NCBI GenBank assembly: GCA_963828735.1
Contig: CAWHFW010000005.1
Coordinates: forward strand, 1,696,001-1,760,000
DNA: 64,000 nucleotides
From: an uncultured Gemmatimonadales bacterium
GTDB taxonomy: Bacteria > Gemmatimonadota > Gemmatimonadetes > Gemmatimonadales > GWC2-71-9
Direction: 5' to 3'
Below are positions 1 to 64,000 of this stretch, piece after piece. The notes beneath the pieces are model-generated. The model did no database searches. It had not been told where the DNA came from and saw only the letters and a list, made by a program, of their open reading frames with translations. The position numbers were made by a program, and so were the translations under genes. Each line of letters opens with the position of its first letter. Position 1 is the first letter of the stretch.

Positions 1-1101
1 GGCAACTATCAGGGCGATGCCAATTTCGCTTTGAGCGCCTCGTCGCCAGCCACGTCGCTCACCGTGAACCGTGCGCCGACGACCACCACCATAGGTACGG
101 TGTCGCCGAGCCCGGCGACCTTCGGCCAGCAGGTCACGGTCAACTTCGGTGTGCTGCCGAAGAACAGCGGTACCTACGGCTCGGTCGTGCCCACTGGCAC
201 GGTGCAGGTGAAGAACGGTGCCGATCTGCTGTGCTCCGCCTCGGTGGCCACCGGCAACTGCAAGTTCTATCCAGCGGCCGTGGGCACCCTCAGCTTGAGC
301 GCGGACTATATCGGCATCAGCCCGGACTTCGATGGAGACGCGAACTTCCTCGCCAGCTCGACCTCGGCCACGACGTCGCTGACCGTCAATCGGGCGCCGA
401 CCACGACGACCATCACGTCGCCGCCTGCCAATGCGTCCTACGTTGTGAACGCGCCGGTCATGGTGAATTTCAAGGTGGAGCCGAAGAACACTGGTGTAGG
501 GTACGATTATGGGTCCGTCCTGCCGACAGGCACGGTCCAGGTCAAGAATGGGACCACCCTGCTGTGCCACGGCTCGCTGAGCTCGGGAGCCGGGAGCTGC
601 AACTTTACTGCGTCTTCGGTAGGGGGATACACACTCAAGGCTTACTACCTGGGTGATGCCTCCTCGTATCCAGGCGTTGACGAGAACGCAGACGCGAACT
701 TTCTGGCGAGCGAGTCGTCCGGAACGGCGATTACAGTGAGTTATAACTTCTCAGGCCTCTTCGCCCCGGTGGATGCGGTACCTACGCTTAACAGCGCCAA
801 GGCCGGTCAGGCGATCCCGCTGAAATGGCGACTGACGGACTACAACGGCGCTCCGGTCCTCGACTTCTCCGCGGCGGCGCTTGGGGTGGCGGTCAGCGGC
901 ATGAACTGCACGGTTACGGCAAGCATCGACGCCATCGAGGAGTACGCAGGCAATTCGGGGCTGCAGAACCTCGGAGACGGTTACTACCAGTTCAACTGGA
1001 AATCGCCTCCCAGCTACGCGGGTACCTGTAGGAAGATCGGACTCAACCTCGGAGAAGGCTTCACCCGGGAGCCGCTCGGGTACTTCCAGTTCAAGAAGTA
1101 G
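1..1101 (+). CDS. Ig-like (Big_3-type) repeat surface protein with C-terminal PxKF domain, 5'-truncated by window edge
   Basis: Frame is open from base 1. Repeated ~110-aa Thr/Ser-rich units (PTGTVQVKNG...Y.GDANFLAS). C-terminal AGQAIPLKWRL...DGYYQFNWK resembles PxKF domains. Confidence 0.75.
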   Translation, partial: GNYQGDANFALSASSPATSLTVNRAPTTTTIGTVSPSPATFGQQVTVNFGVLPKNSGTYGSVVPTGTVQVKNGADLLCSASVATGNCKFYPAAVGTLSLSADYIGISPDFDGDANFLASSTSATTSLTVNRAPTTTTITSPPANASYVVNAPVMVNFKVEPKNTGVGYDYGSVLPTGTVQVKNGTTLLCHGSLSSGAGSCNFTASSVGGYTLKAYYLGDASSYPGVDENADANFLASESSGTAITVSYNFSGLFAPVDAVPTLNSAKAGQAIPLKWRLTDYNGAPVLDFSAAALGVAVSGMNCTVTASIDAIEEYAGNSGLQNLGDGYYQFNWKSPPSYAGTCRKIGLNLGEGFTREPLGYFQFKK

Positions 1102-1102
1102 C

Positions 1103-1160
1103 TTCACCCAGGGCCGAAGGGGCGTCTGCGTAGAATGCTCCTTCGCTGTGCTCATGGCGA
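1103..1160. repeat. Degenerate REP-like palindrome between convergent genes
   Basis: TTCACCC..CGAAGGGGCG / TGCTCCTTCG..CTCATGGCGA hairpin, similar to the element at 13943-14005. Confidence 0.4.
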
Positions 1161-1946
1161 GGCGCTGGCCTCTCGCCCATGGCGCGCGCCCCGGATCACA
1201 TCCGGCACGTTGGTGACGATCCCCGCCACCCCTCGCGCCCACAGGCGCCTGGCGGTGGCGGCGTCGTTGACAGTCCAGACATGCACAGGGGCGCCGAGCT
1301 CGCGCGCGGCGCGCACGAACGCCCGCGTGGGCACCGGCAGCCCGTGCCAGCGAAGTGGTACCGAGAGCAGCCGGTAGCGCGAGGTGGTCCCACGGCGGCC
1401 CAGAACGGCACGGCGATAGAGGGAAGAGATCTCGGGCCCGGTCGCGCCGCACGCGAAGGGCTCCCCACGGAAAGCCTCGAGCGCGCCCAGGTGCTCGGAG
1501 GCCACGACGCAGCGATCGGTCGCCCCTCCCTCAACCAGCGCGCGCCGCACGGATTCCTGCACCTCCGGCTCTTTCACCTCGATCATCACGGGCATCGCCG
1601 GGAAGGTCCAGAACACCTCGGCGAGCGTCGGGATGCGTACTCCCGCGCCGCGGAACGGGTAGGTCCGCCCGCCGTCGGGCGTGAACCACCGTCCCGCGTC
1701 GGCCCCGCGCAGCTCGGCGAGCGTCCGGGCGCGCACCGGACCGGTCAGGTCGGTGGTCCGGTCGAGGGTGTCGTCGTGAATGACGACGGGCGCGCCGTCC
1801 CGGGTGAGCCGGACGTCAAGCTCGAGCGCGTCGGCCTGCTGCTTCACCGCGAGCTCGAACGCGGCGAGCGTGTTCTCGGGGGCGTACGCGGAGGCGCCGC
1901 GATGCGCGATGACGGGCCGGGCCTCGAGATCGAGCAACGGGTTCAC
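1152..1946 (-). CDS. Glycerophosphodiester phosphodiesterase (GDPD family)
   Basis: IAHRGAS..PENT, ELDV, IHD..LDRTT and WTVND motifs. GTG start at 1946 overlaps the upstream TGA (GTGA). Confidence 0.9.
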   Translation of the reverse strand: MNPLLDLEARPVIAHRGASAYAPENTLAAFELAVKQQADALELDVRLTRDGAPVVIHDDTLDRTTDLTGPVRARTLAELRGADAGRWFTPDGGRTYPFRGAGVRIPTLAEVFWTFPAMPVMIEVKEPEVQESVRRALVEGGATDRCVVASEHLGALEAFRGEPFACGATGPEISSLYRRAVLGRRGTTSRYRLLSVPLRWHGLPVPTRAFVRAARELGAPVHVWTVNDAATARRLWARGVAGIVTNVPDVIRGARHGREASASP

Positions 1947-3562
1947 GGGCCGGCACCGTAGTGACTCCGGAGCGAGTCGCGGAGCGCGGCCTTGAGGAAC
2001 TTGCCGGTCGAGGTGCGCGGGATCGCGGAGACGAAGACCACGTCGTCCGGAAGCCACCAGCGCGGGAACCGCTCGCCCAGGAACGCGAGCAGCTCGGCAG
2101 GCTCGACCGTTCGACCCTCGCGCAGGACCACCGCCGCGAGCGGTCGTTCACCCCACCGGGAATGGGGCACCGCCACGACCGCCGCCTCGGCGACAGCCGG
2201 GTGTCCCATCAGCGCGCCCTCGAGCGCCACCGAACTGATCCACTCGCCCCCCGACTTGACCAGGTCCTTGCTCCGGTCGCGGATCTGGAGGTAGCCGCGC
2301 GGGTCGATGGTCGCGATGTCGCCGGTGCGGAACCAGCCGTCGGCCGTGAACCACGCGCCGTCCTCCTCCGGCCGATAGTACGCGGAGGCGACGTAGGCTC
2401 CGCGCACCTCGAGCTCGCCCATCGTTTGGCCGTCCCAGGGCACCTCCCCCTCCTCGTTCCGAACCCGGAGCTCGAGAAACGCGCCTGGGGCGCCGGCGGT
2501 CATTCGGAGCGCGTGACGCTCGTCCGGCGGCAATGCCTCGCCTTCGGGCGTGAGGCGGCCCAGCGTGCCGACGGGCGCGATCTCGGTCATGCCCCACGAG
2601 GTGAGCACCTGTGGGCCGTGTCGCTCGAGCCCGCGCACCAGCGACTCGGGCGCGGCCGCGCCGCCGATGACGATGGTCCGAAGCGCGGAGAGATCATACC
2701 GGCCCGGGCACACCTCGAGCCGATCGAGCACACCCAGCCAGACGGTCGGGACGCCGGCGCTGAAGGTGACACGCTCCGCTTGGCAGAGCTCGAGCAATGA
2801 CGCGGGCTCGAGGTGCGGCCCGGGGAAGACGAGCCCCGCGCCGGTGAGTGCCGCGGTGTAGGGAAGTCCCCACGCGTTGGCGTGGAACATTGGGATGACG
2901 GCGAGCACGTTGTCGGCCGCGCTGATGGCGAAGCTTCCGGCCATGGCGGTTGCCATCGAGTGGAGCACGAGCGCCCGGTGCGAGTAGACGACACCCTTCG
3001 CTCGACCGGTGGTGCCCGAGGTATGGCACATGGCGGCGGCGTCTCGCTCGTCGGGGTCGGGCATGCCGGCAAGCTCCTCGGGCGCGGCCGCGATGAGGGC
3101 TTCGTAGTCCAGCATGCCCTCGGGTGCCGTGCCGCCGTCGGCGATCACGACGACATGGCGGAAGCCGGCGCGGTCCCGGAACGACTCGAGCAGCGGGAGC
3201 AGCGCATCGTCCACCAGTACGACGCCGTCCTCGGCGTGGCGGGTGATGTAGGCCAGCTCGTCGGCGTGGAGGCGAAGGTTCAGGGTGTGGAGCACGGCGC
3301 CGAGGAGCGGGATGGCGAAGTAGGCCTCGAGGTGCCGGTCGTGATTCCAGCACAGCGTGGCGACGCGATCGCCGCGGCGGACGCCGAGCGCCTGAAGCGC
3401 CGCGGCGAGGCGGCGGGCGCGACGCATGACCTCGCGGTACGTGGTGCGGTGGAGCGCGCGGTCGGCGCGCCGGCTCACGACCGGGCGGTCCCCGTACAGC
3501 GCCTCGGCCCGCCGCGCGACGGCCGCCAGGGTGAGCGGGTAGTCCATCGTCAGGCCGCGCAT
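1943..3562 (-). CDS. Acyl-CoA synthetase / long-chain fatty acid-CoA ligase (AlkK/DmdB-like)
   Basis: TSGTTGRAKG AMP-binding loop, WGMTE, GWFRTGD, DRSKDLVKSGGEWISS, TGKFLK. Confidence 0.92.
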   Translation of the reverse strand: MRGLTMDYPLTLAAVARRAEALYGDRPVVSRRADRALHRTTYREVMRRARRLAAALQALGVRRGDRVATLCWNHDRHLEAYFAIPLLGAVLHTLNLRLHADELAYITRHAEDGVVLVDDALLPLLESFRDRAGFRHVVVIADGGTAPEGMLDYEALIAAAPEELAGMPDPDERDAAAMCHTSGTTGRAKGVVYSHRALVLHSMATAMAGSFAISAADNVLAVIPMFHANAWGLPYTAALTGAGLVFPGPHLEPASLLELCQAERVTFSAGVPTVWLGVLDRLEVCPGRYDLSALRTIVIGGAAAPESLVRGLERHGPQVLTSWGMTEIAPVGTLGRLTPEGEALPPDERHALRMTAGAPGAFLELRVRNEEGEVPWDGQTMGELEVRGAYVASAYYRPEEDGAWFTADGWFRTGDIATIDPRGYLQIRDRSKDLVKSGGEWISSVALEGALMGHPAVAEAAVVAVPHSRWGERPLAAVVLREGRTVEPAELLAFLGERFPRWWLPDDVVFVSAIPRTSTGKFLKAALRDSLRSHYGAGP

Positions 3563-3590
3563 GTGGTCTCGACCGGTCTCATGCCAAGCG

Positions 3591-3697
3591 CCGTTTCATC
3601 CCAACCACCATAGGACGCTCCGATCGAAGCGAGGAAGCCCGGCTGACATTGCCGAGCGACATGGAGAGCGCGCCGCTTCGCTCGGGATGAAAATCGG
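3591..3697. repeat. Degenerate REP-like inverted repeat
   Basis: TTTCATCCC (3594-3602) pairs with GGGATGAAA (3684-3692). Internal GAAGCG / CGCTTCGCTCGGGATGA. Confidence 0.35.
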
Positions 3698-3890
3698 TGT
3701 CCGCTCAGGTCGCAACCCTCGCCTCCCCAACTTTGGACAGGTCGCACACCCCGCCTCCGACACTCCCCGCGCCAGCGTTCGTGAGCCTTGAGCCCGCACC
3801 GACGCTGGATGCCCCGCGATCGCCGCGATCCAATATTCGTCGCGCATGACAAGCCGTGGGACGCGGCACCACATTTCTCAGGAGCATCCG

Positions 3891-4685
3891 ATGAAGGCAC
3901 GATATCTCAACCACGCGACCGCGGTGGCCGCATTGCTGGGCGCCGCGCTCGTTCTGGCGTGCAGCGACAACGGCTCGGACGTGAGCGCGCCGGACCCGGC
4001 GCCAATCCTCCGTGCGACCACCAGCGTGAGCGGCGAGGTCGACGTCTCCATTTCCGCGTTCGCCGCCGCCATCGGCGCCGTGGACAACAAGGGCGCACCC
4101 AACCTGCACGACGCGACCGGGCGCCGCGGCGTAAACTGGGACGGTGTGCCGGCCCAGTTCACCAATACCGACGCGTTTCCGGCGACCTTCTTCAACCTGA
4201 CCGCGACCCGGGGGCTCGAGTACATCTCCGCGACGGGTGGGCTCAGGGTGAGCGACAACCACTTCGCCGACGTGAATCCGACCTACGCGACGGACCTCAT
4301 CCCGTTCAGCGATCCCAGGATGTTCGCTCCGGTCGGCACCAACCGCACCGAAATTCGGTTCCGGATTCCGGGGACGGATACGGCGGCCGTCGTGCAGAGC
4401 TTCGGCGCCGTCGTCGTTGACGTGGACAAGCCGAACACGACCCGCCTTCAGGCGTACGACAAGGATGACCGTCTGATCGCCGATGTGCCCGTGCCGGTGC
4501 GCGCGGATCCCGACGAGTACAGCCTGATCGGCGTTCAGTTCGACCGGCCGGCGATCGCACGGATCGTCATGACGTTGGGCGATACGCCGATCGGAGCGGG
4601 TGTGAACGACGTAAGCAGCGGCGGGACGGCGGACGTGGTAGTCCTTGACGATTTACTCTACAGCGAGCCGCAGCCGTTACAGTAA
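3891..4685 (+). CDS. Hypothetical lipoprotein
   Basis: GGAG RBS before ATG 3891, lipobox LVLAC, RRGVNWDGVP...FFN...RG domain of unknown function. Confidence 0.75.
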   Translation: MKARYLNHATAVAALLGAALVLACSDNGSDVSAPDPAPILRATTSVSGEVDVSISAFAAAIGAVDNKGAPNLHDATGRRGVNWDGVPAQFTNTDAFPATFFNLTATRGLEYISATGGLRVSDNHFADVNPTYATDLIPFSDPRMFAPVGTNRTEIRFRIPGTDTAAVVQSFGAVVVDVDKPNTTRLQAYDKDDRLIADVPVPVRADPDEYSLIGVQFDRPAIARIVMTLGDTPIGAGVNDVSSGGTADVVVLDDLLYSEPQPLQ

Positions 4686-4696
4686 AGATGAAAGGC

Positions 4697-4730
4697 GGGC
4701 GGCAGGGTGCCAGAAAGCGCTCTGCCGCTC
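4697..4730. terminator. GC-rich hairpin between convergent genes
   Basis: GGGCGGCAGGGTGC / GCGCTCTGCCGCTC stem with G-U pairs and no clear U tract. Confidence 0.35.
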
Positions 4731-4796
4731 ACCGCTCAGGTGAGGGGTCCTTGCCGGGCCGGGCTCGACCGCGCGAAGGCCGCCGCCCCGGCCTTT

Positions 4797-5717
4797 TCAC
4801 TCCCCCCGTGAATGCCCCGCGAAGAACGCCCAGATCACCTCCGTGGCGTCCAGCTCGCGGCTCACCCGTCCCACGCGCCAGCCCGCCGCCGGACCACCCG
4901 GCCACGTGTGCCCGCCCCCTTCTATGGTATAGAGCTCGACCGAGCGCCCCTCGCGACAGCCGGCGAACACGGTGTGGCGCACGCGAGTCCCGTCCACCAC
5001 GCGATCCACCGCGTCCGCCGGGGCGGGTGACGGCGTGCATCCGTCCACCGTCGCCCAGAATGCGATACTCCGCTCGGCGGAAAGCACTCGCCCGCGCCGG
5101 AGCGCCACCCCGCCGCCCATGTATGGCATGAGTGGATCGGTCGTCCCCTGGAACGCGACCACGCTGAGCGGCTGTGTGCGCTCGCAGGTGGGCGCCAAGT
5201 CGGCAGGCATCGCCCCGGCCACTGGCGCGACGGCGGCGAACGTCCCGGGAAGGTCACACGCCAGGCGGTAGGAGAACATCGCGCCGTTCGAGATCCCGGT
5301 CGCGTACACCCGCCGCGGGTCGATGCCGAGCTCGCGGGTCAGGGTATCCAGGAGCACGCGCACGAACCCGACGTCGTCGTGCGTCGCCGCGTAGCCGCGC
5401 CCGTCGTTCCATCGACCGCCGAGCCCCTGCGGATAGGCGACGACGAAGCCCTCCCGATCGGCCAGCCGGCTGAAGCCGGTGTGCGGTGCGATGCCGCTCG
5501 CCTGCCCGCCGCCGCCATGGAAGACGAAGACCAGCGGCGCCGGCCGCCCCCGATGCCAGGTGGGCGGCAGATAAAGGAAGTAGCCTCGGCTCTCGCCGTT
5601 CACCTGAAGCGTGCGCGACACCCCGGCGGGGCTGGCGGTACTCTGGGCGCGCAGGTCGGCGGCGCGCGCGCCGAGCGCCAGCGCGATCGCGCCCAGCGCC
5701 CGAATGCTTGGTTGCAT
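4797..5717 (-). CDS. Secreted PHB-depolymerase-family esterase (LpqC/LpqP-like)
   Basis: Signal peptide, FHGGGG, GISNGA nucleophile elbow, [14 protein letters not shown]. Confidence 0.88.
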
Positions 5718-5803
5718 GCACCCAATCTAGCCGCACGCTCGTCCGCCCCGCCGGGTCGGCCCTCGCTGGCATCCGGCTCGGGTTCCGTGCTAAGGTTCAC
5801 CCA

Positions 5804-6445
5804 ATGTCCACCGCCGACATCCGCCGGGAATACGCGCGCGCGCGGCTCGATGAGGCTGACGTGAGCCACGACCCGTTCGTGGAGTTTGCCCGCTGGTTCG
5901 CCGAGGCGCAGGAGGCCGAGGTCCACGACGCCAACGCGATGACCCTCGCGACGTCGACGCCCGATGGCGTGCCTTCGGCCAGGATCGTGCTGCTCAAGGG
6001 CTTCGACGAGCGCGGGTTCGTGTTCTTCACCGACTACCGGAGCCGGAAGGGCGCGGAGCTCGAGGCGAACCCCAGGGCGGCCCTGGTGTTCTACTGGAGC
6101 GAGCTCGACCGGCAGATTCGGATCACCGGAGGCGTCGCGGTGGCGTCGCAGGCGGAATCCGAGCGCTACTTCACGAGCCGGCCGCTCGGCAGCCGGCTCG
6201 GCGCATGGGCGTCGCACCAGAGCCGGGTGATCCCGGGCCGGGCCGCGCTGGAGGCGGACCTACGGGAGGTCGAAATGCGGTTCAAGGACGGTGACATCCC
6301 GTTGCCGCCACACTGGGGTGGATTTCGGGTGGTGCCCGACGCGATCGAGTTCTGGCAGGGGCGGGAGAGCCGGCTGCACGATCGAATCCGGTACGTGCGG
6401 GAGAGCGGTGGGAAAAGGTGGAGGGTAGAGCGGTTGTCCCCGTGA
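5804..6445 (+). CDS. pdxH: Pyridoxamine 5'-phosphate oxidase
   Basis: [41 protein letters not shown]. Confidence 0.96.
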
Positions 6446-6487
6446 GGGTCGGCTAAGACACCATTATCCCATCGAGCGGAAGGACCT

Positions 6488-7003
6488 GTGCGAAGGCTAT
6501 CCCTCATCGCATTCGTTTGCGCGCCACTGACGGCCGCCCTGCCTGCCAGGCCCACCGCGCCCGGGGGTCCATTCGACGGGGCCTGGACCCTCGATCCCGC
6601 ATATTCCACCACCTGCACGGCCGGCGACGTCTCGATCCTCGTGACAGTCGGACGAGTGTACACCCGCCAGACCGCACCCGATTCGCTCACGATCACGTCG
6701 GATGTCGCGGTGAGCGGGGCCGGCATGACCAACCTCGCCATCCACATGCTCACTGTCCACTTCGATTCCGCCACGAGCAAATTCGCGTTCTCCGGTCCGG
6801 TCAAAGGCTCTGCGCAGCGGCAGGGATATTCCGGCAGGCTATGGGGCACCCTGGATGTGCTCGGAGAGTTTGAGAGCCCGGACCGTATCCGGGCCGGCGT
6901 CAAGACGACGCTGTCAATGCGTATCTCCGTGCCGGGCACGGCCGCATCCGGCACGTGCACGCGCGTCGACACGACGATCTACGCGTCGCGCATCACTGGA
7001 TAG
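6488..7003 (+). CDS. Hypothetical secreted protein
   Basis: AAGGA RBS, GTG start, signal peptide, beta-strand-rich mature region with two Cys. Confidence 0.6.
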   Translation: MRRLSLIAFVCAPLTAALPARPTAPGGPFDGAWTLDPAYSTTCTAGDVSILVTVGRVYTRQTAPDSLTITSDVAVSGAGMTNLAIHMLTVHFDSATSKFAFSGPVKGSAQRQGYSGRLWGTLDVLGEFESPDRIRAGVKTTLSMRISVPGTAASGTCTRVDTTIYASRITG

Positions 7004-7061
7004 CGCTCCGGGTCCGCCCTTCCCCCCGCAAGGTTGCTTAGATTAGCGGAGGCGCCGGTCG

Positions 7062-7225
7062 GTGAGTCAGAGAATCTGCCCCGCTGCCGGGGGCCATTTC
7101 CCGAGATCGCGACGAACTGCCCGCACTGTGGCGCCAAGGTCTTCCTGCCGGGTCATCTCGTCATCGGGTTCCTGACTCTGGCTGTGGCCCTCGTGTTGTT
7201 CGCTCTCTGGTTCGCAGGACGATGA
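7062..7225 (+). pseudogene. Small zinc-ribbon membrane protein with a 1-base frameshift (or sequencing error) in a C run
   Basis: GGAGG then GTG 7062 gives MSQRIC. One extra C in CCCC (7079-7082) yields CPRC...CPHC plus a C-terminal TM helix. Confidence 0.55.
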
Positions 7226-7358
7226 CGACGTCCGTTCAGCTGCGCTAGCATGGAGTCACGGGATCGGACGCGATCCCCGCCAGTGAGAGGCCAACGAAGA
7301 TGCGAAGCGAGTCGCGCGACCCGCTTTGCTGTTTTCAGCGCCTCTGTCGGGAGACGAG

Positions 7359-7547
7359 ATGGGAAACCGAGTCGTAGCAAGGTGCGAGGGGTGCAAGCAG
7401 GAGATCGTGCTGGCAGAGGAAGAGGCCGAGTCGTCGGCCCACCTGTCGGTGCCTGAATTCGAAGCCTTTCTCCGTGATCACCAGGCGTGTCGTTCGAAGG
7501 TGACCGCCGGGCCGCATATCACCCGGCACACGGAGTCGGGTGACTGA
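7359..7547 (+). CDS. Small hypothetical protein with CxxC...HxxC
   Basis: GGAGA RBS, MGNRVVARCEGCKQ...FLRDHQAC. Confidence 0.5.
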   Translation: MGNRVVARCEGCKQEIVLAEEEAESSAHLSVPEFEAFLRDHQACRSKVTAGPHITRHTESGD

Positions 7548-7678
7548 AGCGTCGCTGGCCGTCCTCGAGGACGGCGGCGGTCGCTCCATCGCATCTTCCG
7601 CACAATCACGCCAGGCAAGCGAAGGGGCATACCGACGGTATGCCCCTTCGTGCCCTCTCCTCTCCGCTCCAACCGGTA

Positions 7679-8224
7679 CTAGGGCTGGTCCTTTCGCATC
7701 GCTACCTGCACCGCCTCCGGCGCCCGTTCGATCCGCGCCAGGATCGCCGCGCGATCGCCTGGCCCGAGGAGCGGCGAATCCGCGAGCATCTCGGCTCGAT
7801 GCCCGTTCTCCCACACCTGCCGCGAATTCTCCTGCTCCTGCGCGATCCACGCGGCATCCACGTACGCGAGCGCCGCCGAGCGCAGGTCTCCCCGCGCGAG
7901 CGCCTGACCCGCCGCCGCCGTCATGTCGGTCCGGGCGGTCGTGCGATCCCCTGTCGCGTACTCGAGCGCCGCGGCCTCCTTGAGGCACCGGAAGCCGAGC
8001 GGATCATCGGCGTCCCGGAGGTCAGCCGAGCGACGATGCAGCCGGGCGGCGTCCCCCCATCGGTGCGCCGCCACGAGCGCCGCGGCTTCGTCGTGCAGGC
8101 TGTCGGCCTTGGCCGAGCTGGTGAGAGTCGGCAGCTGGTACTGCGCTGCCGCAGCGGCCGGGAGACCGAGTGTCGCGAACAGCACGCCGGCGACGGAAAG
8201 GCGGTTACTGAATGACGGCTTCAT
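7679..8224 (-). CDS. Hypothetical secreted helical (TPR-like) protein
   Basis: AGGGGG RBS, signal peptide ending AAAAQ, Ala-rich helical repeats. Confidence 0.65.
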   Translation of the reverse strand: MKPSFSNRLSVAGVLFATLGLPAAAAAQYQLPTLTSSAKADSLHDEAAALVAAHRWGDAARLHRRSADLRDADDPLGFRCLKEAAALEYATGDRTTARTDMTAAAGQALARGDLRSAALAYVDAAWIAQEQENSRQVWENGHRAEMLADSPLLGPGDRAAILARIERAPEAVQVAMRKDQP

Positions 8225-8328
8225 CGTGTACCCCCTGCACAGGACGGGTCGGCGTTTCAAGGCATGCTGTCGGGATCACATGCTGAGTCTGCGTGTCGCG
8301 CCTGCCTGCCGCAGGGGACGTTCGTCCC

Positions 8329-9306
8329 ATGACTTCCCGAATCACGGAAACTTCACGCGGGGCCAACAGCGTAGTGGGTTCCAACCCCGGGCGGCGTACG
8401 ATGGAGCTGGCGGCACTGGTCGGAGCGGTAGAAGTCATGATGTCACCCCTGGAATGGGGGGGCCGCGACGCGTGGCTTGGGGAATGCCTCCGGCGGGTGC
8501 ACGGCGCGTGCGGCAGCGCGAGCGCGCCGCCTGCCGACGTGATCGCCGAGCTCGAGGCGGCGCTCCGCCTGCCGGGCGAGGAGCCAGGATGGCTGCGCGC
8601 GGCGCTCGCCTCGCCCGATGCGGAGCGGTGGGGCGGCGCGCTGCCCGTCGTCATGGACAGCTCCCAGGCTCTCGTGCTCGTGGTCTCCCTCCGGTGCGCG
8701 CTTTTCTCCGGTCTCGCTACGCTCCATCGACTTTGCACCTGGCGCAGCACGCTCGGCCTGGCGTTCGACGACATGGAGACCGGCATGGCGATTTTCGGGA
8801 ACGACGGCCTCGGCGAGGTCGCCCGGAATGCACGCCTGGACGAGCTGCTGGAGGAGGAGCGCGAGCGCGAGCGGCTGCTCGAGCTCGTCGCCTGCCAGGC
8901 ACGACGCGCTGCCGCCGCACCGATGCCGGGTGTGCGGGAGGAAGCCGAGGAGGTGGAGCTGGTCGGGGGCATCTACCGGCTGGTCACGAGCCGCGCGGCG
9001 GCTGGAACGCTGCTCAGCGAAGCGGCCGTGCTCGTGCTGGTGGACCGCCTGAGCCCTTCACTTCCGACCACCCAGGAGCTTCGAGCCACCTTCGGCCTTC
9101 GGGGGCGGGAGCCACAGGTGGCGCTGCTCGCCGCGGAGGGGCTCACGAACGCGGCGATCGCCCAGCGGATGCGACTGAGCGCACACACGGTGCGGCACTA
9201 TCTCGAGCGGGTGCTCGAGCGGCTTGGGCTCCACACGCGGAAGGCACTGGCCCTGCACCTGATGGCCGGGGGCGCAGAACGTCCGCAGCCGCGAAACAGC
9301 CGTTGA
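8329..9306 (+). CDS. LuxR-type helix-turn-helix transcriptional regulator
   Basis: C-terminal GLTNAAIAQRMRLSAHTVRHYLERVLERLG and a PAS-like middle region. Start uncertain (8329 or 8401). Confidence 0.8.
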   Translation: MTSRITETSRGANSVVGSNPGRRTMELAALVGAVEVMMSPLEWGGRDAWLGECLRRVHGACGSASAPPADVIAELEAALRLPGEEPGWLRAALASPDAERWGGALPVVMDSSQALVLVVSLRCALFSGLATLHRLCTWRSTLGLAFDDMETGMAIFGNDGLGEVARNARLDELLEEERERERLLELVACQARRAAAAPMPGVREEAEEVELVGGIYRLVTSRAAAGTLLSEAAVLVLVDRLSPSLPTTQELRATFGLRGREPQVALLAAEGLTNAAIAQRMRLSAHTVRHYLERVLERLGLHTRKALALHLMAGGAERPQPRNSR

Positions 9307-9336
9307 TTCCTGCGTCCCGGATCGTAAACTCCGGGT

Positions 9337-11103
9337 GTGCAACACCAATCCTCGACCACCGCCGAATCCGACTACCGCGTCCTCGCACCCGGCACGCCCT
9401 CCACCAAGGCACCCGCGGCGCTCAGGAGGCTCGCGGTGTTCATGACCCACGGCATGGGCCAGCAGGTGCCGTTCACCACGCTCGACGCCGTGTTCGAGCG
9501 GCTGCGCCTCCGCGAGCCGTTCGCCTCCGCGCGCCCCGAGGCCGAGACGGTCCGGCTTGGCGGTCAGCAGATGCAGCGCCTCGTGCTCCGGCTCCCCGCC
9601 CTCGAGCGCGAGATCCACTTCTACGAGGGATACTGGGCGCCGCTCACCGAGGGTGAAGTCACGCTGCGCGACATCGTACGGTTCCTGCTCCGCGCGGGCG
9701 TGAATGGAATCCTCAACAGCACGACCAGTTTCTCCCGCTGGATCTTCGGCCGCTGGCAGTCGTACGACATCCCCGTGCGGAGCTGGGCGTACCTCGTGGT
9801 GGCGCTCGCGACGGTCGGCTCGCTGATCCTCATCAACTCAGTGGTCATCGTCGTGAGCACGGCGCGCGCCACGCTCGGCCAGACGCCGCCGCCCTGGCTC
9901 AGCGATGCGCTCTTCTGCGATCTCACCACCACGCTCAATCTCCTGCTCATCGTGGCGACGGCATTCGTCGTGATCCTCGGCGCCTCGAAGCTCGCACGGC
10001 GCCGCGGCGCCCGGTGGCTCCGGTCCCTGCTCGGATTCCTGAGCGTCGCTCTCTTCGCCCTGACGCTTCTGGCCACGGTGCTCGCGGGCCTCGCGCTTCC
10101 CCTCCTGATTTTGTCGCATGTTCAGCACCAGGGCGCCTGGGTGCCCGGGATGTGGCGGTGGAGCAGCCTGCTCGGGCAGCATGGAGCGGCGCGGCTCGAC
10201 AACTGGTGCAGCGCCGTGTTTCTCACGCTGCCCGTGCTGGCGATCGGGTACGTGCTGGGCTCGTGGGCCTTGACCTTCCTCACTGCGGCGGCCTCCCAGA
10301 TTCGCGCCCGTCGCCCGGCGCAGCAGCCGCTCGCCTCGCTCCTCGTGCTCGCGGCCTTCGCCGTCGGTACCACGCTCATCCTGATCGAGGTGTGGACGCT
10401 CTGGCCGTCGGGCGGCCCGGAGAACCACTGGCCGCTCCGCCTGCTGGTCACCTGGGCGGTGGTGCTGCTCCTGAGCGCCGTCGTCCGCCGATTCATGGTC
10501 CAGTACCTCGGGGACGTCGCCGTCTACATCGAATCGCATACCGTGGATCGCTTCGCCGAGCTGCGAACCAGAATCCGCGAGTGCGTCATCGACCGCGCGC
10601 GCGCCGTCTATGCGGCCACGGGGGCGGAGGCGTACGATCGGGTCGTGGTCGTCGGCCACTCGCTCGGCACGCTCGTGAGCTACGACGTGCTCAACCAGTT
10701 GCTCTGCGAGGACGCCATCGACCGGCAAGAGGGCCGCCCGACGCGGGACGTCGCCCGCCGCACGCCGCTCTTCCTCACCTTCGGCTCGCCGCTCGACAAG
10801 ACCGCCTTCATCTTCGCCGTGCAGCATGGCCGGACCACCCAGGCGCGGGAGGCGCTGGCGGCCTCCGCGCAGCCGATGCTGCAGGACTACGCCTGGCGGC
10901 CAGAGCGCTGGGTGAACATCTATTCGCCCTGGGACATCATCAGCGGGGCGCTCGAATACTACGATCTCCCCGGGGCGGCCGACCCGAGGCAGGTGGTGAA
11001 CCTGAAGGATCCGGATGCCACCACCCTGCTGATGGCTCACGTGGAATACTGGGAGGATGGCCTCCTGCCACAGGTGCTGGGGGAGGCGCTCGTTTCGGCC
11101 TAG
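9337..11103 (+). CDS. Membrane-embedded alpha/beta-hydrolase-fold protein
   Basis: N-terminal HGMGQQ, multiple TM helices, then GHSLG, LTFGSPL, DIISG, AHVEYW. Confidence 0.7.
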   Translation: MQHQSSTTAESDYRVLAPGTPSTKAPAALRRLAVFMTHGMGQQVPFTTLDAVFERLRLREPFASARPEAETVRLGGQQMQRLVLRLPALEREIHFYEGYWAPLTEGEVTLRDIVRFLLRAGVNGILNSTTSFSRWIFGRWQSYDIPVRSWAYLVVALATVGSLILINSVVIVVSTARATLGQTPPPWLSDALFCDLTTTLNLLLIVATAFVVILGASKLARRRGARWLRSLLGFLSVALFALTLLATVLAGLALPLLILSHVQHQGAWVPGMWRWSSLLGQHGAARLDNWCSAVFLTLPVLAIGYVLGSWALTFLTAAASQIRARRPAQQPLASLLVLAAFAVGTTLILIEVWTLWPSGGPENHWPLRLLVTWAVVLLLSAVVRRFMVQYLGDVAVYIESHTVDRFAELRTRIRECVIDRARAVYAATGAEAYDRVVVVGHSLGTLVSYDVLNQLLCEDAIDRQEGRPTRDVARRTPLFLTFGSPLDKTAFIFAVQHGRTTQAREALAASAQPMLQDYAWRPERWVNIYSPWDIISGALEYYDLPGAADPRQVVNLKDPDATTLLMAHVEYWEDGLLPQVLGEALVSA

Positions 11104-11374
11104 CGAACGAGTTGGGCTCCTCTCACGTCCGCGCCCACTCGACTGTCCCGAGCGGCGGTCGGATGCGCACTGTGCCCGGACCCCAGCGGGGGACCAACGT
11201 CGCAGCGCGCGTGCACCCCTAACTTTGGTTGGCCCGCTCCCCACCTTGGGTCGGCATCCCGATCCATCCATCGCCCGCCGCAATTCCCGACCCTCGCTCG
11301 ATGCCCGCCCACGGCCGAATCGCGAAGTTCGCCCGGTGAGACTGAAATCACCGGCTCGAACCCGTTGAGGCCCC

Positions 11375-13354
11375 ATGTTCCGCCCGACCCGTATTCGCTG
11401 GCTGATCACCGCCACCATCCTGACCATCGCTTGCCGACGCCAGCCCGGCTCGCCCGCCAACGCCGCGCGCACCGACCGGCCGACCGAGCCACGCGCCGTG
11501 CCGCGCGTGGCCGCAAACGACAACCGACAGCCGGCCGGGTGGCTCCAGAACGGAGTGCTCACCGTCCGGCTCGTGGCGAGAGAAGGGGTGTGGTATCCCG
11601 AAGGGCCTGAGGGCACAGGCCTCGGGATCGCAGCGTTCGCCGAACCCGGGAAGCCCCCACAGAATCCCGGGCCGCTCATCCGCGTCCCCGCGGGCACCGA
11701 GGTCCACGCCATCGTGCGCAATGCGCTCGCGAAGCCGCTCACGGTTCTCGGCCTGGGCCGGCAGCGCGGTCTCGGCGCCGACAGCCTCCGGCTGCTGCCC
11801 GGTGCGGAGCGCGAGGTTCGCTTCCGGGCAACCACTCCGGGCACCTGGTACTACGCCGGCGTGACTTCGCCCGCGCCCGTGCTTGGACGGAGCACCGAGG
11901 ACAGCCAGCTCCAGGGCGCGATCGTGGTGGATCCGCCCGCGAGCATCAGTCCGCCTGCCGATCGCGTCTTCGTGATCTCGTGGTGGTTCACGCTCGACTC
12001 GACCAGGGCGAGCGGCCTCGGACGCGCCACCCTCGCGATCAACGGCCGGTCGTGGCCCTACACCGAGCGCATTGACGCGCTGCAGGGCGACTCGCTCCGC
12101 TGGCGATGGATCAACCTCACCGGTCTCGATCACCCGATGCATCTGCACGGTTTCTACTTCCGCGTAGATGCCGCCGGCGACGGCGCCCGCTACACCAGCT
12201 ACGCCGGGGACGAGCGGGGCCGGGCGGTGACGCAGGTGCTGCATCCGGGCGGAACGATGGCGCTCGCATGGACGGCCGACCGGCCCGGCAACTGGATCCT
12301 CCACTGCCACTTCGTGGGACACATCTCGCACCTGGTGTCCCTTGGCGAGGTGCACGGCACGGCGATGTCGGCCCCGCGCATCCACATGGTCGATTTCGCG
12401 GATGGGGGCATCCCACGGTTCCACCGTTCGGCCGCGACGGGGCATCAGATGGCGGGACTCGTGCTCGGCATTCGGGTCGCTCCCGTCGGTCCGGCGAGGG
12501 CGCCGGCGGCCAACCCGCGCCGGCTCCGCCTGCTGGTCCGCTCGAAGCCCAATGTGTACGGGGACAAGCCGGGCTATGCCTACGCCCTCGGCGGCACCGC
12601 CGAGGCGGACGACTCGGCGCCGTTGCCGGCGCGGAGTCCGACGCTCGTGCTCGAGAAGGGGGAGCCGGTGGCGATCACGGTCGTCAACCACTCGCCGGAG
12701 CCCGCCGCGGTGCACTGGCACGGGATCGAGCTCGAGAGCTTTCCGGACGGCGTGCCCGGCTGGAGCGGGAGTGGCCGCTCGGTACTGGATCCCATTCAGC
12801 CCGGCGACTCGCTCACCGTGCGCTTCACCCCGCCGCGCGCGGGGACGTTCATGTACCACTCGCACTTCGACGAGCTCGATCAGATCGCGTCGGGCCTCTA
12901 CGGCCCGATCGTCGTGCTCGACCGTGGACAGCGTTACGACGCCGACACCGACCGCGTCCTCCTCTTCAGCGACGGCGGCCCGACGACGAACGTGATCCGG
13001 GGCCCGTTCCCGCCCGCGCTGCTCAACGGACGGGAGCGCCCGGAGCCGATCGAGCTTCGCGCCGGGACGACGTACCGGTTCCGACTCATCAATATCCGGA
13101 CCGACTACATGGTGGCGCTGTCGCTGCTGCGGAAAGGAAGGCCGGTCGAATGGCGGGTGGTGGCGAAGGACGGCGCGGACCTGCCGGTTTCTCAGGTCGG
13201 ATCGCGACCCGCGAAGCTCACGTTCGCGGCGGGTGAGATCTATGACGTCGAGGTCACGCCCCGGAAGCCGGGCTCGCTCCGGCTGCGTTACGAGCTACCA
13301 CCTCGCGGTCCGGCGCCGTCGCAGCCGACAGAGGTGGCGGTACAGGTGCGGTAG
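11375..13354 (+). CDS. Multicopper oxidase with four cupredoxin domains, probable lipoprotein
   Basis: LTIAC lipobox. HPMHLHG and HCHFVGH..M in domain 2, VHWHG and MYHSH in domain 3. Confidence 0.85.
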   Translation: MFRPTRIRWLITATILTIACRRQPGSPANAARTDRPTEPRAVPRVAANDNRQPAGWLQNGVLTVRLVAREGVWYPEGPEGTGLGIAAFAEPGKPPQNPGPLIRVPAGTEVHAIVRNALAKPLTVLGLGRQRGLGADSLRLLPGAEREVRFRATTPGTWYYAGVTSPAPVLGRSTEDSQLQGAIVVDPPASISPPADRVFVISWWFTLDSTRASGLGRATLAINGRSWPYTERIDALQGDSLRWRWINLTGLDHPMHLHGFYFRVDAAGDGARYTSYAGDERGRAVTQVLHPGGTMALAWTADRPGNWILHCHFVGHISHLVSLGEVHGTAMSAPRIHMVDFADGGIPRFHRSAATGHQMAGLVLGIRVAPVGPARAPAANPRRLRLLVRSKPNVYGDKPGYAYALGGTAEADDSAPLPARSPTLVLEKGEPVAITVVNHSPEPAAVHWHGIELESFPDGVPGWSGSGRSVLDPIQPGDSLTVRFTPPRAGTFMYHSHFDELDQIASGLYGPIVVLDRGQRYDADTDRVLLFSDGGPTTNVIRGPFPPALLNGRERPEPIELRAGTTYRFRLINIRTDYMVALSLLRKGRPVEWRVVAKDGADLPVSQVGSRPAKLTFAAGEIYDVEVTPRKPGSLRLRYELPPRGPAPSQPTEVAVQVR

Positions 13355-13556
13355 GCGAACGGAGGGTCCCACGTGGCGACCCGCGACACAGTATCTGAAT
13401 CGCACAAGCGATTGCTGCGTAACGAGTTGCAATAAGTTGTGGCGTCGAGTCTCGCTGGTGCAGGAGGCTCGCAAGGCTGACCTGCACCTAGGTATCGTTC
13501 CGCACTTCCGTTTTGGACACCATACTATCGATGTCCATTCGATGGAGGGTGCCCCA

Positions 13557-13910
13557 ATGCGTGGCCTTCGATTCGCCGTGCCGCTCGCCGCTCTTTTGGT
13601 TCTCCCGCTCCGCACCATGTCTGCACAGGAGGTGGTCAGGACCGACCGACTTCCCGTGGGATTCACCGTGACCGCGGTGTCCGATGATGGCCGCTATGTG
13701 ACGCTGAAAGACGGCCGAACCTGGGAGGTAGACATCTCCGACCGCGCCACCACGGGCTCGTGGGTCGTCGGCGACTTCGTCGGCATGCGGATGATCTCCG
13801 CGCCACGAGGAGACTACGAGTGGCTGCTGATTCGGCGCGGTGACCTCGACCAGCAGGCGGCCGTGCGGTTGGTGGACTGGTCGGGCCAGCCGACCGCGGG
13901 GTCGGAGTAG
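13557..13910 (+). CDS. Hypothetical secreted protein
   Basis: GGAGGG RBS, signal peptide ending MSAQ, VTLKDGRTWEV motif. Confidence 0.7.
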   Translation: MRGLRFAVPLAALLVLPLRTMSAQEVVRTDRLPVGFTVTAVSDDGRYVTLKDGRTWEVDISDRATTGSWVVGDFVGMRMISAPRGDYEWLLIRRGDLDQQAAVRLVDWSGQPTAGSE

Positions 13911-13942
13911 CGGAGAAACCGGGGCCCGGCGGGGCCTCTGGC

Positions 13943-14005
13943 TCTGAACACACGAGAAGGGGGCATGCTCGAGAGGCATGCCCCCTTCTCTTCGTTCAGG
14001 GTGAC
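13943..14005. repeat. REP-like palindrome / bidirectional terminator
   Basis: Perfect 15-bp stem GAGAAGGGGGCATGC (13954-13968) / GCATGCCCCCTTCTC (13976-13990), flanked by CTGAAC / GTTCAGGGTGAC, between convergent genes. Confidence 0.65.
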
Positions 14006-14027
14006 GGATGCAGTTTCGTCGGCCAGG

Positions 14028-14510
14028 TTAGGCCGGCTGCTGCATGTTCGAGAAGAACTCGTCCGCCGCTTTCCGGAGCTCGTCGGGCGTGAGGTCCTTG
14101 ATGCGCTGCGACAGCCACCAGTGATGGCCGAACGGATCCTCGATGCACCCGCTGCGATCGCCCCAGAACTGGTCGGCAAGTGGCATGATCGCCTTGCCGC
14201 CGGCGTCCAATGCGCGCTTCCAGGCCGCGTCCACGTTCTCCTGATAGATGAAGAAGCTGACCGGGGTTCCGCCGTACGACTGCGGGCCCTTGGCACCATG
14301 CTCGGGCATTTCGTCGGCCATCATGATGACCGAGTCGCCGACCTTGATCTCGGCGTGCATGATCCGCCCATCCGGCCCCGCGAACCGACCCTGCTCCTCG
14401 GCGCCGAACGCCTTCTTGTAGAATTCGATCGCCTTCGGGGCACTCGACACCACGATGCTGGGCGTAACGCTGTGATACCCCTTCGGAATCGCCTGTGCTT
14501 TCGCTGCCAT
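14028..14510 (-). CDS. VOC/glyoxalase family protein (PhnB-like)
   Basis: AGGAGG RBS, IPKGYHSVTP, AIEFYKKAFGA, HAEIKVGDS, DQFWGDRSG..DPFGHHW. Confidence 0.9.
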   Translation of the reverse strand: MAAKAQAIPKGYHSVTPSIVVSSAPKAIEFYKKAFGAEEQGRFAGPDGRIMHAEIKVGDSVIMMADEMPEHGAKGPQSYGGTPVSFFIYQENVDAAWKRALDAGGKAIMPLADQFWGDRSGCIEDPFGHHWWLSQRIKDLTPDELRKAADEFFSNMQQPA

Positions 14511-14654
14511 ACGGCCTCCTGCCGCAATGTGAATGGAGGCAGAATATTCGAATCCTTGGTCCGTCCCGCAACCTCCCGGCGTCTCGGATGGGAACATCGA
14601 ATGTCACAGATTCGACGTTCGCGCCGGAGCTCTCTCACGTTTGTGTGCGAAGGC

Positions 14655-14670
14655 AGTGATTTGAATCACA
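14655..14670. promoter_or_regulatory. CRP/FNR-family-like operator
   Basis: AGTGA-TTTGAA-TCACA, 9/10 match to TGTGA-N6-TCACA, in an AT-richer intergenic stretch. Confidence 0.35.
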
Positions 14671-14769
14671 CGAAGAGTGAAGAGCCATCGAGGCTCAGGC
14701 CCGACAGGCCGGAACGAGTGGGCCACCGCTTGGAAGGAGAGCGGTGGCCCATCACGTGTGCGGAGAATG

Positions 14770-15396
14770 TCAGGGGCGCCAGTCCAACCCAAACTGCAGG
14801 CGGGTCGACAGGGTGTTATTGACGTTCACGTCGAAGCTCTGGCCGGGATCCTCGTAGTGGCCGAACTTGCCCATCGTGACGACGGCGGCCGCGTTGAGCG
14901 ACGTGTTCGGCGACAGCGCGTACGTGATGCCACCGCCGCCGCTCAGGGCCATGCCGTGAAGCTTCACGGTGCCGAAGTCGGCGACCTTGGCGCCGAGCCC
15001 ACGCAGGCCGACGGCGCCGGTGACGTACGGAGTGAGACGGCTCGCCGCCTTGGGGAAGCTCATGCGCCCGCCGAGCTCGAGCATGCCGAGGCCCCAGTGC
15101 CCCCCTCCGTCCTCCGCGGCGGCGCCAAGCCGGCCGAGGTCCGCGCCGGCGTAGATCATGTAGCGCGGGCTGAAGGCATAGCCGACTTGCGCGCCCGCAC
15201 CGGGACCCGACGAGATGTCGATGGGCGTGTCGACGTCAGGGCCGTCGATGCTGAAGCCGGGCATCGCGAACGCGTGTGCGTTGAGCACGAGGCCCCTCGG
15301 CGCCTTGGCGGGAGGCATCGAGCCGTGCTGCTGGGCGTGGACGGGTGCGGCGCCGGCTGTCGCCAGCGCCAGGATGGCAAGGATGATCTGTCGCAT
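14770..15396 (-). CDS. Outer-membrane beta-barrel protein (OmpA/OmpW-like small barrel)
   Basis: Signal peptide, alternating amphipathic strands, TPYVTGAVG, terminal QFGLDW. Confidence 0.75.
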   Translation of the reverse strand: MRQIILAILALATAGAAPVHAQQHGSMPPAKAPRGLVLNAHAFAMPGFSIDGPDVDTPIDISSGPGAGAQVGYAFSPRYMIYAGADLGRLGAAAEDGGGHWGLGMLELGGRMSFPKAASRLTPYVTGAVGLRGLGAKVADFGTVKLHGMALSGGGGITYALSPNTSLNAAAVVTMGKFGHYEDPGQSFDVNVNNTLSTRLQFGLDWRP

Positions 15397-15580
15397 ACGT
15401 GGTCTCCCCTCGGGTCGTGGTCCTCGATTCGGGCTGGCGAGCTGATGCCTCGCAGGAGGGGATACGCAGGGACCCGGGGGGATGTCTCACATGGGGGTGG
15501 AGGAGGTCGAAGATGGCCTGACGGCCGCCCGAAGGACCCTCGCCTGTCCATAGGTCCCGATTTGGGTTAAAATCCCGTCC

Positions 15581-15937
15581 ATGTTCCTGGCCCTGCGCTC
15601 CCGCCGCCTCGCGTTCGTCGTCCTGGCCGCCTTCCTCTTGGCACAGCCGGCCGCAGGCTGTGCCGCGCTCTGCCTGTTTCAGGCCCACGACGCCGGCGCG
15701 CACGCGATGCCGGACATGGACCAGGGGCGCGGGACGCTGGCGAACGTCGCATGCCACACCGGCATCTCGGGCGCCGTCCAGCGCGCTTCGCTCCAGCTGC
15801 TCTCACCCATGGCCCCGACCCGCGCTGCCGTTGTCGCGACCGTCGCCGAGCAATGGGTCGAGCCCGTTGGCGCTCTCCCCGAGCTCCCGCGATTGGTGTC
15901 CCACGCTGTCGAGTCGCCCCCTCCGCGTTTCGTCTAG
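15581..15937 (+). CDS. CutF/CruR (DUF2946)-like exported leader protein
   Basis: Signal peptide, CAALC (CxxxC), His/Met patch HAMPDMD, ACH, C-terminal ESPPPRFV. TAAAAT 7 nt before the ATG suggests a leaderless mRNA. Confidence 0.65.
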   Translation: MFLALRSRRLAFVVLAAFLLAQPAAGCAALCLFQAHDAGAHAMPDMDQGRGTLANVACHTGISGAVQRASLQLLSPMAPTRAAVVATVAEQWVEPVGALPELPRLVSHAVESPPPRFV

Positions 15938-16044
15938 CCCCAACACAACTCGTGCAGGACTTCGGCGTCTGACGGGCATTCCGTCGGCGTCGCGCGTGGC
16001 GCAAGGTGCACACGCCCGGGCTTCAGACCTAGGGAGACGACGAC

Positions 16045-17181
16045 ATGCGGGGAGTGACTCGGTCCGCTCGTATCGTGATCCTCATCCTCGGCCTCGCCGC
16101 CGGCAACGCCGCCGCGCAGGTCACGCCCGATCAGCCGGTCACGCTCGAGGGCGCGGGCAACGACGTGCAGCCCGTGACCGGTGAAGACCAGCATGCACTG
16201 GCCATTTCGGGCTTCGGCGTGGCCGGCTACACCTATGACGGGAAGACCGACGACAACTCCTTCTCGGCAGGCAAGGTGGCGGTGTCGCTCTTCCGCGAGC
16301 TCACCGACCACCTGTACGTCTTCGGGCAGCTGACGACGTCGATCCAGGACGAGGGTGACGCGGAGCCGGCGACCGAGATCGAGATCGACAACCTGCTGGT
16401 GAGCTTCACGCCGCCGGGGTCGTCCAACGTCAACCTCACCTTCGGGACGCTCGACGCTCCTGTCGGGTTCGAGCGTGACGACGAGGTCCTGCTCTTCACG
16501 CCGTCCACCTCGTTCAACTTCGAGCTGGCGCGGCCCGCGAAGCTCACCGGGTTGTTCGCGACCTGGACCCTGAGCCGGCGCGTGGATCTCAGCGGCTTCG
16601 TCGCCAACGGGTGGGACACGCCGATCGACCCCAATCACGGGAAGACCGTCGGGGCCCGGCTCGGCCTCCTGCCCGCGGAGGGCTCGAGCATCGGATTGAG
16701 CGCGCTCTATGGGTCGGAGGGCGAAGCCGGCGAGACCAACAACCGCCTGCTCCTCAACGCCGACTACGCGTTCGAGCCGGTGCGCGACTGGATCGTGGCC
16801 GGCGAAGCGAACTACGGCAAGGACTACGACCTTCCCGACGCCGGCGATGCGCGCTGGGCCGGGGCGATGCTGCTGGTGCACCGCCAGATGTCGCGCCACT
16901 TCGGCCTCGTCGCGCGCGCCGAGGTGATGGATGACAAGGACGGCGCGCGCACCGGCGTGCCGCAGACGCTCACCTCGTACACCCTCGCGCCGATCTATTC
17001 CATCGGCGTGGGACGCGAGGGCATCTTCGCCGACATTCAGCACACGACCTACCGGATTCCGCGATTCCAGCTCCGCGGCGAGGTCCGGCTCAACCACTCG
17101 AACGTGCCGTTCTTCGAGACGTCGGACGAGCCGGATCAGTGGGGCGTCCAATACACCGTGCAGCTGGTCACGACCTTCTAG
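16045..17181 (+). CDS. Putative outer-membrane porin (DUF1597/OmpL-like beta-barrel)
   Basis: Signal peptide, G.LDAPVGFE, NGWD...NHGKTVGARL, ARAEVMDD, terminal Phe. Confidence 0.75.
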   Translation: MRGVTRSARIVILILGLAAGNAAAQVTPDQPVTLEGAGNDVQPVTGEDQHALAISGFGVAGYTYDGKTDDNSFSAGKVAVSLFRELTDHLYVFGQLTTSIQDEGDAEPATEIEIDNLLVSFTPPGSSNVNLTFGTLDAPVGFERDDEVLLFTPSTSFNFELARPAKLTGLFATWTLSRRVDLSGFVANGWDTPIDPNHGKTVGARLGLLPAEGSSIGLSALYGSEGEAGETNNRLLLNADYAFEPVRDWIVAGEANYGKDYDLPDAGDARWAGAMLLVHRQMSRHFGLVARAEVMDDKDGARTGVPQTLTSYTLAPIYSIGVGREGIFADIQHTTYRIPRFQLRGEVRLNHSNVPFFETSDEPDQWGVQYTVQLVTTF

Positions 17182-17194
17182 CCGAGGGCGCACC

Positions 17195-17752
17195 ATGGGT
17201 CTCTACAGCCTGCGCCACGCGAATCGGTCGGTGAAGCTCGGCGCGCTGCTCTTCCTGCTGGTGCTGGGCTATGCCTACGTCTTCGCCTTCCTCATGGTGA
17301 AGACCTGGTCGGGGCTCACCCCCGCCCGCGTCCAGGCCACGTACGTGCCGAAACCGGGCATGGACGAGATGCGGATGACGACCGAGTCCCGCGCGACCAC
17401 GCAGCCGCTGGACCTGGGCAAGGTGCCGGAGATGCAGCACACGGTCGACACCAACCTGCTGGTCCAGGACAGCCACATCCACATCATGCTCTACGCCATC
17501 GTGGCCGGCCTGCTCACGCTGATCATCCTCGGGCTCGACTGGCCCGCGTGGTGGCGCGACACCGTGATCGTCACGGCGTTCGCCGCCGGCGCGCTCGACT
17601 TCGCCGGTCAGTGGCTCATGAAGTTCGGGCTGGGCGGGTTCGCCTGGCTCACGATCCTGTCGGGCTGGGGCATGTCCCTGGTCTATGTCATCGTCCTCTA
17701 TTCGACCGTCCGGGCAATCCTGCCCGGGCGCGCCCCGAGGAGCTCCTCATGA
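17195..17752 (+). CDS. Hypothetical 4-TM membrane protein with HxH motif
   Basis: TM helices, periplasmic Met-rich loop, DSHIHIM. Confidence 0.75.
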   Translation: MGLYSLRHANRSVKLGALLFLLVLGYAYVFAFLMVKTWSGLTPARVQATYVPKPGMDEMRMTTESRATTQPLDLGKVPEMQHTVDTNLLVQDSHIHIMLYAIVAGLLTLIILGLDWPAWWRDTVIVTAFAAGALDFAGQWLMKFGLGGFAWLTILSGWGMSLVYVIVLYSTVRAILPGRAPRSSS

Positions 17753-18339
17753 TCATGCTCAAACGCCTCGGCACGGCCGCAGCGCTCGCGCTTACCACCG
17801 CGGCGCTCGGCGCGGCCGCCCACCCGACGCCCAAGGTGGTGCTGGTGAAGCACGCCGACTTCATCCGGCAGACGCTTGTTGGCGCCAAGCAGTACTTCGT
17901 TCGCACAGTCAACATCGGCAAGAACGACCTCCAGGCGATCCGCAAGGCCAGTGACTTCACACCCGACGATCCGGACGTGCAGTTCTACCTGGGCCAGGGC
18001 GACGGCAGCGCGACGCTCGGCGTGGTGCTGTTCCAGCAGGTCGACACGCCGCACGGCCCGATCGAGGTCGGGCTCACGTTCGGACCCGACGGGGCGATTA
18101 CCCGCGCAATGGTCACCACGGCAACCGTGGAGACCAAGCCCTGGGTCCAGGAGGCGGTCGCGACCGGTCTCATGGACCACTTCACGGGCATGCGAGCTGG
18201 CGACGATCCGCGGAAGGCGCTCGGCAGTGTCCAGGCAAAGCTCGGCGGAATGCCGGAGTACATGGCCGAGCTGATCGCGACGGCCGTGGGGCGCGGGCTG
18301 GTGCTGTACTCCACGCTGTACAAGGAAAGCGCGACGTAG
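17749..18339 (+). CDS. Periplasmic FMN_bind-like protein lacking the flavinylation motif
   Basis: ATGA overlap, signal peptide, HGPIEVGLTFGPDGAI and F.G pattern of FMN-binding/RnfG-like folds, but no [S/T]GA[S/T]. Confidence 0.55.
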   Translation: MIMLKRLGTAAALALTTAALGAAAHPTPKVVLVKHADFIRQTLVGAKQYFVRTVNIGKNDLQAIRKASDFTPDDPDVQFYLGQGDGSATLGVVLFQQVDTPHGPIEVGLTFGPDGAITRAMVTTATVETKPWVQEAVATGLMDHFTGMRAGDDPRKALGSVQAKLGGMPEYMAELIATAVGRGLVLYSTLYKESAT

Positions 18340-18350
18340 GTGCGTGGGCG

Positions 18351-19559
18351 TTACCCCGAGCGCACGCGAAGCGTCGGCGTGGTGATGTTGTCGTACACCT
18401 TCACTCTGGCGTCACCTCCCGCGACCCGAATCGCCGCAGGCGGCGCGGCTCCGTTGATGGCCTTGATCGTGTTGCCATGGATACGAACGCGACCCAGCGG
18501 GCGGGTATCCACGTCGATGCCATACTGCGTTATAGCCGCGCCATCGAGCAGAATCAGATTGTCGTAGACGTCATCCCCACCAAGCACCGCGGGCGTCGTC
18601 CACCGGATGGCCGCGCCGCCAGGGGTGGTGCGACGGATCACGTTGTCGGCAATCACGAATCGCCCTCCGCCATCGATTCGGACGGCATCCGCGCCGGACG
18701 CCACCTCCAGCATCACGTTGCCGACGATCGTGCAGTCGCTGGCCGTCCCCAGCGCGATGTGCCGGTCGCTGCCCGCGCGAATGGCGTTGACGCGGACCGT
18801 GCAGTGCCGCGTGCCGTCCCGCAGCGCGATCCCCACGCCGTCCGCATTCTCGATCGTGTTGTCCGCGACGGTGCATGACTCCGACCCGGCGAGGCTGACC
18901 CCGTGGCAGCCCAGGGTTGTCCCCGGCACCCGCCCGACATTGCGCAGGTGGTTCTGGTGGTACACCGAGTGCGCGCAGCCGGCGGAGTAGATGCCATGCT
19001 CGCCCGTTCCGTCCACCACGTTGCCCATCAGGGTGTTCCGTGAGCCGTCGTCGACAATGGCGGTGCCCGGCGCATTCAGGATGCGACAGTCGGTCACGAC
19101 GCAGTGGATGCTGCCGCCGTCGAGATGGATCGTGCCCCGCCCGCCGACGGCCTGCACGCCCGTACCCTCGATGGTCAATCCCTGGAATCGCAGGTGGCTG
19201 AAGCTGTTGCTGTCGAGCAGGCGGTCGAGCAGTGTCGTGGCGACGAGACGTGAGCCGCCGAGCCCGACGAGCTCGGTCCGGTCGCCGCGGATCCCGAGGG
19301 TAGCGCTGAAGGGGTATGTGCCCGGCGGAAGCAGCACGGTTCCCCCCACGGCCCCGGCGGCGCTGAAGGCACGCTGGAGGGCGGCCGTGTCGTCGGTCGC
19401 CCCGTCGCCCCTGGCCCCCAGGTCTCTCACGTTGAAGACCGCCGCCGACCCCTGCAGATAGTCCAGCGTTCGCGGGACCCGGAGGTCCGGAGGTTTCCGG
19501 ATGAGCTCCGACGTACCTCTCGGCTGCCTCAGCCACTCCAATCCAGCGTCCAGCTGCAA
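18351..19559 (-). CDS. Right-handed parallel beta-helix protein (pectate-lyase-3 superfamily)
   Basis: FNVRDLGARGDGATDDTAALQRA, LPPGTY, repeated N.I..N units. Start uncertain (TTG 19559 chosen). Confidence 0.8.
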   Translation of the reverse strand: MQLDAGLEWLRQPRGTSELIRKPPDLRVPRTLDYLQGSAAVFNVRDLGARGDGATDDTAALQRAFSAAGAVGGTVLLPPGTYPFSATLGIRGDRTELVGLGGSRLVATTLLDRLLDSNSFSHLRFQGLTIEGTGVQAVGGRGTIHLDGGSIHCVVTDCRILNAPGTAIVDDGSRNTLMGNVVDGTGEHGIYSAGCAHSVYHQNHLRNVGRVPGTTLGCHGVSLAGSESCTVADNTIENADGVGIALRDGTRHCTVRVNAIRAGSDRHIALGTASDCTIVGNVMLEVASGADAVRIDGGGRFVIADNVIRRTTPGGAAIRWTTPAVLGGDDVYDNLILLDGAAITQYGIDVDTRPLGRVRIHGNTIKAINGAAPPAAIRVAGGDARVKVYDNITTPTLRVRSG

Positions 19560-19704
19560 CCGCTCCTGCCTTCCTATCAGTGGTCCCGGTCCGGGGGCGG
19601 GGCACGACGGACCAGTCGCAGAGGGGAAGGTCGCAATATCACGACCGGCGGGCCGGATGCCAGCCCTGGGGGCGCCAATCGGCCGAGCATGCGGGATCAT
19701 CGGG

Positions 19705-19839
19705 GTGATCCTGGACGCCCTGAAGCCCACCTACCTGGCGCTCTCGGTGGTGCTGCTGCTCGTCGCGTTGCTCGCGACCTACCTCCCCGCGCGGCGGGCG
19801 ACGCGGGTCGACCCCTCGATCACGCTGCGCGCGGAGTAG
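19705..19839 (+). pseudogene. Orphan C-terminal fragment of a MacB/FtsX (ADOP-type) ABC permease
   Basis: PTYLALSVVLLLVALLATYLPARRATRVDPSITLRAE* is the canonical permease terminus, with no upstream gene body. Confidence 0.7.
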
Positions 19840-19935
19840 CGGCGGAGGGCGGGATGCGTTGTCGAATGGGGAGAGTCGTGTGGGCAGCGGGGCGCACAGG
19901 TGCGGCCGGGAGCCGCACCTGTGACCGCCAAGAAA

Positions 19936-20460
19936 CTAACGGCCGCTTCGGGCCGTGACCCGCTCGCCCTCGGCCGCGCGCTTCAGCGCGTCGATGTCGA
20001 TCTTCTTCATCTGGAGCATCGCTTCCATGACGCGACCCGCCTTCTCGCGATCGGGATCGGCCATCAGCTCTTCGAGGACGACCGGCACGACCTGCCAGGA
20101 CAGGCCGAACTTGTCCTTGAGCCACCCGCACTGCTGGGCCGTCACGTCGCCGCCGGCGCCGAGACGTTCCCAGTAGTAGTCCACCTCCTGCTGCGTCTCG
20201 CAGTTGATCTGGAAGGAGATGGCCTCGTTGAAGGTGAAGATCGGCCCGCCGTTGAGCGCCGTGAACGTCTGTCCCTCCAGCTCGAATTCGACGACCATGA
20301 CCGAGCCCGGCGGACGGTGGTGAACCTCCTGTCCGGCCTCACCATATCGCGAGATCCGACCGATCTTCGAATTCTTGAAGATGCTCGTGTAATACCGAGC
20401 CGCTGCTTCGGCCTGGTCGTCGAACCACAGGCATGGGGTGACTTTCTGAATGCGTGCCAT
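19936..20460 (-). CDS. VOC family protein (3-demethylubiquinone-9 3-methyltransferase-like/PhnB)
   Basis: KVTPCLWFD, ALNGGP, CETQQEVDYYW, CGWLKDKFGLSWQVVP. Confidence 0.92.
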   Translation of the reverse strand: MARIQKVTPCLWFDDQAEAAARYYTSIFKNSKIGRISRYGEAGQEVHHRPPGSVMVVEFELEGQTFTALNGGPIFTFNEAISFQINCETQQEVDYYWERLGAGGDVTAQQCGWLKDKFGLSWQVVPVVLEELMADPDREKAGRVMEAMLQMKKIDIDALKRAAEGERVTARSGR

Positions 20461-20739
20461 GATCAGCTCCTGTTCGGATTGGCCTCGGGTTGGCGACACC
20501 ATAGGCCGGAGGTAGGCATGGTGAGGTGATGCAAATCACCGATGCGTGCCTTCGTACCGACCGCAACTGCGAGGGTGGGTACGCTCGTGCGCACAATTGT
20601 CCCGGCGCTCTCGTCTGATCATTATGATGGTCGGATGATTACGGCCATCCCATTGCGATCCAGGGACGACTTTGTGCCGGAAACAGTTGGGCGCGGACAC
20701 CGGCCCTGCCAGTGGCGTTCGCTCGAGGTACGGCGACTG

Positions 20740-23037
20740 GTGTGGACCACGCTCGTCGCCGTGCTCGCGGTGGCGCATCCGCTGGCCGCCCAGCGCGTCG
20801 CGATTCCAAGCGGCGCATTCGGCGATTCGGCGGCGCGTGCGGCGGCGGTCCCGCGCCTGGCCGAGGCGGCGGCCGCATCCTACCAGAATCCCGACCCTGT
20901 TAGGCGGCTCGACAACCTGTTCCGGCTCCACATTCTCGCCGGCCGCTTCGACGAGGCGGCGGCGGCGCTCCGGGAGTGGCGCACTCATTGGATGGTGGCG
21001 GCGGGAGACTCCTCGCCCCGCACGCGCGCGGTCAACGCGCAGTACGAGATCTACGTGCGGTCCAAGCAGTTGCAGGCGAGCCACGGGATTCCCTCCGCCG
21101 AGGCATTCCAGCGGGCCTTCCGGGAGTGGTTCGCCCGACTCGACGATCGAACCGCGGCGCTCGTGGCGCGCGCGCTCAGCATCCCCCCGCAGCCTTTCCC
21201 GGCCGCCCCCGACTCGGTGGGGCAGGGTCCCGACTCGATGACCATGCCGGTAGCGGATGCCGTCGCGTGGCTCCGCGCCGAGCAGATCGCGGAGACGTAT
21301 CGCGACATCGACGGGCTCGCGACGCCCCTCGTGCGGGAGGACGACCAGCATCGGTACCTGATCGCCACCGACCTTCGCGTGCCAACGCCGGACGGCGCGA
21401 CGGTATGCGCCATGGTGTGGCGGCCGCGCGCGGGCCCGGCGCGTCTGCCGGCGCTGCTCCAGTTCACCATCTATGCGGATACGGTGCCCCTGATCGGCGA
21501 GTCGAGGCGAACGGCCTCGAACGGCTACGCCGCGGTCATGGGCTTCACGCGCGGCAAGGCCTGTAGCCCCGACACCCCCGTGCCGTACGTCCACGACGGC
21601 GCGGACGCCGCGGCGCTGGTCGAGTGGATCAGCCGGCAGCCGTGGAGTGACGGCCGCGTGGGCATGTACGGTGGCAGCTACTCGGGCATGACGCCGTGGG
21701 CGGCCGCGAAGCACCGGCCGCCCGCGCTCAAGGCGATCATGGTCGGCGCGCCCGTGGCGCCGGCGCTCGACGTGCCCATGGAAGGCAACGTGGTATGGAA
21801 CTTCGTCTACCCGTGGCCCTTCTATACCACCAACGTGAAGGCCCTCGACGACTCAACGTACAACGACCGTGACCGATGGAGACGGCTCGACCGCCAGTGG
21901 TACGCGAGCGGGCGCGCCTACCGCGATCTCGACCGCATCGACGGGACTCCCAATCCGATCTGGGATGAATGGCTGGCGCACCCGACGTACGACGCGTACT
22001 GGCAGGCCATGATACCCTACGGCAAGGAGTTCGCGGACATCAGGATCCCGGTGCTCCAGACGGCGGGGTACTACTATGGTGGGCCGGGCGCCGCGGTCCA
22101 CTACCTCACGCAGCACTACAAGTACAACCCGCGCGCCGAGCACTACCTGGTCATCGGTCCGTACGACCACTTCCAGGCCCAGCGCGGCGTCGTCAACGCG
22201 CTCGCCGACACCGCCACCGTCCTCTTCGGCTACGAGATCGATCCCGCCGCGAGAATCGACATCGTGGGTGACCTGCGCTATCAGTGGTTCGACCACGTGC
22301 TCAAGGGGAAACCCAGGCCGGCCCTGCTCGCGGACAAGGTGAACTACGAGGTGGTGGGAGCGAACCGCTGGAAGCACGCTCCGTCGATCGCCGGGATGTC
22401 GAATGGCACGCGGCGCTTCTACCTGAGCGCGGAGCGCGCCGATTCGGCGTATCGCCTCGCGACCGAACCTCCGTCGGGCAAGGCGAGCACCACGCTGACG
22501 GTGAACCTGGCCGACCGCTCGGACAGCGACCGGATCGTTCCGGGCGGCGGCGTGGCGGACACCGCGATCGACACCGCCAACGCGCTGGTGTTCTCCAGCG
22601 ACCCCCTGACGGCGCCGATGGAGGTGAGCGGGCTCTTCTCCGGGCACCTCGTCGTCCTCGCCAACAAGAAGGATTTCGACTTCGGCATCAGCATCTACGA
22701 GCGGAGAAAGGACGGCACCTATCTGCAGTTGCCGCCCTACCAGGCGCGGGCGAGCCATGTGGAGAGCCCCACGCACCGGAGGCTGCTCACGCCCGGCGCG
22801 CGGGCGCGCCTCGACTTCATGAGCGTGCGCCTCGCGAGCCACCTCTGCCAGGCGGGGAGCCGGTTCATCGTGGTGCTCGGCATCCTCAAGAGCCCGGGCC
22901 AGCAGATCAACTATGGGACCGGCAAGGAGGTGAGTGACGAGACCATCGCGGACGCGGGTCCGCCGCTCTCCGTCACCTGGTTCGGTGACAGCTACATCGA
23001 GCTGCCGGTCTCGCGCCCAGGGTCCGAGGCGAAATAG
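20740..23037 (+). CDS. CocE/NonD family secreted serine hydrolase (peptidase S15-like)
   Basis: WSDGRVGMYGGSYSG, IGPYDH, PepX C-terminal-like domain. Start estimated from GAGG plus signal peptide. Confidence 0.88.
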   Translation: MWTTLVAVLAVAHPLAAQRVAIPSGAFGDSAARAAAVPRLAEAAAASYQNPDPVRRLDNLFRLHILAGRFDEAAAALREWRTHWMVAAGDSSPRTRAVNAQYEIYVRSKQLQASHGIPSAEAFQRAFREWFARLDDRTAALVARALSIPPQPFPAAPDSVGQGPDSMTMPVADAVAWLRAEQIAETYRDIDGLATPLVREDDQHRYLIATDLRVPTPDGATVCAMVWRPRAGPARLPALLQFTIYADTVPLIGESRRTASNGYAAVMGFTRGKACSPDTPVPYVHDGADAAALVEWISRQPWSDGRVGMYGGSYSGMTPWAAAKHRPPALKAIMVGAPVAPALDVPMEGNVVWNFVYPWPFYTTNVKALDDSTYNDRDRWRRLDRQWYASGRAYRDLDRIDGTPNPIWDEWLAHPTYDAYWQAMIPYGKEFADIRIPVLQTAGYYYGGPGAAVHYLTQHYKYNPRAEHYLVIGPYDHFQAQRGVVNALADTATVLFGYEIDPAARIDIVGDLRYQWFDHVLKGKPRPALLADKVNYEVVGANRWKHAPSIAGMSNGTRRFYLSAERADSAYRLATEPPSGKASTTLTVNLADRSDSDRIVPGGGVADTAIDTANALVFSSDPLTAPMEVSGLFSGHLVVLANKKDFDFGISIYERRKDGTYLQLPPYQARASHVESPTHRRLLTPGARARLDFMSVRLASHLCQAGSRFIVVLGILKSPGQQINYGTGKEVSDETIADAGPPLSVTWFGDSYIELPVSRPGSEAK

Positions 23038-23176
23038 GTCGAGGTCACTCGAAGCGAGGAGGTGTCCGGCGTGACGCGCTGGACGGCATAGATTGCATCA
23101 TCACTGAGCTCGTGCGATGCGTCGGAGCGGCCCTTCGCGGCCACCGTGCCCGTTCCTCTCTCGAAAGGAGTCGGCG

Positions 23177-23674
23177 ATGCTCGTCAACATCACCACGTTC
23201 ACCCTGATTCACACCATCCTGAGCGTCATAGGCATCATCGCCGGGGCGGTGGTTGCCGGGGGTCTGGTGGCCGGCCGCCGGCTCGACGGCTGGACCGGTG
23301 TGTTCCTCACCACCACGGTTCTCACGAACGTGACGGCGTTCGGCTTTCCCTTCGTGAAGTTCATGCCGTCGCATGGGGTCGGGATCATCTCGCTCGTGGT
23401 TCTCCCGATCGTGATCGCGGCGCGCTACTGGAAGCATCTGGCCGGCGGCTGGGGCACCGTGTTCGTGGGCGGATCGGTGTTGGCGCTGTATTTCAACGCG
23501 TTCGTGCTCGTCGCGCAGCTCTTTCATCGCATCCCGGCGCTCATCGTGCTGGCCCCGACGCAGAGCGAGCCGCCCTTCCTAGTGACGCAGCTGCTCGTGC
23601 TCGTCCTGTTCGTGTGGCTCGGGCGAGCCGCGCTCAAGGGCTTCTCCGCGGACGCGGCGGCCCGGGCGGGATGA
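23177..23674 (+). CDS. Hypothetical integral membrane protein
   Basis: AAGGAG RBS, about 5 TM helices, HTILS, YFNAFVLVAQLF, APTQSEPPF. Confidence 0.8.
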   Translation: MLVNITTFTLIHTILSVIGIIAGAVVAGGLVAGRRLDGWTGVFLTTTVLTNVTAFGFPFVKFMPSHGVGIISLVVLPIVIAARYWKHLAGGWGTVFVGGSVLALYFNAFVLVAQLFHRIPALIVLAPTQSEPPFLVTQLLVLVLFVWLGRAALKGFSADAAARAG

Positions 23675-24129
23675 CCGGTCGGGCGCTCGATCCGAAGAAT
23701 CCCGACTTCGCGGCCGTCGTGCGCGCGAGCTTCGGCCGGCAGAACTTCATGGCGACGCTCGGCGCGAGCATCGCGCACCTGTCGCCCGGCGAGGTTCACC
23801 TGCGCCTTCCCTACTCGCCGGCCTTGTGCCAGCAGAACGGGTTCCTGCACGCCGGAGCGGTCGCGAGCGTCGCCGACTCGGCCAACGGCTACGCCGCGCT
23901 CACGCTCGCGCCCGCCGACACTGACGTGCTCGCCGTCGAGTTCAAGATCAACCTCCTTTCGCCCGCGCGCGGGGAGGAGTTCCTCGCGCGCGCGCGCGTG
24001 CTCCGCGCGGGACGCACCCTGACCGTGTGCCTCGCCGACGTTGTGGCGATTGCGAGCGCCGGCGAGACGCCGATCGCGACGATGCTGTCCACCATCATCG
24101 TCCGTCCGAGGACGTCCGCGGCCGGCTGA
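23671..24129 (+). CDS. PaaI family thioesterase
   Basis: ATGA overlap, QQNGFLHAG..ADSANG, VEFKINLLSPA. Confidence 0.9.
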   Translation: MTGRALDPKNPDFAAVVRASFGRQNFMATLGASIAHLSPGEVHLRLPYSPALCQQNGFLHAGAVASVADSANGYAALTLAPADTDVLAVEFKINLLSPARGEEFLARARVLRAGRTLTVCLADVVAIASAGETPIATMLSTIIVRPRTSAAG

Positions 24130-24171
24130 CCACCGGCGGCCGGAGGGCCGCCCCATCGAATCGGGAACCTC

Positions 24172-24200
24172 TTGCTCCTCGCGGGCCGAGGATGCACACT
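24172..24200 (+). promoter_or_regulatory. Putative sigma70 promoter for the long leader of CDS 24368
   Basis: TTGCTC (24172-24177), 17 nt, CACACT (24195-24200). Confidence 0.4.
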
Positions 24201-24203
24201 AGG

Positions 24204-24367
24204 AGCGGCGCCCGATCCGCGCCGAACCTCGTCGGCTCCGCCCCAGCCGGGCCCTCGCGAGGCAAAGGGGGGTACACCCTCGGATCCGTCTGCTTCGATC
24301 CTTTGGGACGCCACGGGCGTCGCCGCTGGGGGGCGTGTCGCCCGTGGCCCAACCAAAGGGCCCTCCG
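24204..24367 (+). ncRNA. Candidate structured cis-regulatory 5' UTR (riboswitch-like)
   Basis: Mutually exclusive helices, one of which sequesters the RBS (see findings). Confidence 0.45.
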
Positions 24368-25033
24368 ATGACCACCGATAAGGACTTCAAGCGCCTCGTT
24401 CGCGCCCGCATGCAGAAGACGGGCGGGTCGTATACCGCCGCCCGCGCGCAGCTCAAACGGGAGCCGTCTCGCTCGACCGCTGACTACGCTCGGCTCGCCG
24501 GCCGGACCGACGCGATCATCAAGGCCAGGACGGGCTGTACATGGGAGCGCTGGGTCGCCGCGCTCGATCACGCCGGCGCCCACACGTGGTCGCATCGCGA
24601 GATCGCGACCTATGTCCACGAGAAGTTCAAGATTCCCGGCTGGTGGGCCCAGGCGGTGACCGTGGGATACGAACGGATCAAGGGGCTACGAACCATCGGC
24701 CAGCGACGGAACGGCGCGTTCGAGGCTTCGAAGAGCCGCACGTTCGCCGTGCCGCTCGCGCGCCTTTACGGCGCCTTTCACGACCCGCGCATCCGCGGGC
24801 GCTGGCTTCCCGGCGTGGAGCTCATGGTTCGGAGCGCGACACGCGGGAAGTACATGCGAATCGCCTGGCCCGACCACACCTCCGTTGCCGTGGGGTTCCT
24901 GAGCAAGGGCACGGCAAAGAGCCAGGTCGCCATCGCGCACGAGAAACTGCCGGACCAGGCGTCCGCGAAACGCGCGAAGGAATACTGGTCGGAGCGGCTG
25001 GATGCGCTGAAGGAGATCCTGGCCGCGAGATAG
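24368..25033 (+). CDS. Hypothetical protein (basic N-terminal helix, DUF4287-like and SRPBCC-like regions)
   Basis: DFKRLVRARMQKTGGSYTAAR, TG.TWERW, GWWAQAVTVGYER, HEKL..K.YW. Confidence 0.75.
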   Translation: MTTDKDFKRLVRARMQKTGGSYTAARAQLKREPSRSTADYARLAGRTDAIIKARTGCTWERWVAALDHAGAHTWSHREIATYVHEKFKIPGWWAQAVTVGYERIKGLRTIGQRRNGAFEASKSRTFAVPLARLYGAFHDPRIRGRWLPGVELMVRSATRGKYMRIAWPDHTSVAVGFLSKGTAKSQVAIAHEKLPDQASAKRAKEYWSERLDALKEILAAR

Positions 25034-25043
25034 CGAGTATCGA

Positions 25044-25077
25044 GGATTCCGCCGGCGGTTGCGAGCCGGCGGGATCC
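25044..25077. terminator. Hairpin between convergent genes
   Basis: GGATTCCGCCGGC / GCCGGCGGGATCC stem. Confidence 0.45.
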
Positions 25078-25111
25078 CTCGCGGTGCCGTGAGCGGTACC
25101 CTCCGTGGGGT

Positions 25112-25624
25112 CTATGGTCTGGGGCGCGCGCTCGGCGCGGCCGTGAACACGCCCCTGACGGTGAGCTCCCGGTCCTCGTCCGCCGTGTTCGCGGCCTCGA
25201 ACCCGACCGCCTCCATCTCGAAGTGCCCCGCCATGAAGTCGTCGCGCGACTCGGTCACCGTGAGCGTGCCGCCGCGCGCCCGGAACACGCCGGTCGGCTG
25301 CGTGGGCGAGCCGGTCACGACCATGGCGTGGGTGACGCCTTCTCCTGCGGGCCCGATTTGGTAGACGCCGGGCTTCGGTCGTGTCCCACCGGGCTGGGTA
25401 AACAGGACCGCGCCCATGGGCGAATCGGCGCCGAGGGTCAGCACGAACGGCGCGGGATCGGCAGTGCCGGAGGCCCCGGAGCCAAACTCGGCGGCACCTC
25501 GCAGGGTGAGCAGCTTGTCTCCCGTCGTGCGGGCCTCGAACCAGGAGGGCCTCGCGGCGCCGACCGCCAGCGTCGCGGCCAGCGTGTAGAGCAGGAGGGC
25601 GGGGAGCATCGGCTTCGCGTTCAT
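25112..25624 (-). CDS. Hypothetical secreted protein
   Basis: GGAGA RBS, signal peptide, beta-rich GTLTVT..G.F pattern. Confidence 0.7.
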   Translation of the reverse strand: MNAKPMLPALLLYTLAATLAVGAARPSWFEARTTGDKLLTLRGAAEFGSGASGTADPAPFVLTLGADSPMGAVLFTQPGGTRPKPGVYQIGPAGEGVTHAMVVTGSPTQPTGVFRARGGTLTVTESRDDFMAGHFEMEAVGFEAANTADEDRELTVRGVFTAAPSARPRP

Positions 25625-25785
25625 GTGGATCTCCGAGGGTACCGGCTGCGTGGGCGTTCGTCGTCTCGTGGTGGGTATACGCAGGCGGGACGACGGGTGT
25701 CTCACGGAGGGTGGAAACCGAAAGCCGGAAGCGTCGTGGCTTCCGGCCTTGGGTGGCGCTCGATCGCGTGCTTACGGGGTGCTGC

Positions 25786-26340
25786 TCAGTCCCACTTCAC
25801 TCGATACCGGCAGACCTTCCCACCTTTCGCCCGGCACTCCTCCTCCACGATCTTCACGCCCGCGGCGCCACACATCTCGAGCGCCCGCTTGTACCACCCC
25901 ACCACGGTGAGGCAATCCGGCGCGCTGAACGTTTCCGCGTCGTAGGTGGTGAACACGCCCTCCTTCGGTCCCACCTCCGTGTACTCGCGGCGCCCAGTCT
26001 CGTAGTACAGGGAATAGAAGGAGGGTGACTTGGCCAGGAAGCCGTGGGGATCGCCCTTGGTCAGGTAGCCGCTGTGCACGCCCGACAGGTTCTTCTCCGC
26101 CGACGCGGCCCCCAACCGCTCGAAGAACGCCGGCTTCCCGCCGCCCAGGACGCGGACGATCGCGTCATCGAGCGTCTTGCCGAGCTCGAACGGGTACCAG
26201 TTGGAGGTGAACAGCATTCTCAGCGTGCGCTGGTCGCCGTCCGGAAGGGAGGCGAGGACCTGCTGGAGCCCGTCCTTGCCGAAGTTCTCCTCCGCGAAGG
26301 CGAGCCGAGACTTGAGCACGGCTCCTTTGATCTGCTGCAC
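25786..26340 (-). CDS. DUF2378/TIGR02265-like V4R-fold protein
   Basis: GGGAG RBS with GTG start, IKG, WYP, C-terminal EEECRAKGGKVCRYRVKW. Confidence 0.7.
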   Translation of the reverse strand: MQQIKGAVLKSRLAFAEENFGKDGLQQVLASLPDGDQRTLRMLFTSNWYPFELGKTLDDAIVRVLGGGKPAFFERLGAASAEKNLSGVHSGYLTKGDPHGFLAKSPSFYSLYYETGRREYTEVGPKEGVFTTYDAETFSAPDCLTVVGWYKRALEMCGAAGVKIVEEECRAKGGKVCRYRVKWD

Positions 26341-26445
26341 GCTTGCTCCCGTTGGAAAAAGGCCTCCAACGTAGAGTTGGTTCATGGGCGCGCGCAAGCG
26401 GGGCCGTCGGTAGGTTTGGGAATCCCTTCTCCGGTGAGGCGAGCG

Positions 26446-27834
26446 ATGACCGGTCGGGCCATAGGAGCGTACGTCTCGGCGCCGCTCACGCTGGCGGACG
26501 CCGCGCTGTTCACCGATCTCTATGAGCTCACGATGGCCGCCGCTTTCCTTCGCGAGAATGTGTCGGGCACGGCGACCTTCAGTCTGTTCGTGCGCCGGCT
26601 GCCGGCCGAGCGCGGGTTCCTGGTCGCCGCCGGGCTCGAGGACGCGCTCGAATATCTCCACGCGTTCAGGTTCTCCAGCGCGGCGATCGACTACCTCTTC
26701 TCCCTCGGCCGGTTCGAGGCCGCGTTCCTGGACCAGCTTCCGAGCCTTCGGTTCACCGGCGACGTGCGCGCCGTGGCCGAAGGCACCGTCCTGTTCGCCG
26801 ATGAGCCCCTGCTCGAGGTCACCGGTCCGATCCTCGAGGCGCAGCTCGTGGAGACCGCGCTGCTCAATCTGCTTCACGTCCAGACCGTGCTCGCGAGCAA
26901 GGCGGCGCGGTCGGTGCTGGCGGCCGGTGGCCGGACGCTGGCGGAATTCGGACTGCGCCGGAGCCACGGCACCGACGCGGGCATGAAGGCCGCGCGCGCG
27001 GCCGTCCTCGCGGGTTTCGATTCGACCAGCAACGTGCTCGCCGGGCGAACCTGGGGTGTGCCGCTGTCGGGTACCATGGCCCACTCGTTCGTGACGGCCT
27101 TTCCCCGGGAAGGTGAGGCGTTCCGCGCCTACGCGCGCGCGTTTCCCGACGCCGCCGTGCTGCTGCTCGACACGTACGACACGCTGGCGGCGGCCCGCGA
27201 GGCGGTCGCGGTCGCTCGCGAGCTCGCCGCGGACGGCCACCGGCTCGCGGGCGTCCGGCTCGACAGCGGGGACTTGGGCACGCTGAGCCGCGAGGTGCGC
27301 GCGATCCTCGACGTCGGCGGGTGTCGCGACGTGAAGATCCTGGTGAGCGGCGGGCTCGACGAGCACGACATCGCCGGGCTGCTCGAGGGCGGCGCGCCGA
27401 TCGACGGCTTCGGCATCGGTACCCGGCTCACCACGTCGGCGGATGCGCCGTCGCTCGACCTCGTGTACAAGCTGGTGCGGTTCGGGGAGCGCGACGTGCT
27501 CAAGCTGAGCCCGGGGAAGGGAACGTGGGTCGGCGCCAAGCAGGTGATCCGCCACGTCGGCACCGACGGTCGGATGGGTGGAGACACGCTGGCGCTGGCG
27601 GAGGAGCCGATCGGGCGGGACATGGTCGGGTTGCTCGAGCCGGTGATGCGCGGCGGTGAGCTGCTGCGCGCGCACCCGACCCTCGCGGACATCCGTGGAC
27701 GCTGCGCGGCGCAGCTCGCGATGCTGCCGGACGGGGTACGACGCCTGACGGAGCCGGATGTGTACCCCGTCACGCCGAGCCAGCGGCTTCGGGAGCGACA
27801 GCGGGCGGCGGAGCAGGCGATCGGACGGCGGTGA
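26446..27834 (+). CDS. pncB: Nicotinate phosphoribosyltransferase
   Basis: LFTDLYELTM, EFGLRR, TSNV, GTMAHS, LLDTYD, RLDSGD, SGGLDE, FGIGT, VYKLV. Confidence 0.95.
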   Translation: MTGRAIGAYVSAPLTLADAALFTDLYELTMAAAFLRENVSGTATFSLFVRRLPAERGFLVAAGLEDALEYLHAFRFSSAAIDYLFSLGRFEAAFLDQLPSLRFTGDVRAVAEGTVLFADEPLLEVTGPILEAQLVETALLNLLHVQTVLASKAARSVLAAGGRTLAEFGLRRSHGTDAGMKAARAAVLAGFDSTSNVLAGRTWGVPLSGTMAHSFVTAFPREGEAFRAYARAFPDAAVLLLDTYDTLAAAREAVAVARELAADGHRLAGVRLDSGDLGTLSREVRAILDVGGCRDVKILVSGGLDEHDIAGLLEGGAPIDGFGIGTRLTTSADAPSLDLVYKLVRFGERDVLKLSPGKGTWVGAKQVIRHVGTDGRMGGDTLALAEEPIGRDMVGLLEPVMRGGELLRAHPTLADIRGRCAAQLAMLPDGVRRLTEPDVYPVTPSQRLRERQRAAEQAIGRR

Positions 27835-27837
27835 CGT

Positions 27838-27863
27838 GGGCTCGGCCGTCCTCGACCGAGCCC
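27838..27863. terminator. Hairpin between convergent pncB and TonB-receptor genes
   Basis: GGGCTCGG / CCGAGCCC stem. Confidence 0.4.
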
Positions 27864-27879
27864 GTCCTTCCTTGTCGGC

Positions 27880-30528
27880 TCAGAACGTCGCCGTGATGCC
27901 TCCGAGGACCCGCCGGCCGATCACACTTCCGCCGTAGAGCTGAAACCGCTTCTCGTCGAACAGGTTCGTTGCGGTCGCGTGAATCCGGACATAGTTGTTG
28001 AACCGGTAGCCGGCGCTCACGTTCACGAACTCGTTCGAGGGCACGTAGCCCTGAAACAGGCCCGCTGCCCACTGGTAGCCGTCCACGAGCCGCACCGTCA
28101 CGTTCCCGTCGATGCCCTGCTGCCCGGCGTAGGTCAGCGAGAAGGTGGCCTTCTTGCTCGGCGTGTTGGGAAGCAGCTGGTCGCCCACCTGCTGCGAGTT
28201 CACCGTGAAGTCGAACCCGGTGAACGATGCGTCGCCGCGGATCTCGGGTGTGAACTGATACCCCACGCCGAGCTCGAAGCCCCGCTCGGTCACGCTGCCG
28301 GCGTTGGTGTACGACAGCACGAGCGCGCGGCTCCCGTCGGGCAGGGTGGCGAGCGCGTTGGCGCCCTGGATCTGCGTACCCGCGCCGAGCTGCGCATAGC
28401 CACCGAGCAACACGGGGATCGGCGCGCGGAGCGCCGCCGCCTGCTGGGCGCTGATCGCGCCCTGCGACTGCAGGAACTGGATGCGCTGATCGATCGCCGT
28501 GAGCTCGGCGGACACATCCACGCCATCCGTGAGCGCGAACGCCGGATAGGCCGGGTTCACGCCGGGCAGGAGATCGGTGACGAAGTCCTTCAGCTCGTTG
28601 AGGTAGAAGTCGGCGGTGACGTACGCCTTGTTCGACAGGCTGCCCTTGTAGCCGAACTCCCACCCGGTCACCTTCTCGACTTTGAGATCCGCGTTGCCCA
28701 GCGCCAGCGCCGGGGTCGCCGCCGAGAAGTTCCACGGCAGGTCGTCGGTGATCGTGAGGCCGGCGAGCGCCGCCGCCGGCAGGTTCTGCCGCAGGGCGGC
28801 GTAGTAGTTCTGGATGCCGCCCTCGAGCGTGGCGGGGCTCGCGCTCGGCGCCGCTACCGGCACCTGCAGAAAGAACTCCGAGTAGTTCGGCGTCTGGAAC
28901 GCGCGATTCACCGAGACGCGGAACGAGTGATTCTCGCTCGGGCTGTAGACCAGCGCCGCCTTGGGCGAGAACTGGGTGTCGAACAGGTCGCCGTCGTCGA
29001 CCCGGCCCGCGACCACCGCGCGGAGCTCCGGCAGCAGCTTGTACTCGACCTGGCCGTAGACCGAGCCGGTGTTGTCGCTCCGGTCGTCGTTGGCCGGGTT
29101 CATGAGCGTCCCGTTCGTGTTCACGCGCGTGTTCCGGAACGACGCGCCGCCCACCACGCGGCCGCGCTCCTGCATGAAGTTCCAGTTGGTCTGGCCCTCG
29201 AGGTGGAAGATGTCGCTCCGCTCCTCGATATCGAGGCCGGACTGGAGCGAGACCTGCGGATCGATCGAGGTGCGGCTGTTCCAGTAGGCGAAGACGTTGT
29301 AGCGGTCCGCCGCCATCGCGATCCGGGCGTAGGGCTTGATGGCCTTGGCCACCTGGACGCGGCCGATGCCGGTCACGAAAATCTCGTTCTGCACCTGGGA
29401 CGCGCCCCCGTCCACCGAGAGAACGGAGCCGTTGTCGAGGTAGTAGTCGAGCCGGCCGGACCCGTACGCGTTCTTGAGCGGGTCGCGGTCGCCCAGGGCC
29501 TCGCCACTCACGGGATCGGGCGTCTGGCCGAACAGCGCGCGCGCCTCGCGGGTGAGCCCGACCGACTCGTCCGTGGCGTCGGCGTACTCGCGCTGGAGCG
29601 ACGTCCCGTCGTTCAGTGTCCGGCTGCGCGAGTACGTGTCGCTCCGGTTGTACCCCGCGTTGAAGCGGAAGCCCAGTCGGTCGTTGGCGAAGACACTGGC
29701 GTGGCGGAGGTCTCCGCGGAAGGTCTCCAGCTCGCCGCCCGCGAGGGTGAGCTTGGTGCCGAGCACCTCGCGCGCCGTCGGCGTCGTGATGTTGATGACG
29801 CCGCTGAAGGCGTTGGCGCCGTAGAGCGCCGAGCCCGGCCCGCGCACCATCTCGACCTTACCCAGGTCCTCGAGCGGCTGCGTCATCCCGTTCCACTCCT
29901 GGGAGCCGAGGAACGCGATGGCCAGGTCGCGTCCATCCTGCAGCACGAGCACCCGGCGGTTGAGCGACGAGTTGAAGCCGCGCGCGTTCACGTTGAAGTC
30001 GTTGACGCCGCTCTGCACCACGTCCACGCCCGGCACGGTCTGCAGCGCCATGGGGGCCTGGCCGGTGATCGAGGTGTTCTGGAGCACCTCCGGCGGCACC
30101 ACCGACACCGCCGCCGGCGCCTCGACGATGCGCTCCGGCGCGCGCGAGGCACCCTCGACCACGATCTCGCTCAGCGCGATGGTCACCTGCTCCATGGCCG
30201 CATCGGCGGTCACCGTGCCGCCCGCCTGCACCAGCACGCTCACCTGGTCTGGCTTGTAGCCGAGCCAGCGGAAGACGATCGTCTGCGGCCCGGCGGGCAC
30301 GCGCCGGAGCGTGTATTTGCCGTCCGCGGCGGTCACGGTGCTCTGGCCGGTCGCCTGGACCGTCACCGACACGCTGCTCAGCGCGGCGGTCTCGCCGCTT
30401 CGGGTCACGGTGCCGGTGACGGTCCCGGTCTCCTGGGCGGCCGCGATGGCGGGAGGGACCAGTGCGCCGAAGAGCGCGCAGCAGGATGTGAGGAGGGTGG
30501 ACAACACGGCCGACGAAGCTCGGCGCAT
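27880..30528 (-). CDS. TonB-dependent receptor with N-terminal carboxypeptidase-regulatory-like domain
   Basis: Signal peptide, plug NARGFNS..VLQDGR, EMVRGPGSALYGANA, NLFD, terminal Phe. Confidence 0.93.
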   Translation of the reverse strand: MRRASSAVLSTLLTSCCALFGALVPPAIAAAQETGTVTGTVTRSGETAALSSVSVTVQATGQSTVTAADGKYTLRRVPAGPQTIVFRWLGYKPDQVSVLVQAGGTVTADAAMEQVTIALSEIVVEGASRAPERIVEAPAAVSVVPPEVLQNTSITGQAPMALQTVPGVDVVQSGVNDFNVNARGFNSSLNRRVLVLQDGRDLAIAFLGSQEWNGMTQPLEDLGKVEMVRGPGSALYGANAFSGVINITTPTAREVLGTKLTLAGGELETFRGDLRHASVFANDRLGFRFNAGYNRSDTYSRSRTLNDGTSLQREYADATDESVGLTREARALFGQTPDPVSGEALGDRDPLKNAYGSGRLDYYLDNGSVLSVDGGASQVQNEIFVTGIGRVQVAKAIKPYARIAMAADRYNVFAYWNSRTSIDPQVSLQSGLDIEERSDIFHLEGQTNWNFMQERGRVVGGASFRNTRVNTNGTLMNPANDDRSDNTGSVYGQVEYKLLPELRAVVAGRVDDGDLFDTQFSPKAALVYSPSENHSFRVSVNRAFQTPNYSEFFLQVPVAAPSASPATLEGGIQNYYAALRQNLPAAALAGLTITDDLPWNFSAATPALALGNADLKVEKVTGWEFGYKGSLSNKAYVTADFYLNELKDFVTDLLPGVNPAYPAFALTDGVDVSAELTAIDQRIQFLQSQGAISAQQAAALRAPIPVLLGGYAQLGAGTQIQGANALATLPDGSRALVLSYTNAGSVTERGFELGVGYQFTPEIRGDASFTGFDFTVNSQQVGDQLLPNTPSKKATFSLTYAGQQGIDGNVTVRLVDGYQWAAGLFQGYVPSNEFVNVSAGYRFNNYVRIHATATNLFDEKRFQLYGGSVIGRRVLGGITATF

Positions 30529-30669
30529 ACCGATGGTCCTCGTTGGATGGGTGGTGCGGATGCGCCTGCGCCAGCGGCGCCGCGCGGGAATTGCCTGCGT
30601 ATCGGAGTGAGAGGGGTAGTGAAAGTATATGGCGGGCGGCCCCGAAGCGGAACGGGGCGGCGTCGCAGG

Positions 30670-32373
30670 CTAGGCCCGCGACGCCTCGGCGTCCGTGCGA
30701 CGCGGCCCGCCCGGCGCCGGCCAGCCGAACTGTCCCTCCACGGCGCTCACCTCCGCGGACACGCGCGCGGCGTCCCACCCGAGCTCGGCCGCCATGACCC
30801 GCGCGGCCGCGACCAGCGCCTGCTCACCGGGGTGACCGGCGGCCCCGAGCGCCGTCCGACGAAGCACGCTGTCGCCGAGCGTACGGGCCATCTCGTGTCG
30901 TACCGCGTGCACGACCTCAGCCTCGAGGGTGCCGGATCCGGGGATGATCGCGTCATCCGTCGCCGGCATGAGCTCGACCACCTCGCGATACGCGGAGCCG
31001 TGGTCGCGAGCCAGCCGGGATGCGACCTCCGGCGCGACGCGTGAGGAGAGGGCGCGCACCGCGGCGTCGACGTGTTGCGCCACGTTCGGCACGTCTCCGC
31101 CGTAGAGCGGAGTCTCGGCCGTGCGGCAGGTCGGCGGCTGCGCGCCCCGCTTGCCGAACACCATGTCCACGGTCCGTTCCGCCACCCCGCGCGCGGTCGT
31201 CAGTCGGTTGGCAACGACGGTGATGAGCCCCTCCAGCCGATCCGTGTCCGCATTGTCGATCACGAGCGCCCGCTTGCCGAAGCTCACGTTCGCCTCGCGG
31301 AGCCCGTCGCTCTCGATCGGCAGCAGCCCGGCGTAGACGGCAGCCACATCCGACGCCTCGATCTCATACCACGGCACGGCTTCACCGATCTCGCGGAGGA
31401 ACGTCTCGACCTCCTCGCCGGTCGTTGCCAGGTCGTAGGGATTCCCGCCGTAGATGATGCTGTGGACGCCGATCAGAGTGACGCCGCGCCAGGGGCAGAG
31501 GAACAGGTGGCGGGCCCCGCGGCTGAGCCAGGCGTCGGGATCGCGGTGAACGGTCTGGATGGCGAGGGCCGAGTCCCGGAGCAGCGGTCGCCGGATCACG
31601 AGGGCCATGTCGCGCGATAGCGGCTGGGTGCGGGCTGGACGGAGGCCGGCATCGACGTAAAGCTGCTCCGCGAACGGCCCCGTGGCGTTCACCACGACGC
31701 TCGCGCGCACCTCGAAGCGCTCGCCGCTCAGGCGATCCTCCACCTCCACGCCGAGCACCCGTCCGTCGCGGCGAAGGAGCCCGCGGACCTCACAGTAGTT
31801 GGCGGCGACGGCGCCGGCGCGCACCGCGGAGCGTACGAAGGCCCAGACGAGCCGGGGCGGATGATTGACCTGGCCGTCCCAGAACACGCCCGCGCCATCG
31901 AGCGGCCCCGGGAACCCGGGACACCGCTCGAGGGCGTCGGCGCGAGAGATGAGCCGCGCGGGCGGAATTTGGCGGTCGGGGTCGGGGAGACCGCGGTTGC
32001 GGTCCAGCGTCATCGTATTGAGGAGCGTGAACGCGGCGGCCAGCGCGTGCTTCCCGCGTAGGCCGTAGCCCTCGGTGGGCACCACCACCGGCAGCGGCTG
32101 CACGACGTGCGGGGCGATGCGGAGCAGCGCCCGCCGCTCCCGGCTCGACTGCCGGACCCGCGTGATGTCGAGATGCTGGAGGTAGCGGATCCCGCCGTGG
32201 ACGATCTTGAGCGAATTGGCGGAGGTCGCCCCACCGAAGTCGGCCCGCTCGACCAGAGCCACCGACAGGCCGCGCTGTGTCGCGTCCCACGCGATGGCGG
32301 CACCGCAAATGCCGCCCCCCACCACGACGACATCAAAGGTGCCCGCGGCGAGCGCAGCCGGGTCACGACTCAT
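30670..32373 (-). CDS. glpD: FAD-dependent glycerol-3-phosphate dehydrogenase/oxidase family protein
   Basis: VVGGGICG, DFGGATSANSLKIVHGGIRYL, VNATGP, EMARTL.D..RRT. Substrate not certain. Confidence 0.8.
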   Translation of the reverse strand: MSRDPAALAAGTFDVVVVGGGICGAAIAWDATQRGLSVALVERADFGGATSANSLKIVHGGIRYLQHLDITRVRQSSRERRALLRIAPHVVQPLPVVVPTEGYGLRGKHALAAAFTLLNTMTLDRNRGLPDPDRQIPPARLISRADALERCPGFPGPLDGAGVFWDGQVNHPPRLVWAFVRSAVRAGAVAANYCEVRGLLRRDGRVLGVEVEDRLSGERFEVRASVVVNATGPFAEQLYVDAGLRPARTQPLSRDMALVIRRPLLRDSALAIQTVHRDPDAWLSRGARHLFLCPWRGVTLIGVHSIIYGGNPYDLATTGEEVETFLREIGEAVPWYEIEASDVAAVYAGLLPIESDGLREANVSFGKRALVIDNADTDRLEGLITVVANRLTTARGVAERTVDMVFGKRGAQPPTCRTAETPLYGGDVPNVAQHVDAAVRALSSRVAPEVASRLARDHGSAYREVVELMPATDDAIIPGSGTLEAEVVHAVRHEMARTLGDSVLRRTALGAAGHPGEQALVAAARVMAAELGWDAARVSAEVSAVEGQFGWPAPGGPRRTDAEASRA

Positions 32374-32699
32374 GCATCACTCCGGTGTATTGGCCGTTCG
32401 CCAGCGTTGTGACGAACCGCATGCCGGGGCTTGCCGGGCGTGTCATTCGGGCCCGAACACCCCGAGGTGAAGGACGTTCTCAGAACGGTTGAAGCCCCGA
32501 CGACCCTGACGCGAGAGGATCGCGGACGCGGTGACCACCGACCTGACGGTGCCACGGGCCCGAAATCTACCCGGCATCAGGCCCGTCGAGGGAGTCGGTC
32601 CACGCGATCGCAGGCCGAGCGCGCCGGCCTCCTGCAAACGGCGTTCCCGGCATGCCGGGTAGGAAGCAGCCGGCGCTGCTGGAGGGCGGCATGGTCGCG

Positions 32700-32810
32700 A
32701 ACGCCGACCCAAGCCCCGGCGCGCCAGGCTATCGCGGCTCCCCAGCTGCCACCGCCCACAAGAACTACCTCGAACGTGCGGCCGATCAGCGCCGCCAGAT
32801 CCCTGGTCAC
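32700..32810 (-). pseudogene. Degraded 5' relic of a second glpD-like gene
   Basis: MTRDLAALIGRTFEVVLVGGGSWGAAIAW aligns with the neighbouring GlpD N-terminus and continues as ARRGL in another frame. Confidence 0.7.
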
Positions 32811-33220
32811 GTGCTACTCCCGAATGCCTTGACGCGCGGCAGAGCGTGAGCGACGAACGCCGACGCCGCCAGGGTCTCAAGCACGCGACCCGCGAGCGGT
32901 ACGGTCGAGCTGCCCCTCAACGTGCTGCTCAGTGCGACCAACAGGATGCCGGCGTTGAGCACCCAGAATGTCGCCCATGGAAGCCACGCGTTGCCGCGCT
33001 CGCTCCCCGTGCGAAAGCGCGGCAGGATCCAGTACGCCACTCCAATGACCAGCTGCACCGTCCAGCCGAACAGCAGCACCTCAGCGTGGACCGGACGGAG
33101 CCATGTCACCCAGGGGCCGTCGGCCAGCTCACGCCCCGCGAGGAGCACGGCGCCGAGCGTGATACCGACGGCCAGATAGATGAGCGAGGTCCGGATGAGC
33201 CAGACGCTGAGTCGCGGCAG
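32807..33220 (-). CDS. NnrS/heme-copper-oxidase-like 4-TM membrane protein (paralog 2), probable CTG start
   Basis: (M)PRLSVWLIRTSLIYL...HAEVLLFGW..Q...GVAYWILP mirrors paralog 1. AAGGAG lies 6 nt before CTG 33220. Confidence 0.7.
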   Translation of the reverse strand: MPRLSVWLIRTSLIYLAVGITLGAVLLAGRELADGPWVTWLRPVHAEVLLFGWTVQLVIGVAYWILPRFRTGSERGNAWLPWATFWVLNAGILLVALSSTLRGSSTVPLAGRVLETLAASAFVAHALPRVKAFGSST

Positions 33221-33634
33221 CTAGCGCTCCTTGATCCGGGGCCAGGTATTGACGACGAAGCCCCACCCCGCGAGCAGCTGGAGCAGGGCGGACGCCGCCA
33301 GCACGCCTCCCGTGCTCTGACCGAGCGCGTGCAGCGGTTCGCCGGCGGCTCGAAGCAGGAGCCCGATGTTGAGCGATGCAAGCGTCACCCATCCGAGACG
33401 CTCGCTACCCCGAGGTCGCTCCGCGGAGTAGCGGGGAAACATCCAGTAGGCGACGCCGAAGATGACCTGGGTGATCCAGCCGACGACGAGCAGGTGGAGC
33501 CAGGTCGGATAGACGACCGCGACCACGGGATACTCGGCGCGGAGGTCCGGCGACTGGAGCAGGACGCCCAGCACCAGCGCGCCGCCAAGGTGAATCATGG
33601 CGGCGCGCAGGTACCAACGGGTCAGGGACGGCAC
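33221..33634 (-). CDS. NnrS/heme-copper-oxidase-like 4-TM membrane protein (paralog 1)
   Basis: MPSLTRWYLRAAMIHL...HLLVVGWITQVIFGVAYWMFP. Confidence 0.75.
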   Translation of the reverse strand: MPSLTRWYLRAAMIHLGGALVLGVLLQSPDLRAEYPVVAVVYPTWLHLLVVGWITQVIFGVAYWMFPRYSAERPRGSERLGWVTLASLNIGLLLRAAGEPLHALGQSTGGVLAASALLQLLAGWGFVVNTWPRIKER

Positions 33635-33640
33635 TTCAGA

Positions 33641-34699
33641 TCAAACGGTCGCCGGCTGCACCACGAGCGCCGTCACCATCCCGAACATCCCGTGCTCGGA
33701 TTCGGCGTGCGGCAGGATGTGGCAGTGGAAGGCCCAGGTGCCAGGGTTGGTGGCTTTCACCAGCACGTCCCACCGCTCGCCCGGCGCGATGTTGAGCGTG
33801 TCGCACTTCCACGGCGCCGGCTGGTCCCACCCGTCCTTGGCGATCACGGTCATGTGCATCCCGTGCAGGTGCATGGGGTGGATCAGCATCCCCTCGTTCA
33901 TGAACCGGATGCGCACGGTCTGGCCCATCTTGCAGACCACCGGCTCCGTGGCCGGAAAGCCCTTGCCGTTCAGTGTATAGCCGTGCGCGCCGTCGTTCAG
34001 CACCATCACGTAGTCCACGTCTGCCCGGTGCGCGGGGAGCGGCCGCTTCGGCTCGACGATGAACGCGCCCAGCAGCCCGTTGCCGACCTGGATCGCGGCG
34101 TTGTGATGCGAGTGATACATGTGCGAGCCGGCGTTGGGCACCGTGAACTCGTACGTGTAGCTCTCGCCCGGCTTGACCGGCGGCTGGGTGATGTACGGGA
34201 CCCCGTCCTGATCATTGGGCAGCTCGAGCCCATGGAAGTGGATCGACGTGGACTGTGAGAGCTTGTTGATCAGCTTCACGCGCACCCGATCGCCTTCCCG
34301 CACCCGGATCTGCGGCCCCGGCACCTGCCGGTTGTACGTCCACGCCCGGGCCTTCCGGCCCGGCTCGACTTCCCAGTCGATCTCCTCGGCGGAGAGCTCG
34401 TAGACCTTCACGCCTTTCTCGAGCCGCGGCTCGAGCAGCTGGTTGCCCTTGCCCTCGGTCTTGGCCGGAAACGCCTTTATTCCCTTCTCGTGCATGGCGT
34501 CCATCGCGTCGGCCTTCTGCCGAGGCGTGGACTCCGGCGGCGGGGCAGCCACCTTGGTGGTATCAGCCGGAGGGGCGGCGGCCTTGGTGTCGGCACATCC
34601 ACCCAGGCCGACCACAGCCGGGATGGCCACGGCGACGGCGCCCTTCTTCAGGAAGGCGCGGCGTGAAGTCGGATGGACCAGCGAGGAATGGTCGGACAC
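33641..34699 (-). CDS. Tat-exported two-domain multicopper oxidase (small-laccase type)
   Basis: SRRAFLK twin-arginine motif, LGGC lipobox, HFHG, MYHSH, HPMHLHG, HCHILPH....GM. Confidence 0.88.
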   Translation of the reverse strand: MSDHSSLVHPTSRRAFLKKGAVAVAIPAVVGLGGCADTKAAAPPADTTKVAAPPPESTPRQKADAMDAMHEKGIKAFPAKTEGKGNQLLEPRLEKGVKVYELSAEEIDWEVEPGRKARAWTYNRQVPGPQIRVREGDRVRVKLINKLSQSTSIHFHGLELPNDQDGVPYITQPPVKPGESYTYEFTVPNAGSHMYHSHHNAAIQVGNGLLGAFIVEPKRPLPAHRADVDYVMVLNDGAHGYTLNGKGFPATEPVVCKMGQTVRIRFMNEGMLIHPMHLHGMHMTVIAKDGWDQPAPWKCDTLNIAPGERWDVLVKATNPGTWAFHCHILPHAESEHGMFGMVTALVVQPATV

Positions 34700-34744
34700 G
34701 GCATGCTCCGGTTCGGGTCGCTACCACATCGAGAACGCGCGCCC

Positions 34745-34788
34745 AGTCTAGCGTGCTCTCCGTGAAGTCGGTGTGGGGGGATCCTGAA
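34745..34788 (-). promoter_or_regulatory. TTCA-repeat promoter of the two-domain MCO operon
   Basis: Minus strand: TTCA-N7-CCCA-N7-TTCA-N12-TAGACT. Confidence 0.6.
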
Positions 34789-34795
34789 GGTTTCT

Positions 34796-35797
34796 TCAGG
34801 CTCCGTGCGGAGTCAGCACCGCGGCGCCGAGCACCCGGCCCGACCGGACCCGATCCAGTGCGTCGTTCGCGGCGGCGAGCGGCATGGACTCGGTCGCGAT
34901 CTCGAGCGGGACCTCGGCCGCGATCCTGAGGAAGGTCTCCCCGTCGGCCCGGGTGAGGTTGGCGACCGAGCGCACCCGTCGCTCGCCCCAGAGCAGGTCG
35001 TACGAGAAGGAGGGGATCGGCGACATGTGAATGCCGGCGCAGACGACCGTGCCGCCCTTGTCGGTTGCCGAGAGGGCGGCCGGGACGAGCGCGCCCACGG
35101 GCGCGAAGATGATCGCGGCGTCGAGCGGCTCCGGGGGCCGCTCGTCGGAGCCACCCGCCCACTCGGCGCCGAGCTCGCGCGCGAAGCGCTGGCCGTCGGT
35201 GTCGCCTGGGCGGGTAAACGCGAAGACCCTCCGACCCTGGTGTCGCGCCACCTGCGTGATGATGTGCGCCGCCGCGCCGAAGCCGTAGATGCCGACGCGC
35301 TCGGCGTCACCGGTAGCGGCGAGCGAGCGGTAGCCGATGAGTCCGGCGCAGAGGAGCGGCGCCGCGTGCACCGCGTCGTAGGAGGAGGGAATCAGGAAGC
35401 AGTAGCGCTCGTCGGCCACGACGAACTCAGCGTAGCCGCCGTCGTGGTCATAGCCGGTGAAGCGGGCTCGGTCGCACAAATTCTCGCGCCCCGAGCGACA
35501 GAAGCGGCAGACGCCGCAGGTCCATCCGAGCCACGGCACGCCGACCAAGGTGCCCGGCTCGAAACGACGCGCGCCCTCGCCCGATCCCACAATCGCGCCC
35601 ACGATCTCATGACCCGGCACGAGCGGCAGCTTGGGGCGCGACAGCTCGCCGTCCACGATGTGGAGGTCGGTGCGGCAGACGGCGCACGCGCGCACCTCGA
35701 GCAACACCTGCCCCGGCCCGGGTTCCGGTCGGGGCACGTCGGTGATGTGGAGCGGTTGCCCGGGCGTGTGGAAGAGCGCGGCGCGCATGGTTGACAT
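34796..35797 (-). CDS. Zinc-dependent alcohol dehydrogenase (AdhP-like)
   Basis: CRTDLH, GHEIVG, CGVCRFC...ENLC, PLLCAGLIG, GIYGFGAAA. Confidence 0.93.
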   Translation of the reverse strand: MSTMRAALFHTPGQPLHITDVPRPEPGPGQVLLEVRACAVCRTDLHIVDGELSRPKLPLVPGHEIVGAIVGSGEGARRFEPGTLVGVPWLGWTCGVCRFCRSGRENLCDRARFTGYDHDGGYAEFVVADERYCFLIPSSYDAVHAAPLLCAGLIGYRSLAATGDAERVGIYGFGAAAHIITQVARHQGRRVFAFTRPGDTDGQRFARELGAEWAGGSDERPPEPLDAAIIFAPVGALVPAALSATDKGGTVVCAGIHMSPIPSFSYDLLWGERRVRSVANLTRADGETFLRIAAEVPLEIATESMPLAAANDALDRVRSGRVLGAAVLTPHGA

Positions 35798-35849
35798 GTG
35801 GGAAGATATCAGCAACCCTGCCACGCACCCGATCGGGGAGGAGATGGAC

Positions 35850-36329
35850 TCAGTCGCCTTGCGGGCCTGCCGGCAGGGCACCGGCGGCCGAGCGAATCTC
35901 ATCGTGGCGGATCTGTCCGCCGGACCAGGCGGTCCAGCCGATCAGCAACGAGGTTGCGGCGAGCGCCCCCCAGACAGCCCGCGGGAGCCAGGGTCCACTC
36001 CAGGCCTTGGCTCGAAGGGCAAGTGCGGCGGCCGCCAGGCCGCCCGTCACGAGCGCGGCCACCAGGCTCACGAGTGCCTGCTCCTCGTGGGCTTCGATGA
36101 GTGTCTTGGAAACCCACGGGGCGCGCTCGATCAGCTCCTCCGCCGGCTCACCGGTCAGGTAGATGAGCGCGGTCGCCGCTGCGAGCCCAATGACCAGCGT
36201 CAGAGACACGGTGGTCAATTCGCGGGAGCCGCGCAGGAGTCCAATCGTCAGCAGCAGCAGCAGGAGCGGCGTCCCGATCACCGGGACGTGATTCAGCATG
36301 AGATGAAGATGCGCGGCGTCGATGCCCAT
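35850..36329 (-). CDS. DUF2231-like heme-binding membrane protein
   Basis: HLHLMLNHVP, TGE.AEE, HEE, GGQIRH, 4 TM helices. Confidence 0.7.
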   Translation of the reverse strand: MGIDAAHLHLMLNHVPVIGTPLLLLLLTIGLLRGSRELTTVSLTLVIGLAAATALIYLTGEPAEELIERAPWVSKTLIEAHEEQALVSLVAALVTGGLAAAALALRAKAWSGPWLPRAVWGALAATSLLIGWTAWSGGQIRHDEIRSAAGALPAGPQGD

Positions 36330-36411
36330 GGGAGATCACCAGGTTCAGCCTCGAGTGGGGCGAGAGGAGATTGCCGTCCAACGGTGACGAAGCGGCAACC
36401 CCCTCGCATTT

Positions 36412-36813
36412 TCACAGCCTGCCGGTGGCGACCGCGCGGACAATGTCCGTCGTGGAGATGATGCCGACAACATGGTCGCCCTCGGCTACGAAGAGCCGGT
36501 GCACCTCGGCGTAGAGCATCTGGCGCGCGGCTTCACGAAGGTCTTCGCCCGGCGCGATGGTGAACGGGCGCGGAGTCATGATGTCCCGTACCGGCGTATT
36601 CTCCAACAGGGACTCGCGGGCGGCGCGATCATCTGCCTCGGCTTCCGCGGTCAGCACGTCGGTGGTCGAAAGGACGCCGATGACTCTTCCGGTGCCATCC
36701 ACCACCGGCATGCCCGAAATGTGCTCGTCCGCCAGAGCGACAATAGCCTCGGCGAGGCTGGCTTCGCTCGGTACCGACTTGACGTTGCGCTGCATGAGTT
36801 CGGCGACCGTCAT
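36412..36813 (-). CDS. CBS-domain protein
   Basis: GAGGA RBS, two CBS repeats (ISGMPVVD..GVLSTTD; VHRLFV..GIISTTD). Confidence 0.9.
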   Translation of the reverse strand: MTVAELMQRNVKSVPSEASLAEAIVALADEHISGMPVVDGTGRVIGVLSTTDVLTAEAEADDRAARESLLENTPVRDIMTPRPFTIAPGEDLREAARQMLYAEVHRLFVAEGDHVVGIISTTDIVRAVATGRL

Positions 36814-36840
36814 GGTATCCTCACGGTGGAGGTCACGCAC

Positions 36841-36884
36841 AACATGCGGTGGGACGGCTGAATCCAGCGTGAAGGACGCATGAA
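36841..36884 (-). promoter_or_regulatory. TTCA-repeat promoter of the CBS gene
   Basis: Minus strand: TTCA-N7-TTCA-N7-TTCA-N12-CATGTT. Confidence 0.7.
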
Positions 36885-36955
36885 ACGACCTTCCCAGATC
36901 CGCGCGCGGGATGACACCCCTCTTTCGAAACTCCCACTCGTCGAGGATCTGGGGC

Positions 36956-36982
36956 AACAAAAACCCGGGTGGGAACCCGGGC
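36956..36982 (-). terminator. Intrinsic terminator after hsp20
   Basis: Minus strand CCCGGGT-TCCC-ACCCGGG followed by TTTTTGTT. Confidence 0.7.
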
Positions 36983-37003
36983 TACTGAGGGGAGCAGTGG
37001 GAC

Positions 37004-37459
37004 TTACTTGATCAGGATCTTGGTCGCGGCCAGTGGCGTCTCCTTGGGGAGATGCAGCACCAGCAGGCCATCCCGATACTCGGCCGCCACCTTCTTCTCG
37101 GCCACCGGCTTGGACAGGCGGATCGTGCGGACAAACTTCCCGATCGCGCGCTCCTTCACCAGATAGCCTTCGCCCTCGAACTCTGGAGCGAACTCCCTCG
37201 TGCCGGTGATGATCAGCAACTCACCGGTGAGGTTGACGTCCAGGTTCTCCTTGTGGATGCCGGGCACCTCGAGGCGGACCACATACTCCGTGGGGGTCTC
37301 GATCATGTCCATCACCGGGATCCACTCCGCCCCCGTGGTCTCGAACGGGAATGGCGGCACCGGCTCCGTCAGGAACCGCGGGACCAGCAGTCGATCGAAC
37401 ACCCGATCGAACTCCTCGCCCAGCTTCCCCACCATGGGGTTCCGCAGTGCAACTCGCAT
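37004..37459 (-). CDS. Hsp20/alpha-crystallin small heat-shock protein
   Basis: AGGAGG RBS, EVPGIHKE, ERAIGKFVRTIRL, AEYRDGLLVLHLPK. Confidence 0.92.
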   Translation of the reverse strand: MRVALRNPMVGKLGEEFDRVFDRLLVPRFLTEPVPPFPFETTGAEWIPVMDMIETPTEYVVRLEVPGIHKENLDVNLTGELLIITGTREFAPEFEGEGYLVKERAIGKFVRTIRLSKPVAEKKVAAEYRDGLLVLHLPKETPLAATKILIK

Positions 37460-37487
37460 AACACCTCCTGGTTTGAACTGCGTCGCC

Positions 37488-37531
37488 AACATAGCACTCG
37501 CCCCATGATGCCAGGATGAAACCCGCGTCAA
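37488..37531 (-). promoter_or_regulatory. TTCA-repeat promoter of hsp20
   Basis: Minus strand: TTGA-N7-TTCA-N7-ATCA-N12-TATGTT. Confidence 0.65.
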
Positions 37532-37582
37532 GAAGCCCTCATTCGTCGCTCACCTGCTCATTTCGTGTCCTTGGTGGGATTC

Positions 37583-37626
37583 TTCCCACCCGATTCACCG
37601 TTTCTTAAGGGTGACGGCCCTATGAT
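37583..37626 (+). promoter_or_regulatory. TTCA-repeat promoter of the 37655/USP operon
   Basis: TTCC-N7-TTCA-N7-TTAA-N12-TATGAT. Confidence 0.65.
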
Positions 37627-37654
37627 GGAGCCCAGACCACACCGGGAGGACGCC

Positions 37655-38149
37655 ATGTCCGCCGTCGCATCGCCCGTCTATGTCGGATCCACTGAGGAAA
37701 CCCTCGACGCCGTCCTCGCGCCCACTCACGATACGTGGGTCAACGAGGCGCGGCACCTGCTGGGCTCGGCGTCGGCGCCCGGCGCGCCGGATTGGAAACG
37801 GTGGACGACGGTGCGCTGGCTCAACGATCAGTTCCTGCGCTGGTTCCTGGCCGAGTGGGCGCTCCTGAACGAGCTCCGGCCGCACCTGACGATCCGCGAA
37901 GACGAGATGATCGGCGCGGGCGAAGAGCAGATCGCCCAGCTCCGCGTGGCGCTCGACCGGGTGGCCCGGCGTCGTGGCAGCGCGGCCGAATTCACCGCGC
38001 TGGCGCAGAGATTTCTGCAGGCGCTCGAAATGTGGTGCGCCGAATGTGAGCTGGCGGCGCGCCGGATCCACTGCCGGTACCTGTCGCGCGATGCGCGACG
38101 GCTGCTCGAGGACGTGGAGGCCGCGTCGGGCGTACAGCCGCACATGTGA
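37655..38149 (+). CDS. Hypothetical helical protein, hemerythrin-like paralog A
   Basis: GGAGG RBS. Shares H..W..EAR, RW..VR.L.D.F and DR..RRRG motifs with 39401-39850. Confidence 0.7.
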   Translation: MSAVASPVYVGSTEETLDAVLAPTHDTWVNEARHLLGSASAPGAPDWKRWTTVRWLNDQFLRWFLAEWALLNELRPHLTIREDEMIGAGEEQIAQLRVALDRVARRRGSAAEFTALAQRFLQALEMWCAECELAARRIHCRYLSRDARRLLEDVEAASGVQPHM

Positions 38150-38193
38150 AACGCGCCGAAGCGGTGCGCCGGCACTCAACGTCGAGGTGATTC

Positions 38194-39198
38194 ATGTCGA
38201 TCAACGCATCGCAGTTTCGCTCCATCCTGGTGCCGCTGGACGGCTCGCCGCTCGCGGAGCGGGCGCTCGCCGTCGCGGCCAGGATCGCGCAGGCGGGAAA
38301 CGGGAGTCTCGCCCTGGCGCTGGTGCACGAGCCCCCGCCGATCCCGTTCGATAAGCCGGACCCTGCGCTGGTGGCCTCCGGAGAGGCGGCCGTGGCGCGC
38401 GCCGAGGAGACCTATCTCACGGGCATCGAGACGCGGCTCCGCGGAGACGGCACCCCGGTGTCCTCCGCGACGATTCTGACCGGCGAAGTCGGACCGTGCC
38501 TCGCCGATCAGGCGCGGTCGCTCGGTGTCGACCTGGTCGTGATGCCGACACATGGCCGGGGCGGCGTGCAACGCCTCTGGCTGGGAAGCGTCGCCGACTA
38601 TCTCGTGCGTCATCTCGACGTTCCGGTGCTGGTGTTGCGGGCGGGCGAGGTCGCCGATCGCGTGAACGCGACGTCAGCCGCTACGCAGCTGCTCGTGCCA
38701 CTCGATGGTTCACCGCTGGCCGAAGAGGCGCTGGCTCCGGCGGCGGAGCTCGCGCGGCTCTCCGACCTCGAGCTCAGCTTGCTGCAGGTCGTCCGTCCCG
38801 TCGCGTTCGTCACCGAGCCCGGCCTCACGCTCCCGACTGCCTACGACCGGGAGCTCACGGACAGCGTGGTGGATCAGGCCAGGGACTACGTTCGGGATCT
38901 GGTCGAGGACCTGCGGGCGCGCGGTTTCCGGGCGACGGGTTCCGCGGTGATCGGATGGAACCCGGTCGACACGATTCTCGAGATCGCGCGCCCCGAGCAG
39001 GTCGCCATGGTGGCGCTGGCGACTCATGGGCGGGGCGGAATGACGCGCCTCGCGCTCGGCAGCGTGGCCGACGAGCTGATCCGGGCCGCGCGCGTCCCGG
39101 TGCTGGTCATGCGGCCGACACTCATCGGGCGCGCGGGCGCCGAAAGCCCCGCAGTCGCAACCGGCGCAGCTGAGCCGCTGCCTCTCCGTTCTCGATGA
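38194..39198 (+). CDS. Universal stress protein (tandem USP domains)
   Basis: Two ILVPLDGSPLAE and THGRGG..R..LGSVA motifs. Confidence 0.93.
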   Translation: MSINASQFRSILVPLDGSPLAERALAVAARIAQAGNGSLALALVHEPPPIPFDKPDPALVASGEAAVARAEETYLTGIETRLRGDGTPVSSATILTGEVGPCLADQARSLGVDLVVMPTHGRGGVQRLWLGSVADYLVRHLDVPVLVLRAGEVADRVNATSAATQLLVPLDGSPLAEEALAPAAELARLSDLELSLLQVVRPVAFVTEPGLTLPTAYDRELTDSVVDQARDYVRDLVEDLRARGFRATGSAVIGWNPVDTILEIARPEQVAMVALATHGRGGMTRLALGSVADELIRAARVPVLVMRPTLIGRAGAESPAVATGAAEPLPLRSR

Positions 39199-39328
39199 CA
39201 CCAATGGGGCCGTCCAAGTGGACGGCCCCATATTGACCCTGCCTCCCGTCTTGCGGGTACGCTTTTCTCGTGCACCGCTTTCGCATCCTTGCGGGGGATC
39301 GCTTCACGCGGGCGCACGCGAAGGCTCC

Positions 39329-39372
39329 TTCTCCGTCTCTTCACCCTTCCTTCATCCTCGCGAGTGTAGTCT
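39329..39372 (+). promoter_or_regulatory. TTCA-repeat promoter of CDS 39401
   Basis: TTCT-N7-TTCA-N7-TTCA-N12-TAGTCT. Confidence 0.7.
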
Positions 39373-39400
39373 CGAATCGTCACTCGAGCCGAGCGAACCA

Positions 39401-39850
39401 ATGACCGTACCGAACACGACATCCTTCCCGGGTGCGGAGCTCTCCGGCTTCCACCGCTTGTGGATCACCGAGGCCCGTCGCTTCCTCGCTCCGGCGCTCG
39501 TATCAGGTGCCGACTTCTGGACGCGATGGGCCGCGGTCCGGTATCTGTCCGACGATTTCCGGGACCGCCACGCCACGGAGCTCGTGCTGATGCATCGGCT
39601 CCGGCCTGTGCTCGCCGAGGACGTCGCGGCACGACTCGTCACTGGTGGCGATGGGGTCTTCCACCTCCGGCTGGAGGCGGATCGTATCGGACGCCGCAGG
39701 GGAACGGCCAAGGAATTCGCCGAAGGCGTAGGGGCGCTGCTGGAGCGGCTGGAAACGTGGCTCGAGGAGATCGATCGGGCCGCCGCCGAGCTCTCTCCGG
39801 AATCCCCGATGCCGGCACCGCCGACACCGCTCCACGCCGGGACGCCATGA
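39401..39850 (+). CDS. Hypothetical helical protein, hemerythrin-like paralog B
   Basis: Paralogous to 37655-38149. Confidence 0.7.
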   Translation: MTVPNTTSFPGAELSGFHRLWITEARRFLAPALVSGADFWTRWAAVRYLSDDFRDRHATELVLMHRLRPVLAEDVAARLVTGGDGVFHLRLEADRIGRRRGTAKEFAEGVGALLERLETWLEEIDRAAAELSPESPMPAPPTPLHAGTP

Positions 39851-39895
39851 CACGCACACCACATCCTTCCGCTCGACCCTCGTGCCGCTCGACGG

Positions 39896-41815
39896 TTAAG
39901 CGCTCACCGAGTTGGCGCTGCCCTCGGCCAGCTCGCCGGCGACCGCACCGGCTTCTACTCCGGGGCTGCTCGACGATGGTTGCTCCTCGAAGGTAGCCCG
40001 GAGCGCGTTGAGGATCACCGCCACGTCGATCGCCTCTTGTAGCAGCGCGCCCGCGATCGGCGGGATGTAGCCGAACGCCGCCGCGATCATCGCGAGACCG
40101 CTCAGCCCGAGCCCCGCCCAGATGCTCTGCCGCGCCAGCCGAAGCGTGCGGCGGCTGATGGCGATCGCCTGGCGGAGCAGGGTCGGGTCGTCAGCCAGGA
40201 GGACGGCGTCCGCTGCCTCCGCGCTGATGCCACCGCCGCCGCTGGCGAGCGCGACACCCACCGTGGCGCTGCTGAGCGCCGGCGCGTCGTTGGTACCGTC
40301 GCCCACCATCAGCACCCGCTCACCTTCTTTCACCAGCCGCTGGATGTAGGCGACTTTCTGTTCCGGCAGCAGGTCACCGTGAGCCTCCTCGATTCCGACG
40401 GCGTGCGCGACCGCCGAGGCGTTGGCCTGCTCGTCGCCGGAGAGGAGCAGCGTGCGGCGCACGCCGAGCCGGCGGAGGTCAGCCATGAATCGACCGACAC
40501 CCGGCCGGAGTCTGTCGGCGTACTCCACCACCCCGGCACCGTGTCCATCCACGGCGACGTAGGCGCGGAGCCCGGGCCCGCCGTTCCCGCCCAACGCCGA
40601 GTGCAAGCCCGCCTCGGCTTGGGGTGCCTGGCGGGTAACGAACGCCCAGCCGCCCACGTTGATCCTGCGACCGTCGACCTCGCCGGTCACGCCCTCGCCG
40701 GGTGTCTCGATGATCTCTCGCGCCTCCGGTAGCTCGATGCCCCGTGCCACCGCCTCGTCCACGAGCGTGCGTGCGAGCAGGTGGCCGGAGCCGCGCTCGA
40801 CCGCTCCGGCGAGTTGCAACACCTCCATGGGCGTGAACGGCGCGGTCGCGAGGACGCGCGCGACCTGCGGACGGCCGATCGTCAGCGTACCGGTCTTGTC
40901 GAACACGGCCACCGTGATCCGCGAGAGCTGCTCGAGCGCCGTGCCGTGCCGCACGATGATCCCGTGGCGGGCCGCGCAGTTGATTCCGCCCACGATCGCG
41001 ACGGGCGTGGCGAGAATGAGCGGGCACGGCGTGGCGACGACCAGCACCGCGAGCAGGCGCGTTGGATCCCGCGTGACGAAATACACCGCGGCGGCCACCA
41101 GCAGGGTGAGGGGCGTGAACCAGACGGCATAGCGGTCGGCCAGCCGCTGCAGCGGGGACTTGCTCTCCTGTGCCGTGCGCACCAGCTCGACGATGCGCGC
41201 ATACTGACTCTCCCGCGCCGGTGCGGCAGCGCGCACGGTCAGCGGCCCATCCAGGTTGAGGCTCCCGCTCAGGAGTCGGGTCCCGGCCGTGGCCGTCAGG
41301 GGGAGCGGCTCGCCAGTGAGCCGCGCCGTGTCCACGTGCGAGCGGCCCTCGAGCACGACCACGTCGCACGGCACCAGCTCCCCGGGCCGGACCAGGAGCT
41401 CGTCGCCCACGGCCACGGCGTCCACCCCTACGTCCTCGAGGCCGGCGGCGGCGATTCGATGCGCCAAACGCGGCGCGGCAGCCTCCAGGTCGTGCACTGC
41501 CCGCGAAGCACGACCCTCGGCGTAGCGCTCGAGCGCCTCGCCTCCCGTCTGCATGAGGACCACGATGAGGCCCGCCAGGGGCTGGCCGAGGAGAAGGGCG
41601 GTGACGATGGCGAGCATCGCCACCAGATCGGCGGCGAATCGGCCGGCGGCGACGCCGCGGAGCGTCCGCCAGACGACCGGGAGTCCGGTCGCGGCCAGCC
41701 CGATCGCCCACGCGAGAGTCGCCGCCTCGGGTGAGACCGCGACACGGATGATCAGGCCGAGAACAATCGCGAGCAACGCAGCCGCGGGCAGGCGGACCCC
41801 ACCGCGACGGGGCAT
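39896..41815 (-). CDS. Heavy-metal P1B-type ATPase, P1B-5 subgroup
   Basis: LTGE, TPCP, DKTGTLT, MVGDGTNDAPAL, QEAID (QExxD). Confidence 0.9.
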   Translation of the reverse strand: MPRRGGVRLPAAALLAIVLGLIIRVAVSPEAATLAWAIGLAATGLPVVWRTLRGVAAGRFAADLVAMLAIVTALLLGQPLAGLIVVLMQTGGEALERYAEGRASRAVHDLEAAAPRLAHRIAAAGLEDVGVDAVAVGDELLVRPGELVPCDVVVLEGRSHVDTARLTGEPLPLTATAGTRLLSGSLNLDGPLTVRAAAPARESQYARIVELVRTAQESKSPLQRLADRYAVWFTPLTLLVAAAVYFVTRDPTRLLAVLVVATPCPLILATPVAIVGGINCAARHGIIVRHGTALEQLSRITVAVFDKTGTLTIGRPQVARVLATAPFTPMEVLQLAGAVERGSGHLLARTLVDEAVARGIELPEAREIIETPGEGVTGEVDGRRINVGGWAFVTRQAPQAEAGLHSALGGNGGPGLRAYVAVDGHGAGVVEYADRLRPGVGRFMADLRRLGVRRTLLLSGDEQANASAVAHAVGIEEAHGDLLPEQKVAYIQRLVKEGERVLMVGDGTNDAPALSSATVGVALASGGGGISAEAADAVLLADDPTLLRQAIAISRRTLRLARQSIWAGLGLSGLAMIAAAFGYIPPIAGALLQEAIDVAVILNALRATFEEQPSSSSPGVEAGAVAGELAEGSANSVSA

Positions 41816-42513
41816 CAGCGGGCGGGCGAGATCTCCGCGTCGCTGCCCCGACGCAAGCTGAAGCCCACGCCGCGGACGGTCGTGAGCAGCGGCTCGCCCG
41901 CCGCCTGCATCAGCTTCCTGCGGAGGTTGCCCACGTGCACGTCCACCACGTTGCTCTCCGGATCGAAGTGCATGTCCCAGACCTTCTCCAGGAGCGTGGT
42001 GCGGCGGACGACCTCCTCGGGGCGCAGCAGGAAGTACTCGAGGAGCTGGAATTCCTTCGGGGTGAGGTCGAGGCGCTCGTCGTTGACGGCGGCGACGTGG
42101 CGCAGCCGGTCGAGCGTGAGCGGGCCGTACCGGAGCGTCTCGAGGCGCTCCGCGCCGCCGCGGCGGTGGAGCGCCCGGATGCGCGCCAGCAGCTCGTCGA
42201 AGCGGAACGGCTTCGACAGATAGTCGTCGGCCCCGGCATCGAGCCCCCGCACCACGTCTTCCACCGCATCCCGCGAGGTGAGCATCAGGATGGGCGTGTT
42301 GCGCCCCTCCCGCCGGAGCTCGGTCGCGACCTGGAATCCGTTCTTCTTCGGCAGCACGATGTCGAGCAGGATCACGTCGTACTCGTAGACGTGGGCCAGC
42401 ATGGTGGCCTCCTCGCCGTCTGGCGCGACGTCCACCACGTAGCCCTCTTCCTTCAATCCCTGCTCGATGAATCCCGCGACCTTCCGGTCGTCTTCCACGA
42501 CGAGGATTTTCAT
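41815..42513 (-). CDS. OmpR/PhoB-family response regulator (CusR/CopR-like)
   Basis: ILVVEDD, LLDIVLP, GADDYLSKPF, LTPKEF, SNVVDVHVGNLRRKL, TVRGVGF. Confidence 0.95.
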   Translation of the reverse strand: MKILVVEDDRKVAGFIEQGLKEEGYVVDVAPDGEEATMLAHVYEYDVILLDIVLPKKNGFQVATELRREGRNTPILMLTSRDAVEDVVRGLDAGADDYLSKPFRFDELLARIRALHRRGGAERLETLRYGPLTLDRLRHVAAVNDERLDLTPKEFQLLEYFLLRPEEVVRRTTLLEKVWDMHFDPESNVVDVHVGNLRRKLMQAAGEPLLTTVRGVGFSLRRGSDAEISPAR

Positions 42514-42519
42514 GGGCTC

Positions 42520-42563
42520 AATGTACGGGCGGCCATCTGAACGCGGCCGGAATCGTTCGTGAA
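42520..42563 (-). promoter_or_regulatory. TTCA-repeat promoter of the response regulator (putative autoregulation, leaderless)
   Basis: Minus strand: TTCA-N7-TTCC-N7-TTCA-N12-TACATT-N6-ATG. Confidence 0.7.
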
Positions 42564-42570
42564 GGGTTCT

Positions 42571-43812
42571 TCATGATTGAGGTGTCGCCGGGAGCTCCAG
42601 CACGAACTGGCCTCCCTGACCCGGGCGGCATACGGCGCGGAGCTCCCCACCCAGCAGGCGCGCCAGCCGCCGGGAGAGCGGGAGGCCAAGACCAGCGCCG
42701 CGGCTGTCACCGCCCGCCTTGGTAACGTAGATGTCGAAGATCCGCTCCAGCTCGGCCTCGGGCACGCCCGGCCCTTCGTCCTCCACCACGTACTCGATCT
42801 TCGCCCCGCGGTCGGTGATCCGCACGCGGACGGTGCTGGCTTGCGCCGTGTGACGGATCGCGTTGCCCAGCAGGTTCACCAGGATCTGCTCCAATCGACT
42901 GCTGTCGGTGTCGCAGCTCGGCAGGCCGGCGGGCGCTTGCAGCTCCAGCCTGACCTGGCGGGATTCGGCCGCGGGCGTCACGCGGCCGAAGGCGTGCCGA
43001 ACGACAGAGGCGGGCTCGACCGACCGGATCACGGGATTGAGCCGGTCCTCGTCGAGCCGACTGAGGTCGAGCAGATCGTTGATGAGGGCGATGGCGTGCT
43101 GCGCGGAGTCGAGCACCTCGAACGCCGCCCGCGGCACCGTGGCGGGGTCCTTCTTGCGGACCAGCATCTCGGACCAGCCGAAGACCGCCGCGAGCGCGTT
43201 CCGGAGCTCGTGGTTCACCATGGCGAAGAACCGCTCGCGGGTCCGATGCAGCGCCTGCACCTCTTCCAGCAACCGAGCGCTCTCCTCGTGCAGGCGGGCG
43301 TTCTGGACGGCCGCCGCCGTGATGGCCGCGAGCAGCACCGCCATGTGCTCGTCCCGGTCGGTGAACGCCGGCTCATCGATCTTCTCGGTGAGGTACAGGT
43401 TTCCGAAGACTCCCCGCCGGCCCACGATCGGCACGCCCAGGAACGAGCGCATCGGCGGGTGATGGGGTGGAAAGCCGTAGGAATCGGGATGCCGGGTCAG
43501 ATCGGGGAGCCGGATCGGACGGGCCTCGCGGATCACCAGGCCCAGGATGCCGTGCCCGCGCGGTAGTGGCCCGATCAGCTCCCGCTCCTCGTCGCTGATA
43601 CCGTGGGTGGTGAAGCTCTCGAGCACGCGGCCGTCGGGCGCCAGCACGCCGATTGCCGCGTAGTGCGCACCGATCACCTCGGCCGCGACCTGAACGACGC
43701 GCTGCAGCACCCCGTCCAGCGACAGCTCGGTGATGAGGGCCGACGTGGCGATGATCAGGTGCTCGAGCCGCGGGTCGGCGCCGAGATCTGTGCGGGTCGC
43801 TGAATCGGTCAT
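42571..43812 (-). CDS. GAF-domain sensor histidine kinase with DosS/DevS-like heme GAF
   Basis: PRGHGILG, SYGFPPHHPPMRSFLGVPI, GNLYLTEK. HisKA NHELRN, NLLGNAIRH, DEGPG, GAGLGL. No TM helix. Confidence 0.88.
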   Translation of the reverse strand: MTDSATRTDLGADPRLEHLIIATSALITELSLDGVLQRVVQVAAEVIGAHYAAIGVLAPDGRVLESFTTHGISDEERELIGPLPRGHGILGLVIREARPIRLPDLTRHPDSYGFPPHHPPMRSFLGVPIVGRRGVFGNLYLTEKIDEPAFTDRDEHMAVLLAAITAAAVQNARLHEESARLLEEVQALHRTRERFFAMVNHELRNALAAVFGWSEMLVRKKDPATVPRAAFEVLDSAQHAIALINDLLDLSRLDEDRLNPVIRSVEPASVVRHAFGRVTPAAESRQVRLELQAPAGLPSCDTDSSRLEQILVNLLGNAIRHTAQASTVRVRITDRGAKIEYVVEDEGPGVPEAELERIFDIYVTKAGGDSRGAGLGLPLSRRLARLLGGELRAVCRPGQGGQFVLELPATPQS

Positions 43813-43859
43813 GAGAGAAAGGTACGGCCGGCCCCCGACTGCGGAACCCCATCGGGAGA

Positions 43860-43903
43860 TTCCGAGGGGTTTCATCTTTTCTTCACCCCCGCTCCGCTAG
43901 CCT
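43860..43903 (+). promoter_or_regulatory. TTCA-repeat promoter of the second USP
   Basis: TTCC-N7-TTCA-N7-TTCA-N12-TAGCCT. Confidence 0.7.
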
Positions 43904-43911
43904 GTTCCACC

Positions 43912-44733
43912 ATGAATGGCTCCTTGAATGGCTCCTTGCATGTCCGGCGGGTGATGGCCGCGACGGACGAGTCGGGCGCGGGTCGGCAGGCGGTCGCCAC
44001 CGCCCTGCAGGTCGCTCGGCGGGCCTCCGCGCACGCCACGATCCTCCGGGTCCTGCCGTTCGACGGCACCGCGTCGCGGGGTGCCGCCGAACAGCTCCAG
44101 CGTTGGGTCGAGTCGGATCTGCCCTCGCCGCTGCCGCCGCTCCCGATCGAATACGCCGTGGGCTACGGCCTTCCAGGAATCGAGATCCCCCGCGCCGCCG
44201 AGCGCATGCGCGCGGATCTGCTCGTACTCGGCCGGAACCAGCGCTCGCAGGCCATGCGCCTGCTGCTGGGCGACACCGCAGACGCAGTCGCCCGGCGGAG
44301 CCGAATCCCGTGCCTGTTCGTGCCGGCATACTCGGGGCGTACGCGCCGGGTGCTGGTTGCGGTGGACGGCTCCGGGCGGGGGACGGCCGTCCTGCGGGTC
44401 GCGAACGACTTCGCGGGGCAGCTGGGCGCCGACCTGCGGGTTCTGACCGTCGAGCGGGTCCACGCCGGCGAGCCTGCCGAGCTCGCGGCGGGTGTCCCGG
44501 CGACACGCAGCACGAGCATCCAGGCGGACGTGAACCAAACGCTCGCGCGCGGGCTGGACGTGCGCCGCGGCGACGCGGCGGCGGAGATCCTCGCGGCCGT
44601 CGAGGAGCAGGCCCCTGATGTGCTCGTGATCGGCTGCCACCGCGGCGGGCCGGCGGGCGTGATCGAGGCTGGCAGCACCGCCCGGAAGGTGATCCACCAG
44701 GCGCCGTGCGCGGTGCTCACGGTGCCGTTGTAG
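43912..44733 (+). CDS. Universal stress protein (tandem USP domains)
   Basis: VMAATDES, LLGDTADAV, VLVAVDGS, GSTARKVIHQAPCAVLTVP. Confidence 0.88.
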   Translation: MNGSLNGSLHVRRVMAATDESGAGRQAVATALQVARRASAHATILRVLPFDGTASRGAAEQLQRWVESDLPSPLPPLPIEYAVGYGLPGIEIPRAAERMRADLLVLGRNQRSQAMRLLLGDTADAVARRSRIPCLFVPAYSGRTRRVLVAVDGSGRGTAVLRVANDFAGQLGADLRVLTVERVHAGEPAELAAGVPATRSTSIQADVNQTLARGLDVRRGDAAAEILAAVEEQAPDVLVIGCHRGGPAGVIEAGSTARKVIHQAPCAVLTVPL

Positions 44734-44745
44734 CCGGGCGCTGCC

Positions 44746-45141
44746 CTAGGTCCCCCTCAAGAGATCTTCGACCGTCCGATCGCGGAAGAACGCGGTGACG
44801 CGCTCGCTCACCGACTTCCACTCGTGGTGCGCAGGGCAGGGGTTCCGGTCGCTGCACTGCGGGCGGCCGAGCAGGCAGCGACGCTCGGCCGAGATCCCGT
44901 CGAACGGCGCGACGACCCGGAGCAGCTTGAGCCGGTCCGGTGGGACCGCCAGCCGGAACCCGCCGCCCTTGCCGCGAGTGGAGAGCAGCACCCCCTCGCG
45001 GGCCAGCCGGTGCAGGGTCTTCGACAGGTAGTTGCGGGGGATTTGAAGCCGCTGGGCGATCTCGTCGGCCCGGGCGGCTTCGTCGCGGTCGGCCAGGAAC
45101 AGGACCGTCCGGAGGGCGTATTCAGCGGTCTGGGACAGCAC
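44746..45141 (-). CDS. Rrf2 family transcriptional regulator with Cys3-His motif
   Basis: LSQTAEYALR, YLSKTL, STRGKGGGFRL, CLLGRPQCSDRNPCPAH. GTG start at 45141 preferred. Confidence 0.92.
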   Translation of the reverse strand: MLSQTAEYALRTVLFLADRDEAARADEIAQRLQIPRNYLSKTLHRLAREGVLLSTRGKGGGFRLAVPPDRLKLLRVVAPFDGISAERRCLLGRPQCSDRNPCPAHHEWKSVSERVTAFFRDRTVEDLLRGT

Positions 45142-45190
45142 GGTAGTCTCGGGGTCGGAATGGGAACGATCCTTTCCCCGGAAATTAATC

Positions 45191-45219
45191 ATATCCTCAT
45201 GATGATATCAAGATACTTG
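45191..45219. promoter_or_regulatory. AT-rich palindromes, candidate Rrf2 operator
   Basis: ATATCCTCATGATGATAT (18-bp palindrome, one mismatched pair) adjacent to CAAG-ATA-CTTG. Confidence 0.5.
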
Positions 45220-45268
45220 TCGCGACCCTCCTCGCAGGTTCGAGGGTCACGGCGGGTGTGAAGAAAGG

Positions 45269-45312
45269 CTCACGGCCGGTTCACGGTCCGCCGTGCCCGG
45301 CCCTCGTAGGTT
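45269..45312 (+). promoter_or_regulatory. Weaker TTCA-repeat promoter of nosZ
   Basis: CTCA-N7-TTCA-N7-CCGT-N12-TAGGTT, same register as the other seven promoters. Confidence 0.45.
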
Positions 45313-45351
45313 CCGCCGCAACGACCAGTCCCACACGCAGGAGGACCACCG

Positions 45352-47388
45352 ATGTCGCGCCGCACCTTTCGCATTCCCGGTTCGCTCGCGCTGCTTGCCG
45401 GCAGCGCCATCCTCGCCACAGGCTGCGGCTCGGCGAATGCCACGCGGCTCGGCGAGGCGAGCGACGCTGCCCAGCGGGTCTACGTCGCCCCTGGCAAATA
45501 CGACGAGTTCTACGCCTTCATGTCTGGCGGGTTCGACGGCCAGGTCGGGGTGTACGGCCTGCCGTCCGGCCGGCTCCTCAAGCACGTGCCGGTCTTCTCG
45601 CAGAGCACGGAGAACGGTTGGGGCTACAGCGAGCAGACGAAGCCCATGCTGATGACCAGCTACGGCTTCGTGCCGTGGGACGACGCCCACCATCCGCAGC
45701 TCAGCCAGACCGACGGCGTACCCGACGGCCGCTGGTTGTTCATCAACGGCAACAACACGCCGCGCATCGCCCGGCTCGAGCTCACGAAGTTCGAGACCGA
45801 GGAGATCCTCGAGATTCCCAACAGCGCCGGCAACCACAGCTCGCCGTTCGTCACCGAGAACAACGAGTACGTCGTCGCGGGTACCCGGTTCAGCGTGCCG
45901 GCGCCGCAGCGGGACGTGTCGATCGACGAGTACAAGGAGGCCTTCGCGGGCACGCTCACCTTCGCTCGGGTCGACAGCGCGACCGGCCACATGACGATCG
46001 CGTTCCAGATCCGGCTGCCGGCGTTCGACTACGATCTCTCGCACGCGGGCAAGGGGCCGTCGCACGGCTGGTCCTTCTTCACCAGCTACAACAGCGAGGA
46101 AGGGAACACCAAGCTCGAGGTGAACGCCTCCCAGAAGGACAAGGACTACATCGCGGCGATCAACTGGAAGCAGGCCGAGCAATGCGTCGCGCAGGGCAAG
46201 GCCACGACCGAGCCGGCCCGCTATGCCCACAACGTGATGGGTGGGGACGGGATCGCGCGGACCGAGTGGGGCACCAGCGTCAAGGTGCTGACGCCCGCCG
46301 CGTGCCCGGGACTCGCCTACTTCCTGCCGACGCCCAAGAGCCCGCACGGCGTGGACGTGGATCCGACCGGCGAGTACATCGTGGCGGGCGGCAAGCTCGC
46401 GACGGTGATCCCCGTGCACAGCTTCTCGAAGATGCAGAAGGCGATCGCTGACCGGGCGTTCGCGGGCGAGGACCACGGCATCCCGGTGCTCAAGTACGAG
46501 GCCACGGTGGCGGGCGAAGTGCAGAACCCCGGGCTGGGCCCGCTCCACACCGAGTTCGACGGGAAGGGCAACGCCTACACCTCGATGTTCCTGAGCTCCG
46601 AGATCGTGAAGTGGAGCCTCAAGACGTTCAAGGTGCTCGACCGCGCACCGACCTACTACTCGATCGGCCACCTGATGATCCCGGGCGGCGACAGCCGGAA
46701 GCCATGGGGCAAGTACGTCCTCGCCCTCAACAAGATCACCAAGGACCGCTACCTGCCGACCGGCCCGGAGCTGGCGCAGTCGGCGCAGCTCTACGACATC
46801 AGCGGCGACCGGATGAAGCTGCTGTCCGACTTCCCGACCATCGGCGAGCCGCACTACGCCCAGGCGCTGCCGGCGGCGATGATCAAGGACCGCCAGCTCA
46901 AGATGTATTCGCTCAAGGAGAACCAGGACCCGTGGGCGGCCAAGAACGAAAAGGTGACGCGGGTGGAGCGGAAGGGCAGCGTCGTGCACGTGGTGATGAC
47001 CTCGGTCCGCAGCCACTTCATGCCCGACAAGATCGAGGGAATCCAGGTGGGCGACTCGGTCTACTTCCACCTCACCAACCTCGAGCAGGACTGGGACGTG
47101 CCCCACGGCTTCGCGGTGCTGGGCAACAACAACTCCGAGCTGCTGATGATGCCGGGCCAGACGCGCACGTTGGCGTGGGTGCCGAGCCGGCCCGGGATCT
47201 ATCCCTTCTACTGCACCGACTTCTGCTCGGCGCTGCACCAGGAGATGCAAGGCTACATCCGGGTGTCCCCGAAGGGCGCGAAGGTCGCGGTCAAGTGGAA
47301 CAGTCCGAGCTACCACGAGGCCGAGGGTGAGCACGAGGAGCACGAAGTCGCTCGGGCAGGACGAGACCATGAACGCGACAGCAATTGA
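45352..47388 (+). CDS. nosZ: Nitrous-oxide reductase, clade II (Sec/lipoprotein type)
   Basis: CuZ ligands DAHH, GNH, PHG, GPLH, IGH, EPH. CuA HGF...CTDFCSALHQEM. YVAPG.YDEFYAF.SGGF N-terminus and LATGC lipobox. Confidence 0.97.
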   Translation: MSRRTFRIPGSLALLAGSAILATGCGSANATRLGEASDAAQRVYVAPGKYDEFYAFMSGGFDGQVGVYGLPSGRLLKHVPVFSQSTENGWGYSEQTKPMLMTSYGFVPWDDAHHPQLSQTDGVPDGRWLFINGNNTPRIARLELTKFETEEILEIPNSAGNHSSPFVTENNEYVVAGTRFSVPAPQRDVSIDEYKEAFAGTLTFARVDSATGHMTIAFQIRLPAFDYDLSHAGKGPSHGWSFFTSYNSEEGNTKLEVNASQKDKDYIAAINWKQAEQCVAQGKATTEPARYAHNVMGGDGIARTEWGTSVKVLTPAACPGLAYFLPTPKSPHGVDVDPTGEYIVAGGKLATVIPVHSFSKMQKAIADRAFAGEDHGIPVLKYEATVAGEVQNPGLGPLHTEFDGKGNAYTSMFLSSEIVKWSLKTFKVLDRAPTYYSIGHLMIPGGDSRKPWGKYVLALNKITKDRYLPTGPELAQSAQLYDISGDRMKLLSDFPTIGEPHYAQALPAAMIKDRQLKMYSLKENQDPWAAKNEKVTRVERKGSVVHVVMTSVRSHFMPDKIEGIQVGDSVYFHLTNLEQDWDVPHGFAVLGNNNSELLMMPGQTRTLAWVPSRPGIYPFYCTDFCSALHQEMQGYIRVSPKGAKVAVKWNSPSYHEAEGEHEEHEVARAGRDHERDSN

Positions 47389-48025
47389 CGTGAAGCCGGG
47401 CGGGCTCAGCGCCCGCCCGGCGGCCCCGCCGGCTCAGGCGCGCGGCATGCGGCGTCTGTCGCAGGGGGTCGTCGCCGTGGCGTCGCTGATGCTCCTCGCG
47501 GTCTACGTGGCGCCGCTCTGGGTCATCCGCCTGGTGGCGCCGCAGTACCCGGAGGGCCTCGGACTGCTGATCTGGGTGAACCGGATCACGGGGCTTGGCC
47601 CGAACGACCTCAACAGCATCAATGGGCTCAACCACTACATCGGGATGCGCCCGATCGACCCGGCCTCGATTCCCGAGCTGCGGCTCATGCCCGGCCTCGT
47701 CGCGGCCGCGATCGTCGCGGGGCTGCTGGTCGCGCTGATCGGCCGGCGGCCGCTGCTCTACGTCTGGGCGGTGCTGTTCACGATCGGAGCCGCGCTCGGG
47801 CTCGGCGACTTCTGGCACTGGGGCTACGAGTACGGCCATCAGCTCGACCCGCATGCCGCGATCAAGGTGCCCGGGATGAGCTACCAGCCGCCGGTCATCG
47901 GCAGCAAGGTACTGCTCAACTTCCACGCGACCTCGTGGCCCGGCCTCGGCGGGTGGATGGCCATCCTGTCACTCGGGTGCGTCGCCACCGTCGCGGTGCT
48001 CGAGTGGCGGAGACGCCATGGGTAG
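47369..48025 (+). CDS. nosB: NosB-like membrane protein
   Basis: PLW.I.L.APQYPEGL, INGLNHYIGM, WGYEYGHQLDP.A.I..PGMSYQPP..G.K.LLNF. Typical clade II position. Confidence 0.85.
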   Translation: MNATAIDVKPGGLSARPAAPPAQARGMRRLSQGVVAVASLMLLAVYVAPLWVIRLVAPQYPEGLGLLIWVNRITGLGPNDLNSINGLNHYIGMRPIDPASIPELRLMPGLVAAAIVAGLLVALIGRRPLLYVWAVLFTIGAALGLGDFWHWGYEYGHQLDPHAAIKVPGMSYQPPVIGSKVLLNFHATSWPGLGGWMAILSLGCVATVAVLEWRRRHG

Positions 48026-49250
48026 CGCGGTGCTGGCGGTGCTGCTGGCCGTCGCTGGGCCGCCGAGCCGGCGCATCGTGGTGGCCCAGGCCGGACCGGT
48101 CCCCACGATCGCCGCGGCCCTGGCCCGCGCGCACGCGGGCGACACCATCGTCGTGACGGCCGGCGTGTACCGGGAGCCCCGGCTCGAGGTGACGGTGCCG
48201 GTGACGATCCTCGGCCAGGGCAATGCCGTCCTCGACGGCGGAGGCGACCACGAGGTCCTGACCGTCCGCGCCGACGACGTCACCGTTCGCGGACTCACCA
48301 TCCGCAATGTCGGCGTGAGCTACGTCGAGGATCGCGCCGGGATCCGGCTCGACCGGGCGCGTCGCTGCACGATCGCCGACAACCTGCTGCTGGACACCTT
48401 CTTCGGCATCTACGCCGCGCGGGCGGAAGGCTGCGTGATCTCGGGGAACAGGATCCAGGGCCGGGCGCGGCAGCAAACCGCCGCGGGCAACGGGATTCAC
48501 CTGTTCTCCTCGGCCGGCTTCACCGTCTCGCGCAACCTGATCGCGGGGCATCGCGACGGCATCTACCTCGAGTTCTCCCGGCGGGCCACGATCGCGGGCA
48601 ATGAGAGCCGCGGCAACCTGCGCTACGGGCTCCATTTCATGTACTCGGACAGCTGTACGTACCAGGGGAACGCGTTCGTGGGCAACACGGCGGGCGTCGC
48701 GGTGATGTACAGCAGGAGCGTGACGATGACGCGAAACCGGTTCGAGGACAACCGGGGGGCGGCCGCCTATGGGCTCCTGCTCAAGGAGATCAAGGACAGC
48801 CGCATCGAGGACAACGTCCTGGCCCGGAACACCGTCGGGCTGTTCGCCGAGGGCGTGGACCGAACCTCGGTCGAGCGCAACCAGTTCCTGGACAACGGCT
48901 GGGCGATCCGCCTCATGGCCGACGCCACCGAGAACGCCTTCGTCCACAACCGGTTCGAGGGGAACACCTTCGACGTCACGACCAACAGCCAGGCGAGCAG
49001 CCCGAGCACCTTCGCCGAGAACTACTGGGACTCGTACGCCGGCTACGACCTCGACCGCGACGGCATCGGCGACGTGCCTCATCGTCCGGTGCGCCTGTTC
49101 GCGGTGCTCGCCGAGCAGAACAAGCCGCTCCTGATCCTGCTGCACAGCTTCCTGTTCGACCTGCTGGATGCCGCCGAGCGGGTGATTCCCCTCATCACGC
49201 CGGAGACGCTGGCGGACGCCCGGCCCCTCATGCGGTGGGACGACCGATGA
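48018..49250 (+). CDS. nosD: Nitrous oxide reductase maturation protein
   Basis: GNGIHL, RDGIYLEF, LRYGLHFMYS, GVAVMYS, NYWD.Y.GYDLDRDGIGDVP. Confidence 0.95.
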   Translation: MGSAVLAVLLAVAGPPSRRIVVAQAGPVPTIAAALARAHAGDTIVVTAGVYREPRLEVTVPVTILGQGNAVLDGGGDHEVLTVRADDVTVRGLTIRNVGVSYVEDRAGIRLDRARRCTIADNLLLDTFFGIYAARAEGCVISGNRIQGRARQQTAAGNGIHLFSSAGFTVSRNLIAGHRDGIYLEFSRRATIAGNESRGNLRYGLHFMYSDSCTYQGNAFVGNTAGVAVMYSRSVTMTRNRFEDNRGAAAYGLLLKEIKDSRIEDNVLARNTVGLFAEGVDRTSVERNQFLDNGWAIRLMADATENAFVHNRFEGNTFDVTTNSQASSPSTFAENYWDSYAGYDLDRDGIGDVPHRPVRLFAVLAEQNKPLLILLHSFLFDLLDAAERVIPLITPETLADARPLMRWDDR

Positions 49251-50002
49251 CCGAGCTCGCCCTGGTAACACCGCTCACCCGGCCCCGCACGGCGGTGTCG
49301 GCCTCGGGTGTCAGCAAGCGCTTCGGCCGCGTGACCGCGCTGAGAGACGTGGACCTTGCGGTGCGGGCAGGACGAGTGACTGCCCTGCTGGGACCCAACG
49401 GAGCGGGGAAGTCCACCTTCATCAAGCTGCTGCTCGGCCTGATCAGGGCGGACGCCGGATCGCTGGCCGTGGATGGCGTCGCGGTCGGCAGCGATCCGGG
49501 CTATCGGCAGACGATCGGCTACATGCCGCAGCATCCTCGCTTCCCGGAGAACCTCACGGGCCGGGAGGTCGTGCGCCTGCTTCGAGACCTGCGCGGGGAC
49601 GCGGTCCCCGAGGACGACGAGCTCTTCGAGGAGTTCGGGCTCGCGGCCGAGCTCGACAAGCCGGTGCGGACGCTCTCGGGGGGAACGCGTCAGAAGCTGA
49701 ACGCCGCGGTCGCGTTCATGTTCCGGCCCACCCTGCTGGTGCTGGACGAGCCCACGGCGGGCCTCGACCCCGTGGCCAGCGCTCGCCTCAAGGCCAAGAT
49801 TCTCCGGGTCCGGCAGGCCGGCGCCTCGGTGCTCGTGGTGTCCCACCTGTTGAGCGAGCTGGACGACCTGGCCGACGACGTCGTGTACCTGGTGGATGGC
49901 ACGGTGGAGTTCGCGGGCCCGTTGCGGCAGCTCCGGGAGGCGACCGGGGAGAGCCGCCTGGAGCGGGCAGTCGTTCGCCTGATGGAGCGGAGGGCATCAT
50001 GA
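49247..50002 (+). CDS. nosF: ABC transporter ATP-binding protein
   Basis: GPNGAGKST, LSGGTRQK, LDEPTAGLDP, position in the nos operon. Confidence 0.9.
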   Translation: MTELALVTPLTRPRTAVSASGVSKRFGRVTALRDVDLAVRAGRVTALLGPNGAGKSTFIKLLLGLIRADAGSLAVDGVAVGSDPGYRQTIGYMPQHPRFPENLTGREVVRLLRDLRGDAVPEDDELFEEFGLAAELDKPVRTLSGGTRQKLNAAVAFMFRPTLLVLDEPTAGLDPVASARLKAKILRVRQAGASVLVVSHLLSELDDLADDVVYLVDGTVEFAGPLRQLREATGESRLERAVVRLMERRAS

Positions 50003-50778
50003 CGGCCACCAAGGTCCTGCGGTTCGAGCTCCGCGACCTGGCGCGGAGTCGCTGGGTCGGCGGGTATGCGCTCTTCCTCCTGCTGCTGACGACTCTGCTC
50101 CTCCGCTTCGGCGGCGGCGGGCCGCGCGCCGTGCTGAGCCTGATGAACGTCGTCCTGACGGTCGTTCCGCTGGCGAGCCTCGTGTTCGGTACCATGTACC
50201 TGTACGGCTCCCGCGATTTCATCGAGCTGCTGCTGGCACAGCCGGTGAGCCGCCCCGCGCTGTTCGCGGGTCTGTATGCCGGGCTGGTCGTGCCGCTCGC
50301 CTGCGGATTCCTGCTCGGTGTCGGGTTGCCGTTCCTCTGGTACGGGACGACGCTCGCGGGTCCGGTGGCGGCGCTGCTCGGCACGGGGACGCTGCTGACG
50401 CTGGTGTTCACCGCGGTCGCGATGCTGGTTTCGCTGACCGTGGATGACCGGGCGAAGGGGCTCGGCGCAGCGATCCTCCTCTGGCTCGGAGCGACCGCGC
50501 TGTACGACGCGCTCCTCGTGCTCGTCGCCTCGACCCTCTCCGATCATCCGCTCGAGCTGCCACTGCTCGGCCTCACCCTGCTCAACCCCGTAGACCTTGG
50601 CCGGGTGCTGTTGCTGCTCCGGCTGGATACGGCGGCGCTGATGGGCTACACGGGCGCCGTCTTCGAGCGATTCTTCGGGAGCGCACAGGGGGTCGTCGTC
50701 ACGGTGGTCGCGCTCGCATTCTGGTGCGCGGGCCCTCTGGCCCTGGCCCGGCGGCGGTTCGAGCGAAAGGATTTTTGA
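49999..50778 (+). CDS. nosY: ABC transporter permease
   Basis: ELLLAQPVSR, LLNPVDLGR, ALMGYTGA.F, position in the nos operon. Confidence 0.9.
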   Translation: MTATKVLRFELRDLARSRWVGGYALFLLLLTTLLLRFGGGGPRAVLSLMNVVLTVVPLASLVFGTMYLYGSRDFIELLLAQPVSRPALFAGLYAGLVVPLACGFLLGVGLPFLWYGTTLAGPVAALLGTGTLLTLVFTAVAMLVSLTVDDRAKGLGAAILLWLGATALYDALLVLVASTLSDHPLELPLLGLTLLNPVDLGRVLLLLRLDTAALMGYTGAVFERFFGSAQGVVVTVVALAFWCAGPLALARRRFERKDF

Positions 50779-50855
50779 CACCAACCGCACTACCTCGCCG
50801 TTACGGCGTGTGTTATTCTTGACTTCACAGGTCAAAATACACATTCCGTCTGCCT

Positions 50856-50889
50856 AGTAAGCTGGCAGGTACCAGTAAGCTGGCAGGTA
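50856..50889. repeat. 16-bp direct repeat, two copies with 18-bp period
   Basis: AGTAAGCTGGCAGGTA at 50856-50871 and 50874-50889. Confidence 0.85.
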
Positions 50890-50937
50890 ACTGGACGAGG
50901 CTCTACGCGACATTTCCTGCGTGGCAACGCCGTCATT

Positions 50938-53900
50938 GTGGTGCTTGGTGCCGTCGCATATTTAGTCGCCGGTAGGGTTGGCCTCCTCCTCTCCTTCGGC
51001 GCTCAGAACGTCTCCTCGCTGTGGCCGGCCGCTGGCGTCGCGCTCGCCCTCCTCTGGCGGTTCGGGCTCCGCTCCTGGCCGGGCGTGTTCCTCGGGGTCA
51101 TTGCCGCCTGCATCGGTTCGCGGTACCCGTTCAATGCCGCGATCCTGTTCGCCGTCGGCAACACCCTGGCAGCGGTCGCCGGCGTCCTGATGCTCCGGCG
51201 CGTGCCCGGTTTTCATCCGGGACTCGAGCGCCTGAGCGACGTAGTCCGGCTCACGGTGGTGAGCATCCTCGCCCCGACGGTGAGCGCCACGTTCGGCGTG
51301 CTCAGTCTCGCCGCAACCCACGCCTACCCGCTGACCCCGCCGATCGATCAGTGGCTCACCTACTGGTCGGGCGACGCGCTCGGCACCCTGCTCGTGGCCC
51401 CGCTCCTTTTCGTCTGGCTTGCCGGCCCGTACCGCCGGCCGAGCTGGCGCGTGGGCGCCGAGGCGACCATTCTGGCCGCGCTGCTGCTCACCCTGACGTA
51501 CGCGGTGTACTTCCGCACGCTGCCGCGACCGAGCCTGCTCTATCCGGTCGTCATCTGGGCGGCACTCCGGTTCGACCTGCGGGGCGCGACGCTCGCCGCG
51601 ACTGTCGTCGCGATCGGAGCCGTCTGGGCCTCCGCCACGGGCTTCGGTCCGCTCGTGCACGACGTCCCGGCCGAGACCGCGCACTCGCTCCAGATCGTCG
51701 TGGCTGTCACCGTGGGGATGGCCCTCGTCATCGGATCGGTCACCGCCGAGCGGCGCCGGGCGCTGGAGGCCTGGCGGACCGCGAGCGAAAGCCTGCGGGC
51801 GGTGTTCGATGCCGCGCCGCTGGCGATCGTCGCGACCGACGAGCAGGGACTCGTGAGCCGCTGGAACGCGGGTGCCGAGCAGTTGTTCGGATGGCGACGG
51901 GACGAGGTGATAGGGCGGCACCTGCCGACGATTCCCGACGACCGCCGCGAGGAGTTCGACAGGCTGTTGGCGCGGCAGGCCCGGGGGGAGTCCATCGTCG
52001 GGCTCGAGACCGTGCGGCGCCATCGGAGTGGCCGGCAGGTCCACGTGAACCTCTCTCTCGCGGGACTCCGCGGCCCGGAGGGCCGCATGGTCGGCAGCAT
52101 CGCGCTGATCGAAGACATCAGCGCCCGGCGCCAACAGCGGGACAAGCTGCGCGAGAGTGAGGCTCGCCTCCACACCGCGCTCGAGAGCCTGCCGTTCGAC
52201 TTCTGGATCTGCGACCAGGATGGGCGCTACGTGCTCCAGAACCCCGCGTCGGTTCGCCGTTGGGGGCGGCGCATCGGCTCGACCGCGGCAGATGCCGAGG
52301 TGTCACCCGAGATCCGCGCGCTCTGGACCGAGCGGAACCGGCGCGCCTTCGCGGGCGAGGTGGTGCAGGGAGAAGTCGAGTACGCCCTGCCCGAGGGCCA
52401 CCGCCACTTCCATGACATCATCGCGCCGGTCTACGACGGGGGCGAGGTGCGGGGCATCCTCGGCTGCAACATAGACATCACCGAGCGGAAACGGGCCGAG
52501 GCGGCGCTGGCGCAGCAGAAGGAGATCCTGCAGACCATCTTCGACCACGTCCCCGTGATGATCGCGTTCATCGACGCCGACGGCCGATTCCAGTGGGTGA
52601 ATCGGGCCTGGCGCGAGCAGCTCGGCTGGTCGATCGACGAGATGCAGGGCCGGGACATGATGGCCGAGTTCTACCCGAACCCCCGCGAGCGGAAGCAGGC
52701 GGTGGCGTTCGCCCTCTCGGCCGACTCCCAGTGGACGGACTTCCGGACCCGGACGCGAAGCGGCGAGGTGGTGGACGCCTCGTGGGCCGCCGTCCGATTG
52801 TCGGATGGGACCACGATTCAGATCGGCCAGGACGTGGGAGAGCGCCGTGAGACCGAACGCGCGCTCCGGCTGAGCGAGGCCCAGCTCCGCCAGGCACAGA
52901 AGATGGAGGCCATCGGCCGGCTCGCCGGCGGCGTCGCCCACGATTTCAACAACCTGCTGACCAGCATCCTGGGGTACACCGGCCTCATGTTGGACGACCT
53001 CCCCGCGGGTCACGCACTGCGCAACGATCTCGGCGAGGTCCATCATGCCGCCGAGCGCGCCGCGGACCTCACCAGCCAGTTGCTCGCGTTCAGCCGGAAG
53101 CAGGTGATCGAGCCGAAGATCCTGGACCCGAACGCCGTCATCGGGCGCATCACCGCCATGCTACGGCGCCTCATCGGCGAGCACATCGAGCTCACGACGG
53201 TGCTCGAGCCAACCCTCGGCCGCGTCCTGGCCGATCGGGGCCAGATCGAGCAGGTGATCGTGAACCTCGTCGTCAACGCGCGGGACGCCATGCCTGACGG
53301 CGGCCACCTTCGCATCGAGACCACCAACGTCGTGCTCGACGACGAGTTCAAGCGTCGGCACGTCGGGGCCGTGGCGGGACCCCACGTGATGCTGGCGGTC
53401 AGCGACGAGGGCGTCGGGATCGATCCCGAGATTCAGCCGCACATCTTCGAGCCGTTCTTCACCACCAAGGACAAGGCGAAGGGCACAGGCCTCGGCCTCG
53501 CGACGGTCTACGGGATCGTGAAGCAGAGCGGAGGCTACATCGCGGTGGACAGCGCGTCCGGGCGCGGGACGACGATGCGGGTGTACCTGCCGCTCGCCAT
53601 GGTCATGCCGCTCCCGGTCGTCTCGCTGGCCGAGGAGCGGAGCAGCGGAGGCAGCGAGACGATCCTGCTGGTCGAAGACGAGGCCTCGGTGCGCGGGCTC
53701 ACGCGGCGGCTCCTGGCGAACGCGGGATATACCGTTCTGGCGGCGGGCGACGCGGATGAGGCGCTCCGGATCTCGGGGGAATACGAGGGCTCCGTGGAGC
53801 TGCTGCTCACCGACGTCATCATGAGCGGACTCAGCGGTCCACGCCTGGCGGAGACGCTGCTCGGGCTCCGGCCGGAGCTGGCCGTGCTCTACATGTCGGG

Positions 53901-54057
53901 GTACAACGAGGATACCATCGTCCGGCAGGGGGTGTTACGGCAGGGCGTCGCGTATCTCCAGAAGCCTTTCACACCAGGCGCTCTGGCGCAGCGGGTGCGC
54001 GAAGTGCTGGATGCGCGGCTCGTGGACCAGGGGAGCGAGGACCTGGCGGCCGGGTAG
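50938..54057 (+). CDS. Hybrid histidine kinase: MASE1, three PAS, HisKA, HATPase, receiver
   Basis: WPAAG and W.GD MASE1 motifs, PAS repeats, QKMEAIGRLAGGVAHDFNNLL, NLVVNARDAM, GTGLGL, LLTDVIM. Confidence 0.92.
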   Translation: MVLGAVAYLVAGRVGLLLSFGAQNVSSLWPAAGVALALLWRFGLRSWPGVFLGVIAACIGSRYPFNAAILFAVGNTLAAVAGVLMLRRVPGFHPGLERLSDVVRLTVVSILAPTVSATFGVLSLAATHAYPLTPPIDQWLTYWSGDALGTLLVAPLLFVWLAGPYRRPSWRVGAEATILAALLLTLTYAVYFRTLPRPSLLYPVVIWAALRFDLRGATLAATVVAIGAVWASATGFGPLVHDVPAETAHSLQIVVAVTVGMALVIGSVTAERRRALEAWRTASESLRAVFDAAPLAIVATDEQGLVSRWNAGAEQLFGWRRDEVIGRHLPTIPDDRREEFDRLLARQARGESIVGLETVRRHRSGRQVHVNLSLAGLRGPEGRMVGSIALIEDISARRQQRDKLRESEARLHTALESLPFDFWICDQDGRYVLQNPASVRRWGRRIGSTAADAEVSPEIRALWTERNRRAFAGEVVQGEVEYALPEGHRHFHDIIAPVYDGGEVRGILGCNIDITERKRAEAALAQQKEILQTIFDHVPVMIAFIDADGRFQWVNRAWREQLGWSIDEMQGRDMMAEFYPNPRERKQAVAFALSADSQWTDFRTRTRSGEVVDASWAAVRLSDGTTIQIGQDVGERRETERALRLSEAQLRQAQKMEAIGRLAGGVAHDFNNLLTSILGYTGLMLDDLPAGHALRNDLGEVHHAAERAADLTSQLLAFSRKQVIEPKILDPNAVIGRITAMLRRLIGEHIELTTVLEPTLGRVLADRGQIEQVIVNLVVNARDAMPDGGHLRIETTNVVLDDEFKRRHVGAVAGPHVMLAVSDEGVGIDPEIQPHIFEPFFTTKDKAKGTGLGLATVYGIVKQSGGYIAVDSASGRGTTMRVYLPLAMVMPLPVVSLAEERSSGGSETILLVEDEASVRGLTRRLLANAGYTVLAAGDADEALRISGEYEGSVELLLTDVIMSGLSGPRLAETLLGLRPELAVLYMSGYNEDTIVRQGVLRQGVAYLQKPFTPGALAQRVREVLDARLVDQGSEDLAAG

Positions 54058-54078
54058 AGTGGGGCGCCGAACGCGGTC

Positions 54079-55650
54079 CTACGCCCCGCCCGCCACCGCC
54101 CGCACCGCTGACACCACCCCCGGCTGGACAGCCACGTCCGCAAGCGCGGCCACCGCGCCGATCACCGTAACGACCGGGTTCTCGAGCCCGTCCCGGTCGG
54201 CCGCGTCGGCGATCGTGGCGAGCGTGGCCCGCGTGACCCGCTGCTCGGCCGTCGTGGCGCTCTGAATGCAGGCGGCCGGCGTCTCCGGGTCCCGGCCCGC
54301 CGCCACGAGCTGCGCGGTCAACGCGCCAAGGCTCGCTCGGCCCATCAGCACCACCAACGTATCCACGGCCGCCAGCCCACTGACGTCGATCGCTTCGCCC
54401 GACCCGTCGGCGGTGTGCGCCGTGACCACCGCGAACGAGCGTGCGAGCCCGCGCGCCGTCACCGGAATGCCCGCCGCGGCAGGCGCGGCGATGGCGCTGC
54501 TCACCCCCGGCACCACGTAGACCAGGACGCCCGCCTCGCGGCACGCGGCCGCCTCCTCGCTTCCTCGCCCGAAGACGAACGGGTCGCCGCCCTTGAGCCG
54601 GACCACGGTGTGACCGAGCCGCGCCCGTGCCACGAGCATCGCATTGATCTCGTGCTGAGCGTACGGCGCGTGTCCCGGACCCTTGCCGACGTCGATGAGC
54701 TCGGCGTCGGCGCGTGCTTCCTGGAGCAGCTCGGGTCCGATCAGGCGGTCGTGCACCACCACGTCCGCCGCGCGGAGGAGATCGAGCCCGCGTGAGGTGA
54801 TGAGGCCCGGGTCGCCGGGGCCGCCGCCGACCAGATGGACCGTCCCGGTCTTCTTCGGCGGCCCGGTCATGAGCCGGGGACGGAAGCGCCGCGCGGGCGG
54901 CGGCGTGTGCTTACGCGCCAGGTCGACGACGATCTCCTCGAGCCCGGCGTATCCCCCGACGGCGTCGTCGATCAGGAGCCGCCGGTCGTCCCCCACCCCC
55001 TCCCGCCAGCCCTCGATGGCAGGCAAGCCCGCCAGCAGGGGCACGTCCTCGACCGCATGGGTTCCTCCCCCGATCAGGAACGGGATCACCAGTACGGTCG
55101 GGCGGCGGACCGATGCGACCACGCGGTCGAGCGGGGGGTCGTCGTCCAGGAATCCGGCCGCCACGTGGCCCGCCACGCGCCGGCGCCGCAGCGTATCGGC
55201 AAGCAGCTCGGTGGCGGCCCGGCTCTTCGGGTGCCGGCCCGTGCCATGGCCCGCGATCACCAGCCCGACGTCTTCCCGATCGACGTGCCGATCGCGCAGC
55301 AGCTCGGTCACCCGGCGGGCAACGAGCGGGGCCACGCCGGGGTGGGTGCCGACCGGCGGCGTCTGCCGCAGCCGCACGCCGCCGAACCTCCGATTCCGGG
55401 CGAGCGCCTCGGGCAAGACGATCTCACTGTAGTATCCGGCGCTCGTCAGGAACGGGACGACCGTCACCTCCTCCGCCTCGAGCTCGTCGAGCACGGCATC
55501 GAATCCGGGCTCGCCCTGGTGGAACGCCACCGCGATCTCGTCGAAGAGCCGGCGCGCGCGCAGCGATTCGGCCAGCCGCCGCACCAGCGCGTTCGCGCAC
55601 GGCTCCCGCCGCGAGCCGTGCGCGGCGATGACCAGCGCCCGGCCGCTCAC
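54079..55650 (-). CDS. cobA: Fusion of CbiX/SirB-type chelatase and uroporphyrinogen-III C-methyltransferase
   Basis: N-terminal AHGSR, GHGT, G.H..ED. C-terminal VGGGPGDPGLIT, VRLKGGDPFVFGRG.EE, VPGVSSA. Confidence 0.88.
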   Translation of the reverse strand: MSGRALVIAAHGSRREPCANALVRRLAESLRARRLFDEIAVAFHQGEPGFDAVLDELEAEEVTVVPFLTSAGYYSEIVLPEALARNRRFGGVRLRQTPPVGTHPGVAPLVARRVTELLRDRHVDREDVGLVIAGHGTGRHPKSRAATELLADTLRRRRVAGHVAAGFLDDDPPLDRVVASVRRPTVLVIPFLIGGGTHAVEDVPLLAGLPAIEGWREGVGDDRRLLIDDAVGGYAGLEEIVVDLARKHTPPPARRFRPRLMTGPPKKTGTVHLVGGGPGDPGLITSRGLDLLRAADVVVHDRLIGPELLQEARADAELIDVGKGPGHAPYAQHEINAMLVARARLGHTVVRLKGGDPFVFGRGSEEAAACREAGVLVYVVPGVSSAIAAPAAAGIPVTARGLARSFAVVTAHTADGSGEAIDVSGLAAVDTLVVLMGRASLGALTAQLVAAGRDPETPAACIQSATTAEQRVTRATLATIADAADRDGLENPVVTVIGAVAALADVAVQPGVVSAVRAVAGGA

Positions 55651-57371
55651 CGGGCCACCTCCTGCGGCAACAGGTCGATCGTCGGCAGCTCGCGGCCGGT
55701 GACGACGGTGCGCTTCGCGCGGAGCCCCATCAGCCGCTGATAGAAGTCGCCCAGGCTCTCGTCACCGTCGCGCTCCGCCGCCCATCGGTGCAGCAGTGGA
55801 CGCATGGTGTCGAGCAGCTCCTCGATCGGTACGTCGGCCCGGTAGAGATCCACCAGCCGGTCGCCCGCGAGTCCTCCCCCGACGTACACGTTGTACAGCC
55901 CGAGCGAGCGACCCACGAACGCGAGATCCGCGGTATAGGGACGCGCACAGCCGTTGGGGCAGCCGGTCATGCGGATGGTGAGCGGCGCATCGCGCAGGCC
56001 GAGGTGCTCGAGCTCGGCCTCGAAGTGGTCGAGCAGGCCGGGAATCGCGCGCTCCGACTCGGCCACCGCGAGACCGCAGGTCGGCAGGGCGGGGCAGGCC
56101 ATGGAAAACCGCCGCGCGGCCGAGAGCCTCGTCGGCAGGGTGACGCCGTGGGCCTGGAGGATGCGCTCGACGGTCTCGATGCCGTCGGAGTCGAGGTCGG
56201 TGAGCAGCAGGTTCTGCTGGCCGGTGAGACGGATGCCGGGGCGCAGCCGTGCGACGATCTCGTGCAGCGCGCTCTTGAGCCGATGCGCTCCCGTGTCCAC
56301 GATCCGTCCGCTCTGGATGAACACGCCATAGAACCACCGCCCGTCGCTCTGTCGGTGACGGCCGAGGTGGTCGTGGAACGGGAGCCGCGGGAGGCTCACG
56401 GCCGGCGCGAGCGTGAACGACGCCCGCCGCTGGAACTCCTCGCGGAAGCGCGGCGTGCCCCAGTCGGCGAGGAGGTACTTGAGCCGCGCGTGCCGGCGAT
56501 CGCTCCGGTTCCCGTGGTCGCGGAAGATCGCGGCCACGATCCGCACGGCCTCGACGCCGTGCTCGGTCGGCACGAAGCCGAGCGGCTCGGCCAGGCGGGC
56601 GGCGGTGTCGCCCTTGTGGTGCGTCATGCCCAGGCCGCCGCCGACCAGCAGGTTGAAGCCGCGGATCCGCCCGTCCTCGACGATCGCGAGGAGCCCCACG
56701 TCGTGGGCCCAGATGTCCACGCAGTTGTCGGTCGAGAGGCCGACCGCGGTCTTGAACTTCCGCGGGAGGTAGCGGTCGCGGTAGAAGGGCTCTTCCTGCT
56801 CGGACGATTCCTGCTTCTCGCCGTCGAGCCAGATCTCGTGGTACGCCCGCGTCCCCGGGCGCAGCTCGACCGCGAGCGCTTCAGCGACGGCACGAACGGC
56901 GGCGTGATCGGCATCCGCGAGCGGCGCCGAGCACCCCATGACGTTGCGTTGGACGTCGCCGCAGGCGGAAATGGTCGTGAGGAGCGCCTCATTCACGCGC
57001 GCGATCGTGGGCTTGAGCTCGCCCTTGAGCACGCCGTGGAACTGAAAGCCCTGGCGGGTGGTGACCCGCAGGGTGGCGTTGCCATGCTCGTCGGCGATCC
57101 GCTCGAGGGCGAGGTACTGCTCCCCAGCCAGCTGTCCGGCGGGGATCGCCACCCGCACCATGAAGCTGTACGCCTTCTCGAGGCCGGCGGCCTCGAGCAC
57201 GCGGCGCGCGTCGCGATCGTCCTGCTGGTACGTGCCGTGGAACTTGAGCAGGGCGACGTCGTCGCCGCCGAAGTGCGTCCGGTCGGAGCCGAGCGTCTCG
57301 GCGATGGTGCCGCGCAGGTGATGGCCCTGGCGCTTGGCGACCTCGACCTTGGATTCCGGTTGTCCGGTCAT
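55647..57371 (-). CDS. cysI: Assimilatory sulfite reductase hemoprotein
   Basis: KFHGTYQQDDRD, TTRQ, ACGDVQRN, YLPRKFK, ACPALPTCGLA, RMTGCPNGCARPY. Confidence 0.93.
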   Translation of the reverse strand: MTGQPESKVEVAKRQGHHLRGTIAETLGSDRTHFGGDDVALLKFHGTYQQDDRDARRVLEAAGLEKAYSFMVRVAIPAGQLAGEQYLALERIADEHGNATLRVTTRQGFQFHGVLKGELKPTIARVNEALLTTISACGDVQRNVMGCSAPLADADHAAVRAVAEALAVELRPGTRAYHEIWLDGEKQESSEQEEPFYRDRYLPRKFKTAVGLSTDNCVDIWAHDVGLLAIVEDGRIRGFNLLVGGGLGMTHHKGDTAARLAEPLGFVPTEHGVEAVRIVAAIFRDHGNRSDRRHARLKYLLADWGTPRFREEFQRRASFTLAPAVSLPRLPFHDHLGRHRQSDGRWFYGVFIQSGRIVDTGAHRLKSALHEIVARLRPGIRLTGQQNLLLTDLDSDGIETVERILQAHGVTLPTRLSAARRFSMACPALPTCGLAVAESERAIPGLLDHFEAELEHLGLRDAPLTIRMTGCPNGCARPYTADLAFVGRSLGLYNVYVGGGLAGDRLVDLYRADVPIEELLDTMRPLLHRWAAERDGDESLGDFYQRLMGLRAKRTVVTGRELPTIDLLPQEVAR

Positions 57372-57378
57372 CGCTGCC

Positions 57379-58104
57379 TCATGCCTTTCGGGCCAGGTGT
57401 CGTGGAGCGTCGACGTGCAGGCCGCACTCCGTCTTGTCGGTGCCGGCCCAGCGGCCGGCGCGGGTGTAGTCGCGGGGACCCGCGCCGAGAACCGCGCTGG
57501 TGCAATGGGTGCAGCCCAGCGTCGGATAGCCGCGCTCGTGGAGCTCGTTGTAGGGCACGTCGTGCGCGACGACGTAGTCCCAGACGCGCCGGCGGTCCCA
57601 GCCGGCCAGCGGGTTCACCTGCACGAGCCGATAGGCGTCGTTCCATTGGAGCTCGCCGAGGCTGCTGCGTTCGCCGCCCTGGCTCCGCATGAGCCCGGTC
57701 ATCCACACGTCCACTCCTTCGAGCGCCCGCCGCATGGGCTCGACCTTCCGGATCGCGCAGCAGCGATCCGGATCGTGGCGCCAGAGCTCGGCGCCGTACC
57801 GCTCGGCCTGCGCCTCGGCCGTGAGCGTGGTGCCACGGTTCTCGAACCGGAGGTGTGGATAGCGCTCGACCATGCGGTCGCGCAGCGCGTACGTCTCGGG
57901 AAACAGGAACATCGTGTCCAGATAGACGACCGGGATCCGCACGCCGTGCCGCGCCACCATGTCGATGAGCGCGCAGCCCTCCATGCCGAACGACGTCGTC
58001 ACCACAAGGCGCCGGTCCGCGAAGCGACGGAGCGTCCACGCCACGATCTCTTCGGGGGTCGACTGCTCGGCGATCTCCGTCGCCGTCGTTCCGTGCGTCA
58101 GCAT
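57379..58104 (-). CDS. cysH: APS/PAPS reductase (Fe-S type, probably APS reductase)
   Basis: TSFG, LDT..LFPETY, CC.IRKVEP, GYPTLGCTHCT, RAGRW, ECGLH. Confidence 0.93.
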   Translation of the reverse strand: MLTHGTTATEIAEQSTPEEIVAWTLRRFADRRLVVTTSFGMEGCALIDMVARHGVRIPVVYLDTMFLFPETYALRDRMVERYPHLRFENRGTTLTAEAQAERYGAELWRHDPDRCCAIRKVEPMRRALEGVDVWMTGLMRSQGGERSSLGELQWNDAYRLVQVNPLAGWDRRRVWDYVVAHDVPYNELHERGYPTLGCTHCTSAVLGAGPRDYTRAGRWAGTDKTECGLHVDAPRHLARKA

Positions 58105-58126
58105 CTGCCCATGCTCTCCATGGCCC

Positions 58127-58164
58127 AAAAAAGGAAAAGCCCGCAGGACGTTGCCTGCGGGCTT
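58127..58164 (-). terminator. Intrinsic terminator (attenuator) upstream of cysH
   Basis: Minus strand AAGCCCGCAGG-CAACGT-CCTGCGGGCTT followed by TTCCTTTTTT. Confidence 0.85.
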
Positions 58165-58191
58165 CACACCATGCGCGTGAATGTCTGGCCG

Positions 58192-58299
58192 TTAGGTCGT
58201 CCGGTCGGGTGAGTCCTTCGCCATACAACAACAGGCCATCGCCCCCGCGAAGGGCGAGCGGGTGGCGAACCGAGGGGATACGGCCGAACGCATAATCAT
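58192..58299 (-). CDS. Cys-rich leader peptide, 35 aa (MIMRSAVSPRFATRSPFAGAMACCCMAKDSPDRTT)
   Basis: Three consecutive TGT codons (58233-58225), located between the promoter and the terminator of the cys operon. Not in the ORF track. Confidence 0.75.
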   Translation of the reverse strand: MIMRSAVSPRFATRSPFAGAMACCCMAKDSPDRTT

Positions 58300-58305
58300 A
58301 CGGTT

Positions 58306-58334
58306 AGCCTAAGGCTCACCGGCGGGGTTGTCAA
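58306..58334 (-). promoter_or_regulatory. sigma70 promoter of the cys leader (leaderless)
   Basis: TTGACA-N17-TAGGCT-N6-ATG(58299). Confidence 0.8.
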
Positions 58335-58430
58335 CACCCCCTGCAGCTCGCGCGTCACGGTTTGGTAGTGGAGGCCTTGGCGACGGAGTCCTTCGCCGCC
58401 TTTCGCCACGGAATCCGTGGACGTGAGGGG

Positions 58431-59000
58431 TTAGTTGGGCGAGGCGTCGAGCGACGGGGCACCCGGCGTGGCACGGCCCACGAAATTGTTCGCCCGGGCC
58501 GCCGTATCCGACGAATCCGTCAAACCGTCCGCGTCGGGAAGGCAGGAGAGGATCTTGGCCGCGCGCTGCGCGCCGCTGGGGTGCCAGGCGTCGAAGCGGA
58601 ACGGGCCCATGCGGGTGAAGAACTGGATCGCCGCATCCACGGCGGGGGACTCGCCCAGGGTCCGGGCGGCGTAGCAATCGGCCTCCAGCTCCTGGCGCGC
58701 GCGGAGGGCGCCCAGGTCTCCCTCACCCGCGGCGAGCGCGGCGCCCGTGTGACCGTAGCGCACGTGCCCGTACTCGTGGGCGAAGAAGTAGGCCTCGAGC
58801 TGCGGGCCGACCCGCTGCATCAGGACGGGATTGTAGTAGATGACCGGGCGTCCCTGCTCGAACGCGGCGAAAGCGACGTCCCGCAGCGTGTCGCTCGGGA
58901 CCTGCCGCACGTCGATCAGGCGCTGCAGCGCCGGGGCCCGATGGGTCCCGGCGGCCAGCAGCAGCGCCGCGAAGACGGTGGCGATCCAGAACCTGCGCAT
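58431..59000 (-). CDS. Secreted zinc metallopeptidase-like protein
   Basis: Signal peptide, FFAHEYGH, ELEADC, HP.G.QR. Confidence 0.75.
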   Translation of the reverse strand: MRRFWIATVFAALLLAAGTHRAPALQRLIDVRQVPSDTLRDVAFAAFEQGRPVIYYNPVLMQRVGPQLEAYFFAHEYGHVRYGHTGAALAAGEGDLGALRARQELEADCYAARTLGESPAVDAAIQFFTRMGPFRFDAWHPSGAQRAAKILSCLPDADGLTDSSDTAARANNFVGRATPGAPSLDASPN

Positions 59001-59252
59001 GGGCCCTCTGCTCGTGTACGAGCATTGCCGGTGCAACGTGAGGGCGGGGCGTCAAGTTCCGCTCAATGACGACGCCCTCGGCTTCGGTTCGAGCGCGAGG
59101 GCGTCGGGCGCGTCCGGGGACGGGCGCGGTCAGCGAAGCGGTCTCGTCGGTCGAACCAGCGTGAGCCTGGGGGTGGCCCAACGCGTCGTGCGATGGATCA
59201 AACGGGCTGCCCTGGTTGAGAGGGGGCTGGACGGGGTTTTGATGCCGGCTGA

Positions 59253-61256
<2,004 letters not shown>

Positions 61257-61278
61257 CCCGCGGCCCCGGCCCTCGGAG

Positions 61279-61896
61279 TCACTCCTTCTCCCCCAGGCTC
61301 AGCACCGGCAGCTCGAGCCGCCACAGGATCGCCGCGAGGCGCACGATCGCGATCGCCGCCATCCCCGCCGTCGCTGCGGGGTCGCGCGGCACGCCCTTCC
61401 ACTCGAGCAGCAGGTAGAGCGCCGCCCCGGCGATCGCCGAGCTCGCGTAGAGCTGCCCGCCCCGCATGATGAGCGGGATCTCCGCGCAGAGCACGTCGCG
61501 CACCACCCCGCCGGCGACACCCGTGATCACTCCCATCAGGCCCGCGAGCAGTCCCGACAGGCCGGCCTGCTGCGCGATCTGGACTCCGCTGATCGTGAAG
61601 AAGGCGAGGCCCAACGCGTCCGCGACGAACAGCGCGCGGAAGGCGGGTATGCGCAGGCGCGCATACATCAGGGTGAAACCGATCGCGACCAGGCAGACGA
61701 CGAGATAGGTCGGATCGGCGATCCAGAAGATCGGGTGCCGGTCGAGCAGGACATCCCGCAGCGTGCCGCCGCCGATCGCGGTGACCACCGCGACGACCGT
61801 CACGCCCAGCCAGTCCAGTTTCTTCCGTCCGGCCGCGAGGACGCCGCTCACGGCGAAGACGGCGACGCCCAACAGGTCGAGGACGTGCCGGGTCAT
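61279..61896 (-). CDS. Trimeric intracellular cation channel family (UPF0126/YadS-like) membrane protein
   Basis: FAVSG, TAIGGGTLRD, DALGLA, TGVAGGVVRD, LYA. Confidence 0.9.
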   Translation of the reverse strand: MTRHVLDLLGVAVFAVSGVLAAGRKKLDWLGVTVVAVVTAIGGGTLRDVLLDRHPIFWIADPTYLVVCLVAIGFTLMYARLRIPAFRALFVADALGLAFFTISGVQIAQQAGLSGLLAGLMGVITGVAGGVVRDVLCAEIPLIMRGGQLYASSAIAGAALYLLLEWKGVPRDPAATAGMAAIAIVRLAAILWRLELPVLSLGEKE

Positions 61897-62068
61897 CGCG
61901 GCCTCGCGGGATTCGTGGCGGTGGTGGTGGCCCTGGCCTCCGGCGAGGCGCCGGTCCGGCGCGGAAGACCACAAGCCGTGCGGGTGACGTGACGAGGTCG
62001 AGGCGAACCTAGAGTAGGAATCGGCCCAGATGCCGTCAAGGCCGCCGTGACTGTAGTTTAGACCAATC

Positions 62069-63910
62069 ATGTCCCACGAACGCATGCGCACCCTCATCGT
62101 CGACGACCACGACGAGCTTGGCCGACTCGTGGCGCGTCGGATCGCCGAGGTCGTACGCGCCCGTGCCGCCGAGGGCCGGCGGGCCGTGCTCGGTCTCGCC
62201 ACTGGCTCGACGCCGATCGGCGTCTACCGCGAGCTCGTCCGCCTGCACCAGCACGAGGGGCTCAGCTTCCGGAACGTCGTCACCTTCAATCTCGACGAGT
62301 ACTACCCGATGGACCCGGGGAGCGTGCACTCCTACCATCGGTTCATGTGGGAGCACCTGTTCTCCCAGCTCGACATTCCCCGCGAGCAGGTCCATCTCCT
62401 GCGCGGCGACATCCCCCGCACGGAGGTGGAGAACGAGGTCGCCTGCTACGAGGAGGCGATCCGCGAGGCCGGCGGCATCGACCTCCAGCTCCTCGGCATC
62501 GGGCGGACGGGGCACATCGGCTTCAACGAGCCCGGCTCGGGTGCGGAGAGCCGCACCCGCCTCATCACGCTCGACCACGTGACCCGGAAGGACGCGGCGG
62601 CCGATTTCTTCGGCGAGGAGAACGTCCCGCGCGAGGCGCTCACGATGGGCGTCGCCACGATCCTCGAGGCCCGCGAGATTCTCATCCTCGCGACCGGCGA
62701 GCACAAGGCCGCCATCGTGCGTCGGGCGGTCGAGGGCGAGGTGGACCACGAAGTCGCGGCCACGTTCCTCCAGCGCCATCCGAACACCACCTTCTTCGTG
62801 GACCGCGCCGCCGCGGCGGCGCTCACGCGCGAAGCGACGCCCTGGCTCCTCGGCGCCGTGGTCTGGACGCCCGGCCTCGTCGTCCGTGCGGTCGTTTGGC
62901 TCTCGCACCGCGCCGGCAAGGCGATCCTCAAGCTCACCTACCTCGATTACGCCGAGCACCGGCTCTCGTCGCTCGTAGCGCAGTTCGGGTCGCCCGGCGC
63001 GCTCAACGGGCTCGTCTTCAACACGCTCGGCGCCAAGATCCGCGGCCGCTCGAAGCTGCCGAGGGATCAGCGCGTGATCTGCTTCTCGCCGCACCCCGAC
63101 GACGACGTCATCTCCATGGGCGGCATCCTCCGCAAGCTGGTCGAGAACGAGAACGAGATCACGGTCGCGTACATGACCAGCGGCAACGTGGCCGTCTTCG
63201 ACCACGACGTGCGGCGCCATCTCGACTTCCTCCGGCGGCTCGCGGCCGAGGACCGCATCCCGGGCGACGCGGTGGATGGGCTCGGCCGGCGGGTGGACGA
63301 GTTCCTCGCCGGCAAGCACCCGGGCGACGTGGACATTCCCGAGGTGCTGGACGCCAAGCGGATCATCCGCGAGAGCGAGGCGGTGGCGGGCATCCGTACG
63401 CTCGGCCTCGATGACAGCGCCGCGCGCTTTCTGGACCTGCCGTTCTATCAGACGGGCATGGTGAAGAAGGCGCCGGTGGGCCCCGCCGACGTGGCGATCG
63501 TGCGCGCACTGCTCGAGGAGGTGTCGCCCGACCTCGTCTTCGTCGCCGGCGACCTCTCCGATCCTCACGGTACCCACCGCATGTGCAAGGAGGCGATCGA
63601 CCGCGCGCTCGCCGAGCACGTGGCGGCCGGCGGCCGGCGGCCGGAAGTGTGGCTCTACCGCGGCGCCTGGCAGGAGTGGCCGGTGACCGAGGCCACGTGG
63701 CTCGTGCCCCTCTCGCAGGAGGAGCTGCGCCTCAAAATCCAGGCGATCTTCAAGCACCAGAGCCAGAAGGACTCGGCGCCGTTTCCCGGCCCCGACGAGC
63801 GGGAATTCTGGCAACGGGTCGAGGCGCGGAACACCGGTACGGCGGCGGAGCTCGACCGGCTGGGGCTGGCGGAGTATTTCGCGATGGAGGCGTACGTGGT
63901 GGAGGGGTGA
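62069..63910 (+). CDS. nagB: Glucosamine-6-phosphate deaminase fused to a PIG-L/LmbE-like domain
   Basis: LGLATGSTP, FNLDEY, GIGRTGHIGFNEPG, then SPHPDDDVISMGG, DPHGTH, HQSQKD. Confidence 0.95.
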   Translation: MSHERMRTLIVDDHDELGRLVARRIAEVVRARAAEGRRAVLGLATGSTPIGVYRELVRLHQHEGLSFRNVVTFNLDEYYPMDPGSVHSYHRFMWEHLFSQLDIPREQVHLLRGDIPRTEVENEVACYEEAIREAGGIDLQLLGIGRTGHIGFNEPGSGAESRTRLITLDHVTRKDAAADFFGEENVPREALTMGVATILEAREILILATGEHKAAIVRRAVEGEVDHEVAATFLQRHPNTTFFVDRAAAAALTREATPWLLGAVVWTPGLVVRAVVWLSHRAGKAILKLTYLDYAEHRLSSLVAQFGSPGALNGLVFNTLGAKIRGRSKLPRDQRVICFSPHPDDDVISMGGILRKLVENENEITVAYMTSGNVAVFDHDVRRHLDFLRRLAAEDRIPGDAVDGLGRRVDEFLAGKHPGDVDIPEVLDAKRIIRESEAVAGIRTLGLDDSAARFLDLPFYQTGMVKKAPVGPADVAIVRALLEEVSPDLVFVAGDLSDPHGTHRMCKEAIDRALAEHVAAGGRRPEVWLYRGAWQEWPVTEATWLVPLSQEELRLKIQAIFKHQSQKDSAPFPGPDEREFWQRVEARNTGTAAELDRLGLAEYFAMEAYVVEG

Positions 63911-63949
63911 GCCGTTCGCGGGGCGGCATCGAGCGACGGCGCGCCGCGC

Positions 63950-64000
63950 TCAGTCCGTACGAAAGAGAATGTGCGGCGTCCCCTCGTGGGTCACCTCGCG
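63950..64000 (-). CDS. 3' end of a gene entering from the right edge (possibly GNAT)
   Basis: Open frame ...REVTHEGTPHILFRTD*. Confidence 0.35.
   Translation of the reverse strand, partial: REVTHEGTPHILFRTD

Follow-up and report, generated by a model that had tools for sequence, protein, structure and literature searches.

In Mycobacterium tuberculosis, the DosR regulon holds an Hsp20, universal stress proteins (USPs), a CBS-pair protein, an Acg-family oxidoreductase and a P-type ATPase. In E. coli, PhoB acts on the direct repeats of the pho box, which replace the -35 element in what is known as class II activation. The PhoP sites of Streptomyces are described as 11-nt direct repeat units that vary in number (PMC2275107).

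Here, we describe a genomic island of an uncultured Gemmatimonadales bacterium (Gemmatimonadota), located in a stretch of 64,000 nt that is referred to as the window (Table 1). Compared with the M. tuberculosis DosS/DosT-DosR (DevSR) system, the sensor kinase carries a GAF domain similar to DosT GAF-A (PDB 2vzw, E 2.6e-45; DevS 2w3d, E 4e-35), the same families are found among the targets (Hsp20 alpha-crystallin, USPs, CBS-pair, Acg-family FMN oxidoreductase and P-type ATPase) and the regulator is likewise predicted to be autoregulated. However, the bacterium belongs to another phylum, the kinase has one GAF instead of two and HisKA (PF00512) instead of HisKA_3, its regulator belongs to the OmpR family whereas DosR is of the NarL/LuxR family, TTCA boxes with an 11-bp period stand in place of the palindromic DosR box, and the regulon adds nosZ, multicopper oxidases (MCOs) and Kelch proteins. 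The preliminary description had called this gene set DosR-like; with a DosT-type predicted heme GAF in the partner kinase and a conserved Acg target, the resemblance is stronger than had been claimed. We therefore read the locus as a DosS/T-like hypoxia/NO circuit that may have been rewired onto an OmpR output. Literature searches returned no description of such a regulon.

Table 1. Genes and promoter sites of the island (positions in the window).
Feature	Position	Strand	Sequence, content or basis
Two-domain MCO gene	33641-34699		followed by two small COX1-like ORFs (33221-33634, 32807-33148)
Two-domain MCO promoter site	34745..34788	-	TTCA/CCCA/TTCA, TAGACT; box 0 TGAAG
CBS operon promoter site	36841..36884	-	TTCA x3, CATGTT; probably drives CBS (36412-36813), a 159-aa membrane protein (35850-36329) and Zn-ADH (34796-35788)
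Hsp20 (alpha-crystallin family)	37004..37459	-	Pfam
hsp20 promoter site	37488..37531	-	TTGA/TTCA/ATCA, TATGTT; 41.5 bits
Paralog A-tandem USP promoter site	37583..37626	+	TTCC/TTCA/TTAA, TATGAT
Paralog A and tandem USP	37655..39198	+	paralog A, 164 aa, four-helix bundle, no known family; tandem USP, 38194-39198
Paralog B promoter site	39329..39372	+	TTCT/TTCA/TTCA, TAGTCT; 43.1 bits; gene 39401-39850
P1B heavy-metal P-type ATPase	39896..41815	-	TIGR01525, 508 bits
Response regulator, OmpR family	41815..42513	-	REC + Trans_reg_C; Pfam
Regulator promoter	42520..42573	-	TGAA(g)-N6-TTCA/TTCC/TTCA-N12-TACATT, 6 nt, ATG; site read directly, coordinates worked out
Sensor histidine kinase	42571..43812	-	about 50 aa, one GAF, HisKA (PF00512), HATPase_c; Pfam
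USP2 promoter site	43860..43903	+	TTCC/TTCA/TTCA, TAGCCT; ATG 8 nt past -10
USP2, universal stress protein	43912..44733	+	Pfam
Rrf2-family regulator, divergent from nosZ	44746..45192	-	Pfam and NCBIfam
nosZ promoter site	45259..45312	+	TGAAG-N5-CTCA-N7-TTCA, box 3 absent, TAGGTT
Clade II-type nosZ	45352..47388	+	followed by nosD, nosF, nosY (48018-50778); Pfam

Eight 44-nt promoter sites had been proposed in the preliminary description, and direct reading of the window found every one of them at its position and on its strand, with the named 4-mers, the 11-bp period, the spacing of exactly 12 nt and the named hexamer kept in 8/8. The labels of the genes behind them (two-domain MCO, CBS pair, Hsp20, tandem USP, OmpR-family regulator, USP and nosZ) also hold by Pfam. 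Both strands of the 4.78-Mb genome together contain 53 copies of TTCA-N7-TTCA, whereas the TTCA pair at nearby spacings, multiples of 3 left aside, is found 15-25 times; the triple TTCA is found 4 times. A position weight matrix (PWM) made from these 8 sites only was run over 672,760 bp of intergenic DNA, with 34-46 kb of the window excluded. Here, 16 matches exceeded 18 bits and 8 exceeded 25 bits, as against means of 0.2 (maximum 1) and 0 in 20 dinucleotide shuffles; in 4.09 Mb of coding DNA no match exceeded 15 bits. A chance origin of the motif is excluded. The iterated PWM retrieved 40 sites above 22 bits, all of them intergenic by our gene calls, and a same-strand gene starts within 260 nt downstream of 34 of these (at 7-33 nt in 15/40). 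The observation thus reaches far past the window, with about 40 promoters in all, and the motif is not equally common before unrelated genes: it is intergenic only and points at downstream genes, which are mostly stress, redox and copper-enzyme genes.

The full element has the consensus TGAAG-N5-TTCA-N7-TTCA-N7-TTCA-N12-TAnnnT. It includes a fourth box (box 0) beyond those initially noticed, which is inverted (TGAA, mostly TGAAG) and, from its position 10 nt ahead of box 1, forms with it a 14-bp palindrome, TGAAG-N4-CTTCA. The strongest information lies in the three direct repeats with their exact 11-bp period and the weakest in box 0. At a spacer of 16-18, the best -35 match reaches at most 2/6 in 34/40 sites (random expectation, about 25/40); of the 40 sites, 2 have an extended -10 and 30 have both A2 and T6 in the -10 hexamer. 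The motif-bearing promoters are without a -35 element. The element is a genuine promoter signal and is conserved. If transcription starts 7 nt past the -10, the boxes would lie at about -60, -50, -39 and -28, where dimers or oligomers of the regulator would occupy them, one helical turn apart, on a single face of the DNA. The bound regulator would stand in for the -35 contact and recruit housekeeping RNA polymerase in the manner of PhoB-type class II activators. Boxes that span about -60 to -25 also overlap the position of RNA polymerase, as would suit a regulator that acts mainly as a repressor, blocking the -35/spacer region and leaving the genes on when the kinase is inactive. But the 34/40 promoters without a usable -35 should be weak unless activated, and the distance from the boxes to the -10 does not vary by a single base pair among about 40 promoters, nor between genera. 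Class II activation typically shows such precision, and repression has no need of it; we hold the repressor reading to be very unlikely.

With PhoB/PhoP class II activation the locus has in common that its regulator is of the OmpR family, that direct repeats are spaced by one helical turn, that the number of repeat units varies and that the site, at a set distance from the -10, takes the place of the -35; it differs in the additional inverted upstream box, in the three or four boxes usual here and in what are predicted to be another signal and another regulon. That the boxes are PHO boxes of a phosphate regulon is extremely improbable. In both repeat core and period (11 nt), the boxes do match the GTTCACC-type direct repeat units of Streptomyces PhoP (PMC2275107), and one site has a sulfatase gene on one side and a phosphodiesterase gene on the other. 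On the other hand, the pst locus, which has its own OmpR-family regulator and kinase, is devoid of sites (best score within 10 kb, 5 bits), and the targets are stress and redox genes, with no phosphate-scavenging genes among them. For these reasons the phosphate reading is disfavoured.

The predicted binder of the boxes is the regulator encoded within the island, downstream of the kinase gene. Its best curated families are CopR/CusR/HprR (TIGR01387, cztR_silR_copR, the best NCBIfam match, 232 bits) and RppA (NF041734, 213 bits); since these scores are under the cut-offs of 279 and 250, respectively, membership in either subgroup was rejected. In addition, its partner kinase is cytoplasmic and GAF-based, in contrast to the periplasmic metal sensors of the CopR/CusR/HprR systems. 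CusR and HprR boxes are inverted repeats, which would suit the box 0/box 1 palindrome, and a literature search for a paper on the CusR box returned none. The recognition-helix stretch is invariant among orthologs of at least 74% identity, and homologs at 65% identity have a different recognition helix and no site. Within 5 kb of the five other OmpR-family regulator genes of the genome, no site was found.

The regulator promoter sits in the 57-bp spacer between kinase and regulator. Autoactivation had been suggested earlier, and a site was found directly upstream of the regulator in 27/29 orthologous loci. When these 29 distinct upstream regions are aligned at their ATG, conservation is confined to the boxes and the -10, while the intervening spacers are free, and in 27 of them the -10 is followed by 6-7 nt and the ATG; the mRNA is predicted to be leaderless. 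Exceptions at this promoter are L035, whose regulator is 77% identical and has no site before it, L056, without a clear site, and L058, with a degenerate site only. At this promoter, box 0 is confounded by its overlap with the kinase stop codon, which provides its TGA, and several orthologs have TAAAG or TAAGG instead. The P1B ATPase gene, between regulator and paralog B, overlaps the regulator stop with its start and is probably co-transcribed with it; it lies downstream of the regulator in 4/6 syntenic loci. Its product has TPC ahead of DKTGT and no HMA domain. Via this internal leaderless promoter, the regulator would raise its own level and that of the ATPase.

Motif and regulator were compared across genomes with the pattern TTCA-N7-TTCA-N7-TTCA, at most one mismatch allowed, which is specific in 15/15 cases in this genome. 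The 18 genus-mates with the regulator have 2-25 matches, and the 6 without it have 0, 2, 1, 7, 0 and 1 (reversed-pattern controls, 0-6); a DosT-like GAF was absent from the 5 of these 6 that were searched. At the family level, regulator orthologs are present in 121/150 genomes, plus 4 with fragments. The median is 12 matches in the 121 genomes with the regulator and 3 in the 29 where it was not found, with a control mean of 1.1 in both groups; among those 29 genomes, the four with outlying high counts each contain regulator fragments of 77-93% identity. Motif abundance follows the presence of the regulator, as expected from the original proposal, and is near the control level where the regulator was not found. 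There are exceptions in both directions: G017 has 7 matches with neither regulator nor kinase at 93% completeness, and four further genomes outside the fragment check, in which the regulator was not found, have 6-9; conversely, G006, G012 and G021 carry the regulator with only 2-3 matches, and 7/121 regulator-bearing family genomes have 2 or fewer. These counts span related, hence non-independent, genomes. Moreover, many targets are accessory genes gained or lost with the regulator (Acg was found only in regulator-bearing genomes and in G040), so the co-occurrence leaves room for another factor of the same accessory module. Such a factor, for example a reader of the TGAAG-N4-CTTCA palindrome, would bind the element and have the regulator just as a target. 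The 14-bp palindrome suits dimeric helix-turn-helix proteins, co-occurrence cannot separate linked genes, and G017 fits as well. Nevertheless, exact direct repeats of 11-bp period are a signature of OmpR/PhoB proteins and not of palindrome readers, box 0 is the weakest box, the site precedes the regulator in nearly all loci, and the sole other regulator of the island, Rrf2, has a different, AT-rich element beside its gene. We consider binding by another factor quite unlikely.

The signal is suggested by the partner kinase. Its GAF, the single DosT-like instance in the genome, retains the heme-pocket stretches GFPPHHPPMRSFLGVP and FGNLYLTEK, which in DosT surround the heme histidine and the distal tyrosine, and is predicted to be a DosT/DevS GAF-A-like heme gas sensor. 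Because its relatives are about 413 aa long, a start at 43812 is preferred over 43875. With one GAF and a HisKA core, unlike DosS/T, its gas gating need not match theirs. Nothing points to N2O itself as the signal. All sequence-based tests capable of refuting the original proposal came out in its favour. Taken together, we think it likely that the TTCA element is bound by the phosphorylated regulator, whose activation by the predicted heme-GAF kinase would follow a fall in O2 or a rise in NO/CO. We infer the binding, the signal and the start sites of this circuit from the DNA. The output would be dormancy-like, with Hsp20, at least four USPs, the CBS pair, the Acg-family oxidoreductase, three four-helix-bundle paralogs, Kelch proteins, MCOs and OmpW. 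Induction would extend to the clade II nos operon, from its weaker three-box site and probably jointly with the neighbouring Rrf2 regulator. If this holds, the N2O reductase gene would be switched on along with the genes for stress survival in this soil bacterium.

The nosZ site had been called degenerate; box 3 is truly absent, and this absence is conserved. The inclusion of nosZ, tentative at the outset, gains support from the box 0-1-2 variant that heads 10/10 nos loci of the genus: it is kept in 5/5 close nosZ orthologs with divergent flanks and in 5/5 second-type nos operons (nosZ 46-49% identity), whereas it is absent from 3/3 nosZ loci in a family that lacks the regulator. These observations speak against a circuit that operates as described but has no functional member in nosZ, which Rrf2 or other factors would control. 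The missing box 3, the CTCA of box 1, a score of 27.8 bits versus 33-43 bits for strong sites, and an AT-rich palindromic element between the Rrf2 gene and nosZ, distinct from the TTCA boxes, are what such an exclusion has in its favour, and we find it rather unlikely. The Rrf2 regulator may provide nosZ with a second (NO) input.

Within the island, a contig from an RNA library spans 36999-37434 at hsp20, a weak hint only; such contigs indicate just that some of these genes occur in soil RNA libraries. In the syntenic islands of 6 genus-mates, sites are retained at nosZ and the regulator as well as at USP2, the CBS gene and the paralog family, and the USP2 site beside the kinase is kept in 5/6 of these loci. 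Sites are also found upstream of the CBS gene in G004 and G020 and upstream of the paralog A family in G007 and G001. In related genomes, the element is conserved upstream of regulator, USP2, Acg and nosZ orthologs; the Acg-family target itself matches NF047509 with 252 bits, over the cut-off of 199, and its homologs have an upstream site in 10/12 loci.

On re-reading, the eight promoters of the preliminary description proved exact in every position, with three 4-mers at an 11-bp period, 12 nt and a -10 hexamer, and the gene labels given there were borne out by Pfam annotation (see the table). A weight matrix built from these eight sites only was scanned over the source genome (4.78 Mb, 69% G+C, 7 contigs) outside the 34-46 kb part of the window. 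It returned 16 intergenic matches above 18 bits and 8 above 25 bits, while twenty dinucleotide shuffles gave a mean of 0.2 (maximum 1) and 0, respectively, and no match above 15 bits was obtained in 4.09 Mb of coding sequence. The genome-wide motif test that had been proposed thus came out in favour of a shared element, enriched between genes over shuffles and free of coding matches. Similarly, TTCA-N7-TTCA was present in 53 copies (both strands, whole genome), compared with 15-25 copies for spacings that are not multiples of three. After iteration, the matrix identified 44 sites at a threshold of 16 bits and 40 at 22 bits, every one intergenic by the calls of a crude custom gene caller (4217 genes). 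Within the set above 22 bits, a same-strand gene began no more than 260 nt downstream of 34 sites and 7-33 nt downstream of 15, start codons and distances being approximate because of the crude caller.

Features of the island and targets of the TTCA-box element (window coordinates unless a contig or stretch is named)
Feature	Position	Remark
Two-domain multicopper oxidase (MCO)	33641-34699	label confirmed
CBS pair	36412-36813	label confirmed
Hsp20	37004-37459	label confirmed
Paralog A, then tandem USP	37655-39198	label confirmed; paralog A 37655-38149, 164 aa
Paralog B	39401-39850	label confirmed; 149 aa
P1B-type ATPase	39896-41815	between regulator and paralog B
OmpR-family regulator	41815-42513	label confirmed; minus strand
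Sensor kinase	42571-43812	upstream of regulator; minus strand
USP2	43912-44733	label confirmed
nosZ	45352-47388	label confirmed
Acg-family FMN oxidoreductase		outside window; NF047509, 252 bits against a cut-off of 199
Another USP		elsewhere in genome
Third paralog of A/B family	L004:11715-12206 (stretch of source genome)	elsewhere in genome; 163 aa; 37-45% identity among the three
Kelch-repeat proteins, four or five		elsewhere in genome
627-aa multicopper oxidase		elsewhere in genome
OmpW		elsewhere in genome
DUF302 protein		elsewhere in genome
Flavodoxin-like operon		elsewhere in genome
ArsA-type ATPase operon		elsewhere in genome
ScdA_N/cupin operon		elsewhere in genome
Stand-alone CheB-methylesterase protein, no receiver domain	G000:C5:697659-698297 (L004:7660-8298; G000, source genome)	7 nt behind the -10 of its site
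Sulfatase		elsewhere in genome
Several proteins without family		elsewhere in genome

Alignment of the 44 sites placed TTCA at positions 0, 11 and 22, that is, as direct repeats about one helical turn apart. A fourth box, overlooked in the preliminary description, was found 10 nt upstream of box 1 as an inverted TGAA(G), so that boxes 0 and 1 together appear in the motif logo as TGAAG-N4-CTTCA. With at most one mismatch, box 0 was present in 27, box 1 in 36, box 2 in 34 and box 3 in 26 of the 40 sites above 22 bits, and the -10 hexamer carried both A2 and T6 in 30 of them. The matrix is ungapped and has a fixed spacing; at least one site, that of nosZ in the related genome G013, appears to fit better with a 13-nt spacer.

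The element stands in for a -35 hexamer at a fixed distance from the -10. Box 3 is separated from TAnnnT by 12 nt and box 2 by 23 nt, and for this reason neither of them can act as a -35. Promoters of an alternative sigma factor were rejected on the same distances, since both misfit a 16-18-nt spacer. When TTGACA was sought at that spacer, the best match reached at most 2/6 in 34 of 40 sites (random expectation about 25 of 40), good -35 matches thus being scarcer at the sites than in random sequence, and a TG-extended -10 was present in only 2/40. From this architecture the TTCA-box promoters are predicted to be activator-dependent and of the PhoB type. An internal check on the -10 assignment is offered by the regulator, whose ATG lies 6 nt behind its hexamer. 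This gap measured 6-7 nt in 27 of 29 distinct orthologous regulator loci, and therefore a leaderless regulator mRNA beginning at the ATG is predicted. By the geometry of its site, the transcript of the gene encoding only a CheB methylesterase would be leaderless as well.

As to the protein that reads the boxes, the regulator combines a receiver (PF00072, 5.3e-31) with a winged-helix Trans_reg_C domain (PF00486, 3.2e-25), and its orthologs come from Gemmatimonadales or Gemmatimonadota MAG records, except for one 86%-identity record titled Acidimicrobiia. In 29 regulator-upstream regions anchored at the ATG, the only conserved columns were TGAAG, CTTCA, TT(C), T(T)CA and the -10, while the spacers between the boxes were free to vary. 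Exceptions among the orthologs were stretch L051 with a 30-nt leader, L056 with no clear site, L035 with none and L058 with a degenerate one. At this promoter, conservation of box 0 is confounded by the kinase stop codon, which overlaps it: the TGA within TGAA (window 42570-42573, minus strand) ends the kinase gene. Coding and regulatory constraints coincide at this point, and in several orthologs the kinase stop is TAA and box 0 reads TAAAG or TAAGG. The recognition-helix stretch LLEKVWDMHFDPESNVVDVHVGNLRRKL was invariant among the 13 orthologs aligned whose identity reached 74% or more; in two 65%-identity homologs it was altered and no upstream site was present. None of the other five OmpR-family genes of the genome had a site within 5 kb. 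Based on the autoregulatory site at 27/29 loci and on the co-occurrence described below, we infer that the regulator is the putative binder of the boxes and activator of the promoters.

A variant element, TGAAC-N5-GTAA-N7-GTCA-N7-TTCA-N12-TAGCTT or TATCTT, was observed twice near a 53%-identity regulator homolog in a Longimicrobium MAG (L059:853-910 and 2941-2998). The variant may reflect a related regulon, its specificity shifted, in a different class of Gemmatimonadota.

Co-occurrence was followed with the pattern TTCA-N7-TTCA-N7-TTCA at no more than one mismatch, all 15 matches of which in the source genome are matrix-defined sites. Eighteen genus-mates with the regulator contained 17, 10, 4, 9, 2, 8, 6, 25, 20, 3, 17, 8, 9, 6, 10, 18, 2 and 23 matches, and six without it contained 0, 2, 1, 7, 0 and 1, reversed-pattern controls giving 0-6. 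The DosT-like GAF domain was absent from all five of the six regulator-less genus-mates in which it was sought. In a family sample of 150 further genomes from 78 genera, with the regulator counted at E <= 1e-95, it was present in 121 genomes and in 71 of the genera. Median pattern counts were 12 with the regulator (n=121) versus 3 where it was not found (n=29), with a control mean of 1.1 in both groups. The four genomes with most matches among these 29 (13, 25, 30 and 34) were searched again at a looser threshold, and each contained regulator fragments at 77-93% identity; the remaining 25 had 0-9 matches. These counts were taken over related, non-independent genomes, and targets such as Acg were found only where the regulator occurs, so that the association is also compatible with a factor linked to the regulator.

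The preliminary description had likened the gene set to the DosR regulon, whose families in mycobacteria include Hsp20, USPs, a CBS pair, Acg-type oxidoreductases and a P-type ATPase. This likeness held, as the alpha-crystallin (Hsp20), the USPs, the Acg-type oxidoreductase and the CBS protein all bear sites. Of 12 loci with Acg homologs, 10 had a site immediately in front of the gene; a further one is cut by a contig end. Across six syntenic islands, sites were kept at the regulator in all six (two of them weak), at USP2 in five, at nosZ in four, at the paralog family and USP genes in three and at the CBS gene in two. In four of the six, the P1B ATPase followed the regulator. In the window this ATPase, which is probably co-transcribed with the regulator, lacks an N-terminal metal-binding domain and has TPC ahead of DKTGT, features that point to a P1B-5 ATPase and away from a copper pump. 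Soil RNA-library contigs (four runs were examined; six carry small shares of the region) covered hsp20, the USP genes and the CBS gene in part; they place these genes in RNA libraries but give no starts, strands or levels and are therefore uninformative on the promoters. Four Kelch paralogs, each with its own TTCA-box site, were located at L001:2480-3580, L008:3214-4080, L008:5692-6763 and L011:3804-4871. One Kelch gene adjoins a hybrid kinase with an ethylene-receptor-like N-terminal domain (ETR1_N, L001:300-2345).

Each of the three A/B paralogs is placed behind a matrix-defined site (29-43 bits), and their family, in which H25, W28 and W50 are invariant, comprises 112 representative clusters. 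For this small family, Pfam and NCBIfam gave nothing up to E 5, and a profile search of PDB was likewise negative. The predicted structure of paralog A was a four-helix bundle (pLDDT 93.6), with which Foldseek retrieved only generic helical bundles, none significant (best E 0.044). An Atlas lead (score 0.87) pointed to a hemerythrin, and a hemerythrin-like protein did appear in the Foldseek list, at rank 33 with E 1.1. This assignment was not supported, as the 42 sequences compared share no more than a single invariant histidine.

In soils, clade II nosZ is commonly carried by Gemmatimonadota, among others, and, to our knowledge, regulators of this gene are largely unknown outside a few model organisms. 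The nosZ site of the source genome, counted as degenerate in the preliminary description, scored 27.8 bits and consists of box 0 (TGAAG), CTCA, TTCA and TAGGTT, box 3 being missing. This three-box form is a conserved variant: it was present upstream of all five close nosZ orthologs, which share 84-88% identity and lie in synteny with the regulator, and at the head of all five operons with a second nosZ type (46-49% identity) in genus-mates, that is, at 10/10 nos loci of the genus. It was missing at the three nosZ loci of a sister family without a regulator ortholog. In the interval separating nosZ from the Rrf2 gene, a partly palindromic, AT-rich element (45183-45219) was nearly identical in G013 (stretch L129) despite diverged flanks. 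It is probably the Rrf2 operator and suggests a second input at nosZ. In the related genome G007, overlapping sites were observed on both strands between nosZ and a divergent glycerol-3-phosphate dehydrogenase gene (L160:13003-13096). They share one TGAAG-N4-CTTCA palindrome, which could serve the two divergent promoters.

The kinase matched the heme-binding GAF-A domain of DosT (2vzw) over residues 52-199 with an E value of 2.6e-45, and DevS/DosS (2w3d and others) over the same residues with about 4e-35. Its GAF domain keeps the stretches GFPPHHPPMRSFLGVP and FGNLYLTEK, which presumably hold the proximal histidine and the distal tyrosine, and it is predicted to be a heme-type GAF-A sensor domain; no second DosT-like GAF was found in the source genome. 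The remaining architecture is not the GAF-A, GAF-B and HisKA_3 layout of DosS/T: a single GAF domain is joined to a HisKA (PF00512) core and HATPase_c. The same single-GAF/HisKA arrangement was shared by all of at least 120 relatives among the matches listed, and more than 120 clusters of this architecture of about 413 aa were obtained from metagenomes. Database entries call such kinases no more than 'GAF domain-containing sensor histidine kinase [Gemmatimonadales]', or 'DevS' where the name was assigned automatically.

By function, DosS/T-DosR is the closest known system, with sensor domain and regulon content in common, whereas kinase core, regulator family, DNA site and phylum differ. In M. 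tuberculosis the regulator belongs to the NarL/LuxR family and the DosR box is palindromic; here, an OmpR-family regulator and direct TTCA repeats were found instead. By promoter anatomy, the sites of PhoB/PhoP are closest; PhoP of Streptomyces binds 11-nt direct repeats (PMC2275107). That the elements are PHO boxes was rejected, as the pst locus (both pstS genes with their own two-component system, 10 kb in all) gave a best matrix score of 5.0 bits. The regulator scored best with the CopR/CusR and RppA families, yet under their cut-offs (232 bits versus 279 for the heavy-metal response regulator family cztR_silR_copR, TIGR01387). A literature search returned no paper on CusR/HprR boxes, and no description of the present circuit was encountered in the literature covered by full-text searching.

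Beside the anatomy of the element, its conservation, its co-occurrence with the regulator and the homology of the sensor, which are direct observations, the data support a putative hypoxia/NO dormancy circuit of the DosS/T type, in which the output would have been switched to an OmpR-family regulator and clade II nosZ would have been added to the targets. In the proposed mechanism, the heme GAF kinase would be activated by falling O2 or by binding of NO or CO and would phosphorylate the regulator, which would then fill the boxes at about -60, -50, -39 and -28, all on one face of the DNA, and recruit RNA polymerase to promoters without a -35. Regulator and ATPase would be amplified from the internal leaderless promoter, and the dormancy-like gene set would be induced, as would, more weakly, the nos operon. 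The data gave no sign that N2O itself is sensed. We see an even chance that, across most genera of this large, mostly uncultured soil Gemmatimonadales family, one such circuit, in which a HisKA kinase and an OmpR-type regulator are joined to a DosT-type heme O2/NO sensor domain, decides both entry into a dormancy-like state and expression of the clade II N2O reductase, and that its output was re-invented while its sensor domain and part of its regulon are shared with Actinobacteria through ancient exchange. If true, a heme gas sensor would set the capacity of this abundant soil group as an N2O sink, a capacity that a simple promoter code would make readable. In this way, sequence alone has yielded a complete, testable hypothesis on clade II nosZ control: the sensor would be a DosT-like heme GAF kinase, and the regulator, a precise DNA code, some 40 target promoters and the conserved site at the nos operon are specified as well. 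It would also represent a modular rewiring of a stress programme, in which protein families of the DosR type are found in another phylum under a regulator family and a DNA site different from those of mycobacteria.

Two further features were observed near TTCA-box sites. At the start of USP2 (43912-43940), a 12-nt tandem duplication (ATGAATGGCTCCTTG AATGGCTCCTTG) creates two possible in-frame starts right behind the predicted transcription start. Small COX1-like ORFs, each weakly similar to a part of cytochrome oxidase subunit I, come after the MCO gene of the window (32807-33148 and 33221-33634), downstream of its site; another lies near an MCO-like gene, also downstream of a site (L012:2452-2883), and homologs of these ORFs are placed behind a TTCA-box site in the related genome G011 (L163:6039-6827).

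Follow-up and report, generated by a model that had tools for sequence, protein, structure and literature searches.

A probable cysteine-sensing, ribosome-mediated transcription attenuator upstream of the cysH operon in Gemmatimonadales

The minus strand of the window (the whole stretch of 64,000 nucleotides that was analyzed) carries a three-gene operon preceded by a short leader. The genes encode a (phospho)adenylyl-sulfate reductase, an assimilatory sulfite reductase hemoprotein and a fusion of two CbiX-type chelatase domains to a uroporphyrinogen-III C-methyltransferase, which presumably supplies siroheme, and they lie on the route to cysteine. cysH and cysI are separated by 7 nt, and the start of the cbiX/cobA fusion gene overlaps the cysI stop codon. 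The features of the leader and operon are as follows:

58329..58334, minus strand: -35 box TTGACA, read directly and present in 29 of 29 leaders L001-L029
58306..58311, minus strand: -10 box TAGGCT (TAnnnT type) after a 17-nt spacer, read directly, with similar boxes in relatives
58192..58299, minus strand: leader ORF of 35 codons, probably leaderless; its putative start, an ATG 6 nt after the -10 box, has weak anti-SD pairing
58222..58239, minus strand: region 1, the putative sensing codons Met21-Ala22-Cys23-Cys24-Cys25-Met26 (UGU three times), predicted to pair with region 2 when the ribosome is absent
58233-58225, minus strand: Cys codons 23-25, UGU UGU UGU, read directly
58194-58192, minus strand: leader stop codon TAA, read directly
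58190..58209, minus strand: region 2, the 5' strand of the antiterminator, comprising the last leader codons, the stop codon and the CG after it
58163..58181, minus strand: small spacer hairpin closing the antiterminator loop in folds, a possible pause site
58137..58164, minus strand: intrinsic terminator stem-loop of 11 bp, in which 58159-58140 doubles as the 3' strand of the antiterminator
58127..58138, minus strand: U tract interrupted by CC, read directly and called by a terminator scan
57379..58119, minus strand: cysH, 241 aa, with SD GGAGAG at 58119-58114 and ATG at 58104; NF002537 and TIGR00434 above cut-off
55647..57371, minus strand: cysI, 574 aa; NF010029 above cut-off
54079..55650, minus strand: CbiX/methyltransferase fusion gene, 523 aa; TIGR01469 above cut-off, PF01903 twice and PF00590

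Direct reading of the minus strand bore out the preliminary description of this leader, which had placed a TTGACA-N17-TAGGCT promoter 6 nt ahead of an ATG at 58299, a 35-codon ORF with TGT-TGT-TGT, and a stop at 58192 followed by an 11-bp-stem terminator and U tract before the cysH ribosome-binding site. The Met codons said to flank the Cys run do so unequally: Met26 is directly adjacent, whereas Met21 is one codon off, with Ala22 between. The terminator scan agrees, calling a stem-loop at 58165-58136. The stem is made of 11 Watson-Crick pairs (58164-58154 with 58147-58137) around a loop of 6 nt, and there are two terminator-like sites in 801 nt, compared with 0.4 +/- 0.8 in shuffles. Sequence similar to the spacer hairpin is present in the nearest relatives only, and TGTTGTTGTATG has a single occurrence in the 4.78-Mb genome. 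The gene upstream of the leader (58431-59036, minus strand) has an HEYGH motif and a weak Peptidase_M48 match, and it also lies upstream of the leader in some relatives. An ordinary TPP riboswitch precedes thiC at 59396-59504 on the plus strand.

The check proposed in the preliminary description, a search of related genomes for a Cys run plus terminator upstream of cysH, found both conserved. CysH was matched in 29 of 36 same-genus genomes, the match in G029 being a weak fragment, and all 28 genomes with a full cysH have the promoter, Cys ORF and terminator before it. The upstream flanks are unrelated in relatives, yet the whole layout recurs, which places it beyond chance. The named relatives that carry the leader are Gemmatimonadales; before cysH of L030, which belongs to another family, the promoter, Cys ORF and terminator layout is absent. 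Among the best 80 of 458 loci, a Cys ORF stands just before cysH in all 34 labeled Gemmatimonadales or Gemmatimonadaceae and in 2 of the 3 with Phycisphaerae-type labels (L061 and L064), and none adjoins cysH in the remaining 43. A class-wide draw of 251 genomes returned 14 further cysH genes above cut-off, and nine of them have a Cys leader and terminator, in two cases before a preceding gene (a cysC-like gene in L121). The other five comprise three genes internal to operons, one near a contig end and one, in L124, with Cys-Cys-Met codons without a terminator.

Several of these loci merit separate description. The leaders with Phycisphaerales/Phycisphaerae labels (L061:2619-2768 and L064, approximately 2680-2835) have the same terminator core, and their CysH proteins are 58-59% identical to the one described here; they may reflect transfer or mis-binning. 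The L064 leader seems to start at an SD-led GTG. In L124 (approximately 2330-2215, minus strand) the frame with the Cys-Cys-Met codons runs into cysH out of frame, and this is possibly a decayed or a translational version of the leader. L053 has tandem paralogous Cys leaders, one before a peroxiredoxin-like gene (1645-1770) and one before cysH (2752-2862). Short actinobacterial ORFs with a Met-Cys-Cys-Val-Met-Cys block lie about 2 kb upstream of cysH (L087:728-820, L090:941-1009, L094:941-1009 and L095:949-1035), with no U-tract terminator within the next 90 nt.

For comparative analysis, 66 leader hits were reduced to 56 distinct leaders by merging duplicates, and 54 of these were analyzed, L062 and L064 being dropped when the script found no start in them. 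Terminator sequence divides the 54 into classes of 37, 9 and 8 (classes 1, 2 and 3).

The promoter of the leader was not called by a consensus promoter scan (0 sites), because its -10 box matches only three of six consensus bases; the assignment of this putative promoter rests on conservation. In 54 of the 56 distinct leaders the -35 box is followed, at 34-39 nt, by an in-frame ATG (at 35 or 36 nt in 46); the leader-finding script itself required this distance, although only 2 of the 56 failed and L062 has such an ATG on reading. In the 54 analyzed leaders this position is that of the expected transcription start site. The anti-SD duplex at the leader ATG is -3.7 kcal/mol, compared with -6.4 kcal/mol at cysH. 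The conserved spacing suggests that the mRNA is probably leaderless, with transcription starting at or next to the leader AUG. The genome at large lends modest support to leaderless starts in this organism: an ATG follows the -10 box by 6 or 7 nt at 9 and 5, respectively, of 130 promoter-like sites, compared with 1.6 per position elsewhere. Fourteen RNA runs cover 0.06-0.25 of the stretch, and the contigs from four of them, all soil metatranscriptomes, leave 58148-58279 uncovered; contigs cannot show RNA ends.

The leader ORF bears the marks of a translated frame. Leaders range from 20 to 45 codons, with the frame kept from ATG to stop. In L001-L029 the distance from the last Cys before Met to the end of the stop codon is 36 nt in 23 leaders and 33 nt in 6, and the stop lies 26-31 nt from the terminator. 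The choice of TGT, already remarked on as unusual in the preliminary description, is indeed so: in long ORFs, 807 of 5698 Cys codons (14%) are UGU, compared with 81 of 105 in 29 leaders. Split by class, the UGU share of Cys codons is 109 of 124 (class 1), 21 of 47 (class 2) and 22 of 48 (class 3). UGC is common in classes 2 and 3 (26 of 47 and 26 of 48); therefore it is the amino acid that is kept, not the letters. The Cys pattern also differs between classes (CCC, CMCMCAC and scattered). The Cys-Met block is kept at the nucleotide level too, and the residues past it vary freely.

The only Cys anticodon found in the genome belongs to tRNA-Cys(GCA), which has two genes. In ribosome-free folds of this copy, region 2 pairs with the Cys codons (the 1:2 protector); the model gives 7.2 expected pairs for the UGU codons and 0.0 after recoding to UGC. 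As a general reason for keeping UGU this pairing was rejected: it holds here, but the Cys-codon measure shows it in just 6 of 54 leaders. What remains as a guess for the UGU preference is that tRNA-Cys(GCA) reads this wobble codon more slowly.

Both RNA helices expected of an attenuator are supported by comparison. Across 29 aligned leaders, 97.5% of 319 terminator cells are paired, with four pairs changed on both sides. The preliminary description had paired 58209-58198 with 58150-58140. This pairing is real, but the antiterminator is longer (58209-58190 with 58159-58140), including the stop codon and holding the 5' arm, loop and 3' arm of the terminator. Nor is the segment named there its best-conserved part, which is a CCU whose U opens the stop codon, together with the CG after the stop, pairing with the terminator 5' arm. 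Over the alignment, 87% of 400 antiterminator cells pair, compared with 31-48% for slid controls, and compensatory changes with both sides altered occur in seven cells at two pairs, from few clades and maybe few events. Among the 54 leaders, the stop-codon U pairs in all 54, the preceding base in all 54 and the next in 53 (C-G in 44, U-A in 9). The last leader codons match the terminator top class by class (CCU with AGG in class 1, CCUUCU with GGAAGG in class 2 and UCUCCU with GGGAG in class 3), and the C-terminal residues differ between classes while this pairing is kept. Region 2 forms duplexes with terminators of its own class at means of -20.0 to -23.7 kcal/mol, compared with -15.7 to -19.0 kcal/mol for other classes. 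In this copy the duplex, at -18.8 kcal/mol, does not clearly surpass shuffles (p = 0.10), and p <= 0.05 is reached in 31 of 54 leaders. At the level of aligned sequence, then, the antiterminator covaries with the terminator between classes, through changes that come from few clades and are not independent counts.

We folded the leaders with a ribosome footprint masked, as had also been proposed, setting the footprint at an assumed 13 nt; 10 and 16 nt gave the same picture in equilibrium folding to the stem end. At equilibrium, with the transcript extended to the stem end, a stall at the Cys codons flips the fold in 13 of 54 leaders and the terminator still wins in 41, including this copy (P = 0.98). 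Growing transcripts, which we folded as snapshots and not as a kinetic simulation, behave differently. Under the stall, 53 of 54 leaders are dominated by the antiterminator while 5-7 nt of the stem remain to be transcribed; when the ribosome has reached the stop codon, the top of the terminator forms in 53 of 54 at -5. When Cys25 of this copy occupies the A site, the antiterminator stands at 0.96-0.97 with 8 to 5 nt of the stem left to make and at 0.89 with 2 nt left, and the terminator overtakes it only at the last base. The earlier claim that a stalled ribosome leaves the pairing segment of the leader free and one at the stop covers it is thus supported by the model of the growing transcript and fails at equilibrium in the 41 leaders. 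Because equilibrium folding of the finished leader gives the terminator and the growing transcript gives the antiterminator, the modeled switch in this copy would need kinetic control.

Stepping the ribosome along this copy, we found that the terminator wins with codons 14-21 or 30-36 in the A site and is blocked with 23-29 there, so that the predicted read-through window begins at the first Cys. In class 1, the three Cys positions block the terminator in 37 of 37 leaders. The terminator was blocked by the real region 2 in 54 of 54 cases and by shuffled versions in 399 of 1620. Chimeras of leaders and terminators blocked in 301 of 321 cases within a class and in 34-54% across classes, with the exception that class-3 leaders block class-1 terminators in 245 of 296; class specificity is therefore incomplete. 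Ten further leaders were folded separately: the stall blocked the terminator in 7, one of which failed the at-stop control, and did not block it in the other 3.

Taken together, conservation, a frame kept over 20-45 codons, fixed spacings, covariation and ribosome-masked folding all fit the cysteine-sensing transcription attenuator suggested in the preliminary description. The leader is therefore very probably a ribosome-mediated transcription attenuator that senses charged tRNA-Cys on a leaderless mRNA and gates cysH-cysI-cbiX/cobA. From its observed parts, their conservation and their covariation, we infer the following course of start, translation, stalling and read-through. Transcription would start at or beside the leader AUG, as the conserved spacing suggests. 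With enough Cys-tRNA, the ribosome would pass codons 23-25 and cover region 2, and in the model the terminator then folds and transcription stops at the U tract before cysH. With Cys-tRNA short, the ribosome would wait on the UGU codons, masking region 1 and leaving region 2 free; region 2 is predicted to pair, while the terminator is being transcribed, with the top of its 5' arm and the loop and afterwards with the 3' arm, so that the terminator could not form in time (a kinetic effect in this copy) and the operon would be read. Without translation, region 1 would pair with region 2 and termination would be the default in this copy, a modeled feature that is not conserved in most relatives.

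The same RNA switch could instead be set by a ribosome stopped through an interaction between the nascent peptide and a ligand (thiol oxidation, sulfide or a metal acting on the Cys run) and not by lack of Cys-tRNA, which we consider very unlikely. The read-through window reaches codon 29, four past the last Cys, so a ribosome arrested while the exit tunnel holds the Cys residues would likewise turn the operon on, and the L053 paralog precedes a peroxiredoxin gene. However, the genes under control serve the route to cysteine, class 1 shows in its strong UGU bias a signal at the level of codons, and the free variation after the Cys-Met block and the class-dependent Cys pattern are unlike arrest peptides.

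A similarly low probability attaches to control that is mainly translational, as in mycobacteria, with a stalled ribosome freeing the cysH ribosome-binding site and the hairpin acting as a minor or constitutive terminator. It alone has been demonstrated experimentally for leaderless poly-Cys ORFs, in the available text of Canestrari et al. (10.1101/834739); the cysH SD of this copy can sit in the loop of a 5-bp hairpin, and the Cys-Cys-Met codons of L124 precede cysH without a terminator. However, both conserved helices leave out the SD, which comes 3' of the U tract. The partner of region 2 in pairing and covariation is the terminator and not the SD, and the stem is followed by a U-rich tail in the leaders listed.

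Still less probable is that the ORF is not the sensor at all, and that the choice between terminator and antiterminator is made by an RNA-binding protein, by a tRNA as in T-boxes or by a metabolite as in riboswitches, the Cys codons being a by-product of a UGU-rich motif. The nucleotide-level conservation of the Cys-Met block, and its pairing with region 2 here, would suit such a motif; the frequent UGC of classes 2 and 3 and the length changes that keep the ATG-to-stop frame would not. In addition, no Rfam family reaches its gathering score at the leader (the best, Thr_leader, scores 18 of 55 bits, E 0.66), and no T-box or SAM riboswitch covariance model matches there. A LysR search gave three matches above cut-off, and there may be a CysB-like regulator. 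Least credible is that the peptide itself is the product (a small thiol- or metal-binding peptide or a modified-peptide precursor) whose transcript the terminator merely ends: a Cys-rich peptide, 20-45 residues long, that has a promoter and a terminator to itself would fit, but apart from the Cys-Met block and the RNA-constrained end the peptide sequence is not conserved, no modifying enzymes lie beside the leader within the window, the operon SD is within about 10 nt of the U tract with no room for another promoter, and a covarying antiterminator would be purposeless.

Within the cysteine-sensing attenuator that we favor, the Met codons may have a part of their own. Met accounts for 106 of 279 non-Cys codons in the Cys block, compared with 13 of 1232 elsewhere (first three codons left out), with 63 of 126, 24 of 65 and 19 of 88 in classes 1, 2 and 3; Val, Leu and Trp show no such enrichment, although their codons are U/G-rich too. 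Because Met is enriched in all three classes, Cys-Met is found in 53 of 54 leaders and Met26 falls within the read-through window, the leader might read both Cys-tRNA and elongator Met-tRNA, much as thrL reads Thr and Ile. Together with the leaders before metY, cysC-cysH and the peroxiredoxin gene, it might then belong to a hitherto undescribed ribosome-read sulfur regulon of Gemmatimonadota that acts through transcription termination, an extension that we put forward tentatively and with some doubt. The Met codons may instead be kept for RNA reasons, and related leaders are not independent; Met shortage is also expected to block initiation. If Met codons are read too, this would be a rare case of a ribosome sensing methionine.

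The metY gene of this genome (C2:396942) is preceded by a 32-codon ORF with a Cys-Cys-Arg-Met-Met block and then a terminator-like hairpin (G000:C2, L152:1303-1401, plus strand). This leader is not leaderless, with a promoter-like site about 155 nt upstream. A Cys/Met ORF precedes metY at 28 of the best 30 genus loci, one of the other two lacking upstream sequence and one having been missed by the filter. In rough folding of the metY leaders, with several frames mis-picked and a weak at-stop control, the copy from this genome did not switch. A Cys leader was not seen in the 450 nt before three cysK-like genes, cysS, four other Cys/Met-metabolism genes and cysD of this genome, cysD sitting inside an operon whose start those 450 nt do not reach; no sat gene was found in the genome.

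The genome also holds leader-like ORFs for other amino acids. A prephenate dehydratase-ACT-DAHP synthase gene (pheA-aroF) is preceded by an apparently leaderless ORF of 29 codons (G000:C5:2228524-2228435, minus strand, in L111), in which six consecutive codons specify Trp, Phe or Tyr and after which come a hairpin and U tract; by its sequence this ORF is a candidate aromatic amino-acid attenuator. A 33-codon Leu/Val/Ile-rich ORF with hairpin and U tract precedes leuA (G000:C5:284987-284886, minus strand, in L112), and an apparently leaderless 19-codon ORF with two Tyr codons and a terminator precedes a Gcw_chp (PF09694) gene (G000:C5:1407408-1407467, plus strand, in L113). With leaders before pheA-aroF, leuA and metY in the same genome, ribosome-coupled control fits this lineage.

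The classical leader-peptide transcription attenuators are trpL, hisL, thrL, pheL and leuL of E. coli. The available text of PMC4007540 summarizes leader-peptide attenuation, and that of PMC13236596 treats ilvB1 of M. tuberculosis. The cysH leader appears to share the sequence-level features of trp/his-type attenuators: a short ORF with a run of codons for the pathway product, an alternative antiterminator and an intrinsic terminator, and, in the model, read-through upon stalling and termination with the ribosome at the stop. Unlike them, it would sense cysteine and gate sulfate-reduction genes, from an apparently leaderless mRNA in another phylum. Its region 2 lies inside the end of the ORF, includes the stop codon and pairs with both terminator arms; its 1:2 protector is not conserved; and it shows no sequence kinship with them (no Rfam match).

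Poly-Cys leaders have been described in other bacteria. The available text of Canestrari et al. (10.1101/834739) reports cysteine control by mycobacterial leaderless poly-Cys ORFs (the "Cys ribulon"), of which Ms5788A frees a sequestered SD and so acts in translation, the authors leaving the mode at other loci open. As there, the ORF described here has consecutive Cys codons before sulfur/cysteine operons, at more than one locus per genome, and is apparently leaderless, judging by spacing; unlike Ms5788A as described, its conserved helices involve the terminator and leave the SD outside. Seliverstov et al. (PMC1262725), in the part available, found no conserved terminator hairpins behind actinobacterial (mycobacterial) cys leaders, whereas the cysH leader has a conserved terminator and a covarying antiterminator. 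Brewer et al. (PMC8632094) predict uORFC-8-2 before cysS of Rhodobacterales to be an attenuator, with tandem Cys codons and then an intrinsic terminator; as far as the available text goes, it has two Cys codons, mostly UGC, is confined to alphaproteobacteria and is given without an antiterminator, whereas the present leader has three Cys codons and precedes cysH in Gemmatimonadales. In Deinococcus deserti a leaderless cysS leader, its start mapped by RNA-seq, is predicted to act by transcription attenuation (PMC4007540); it has ten codons, two of them Cys, and the available text describes no structure model.

That such an element had not been described for this lineage held in our literature search, which found predicted cysS cysteine leaders with terminators in other phyla. 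No terminator-type cysteine attenuator on sulfate-reduction genes, nor any in Gemmatimonadota, was found in the full-text literature, which leaves subscription journals largely outside, and the available parts of PMC2965389, PMC4833913 and PMC10783764 hold nothing on a cysH leader element. The attenuation principle is textbook, and its use on the sulfate-reduction pathway seems undescribed. As far as we found, cysteine is absent from the classical transcription attenuators shown by experiment, the proven case being translational and the terminator-type cases cysS predictions. The cysH leader would thus extend leader-peptide attenuation, apparently from a leaderless mRNA, to Gemmatimonadota, and its terminator/antiterminator design, here on a sulfate-reduction operon, is complete, is backed by covariation and is compact enough for a reporter test in a laboratory host.
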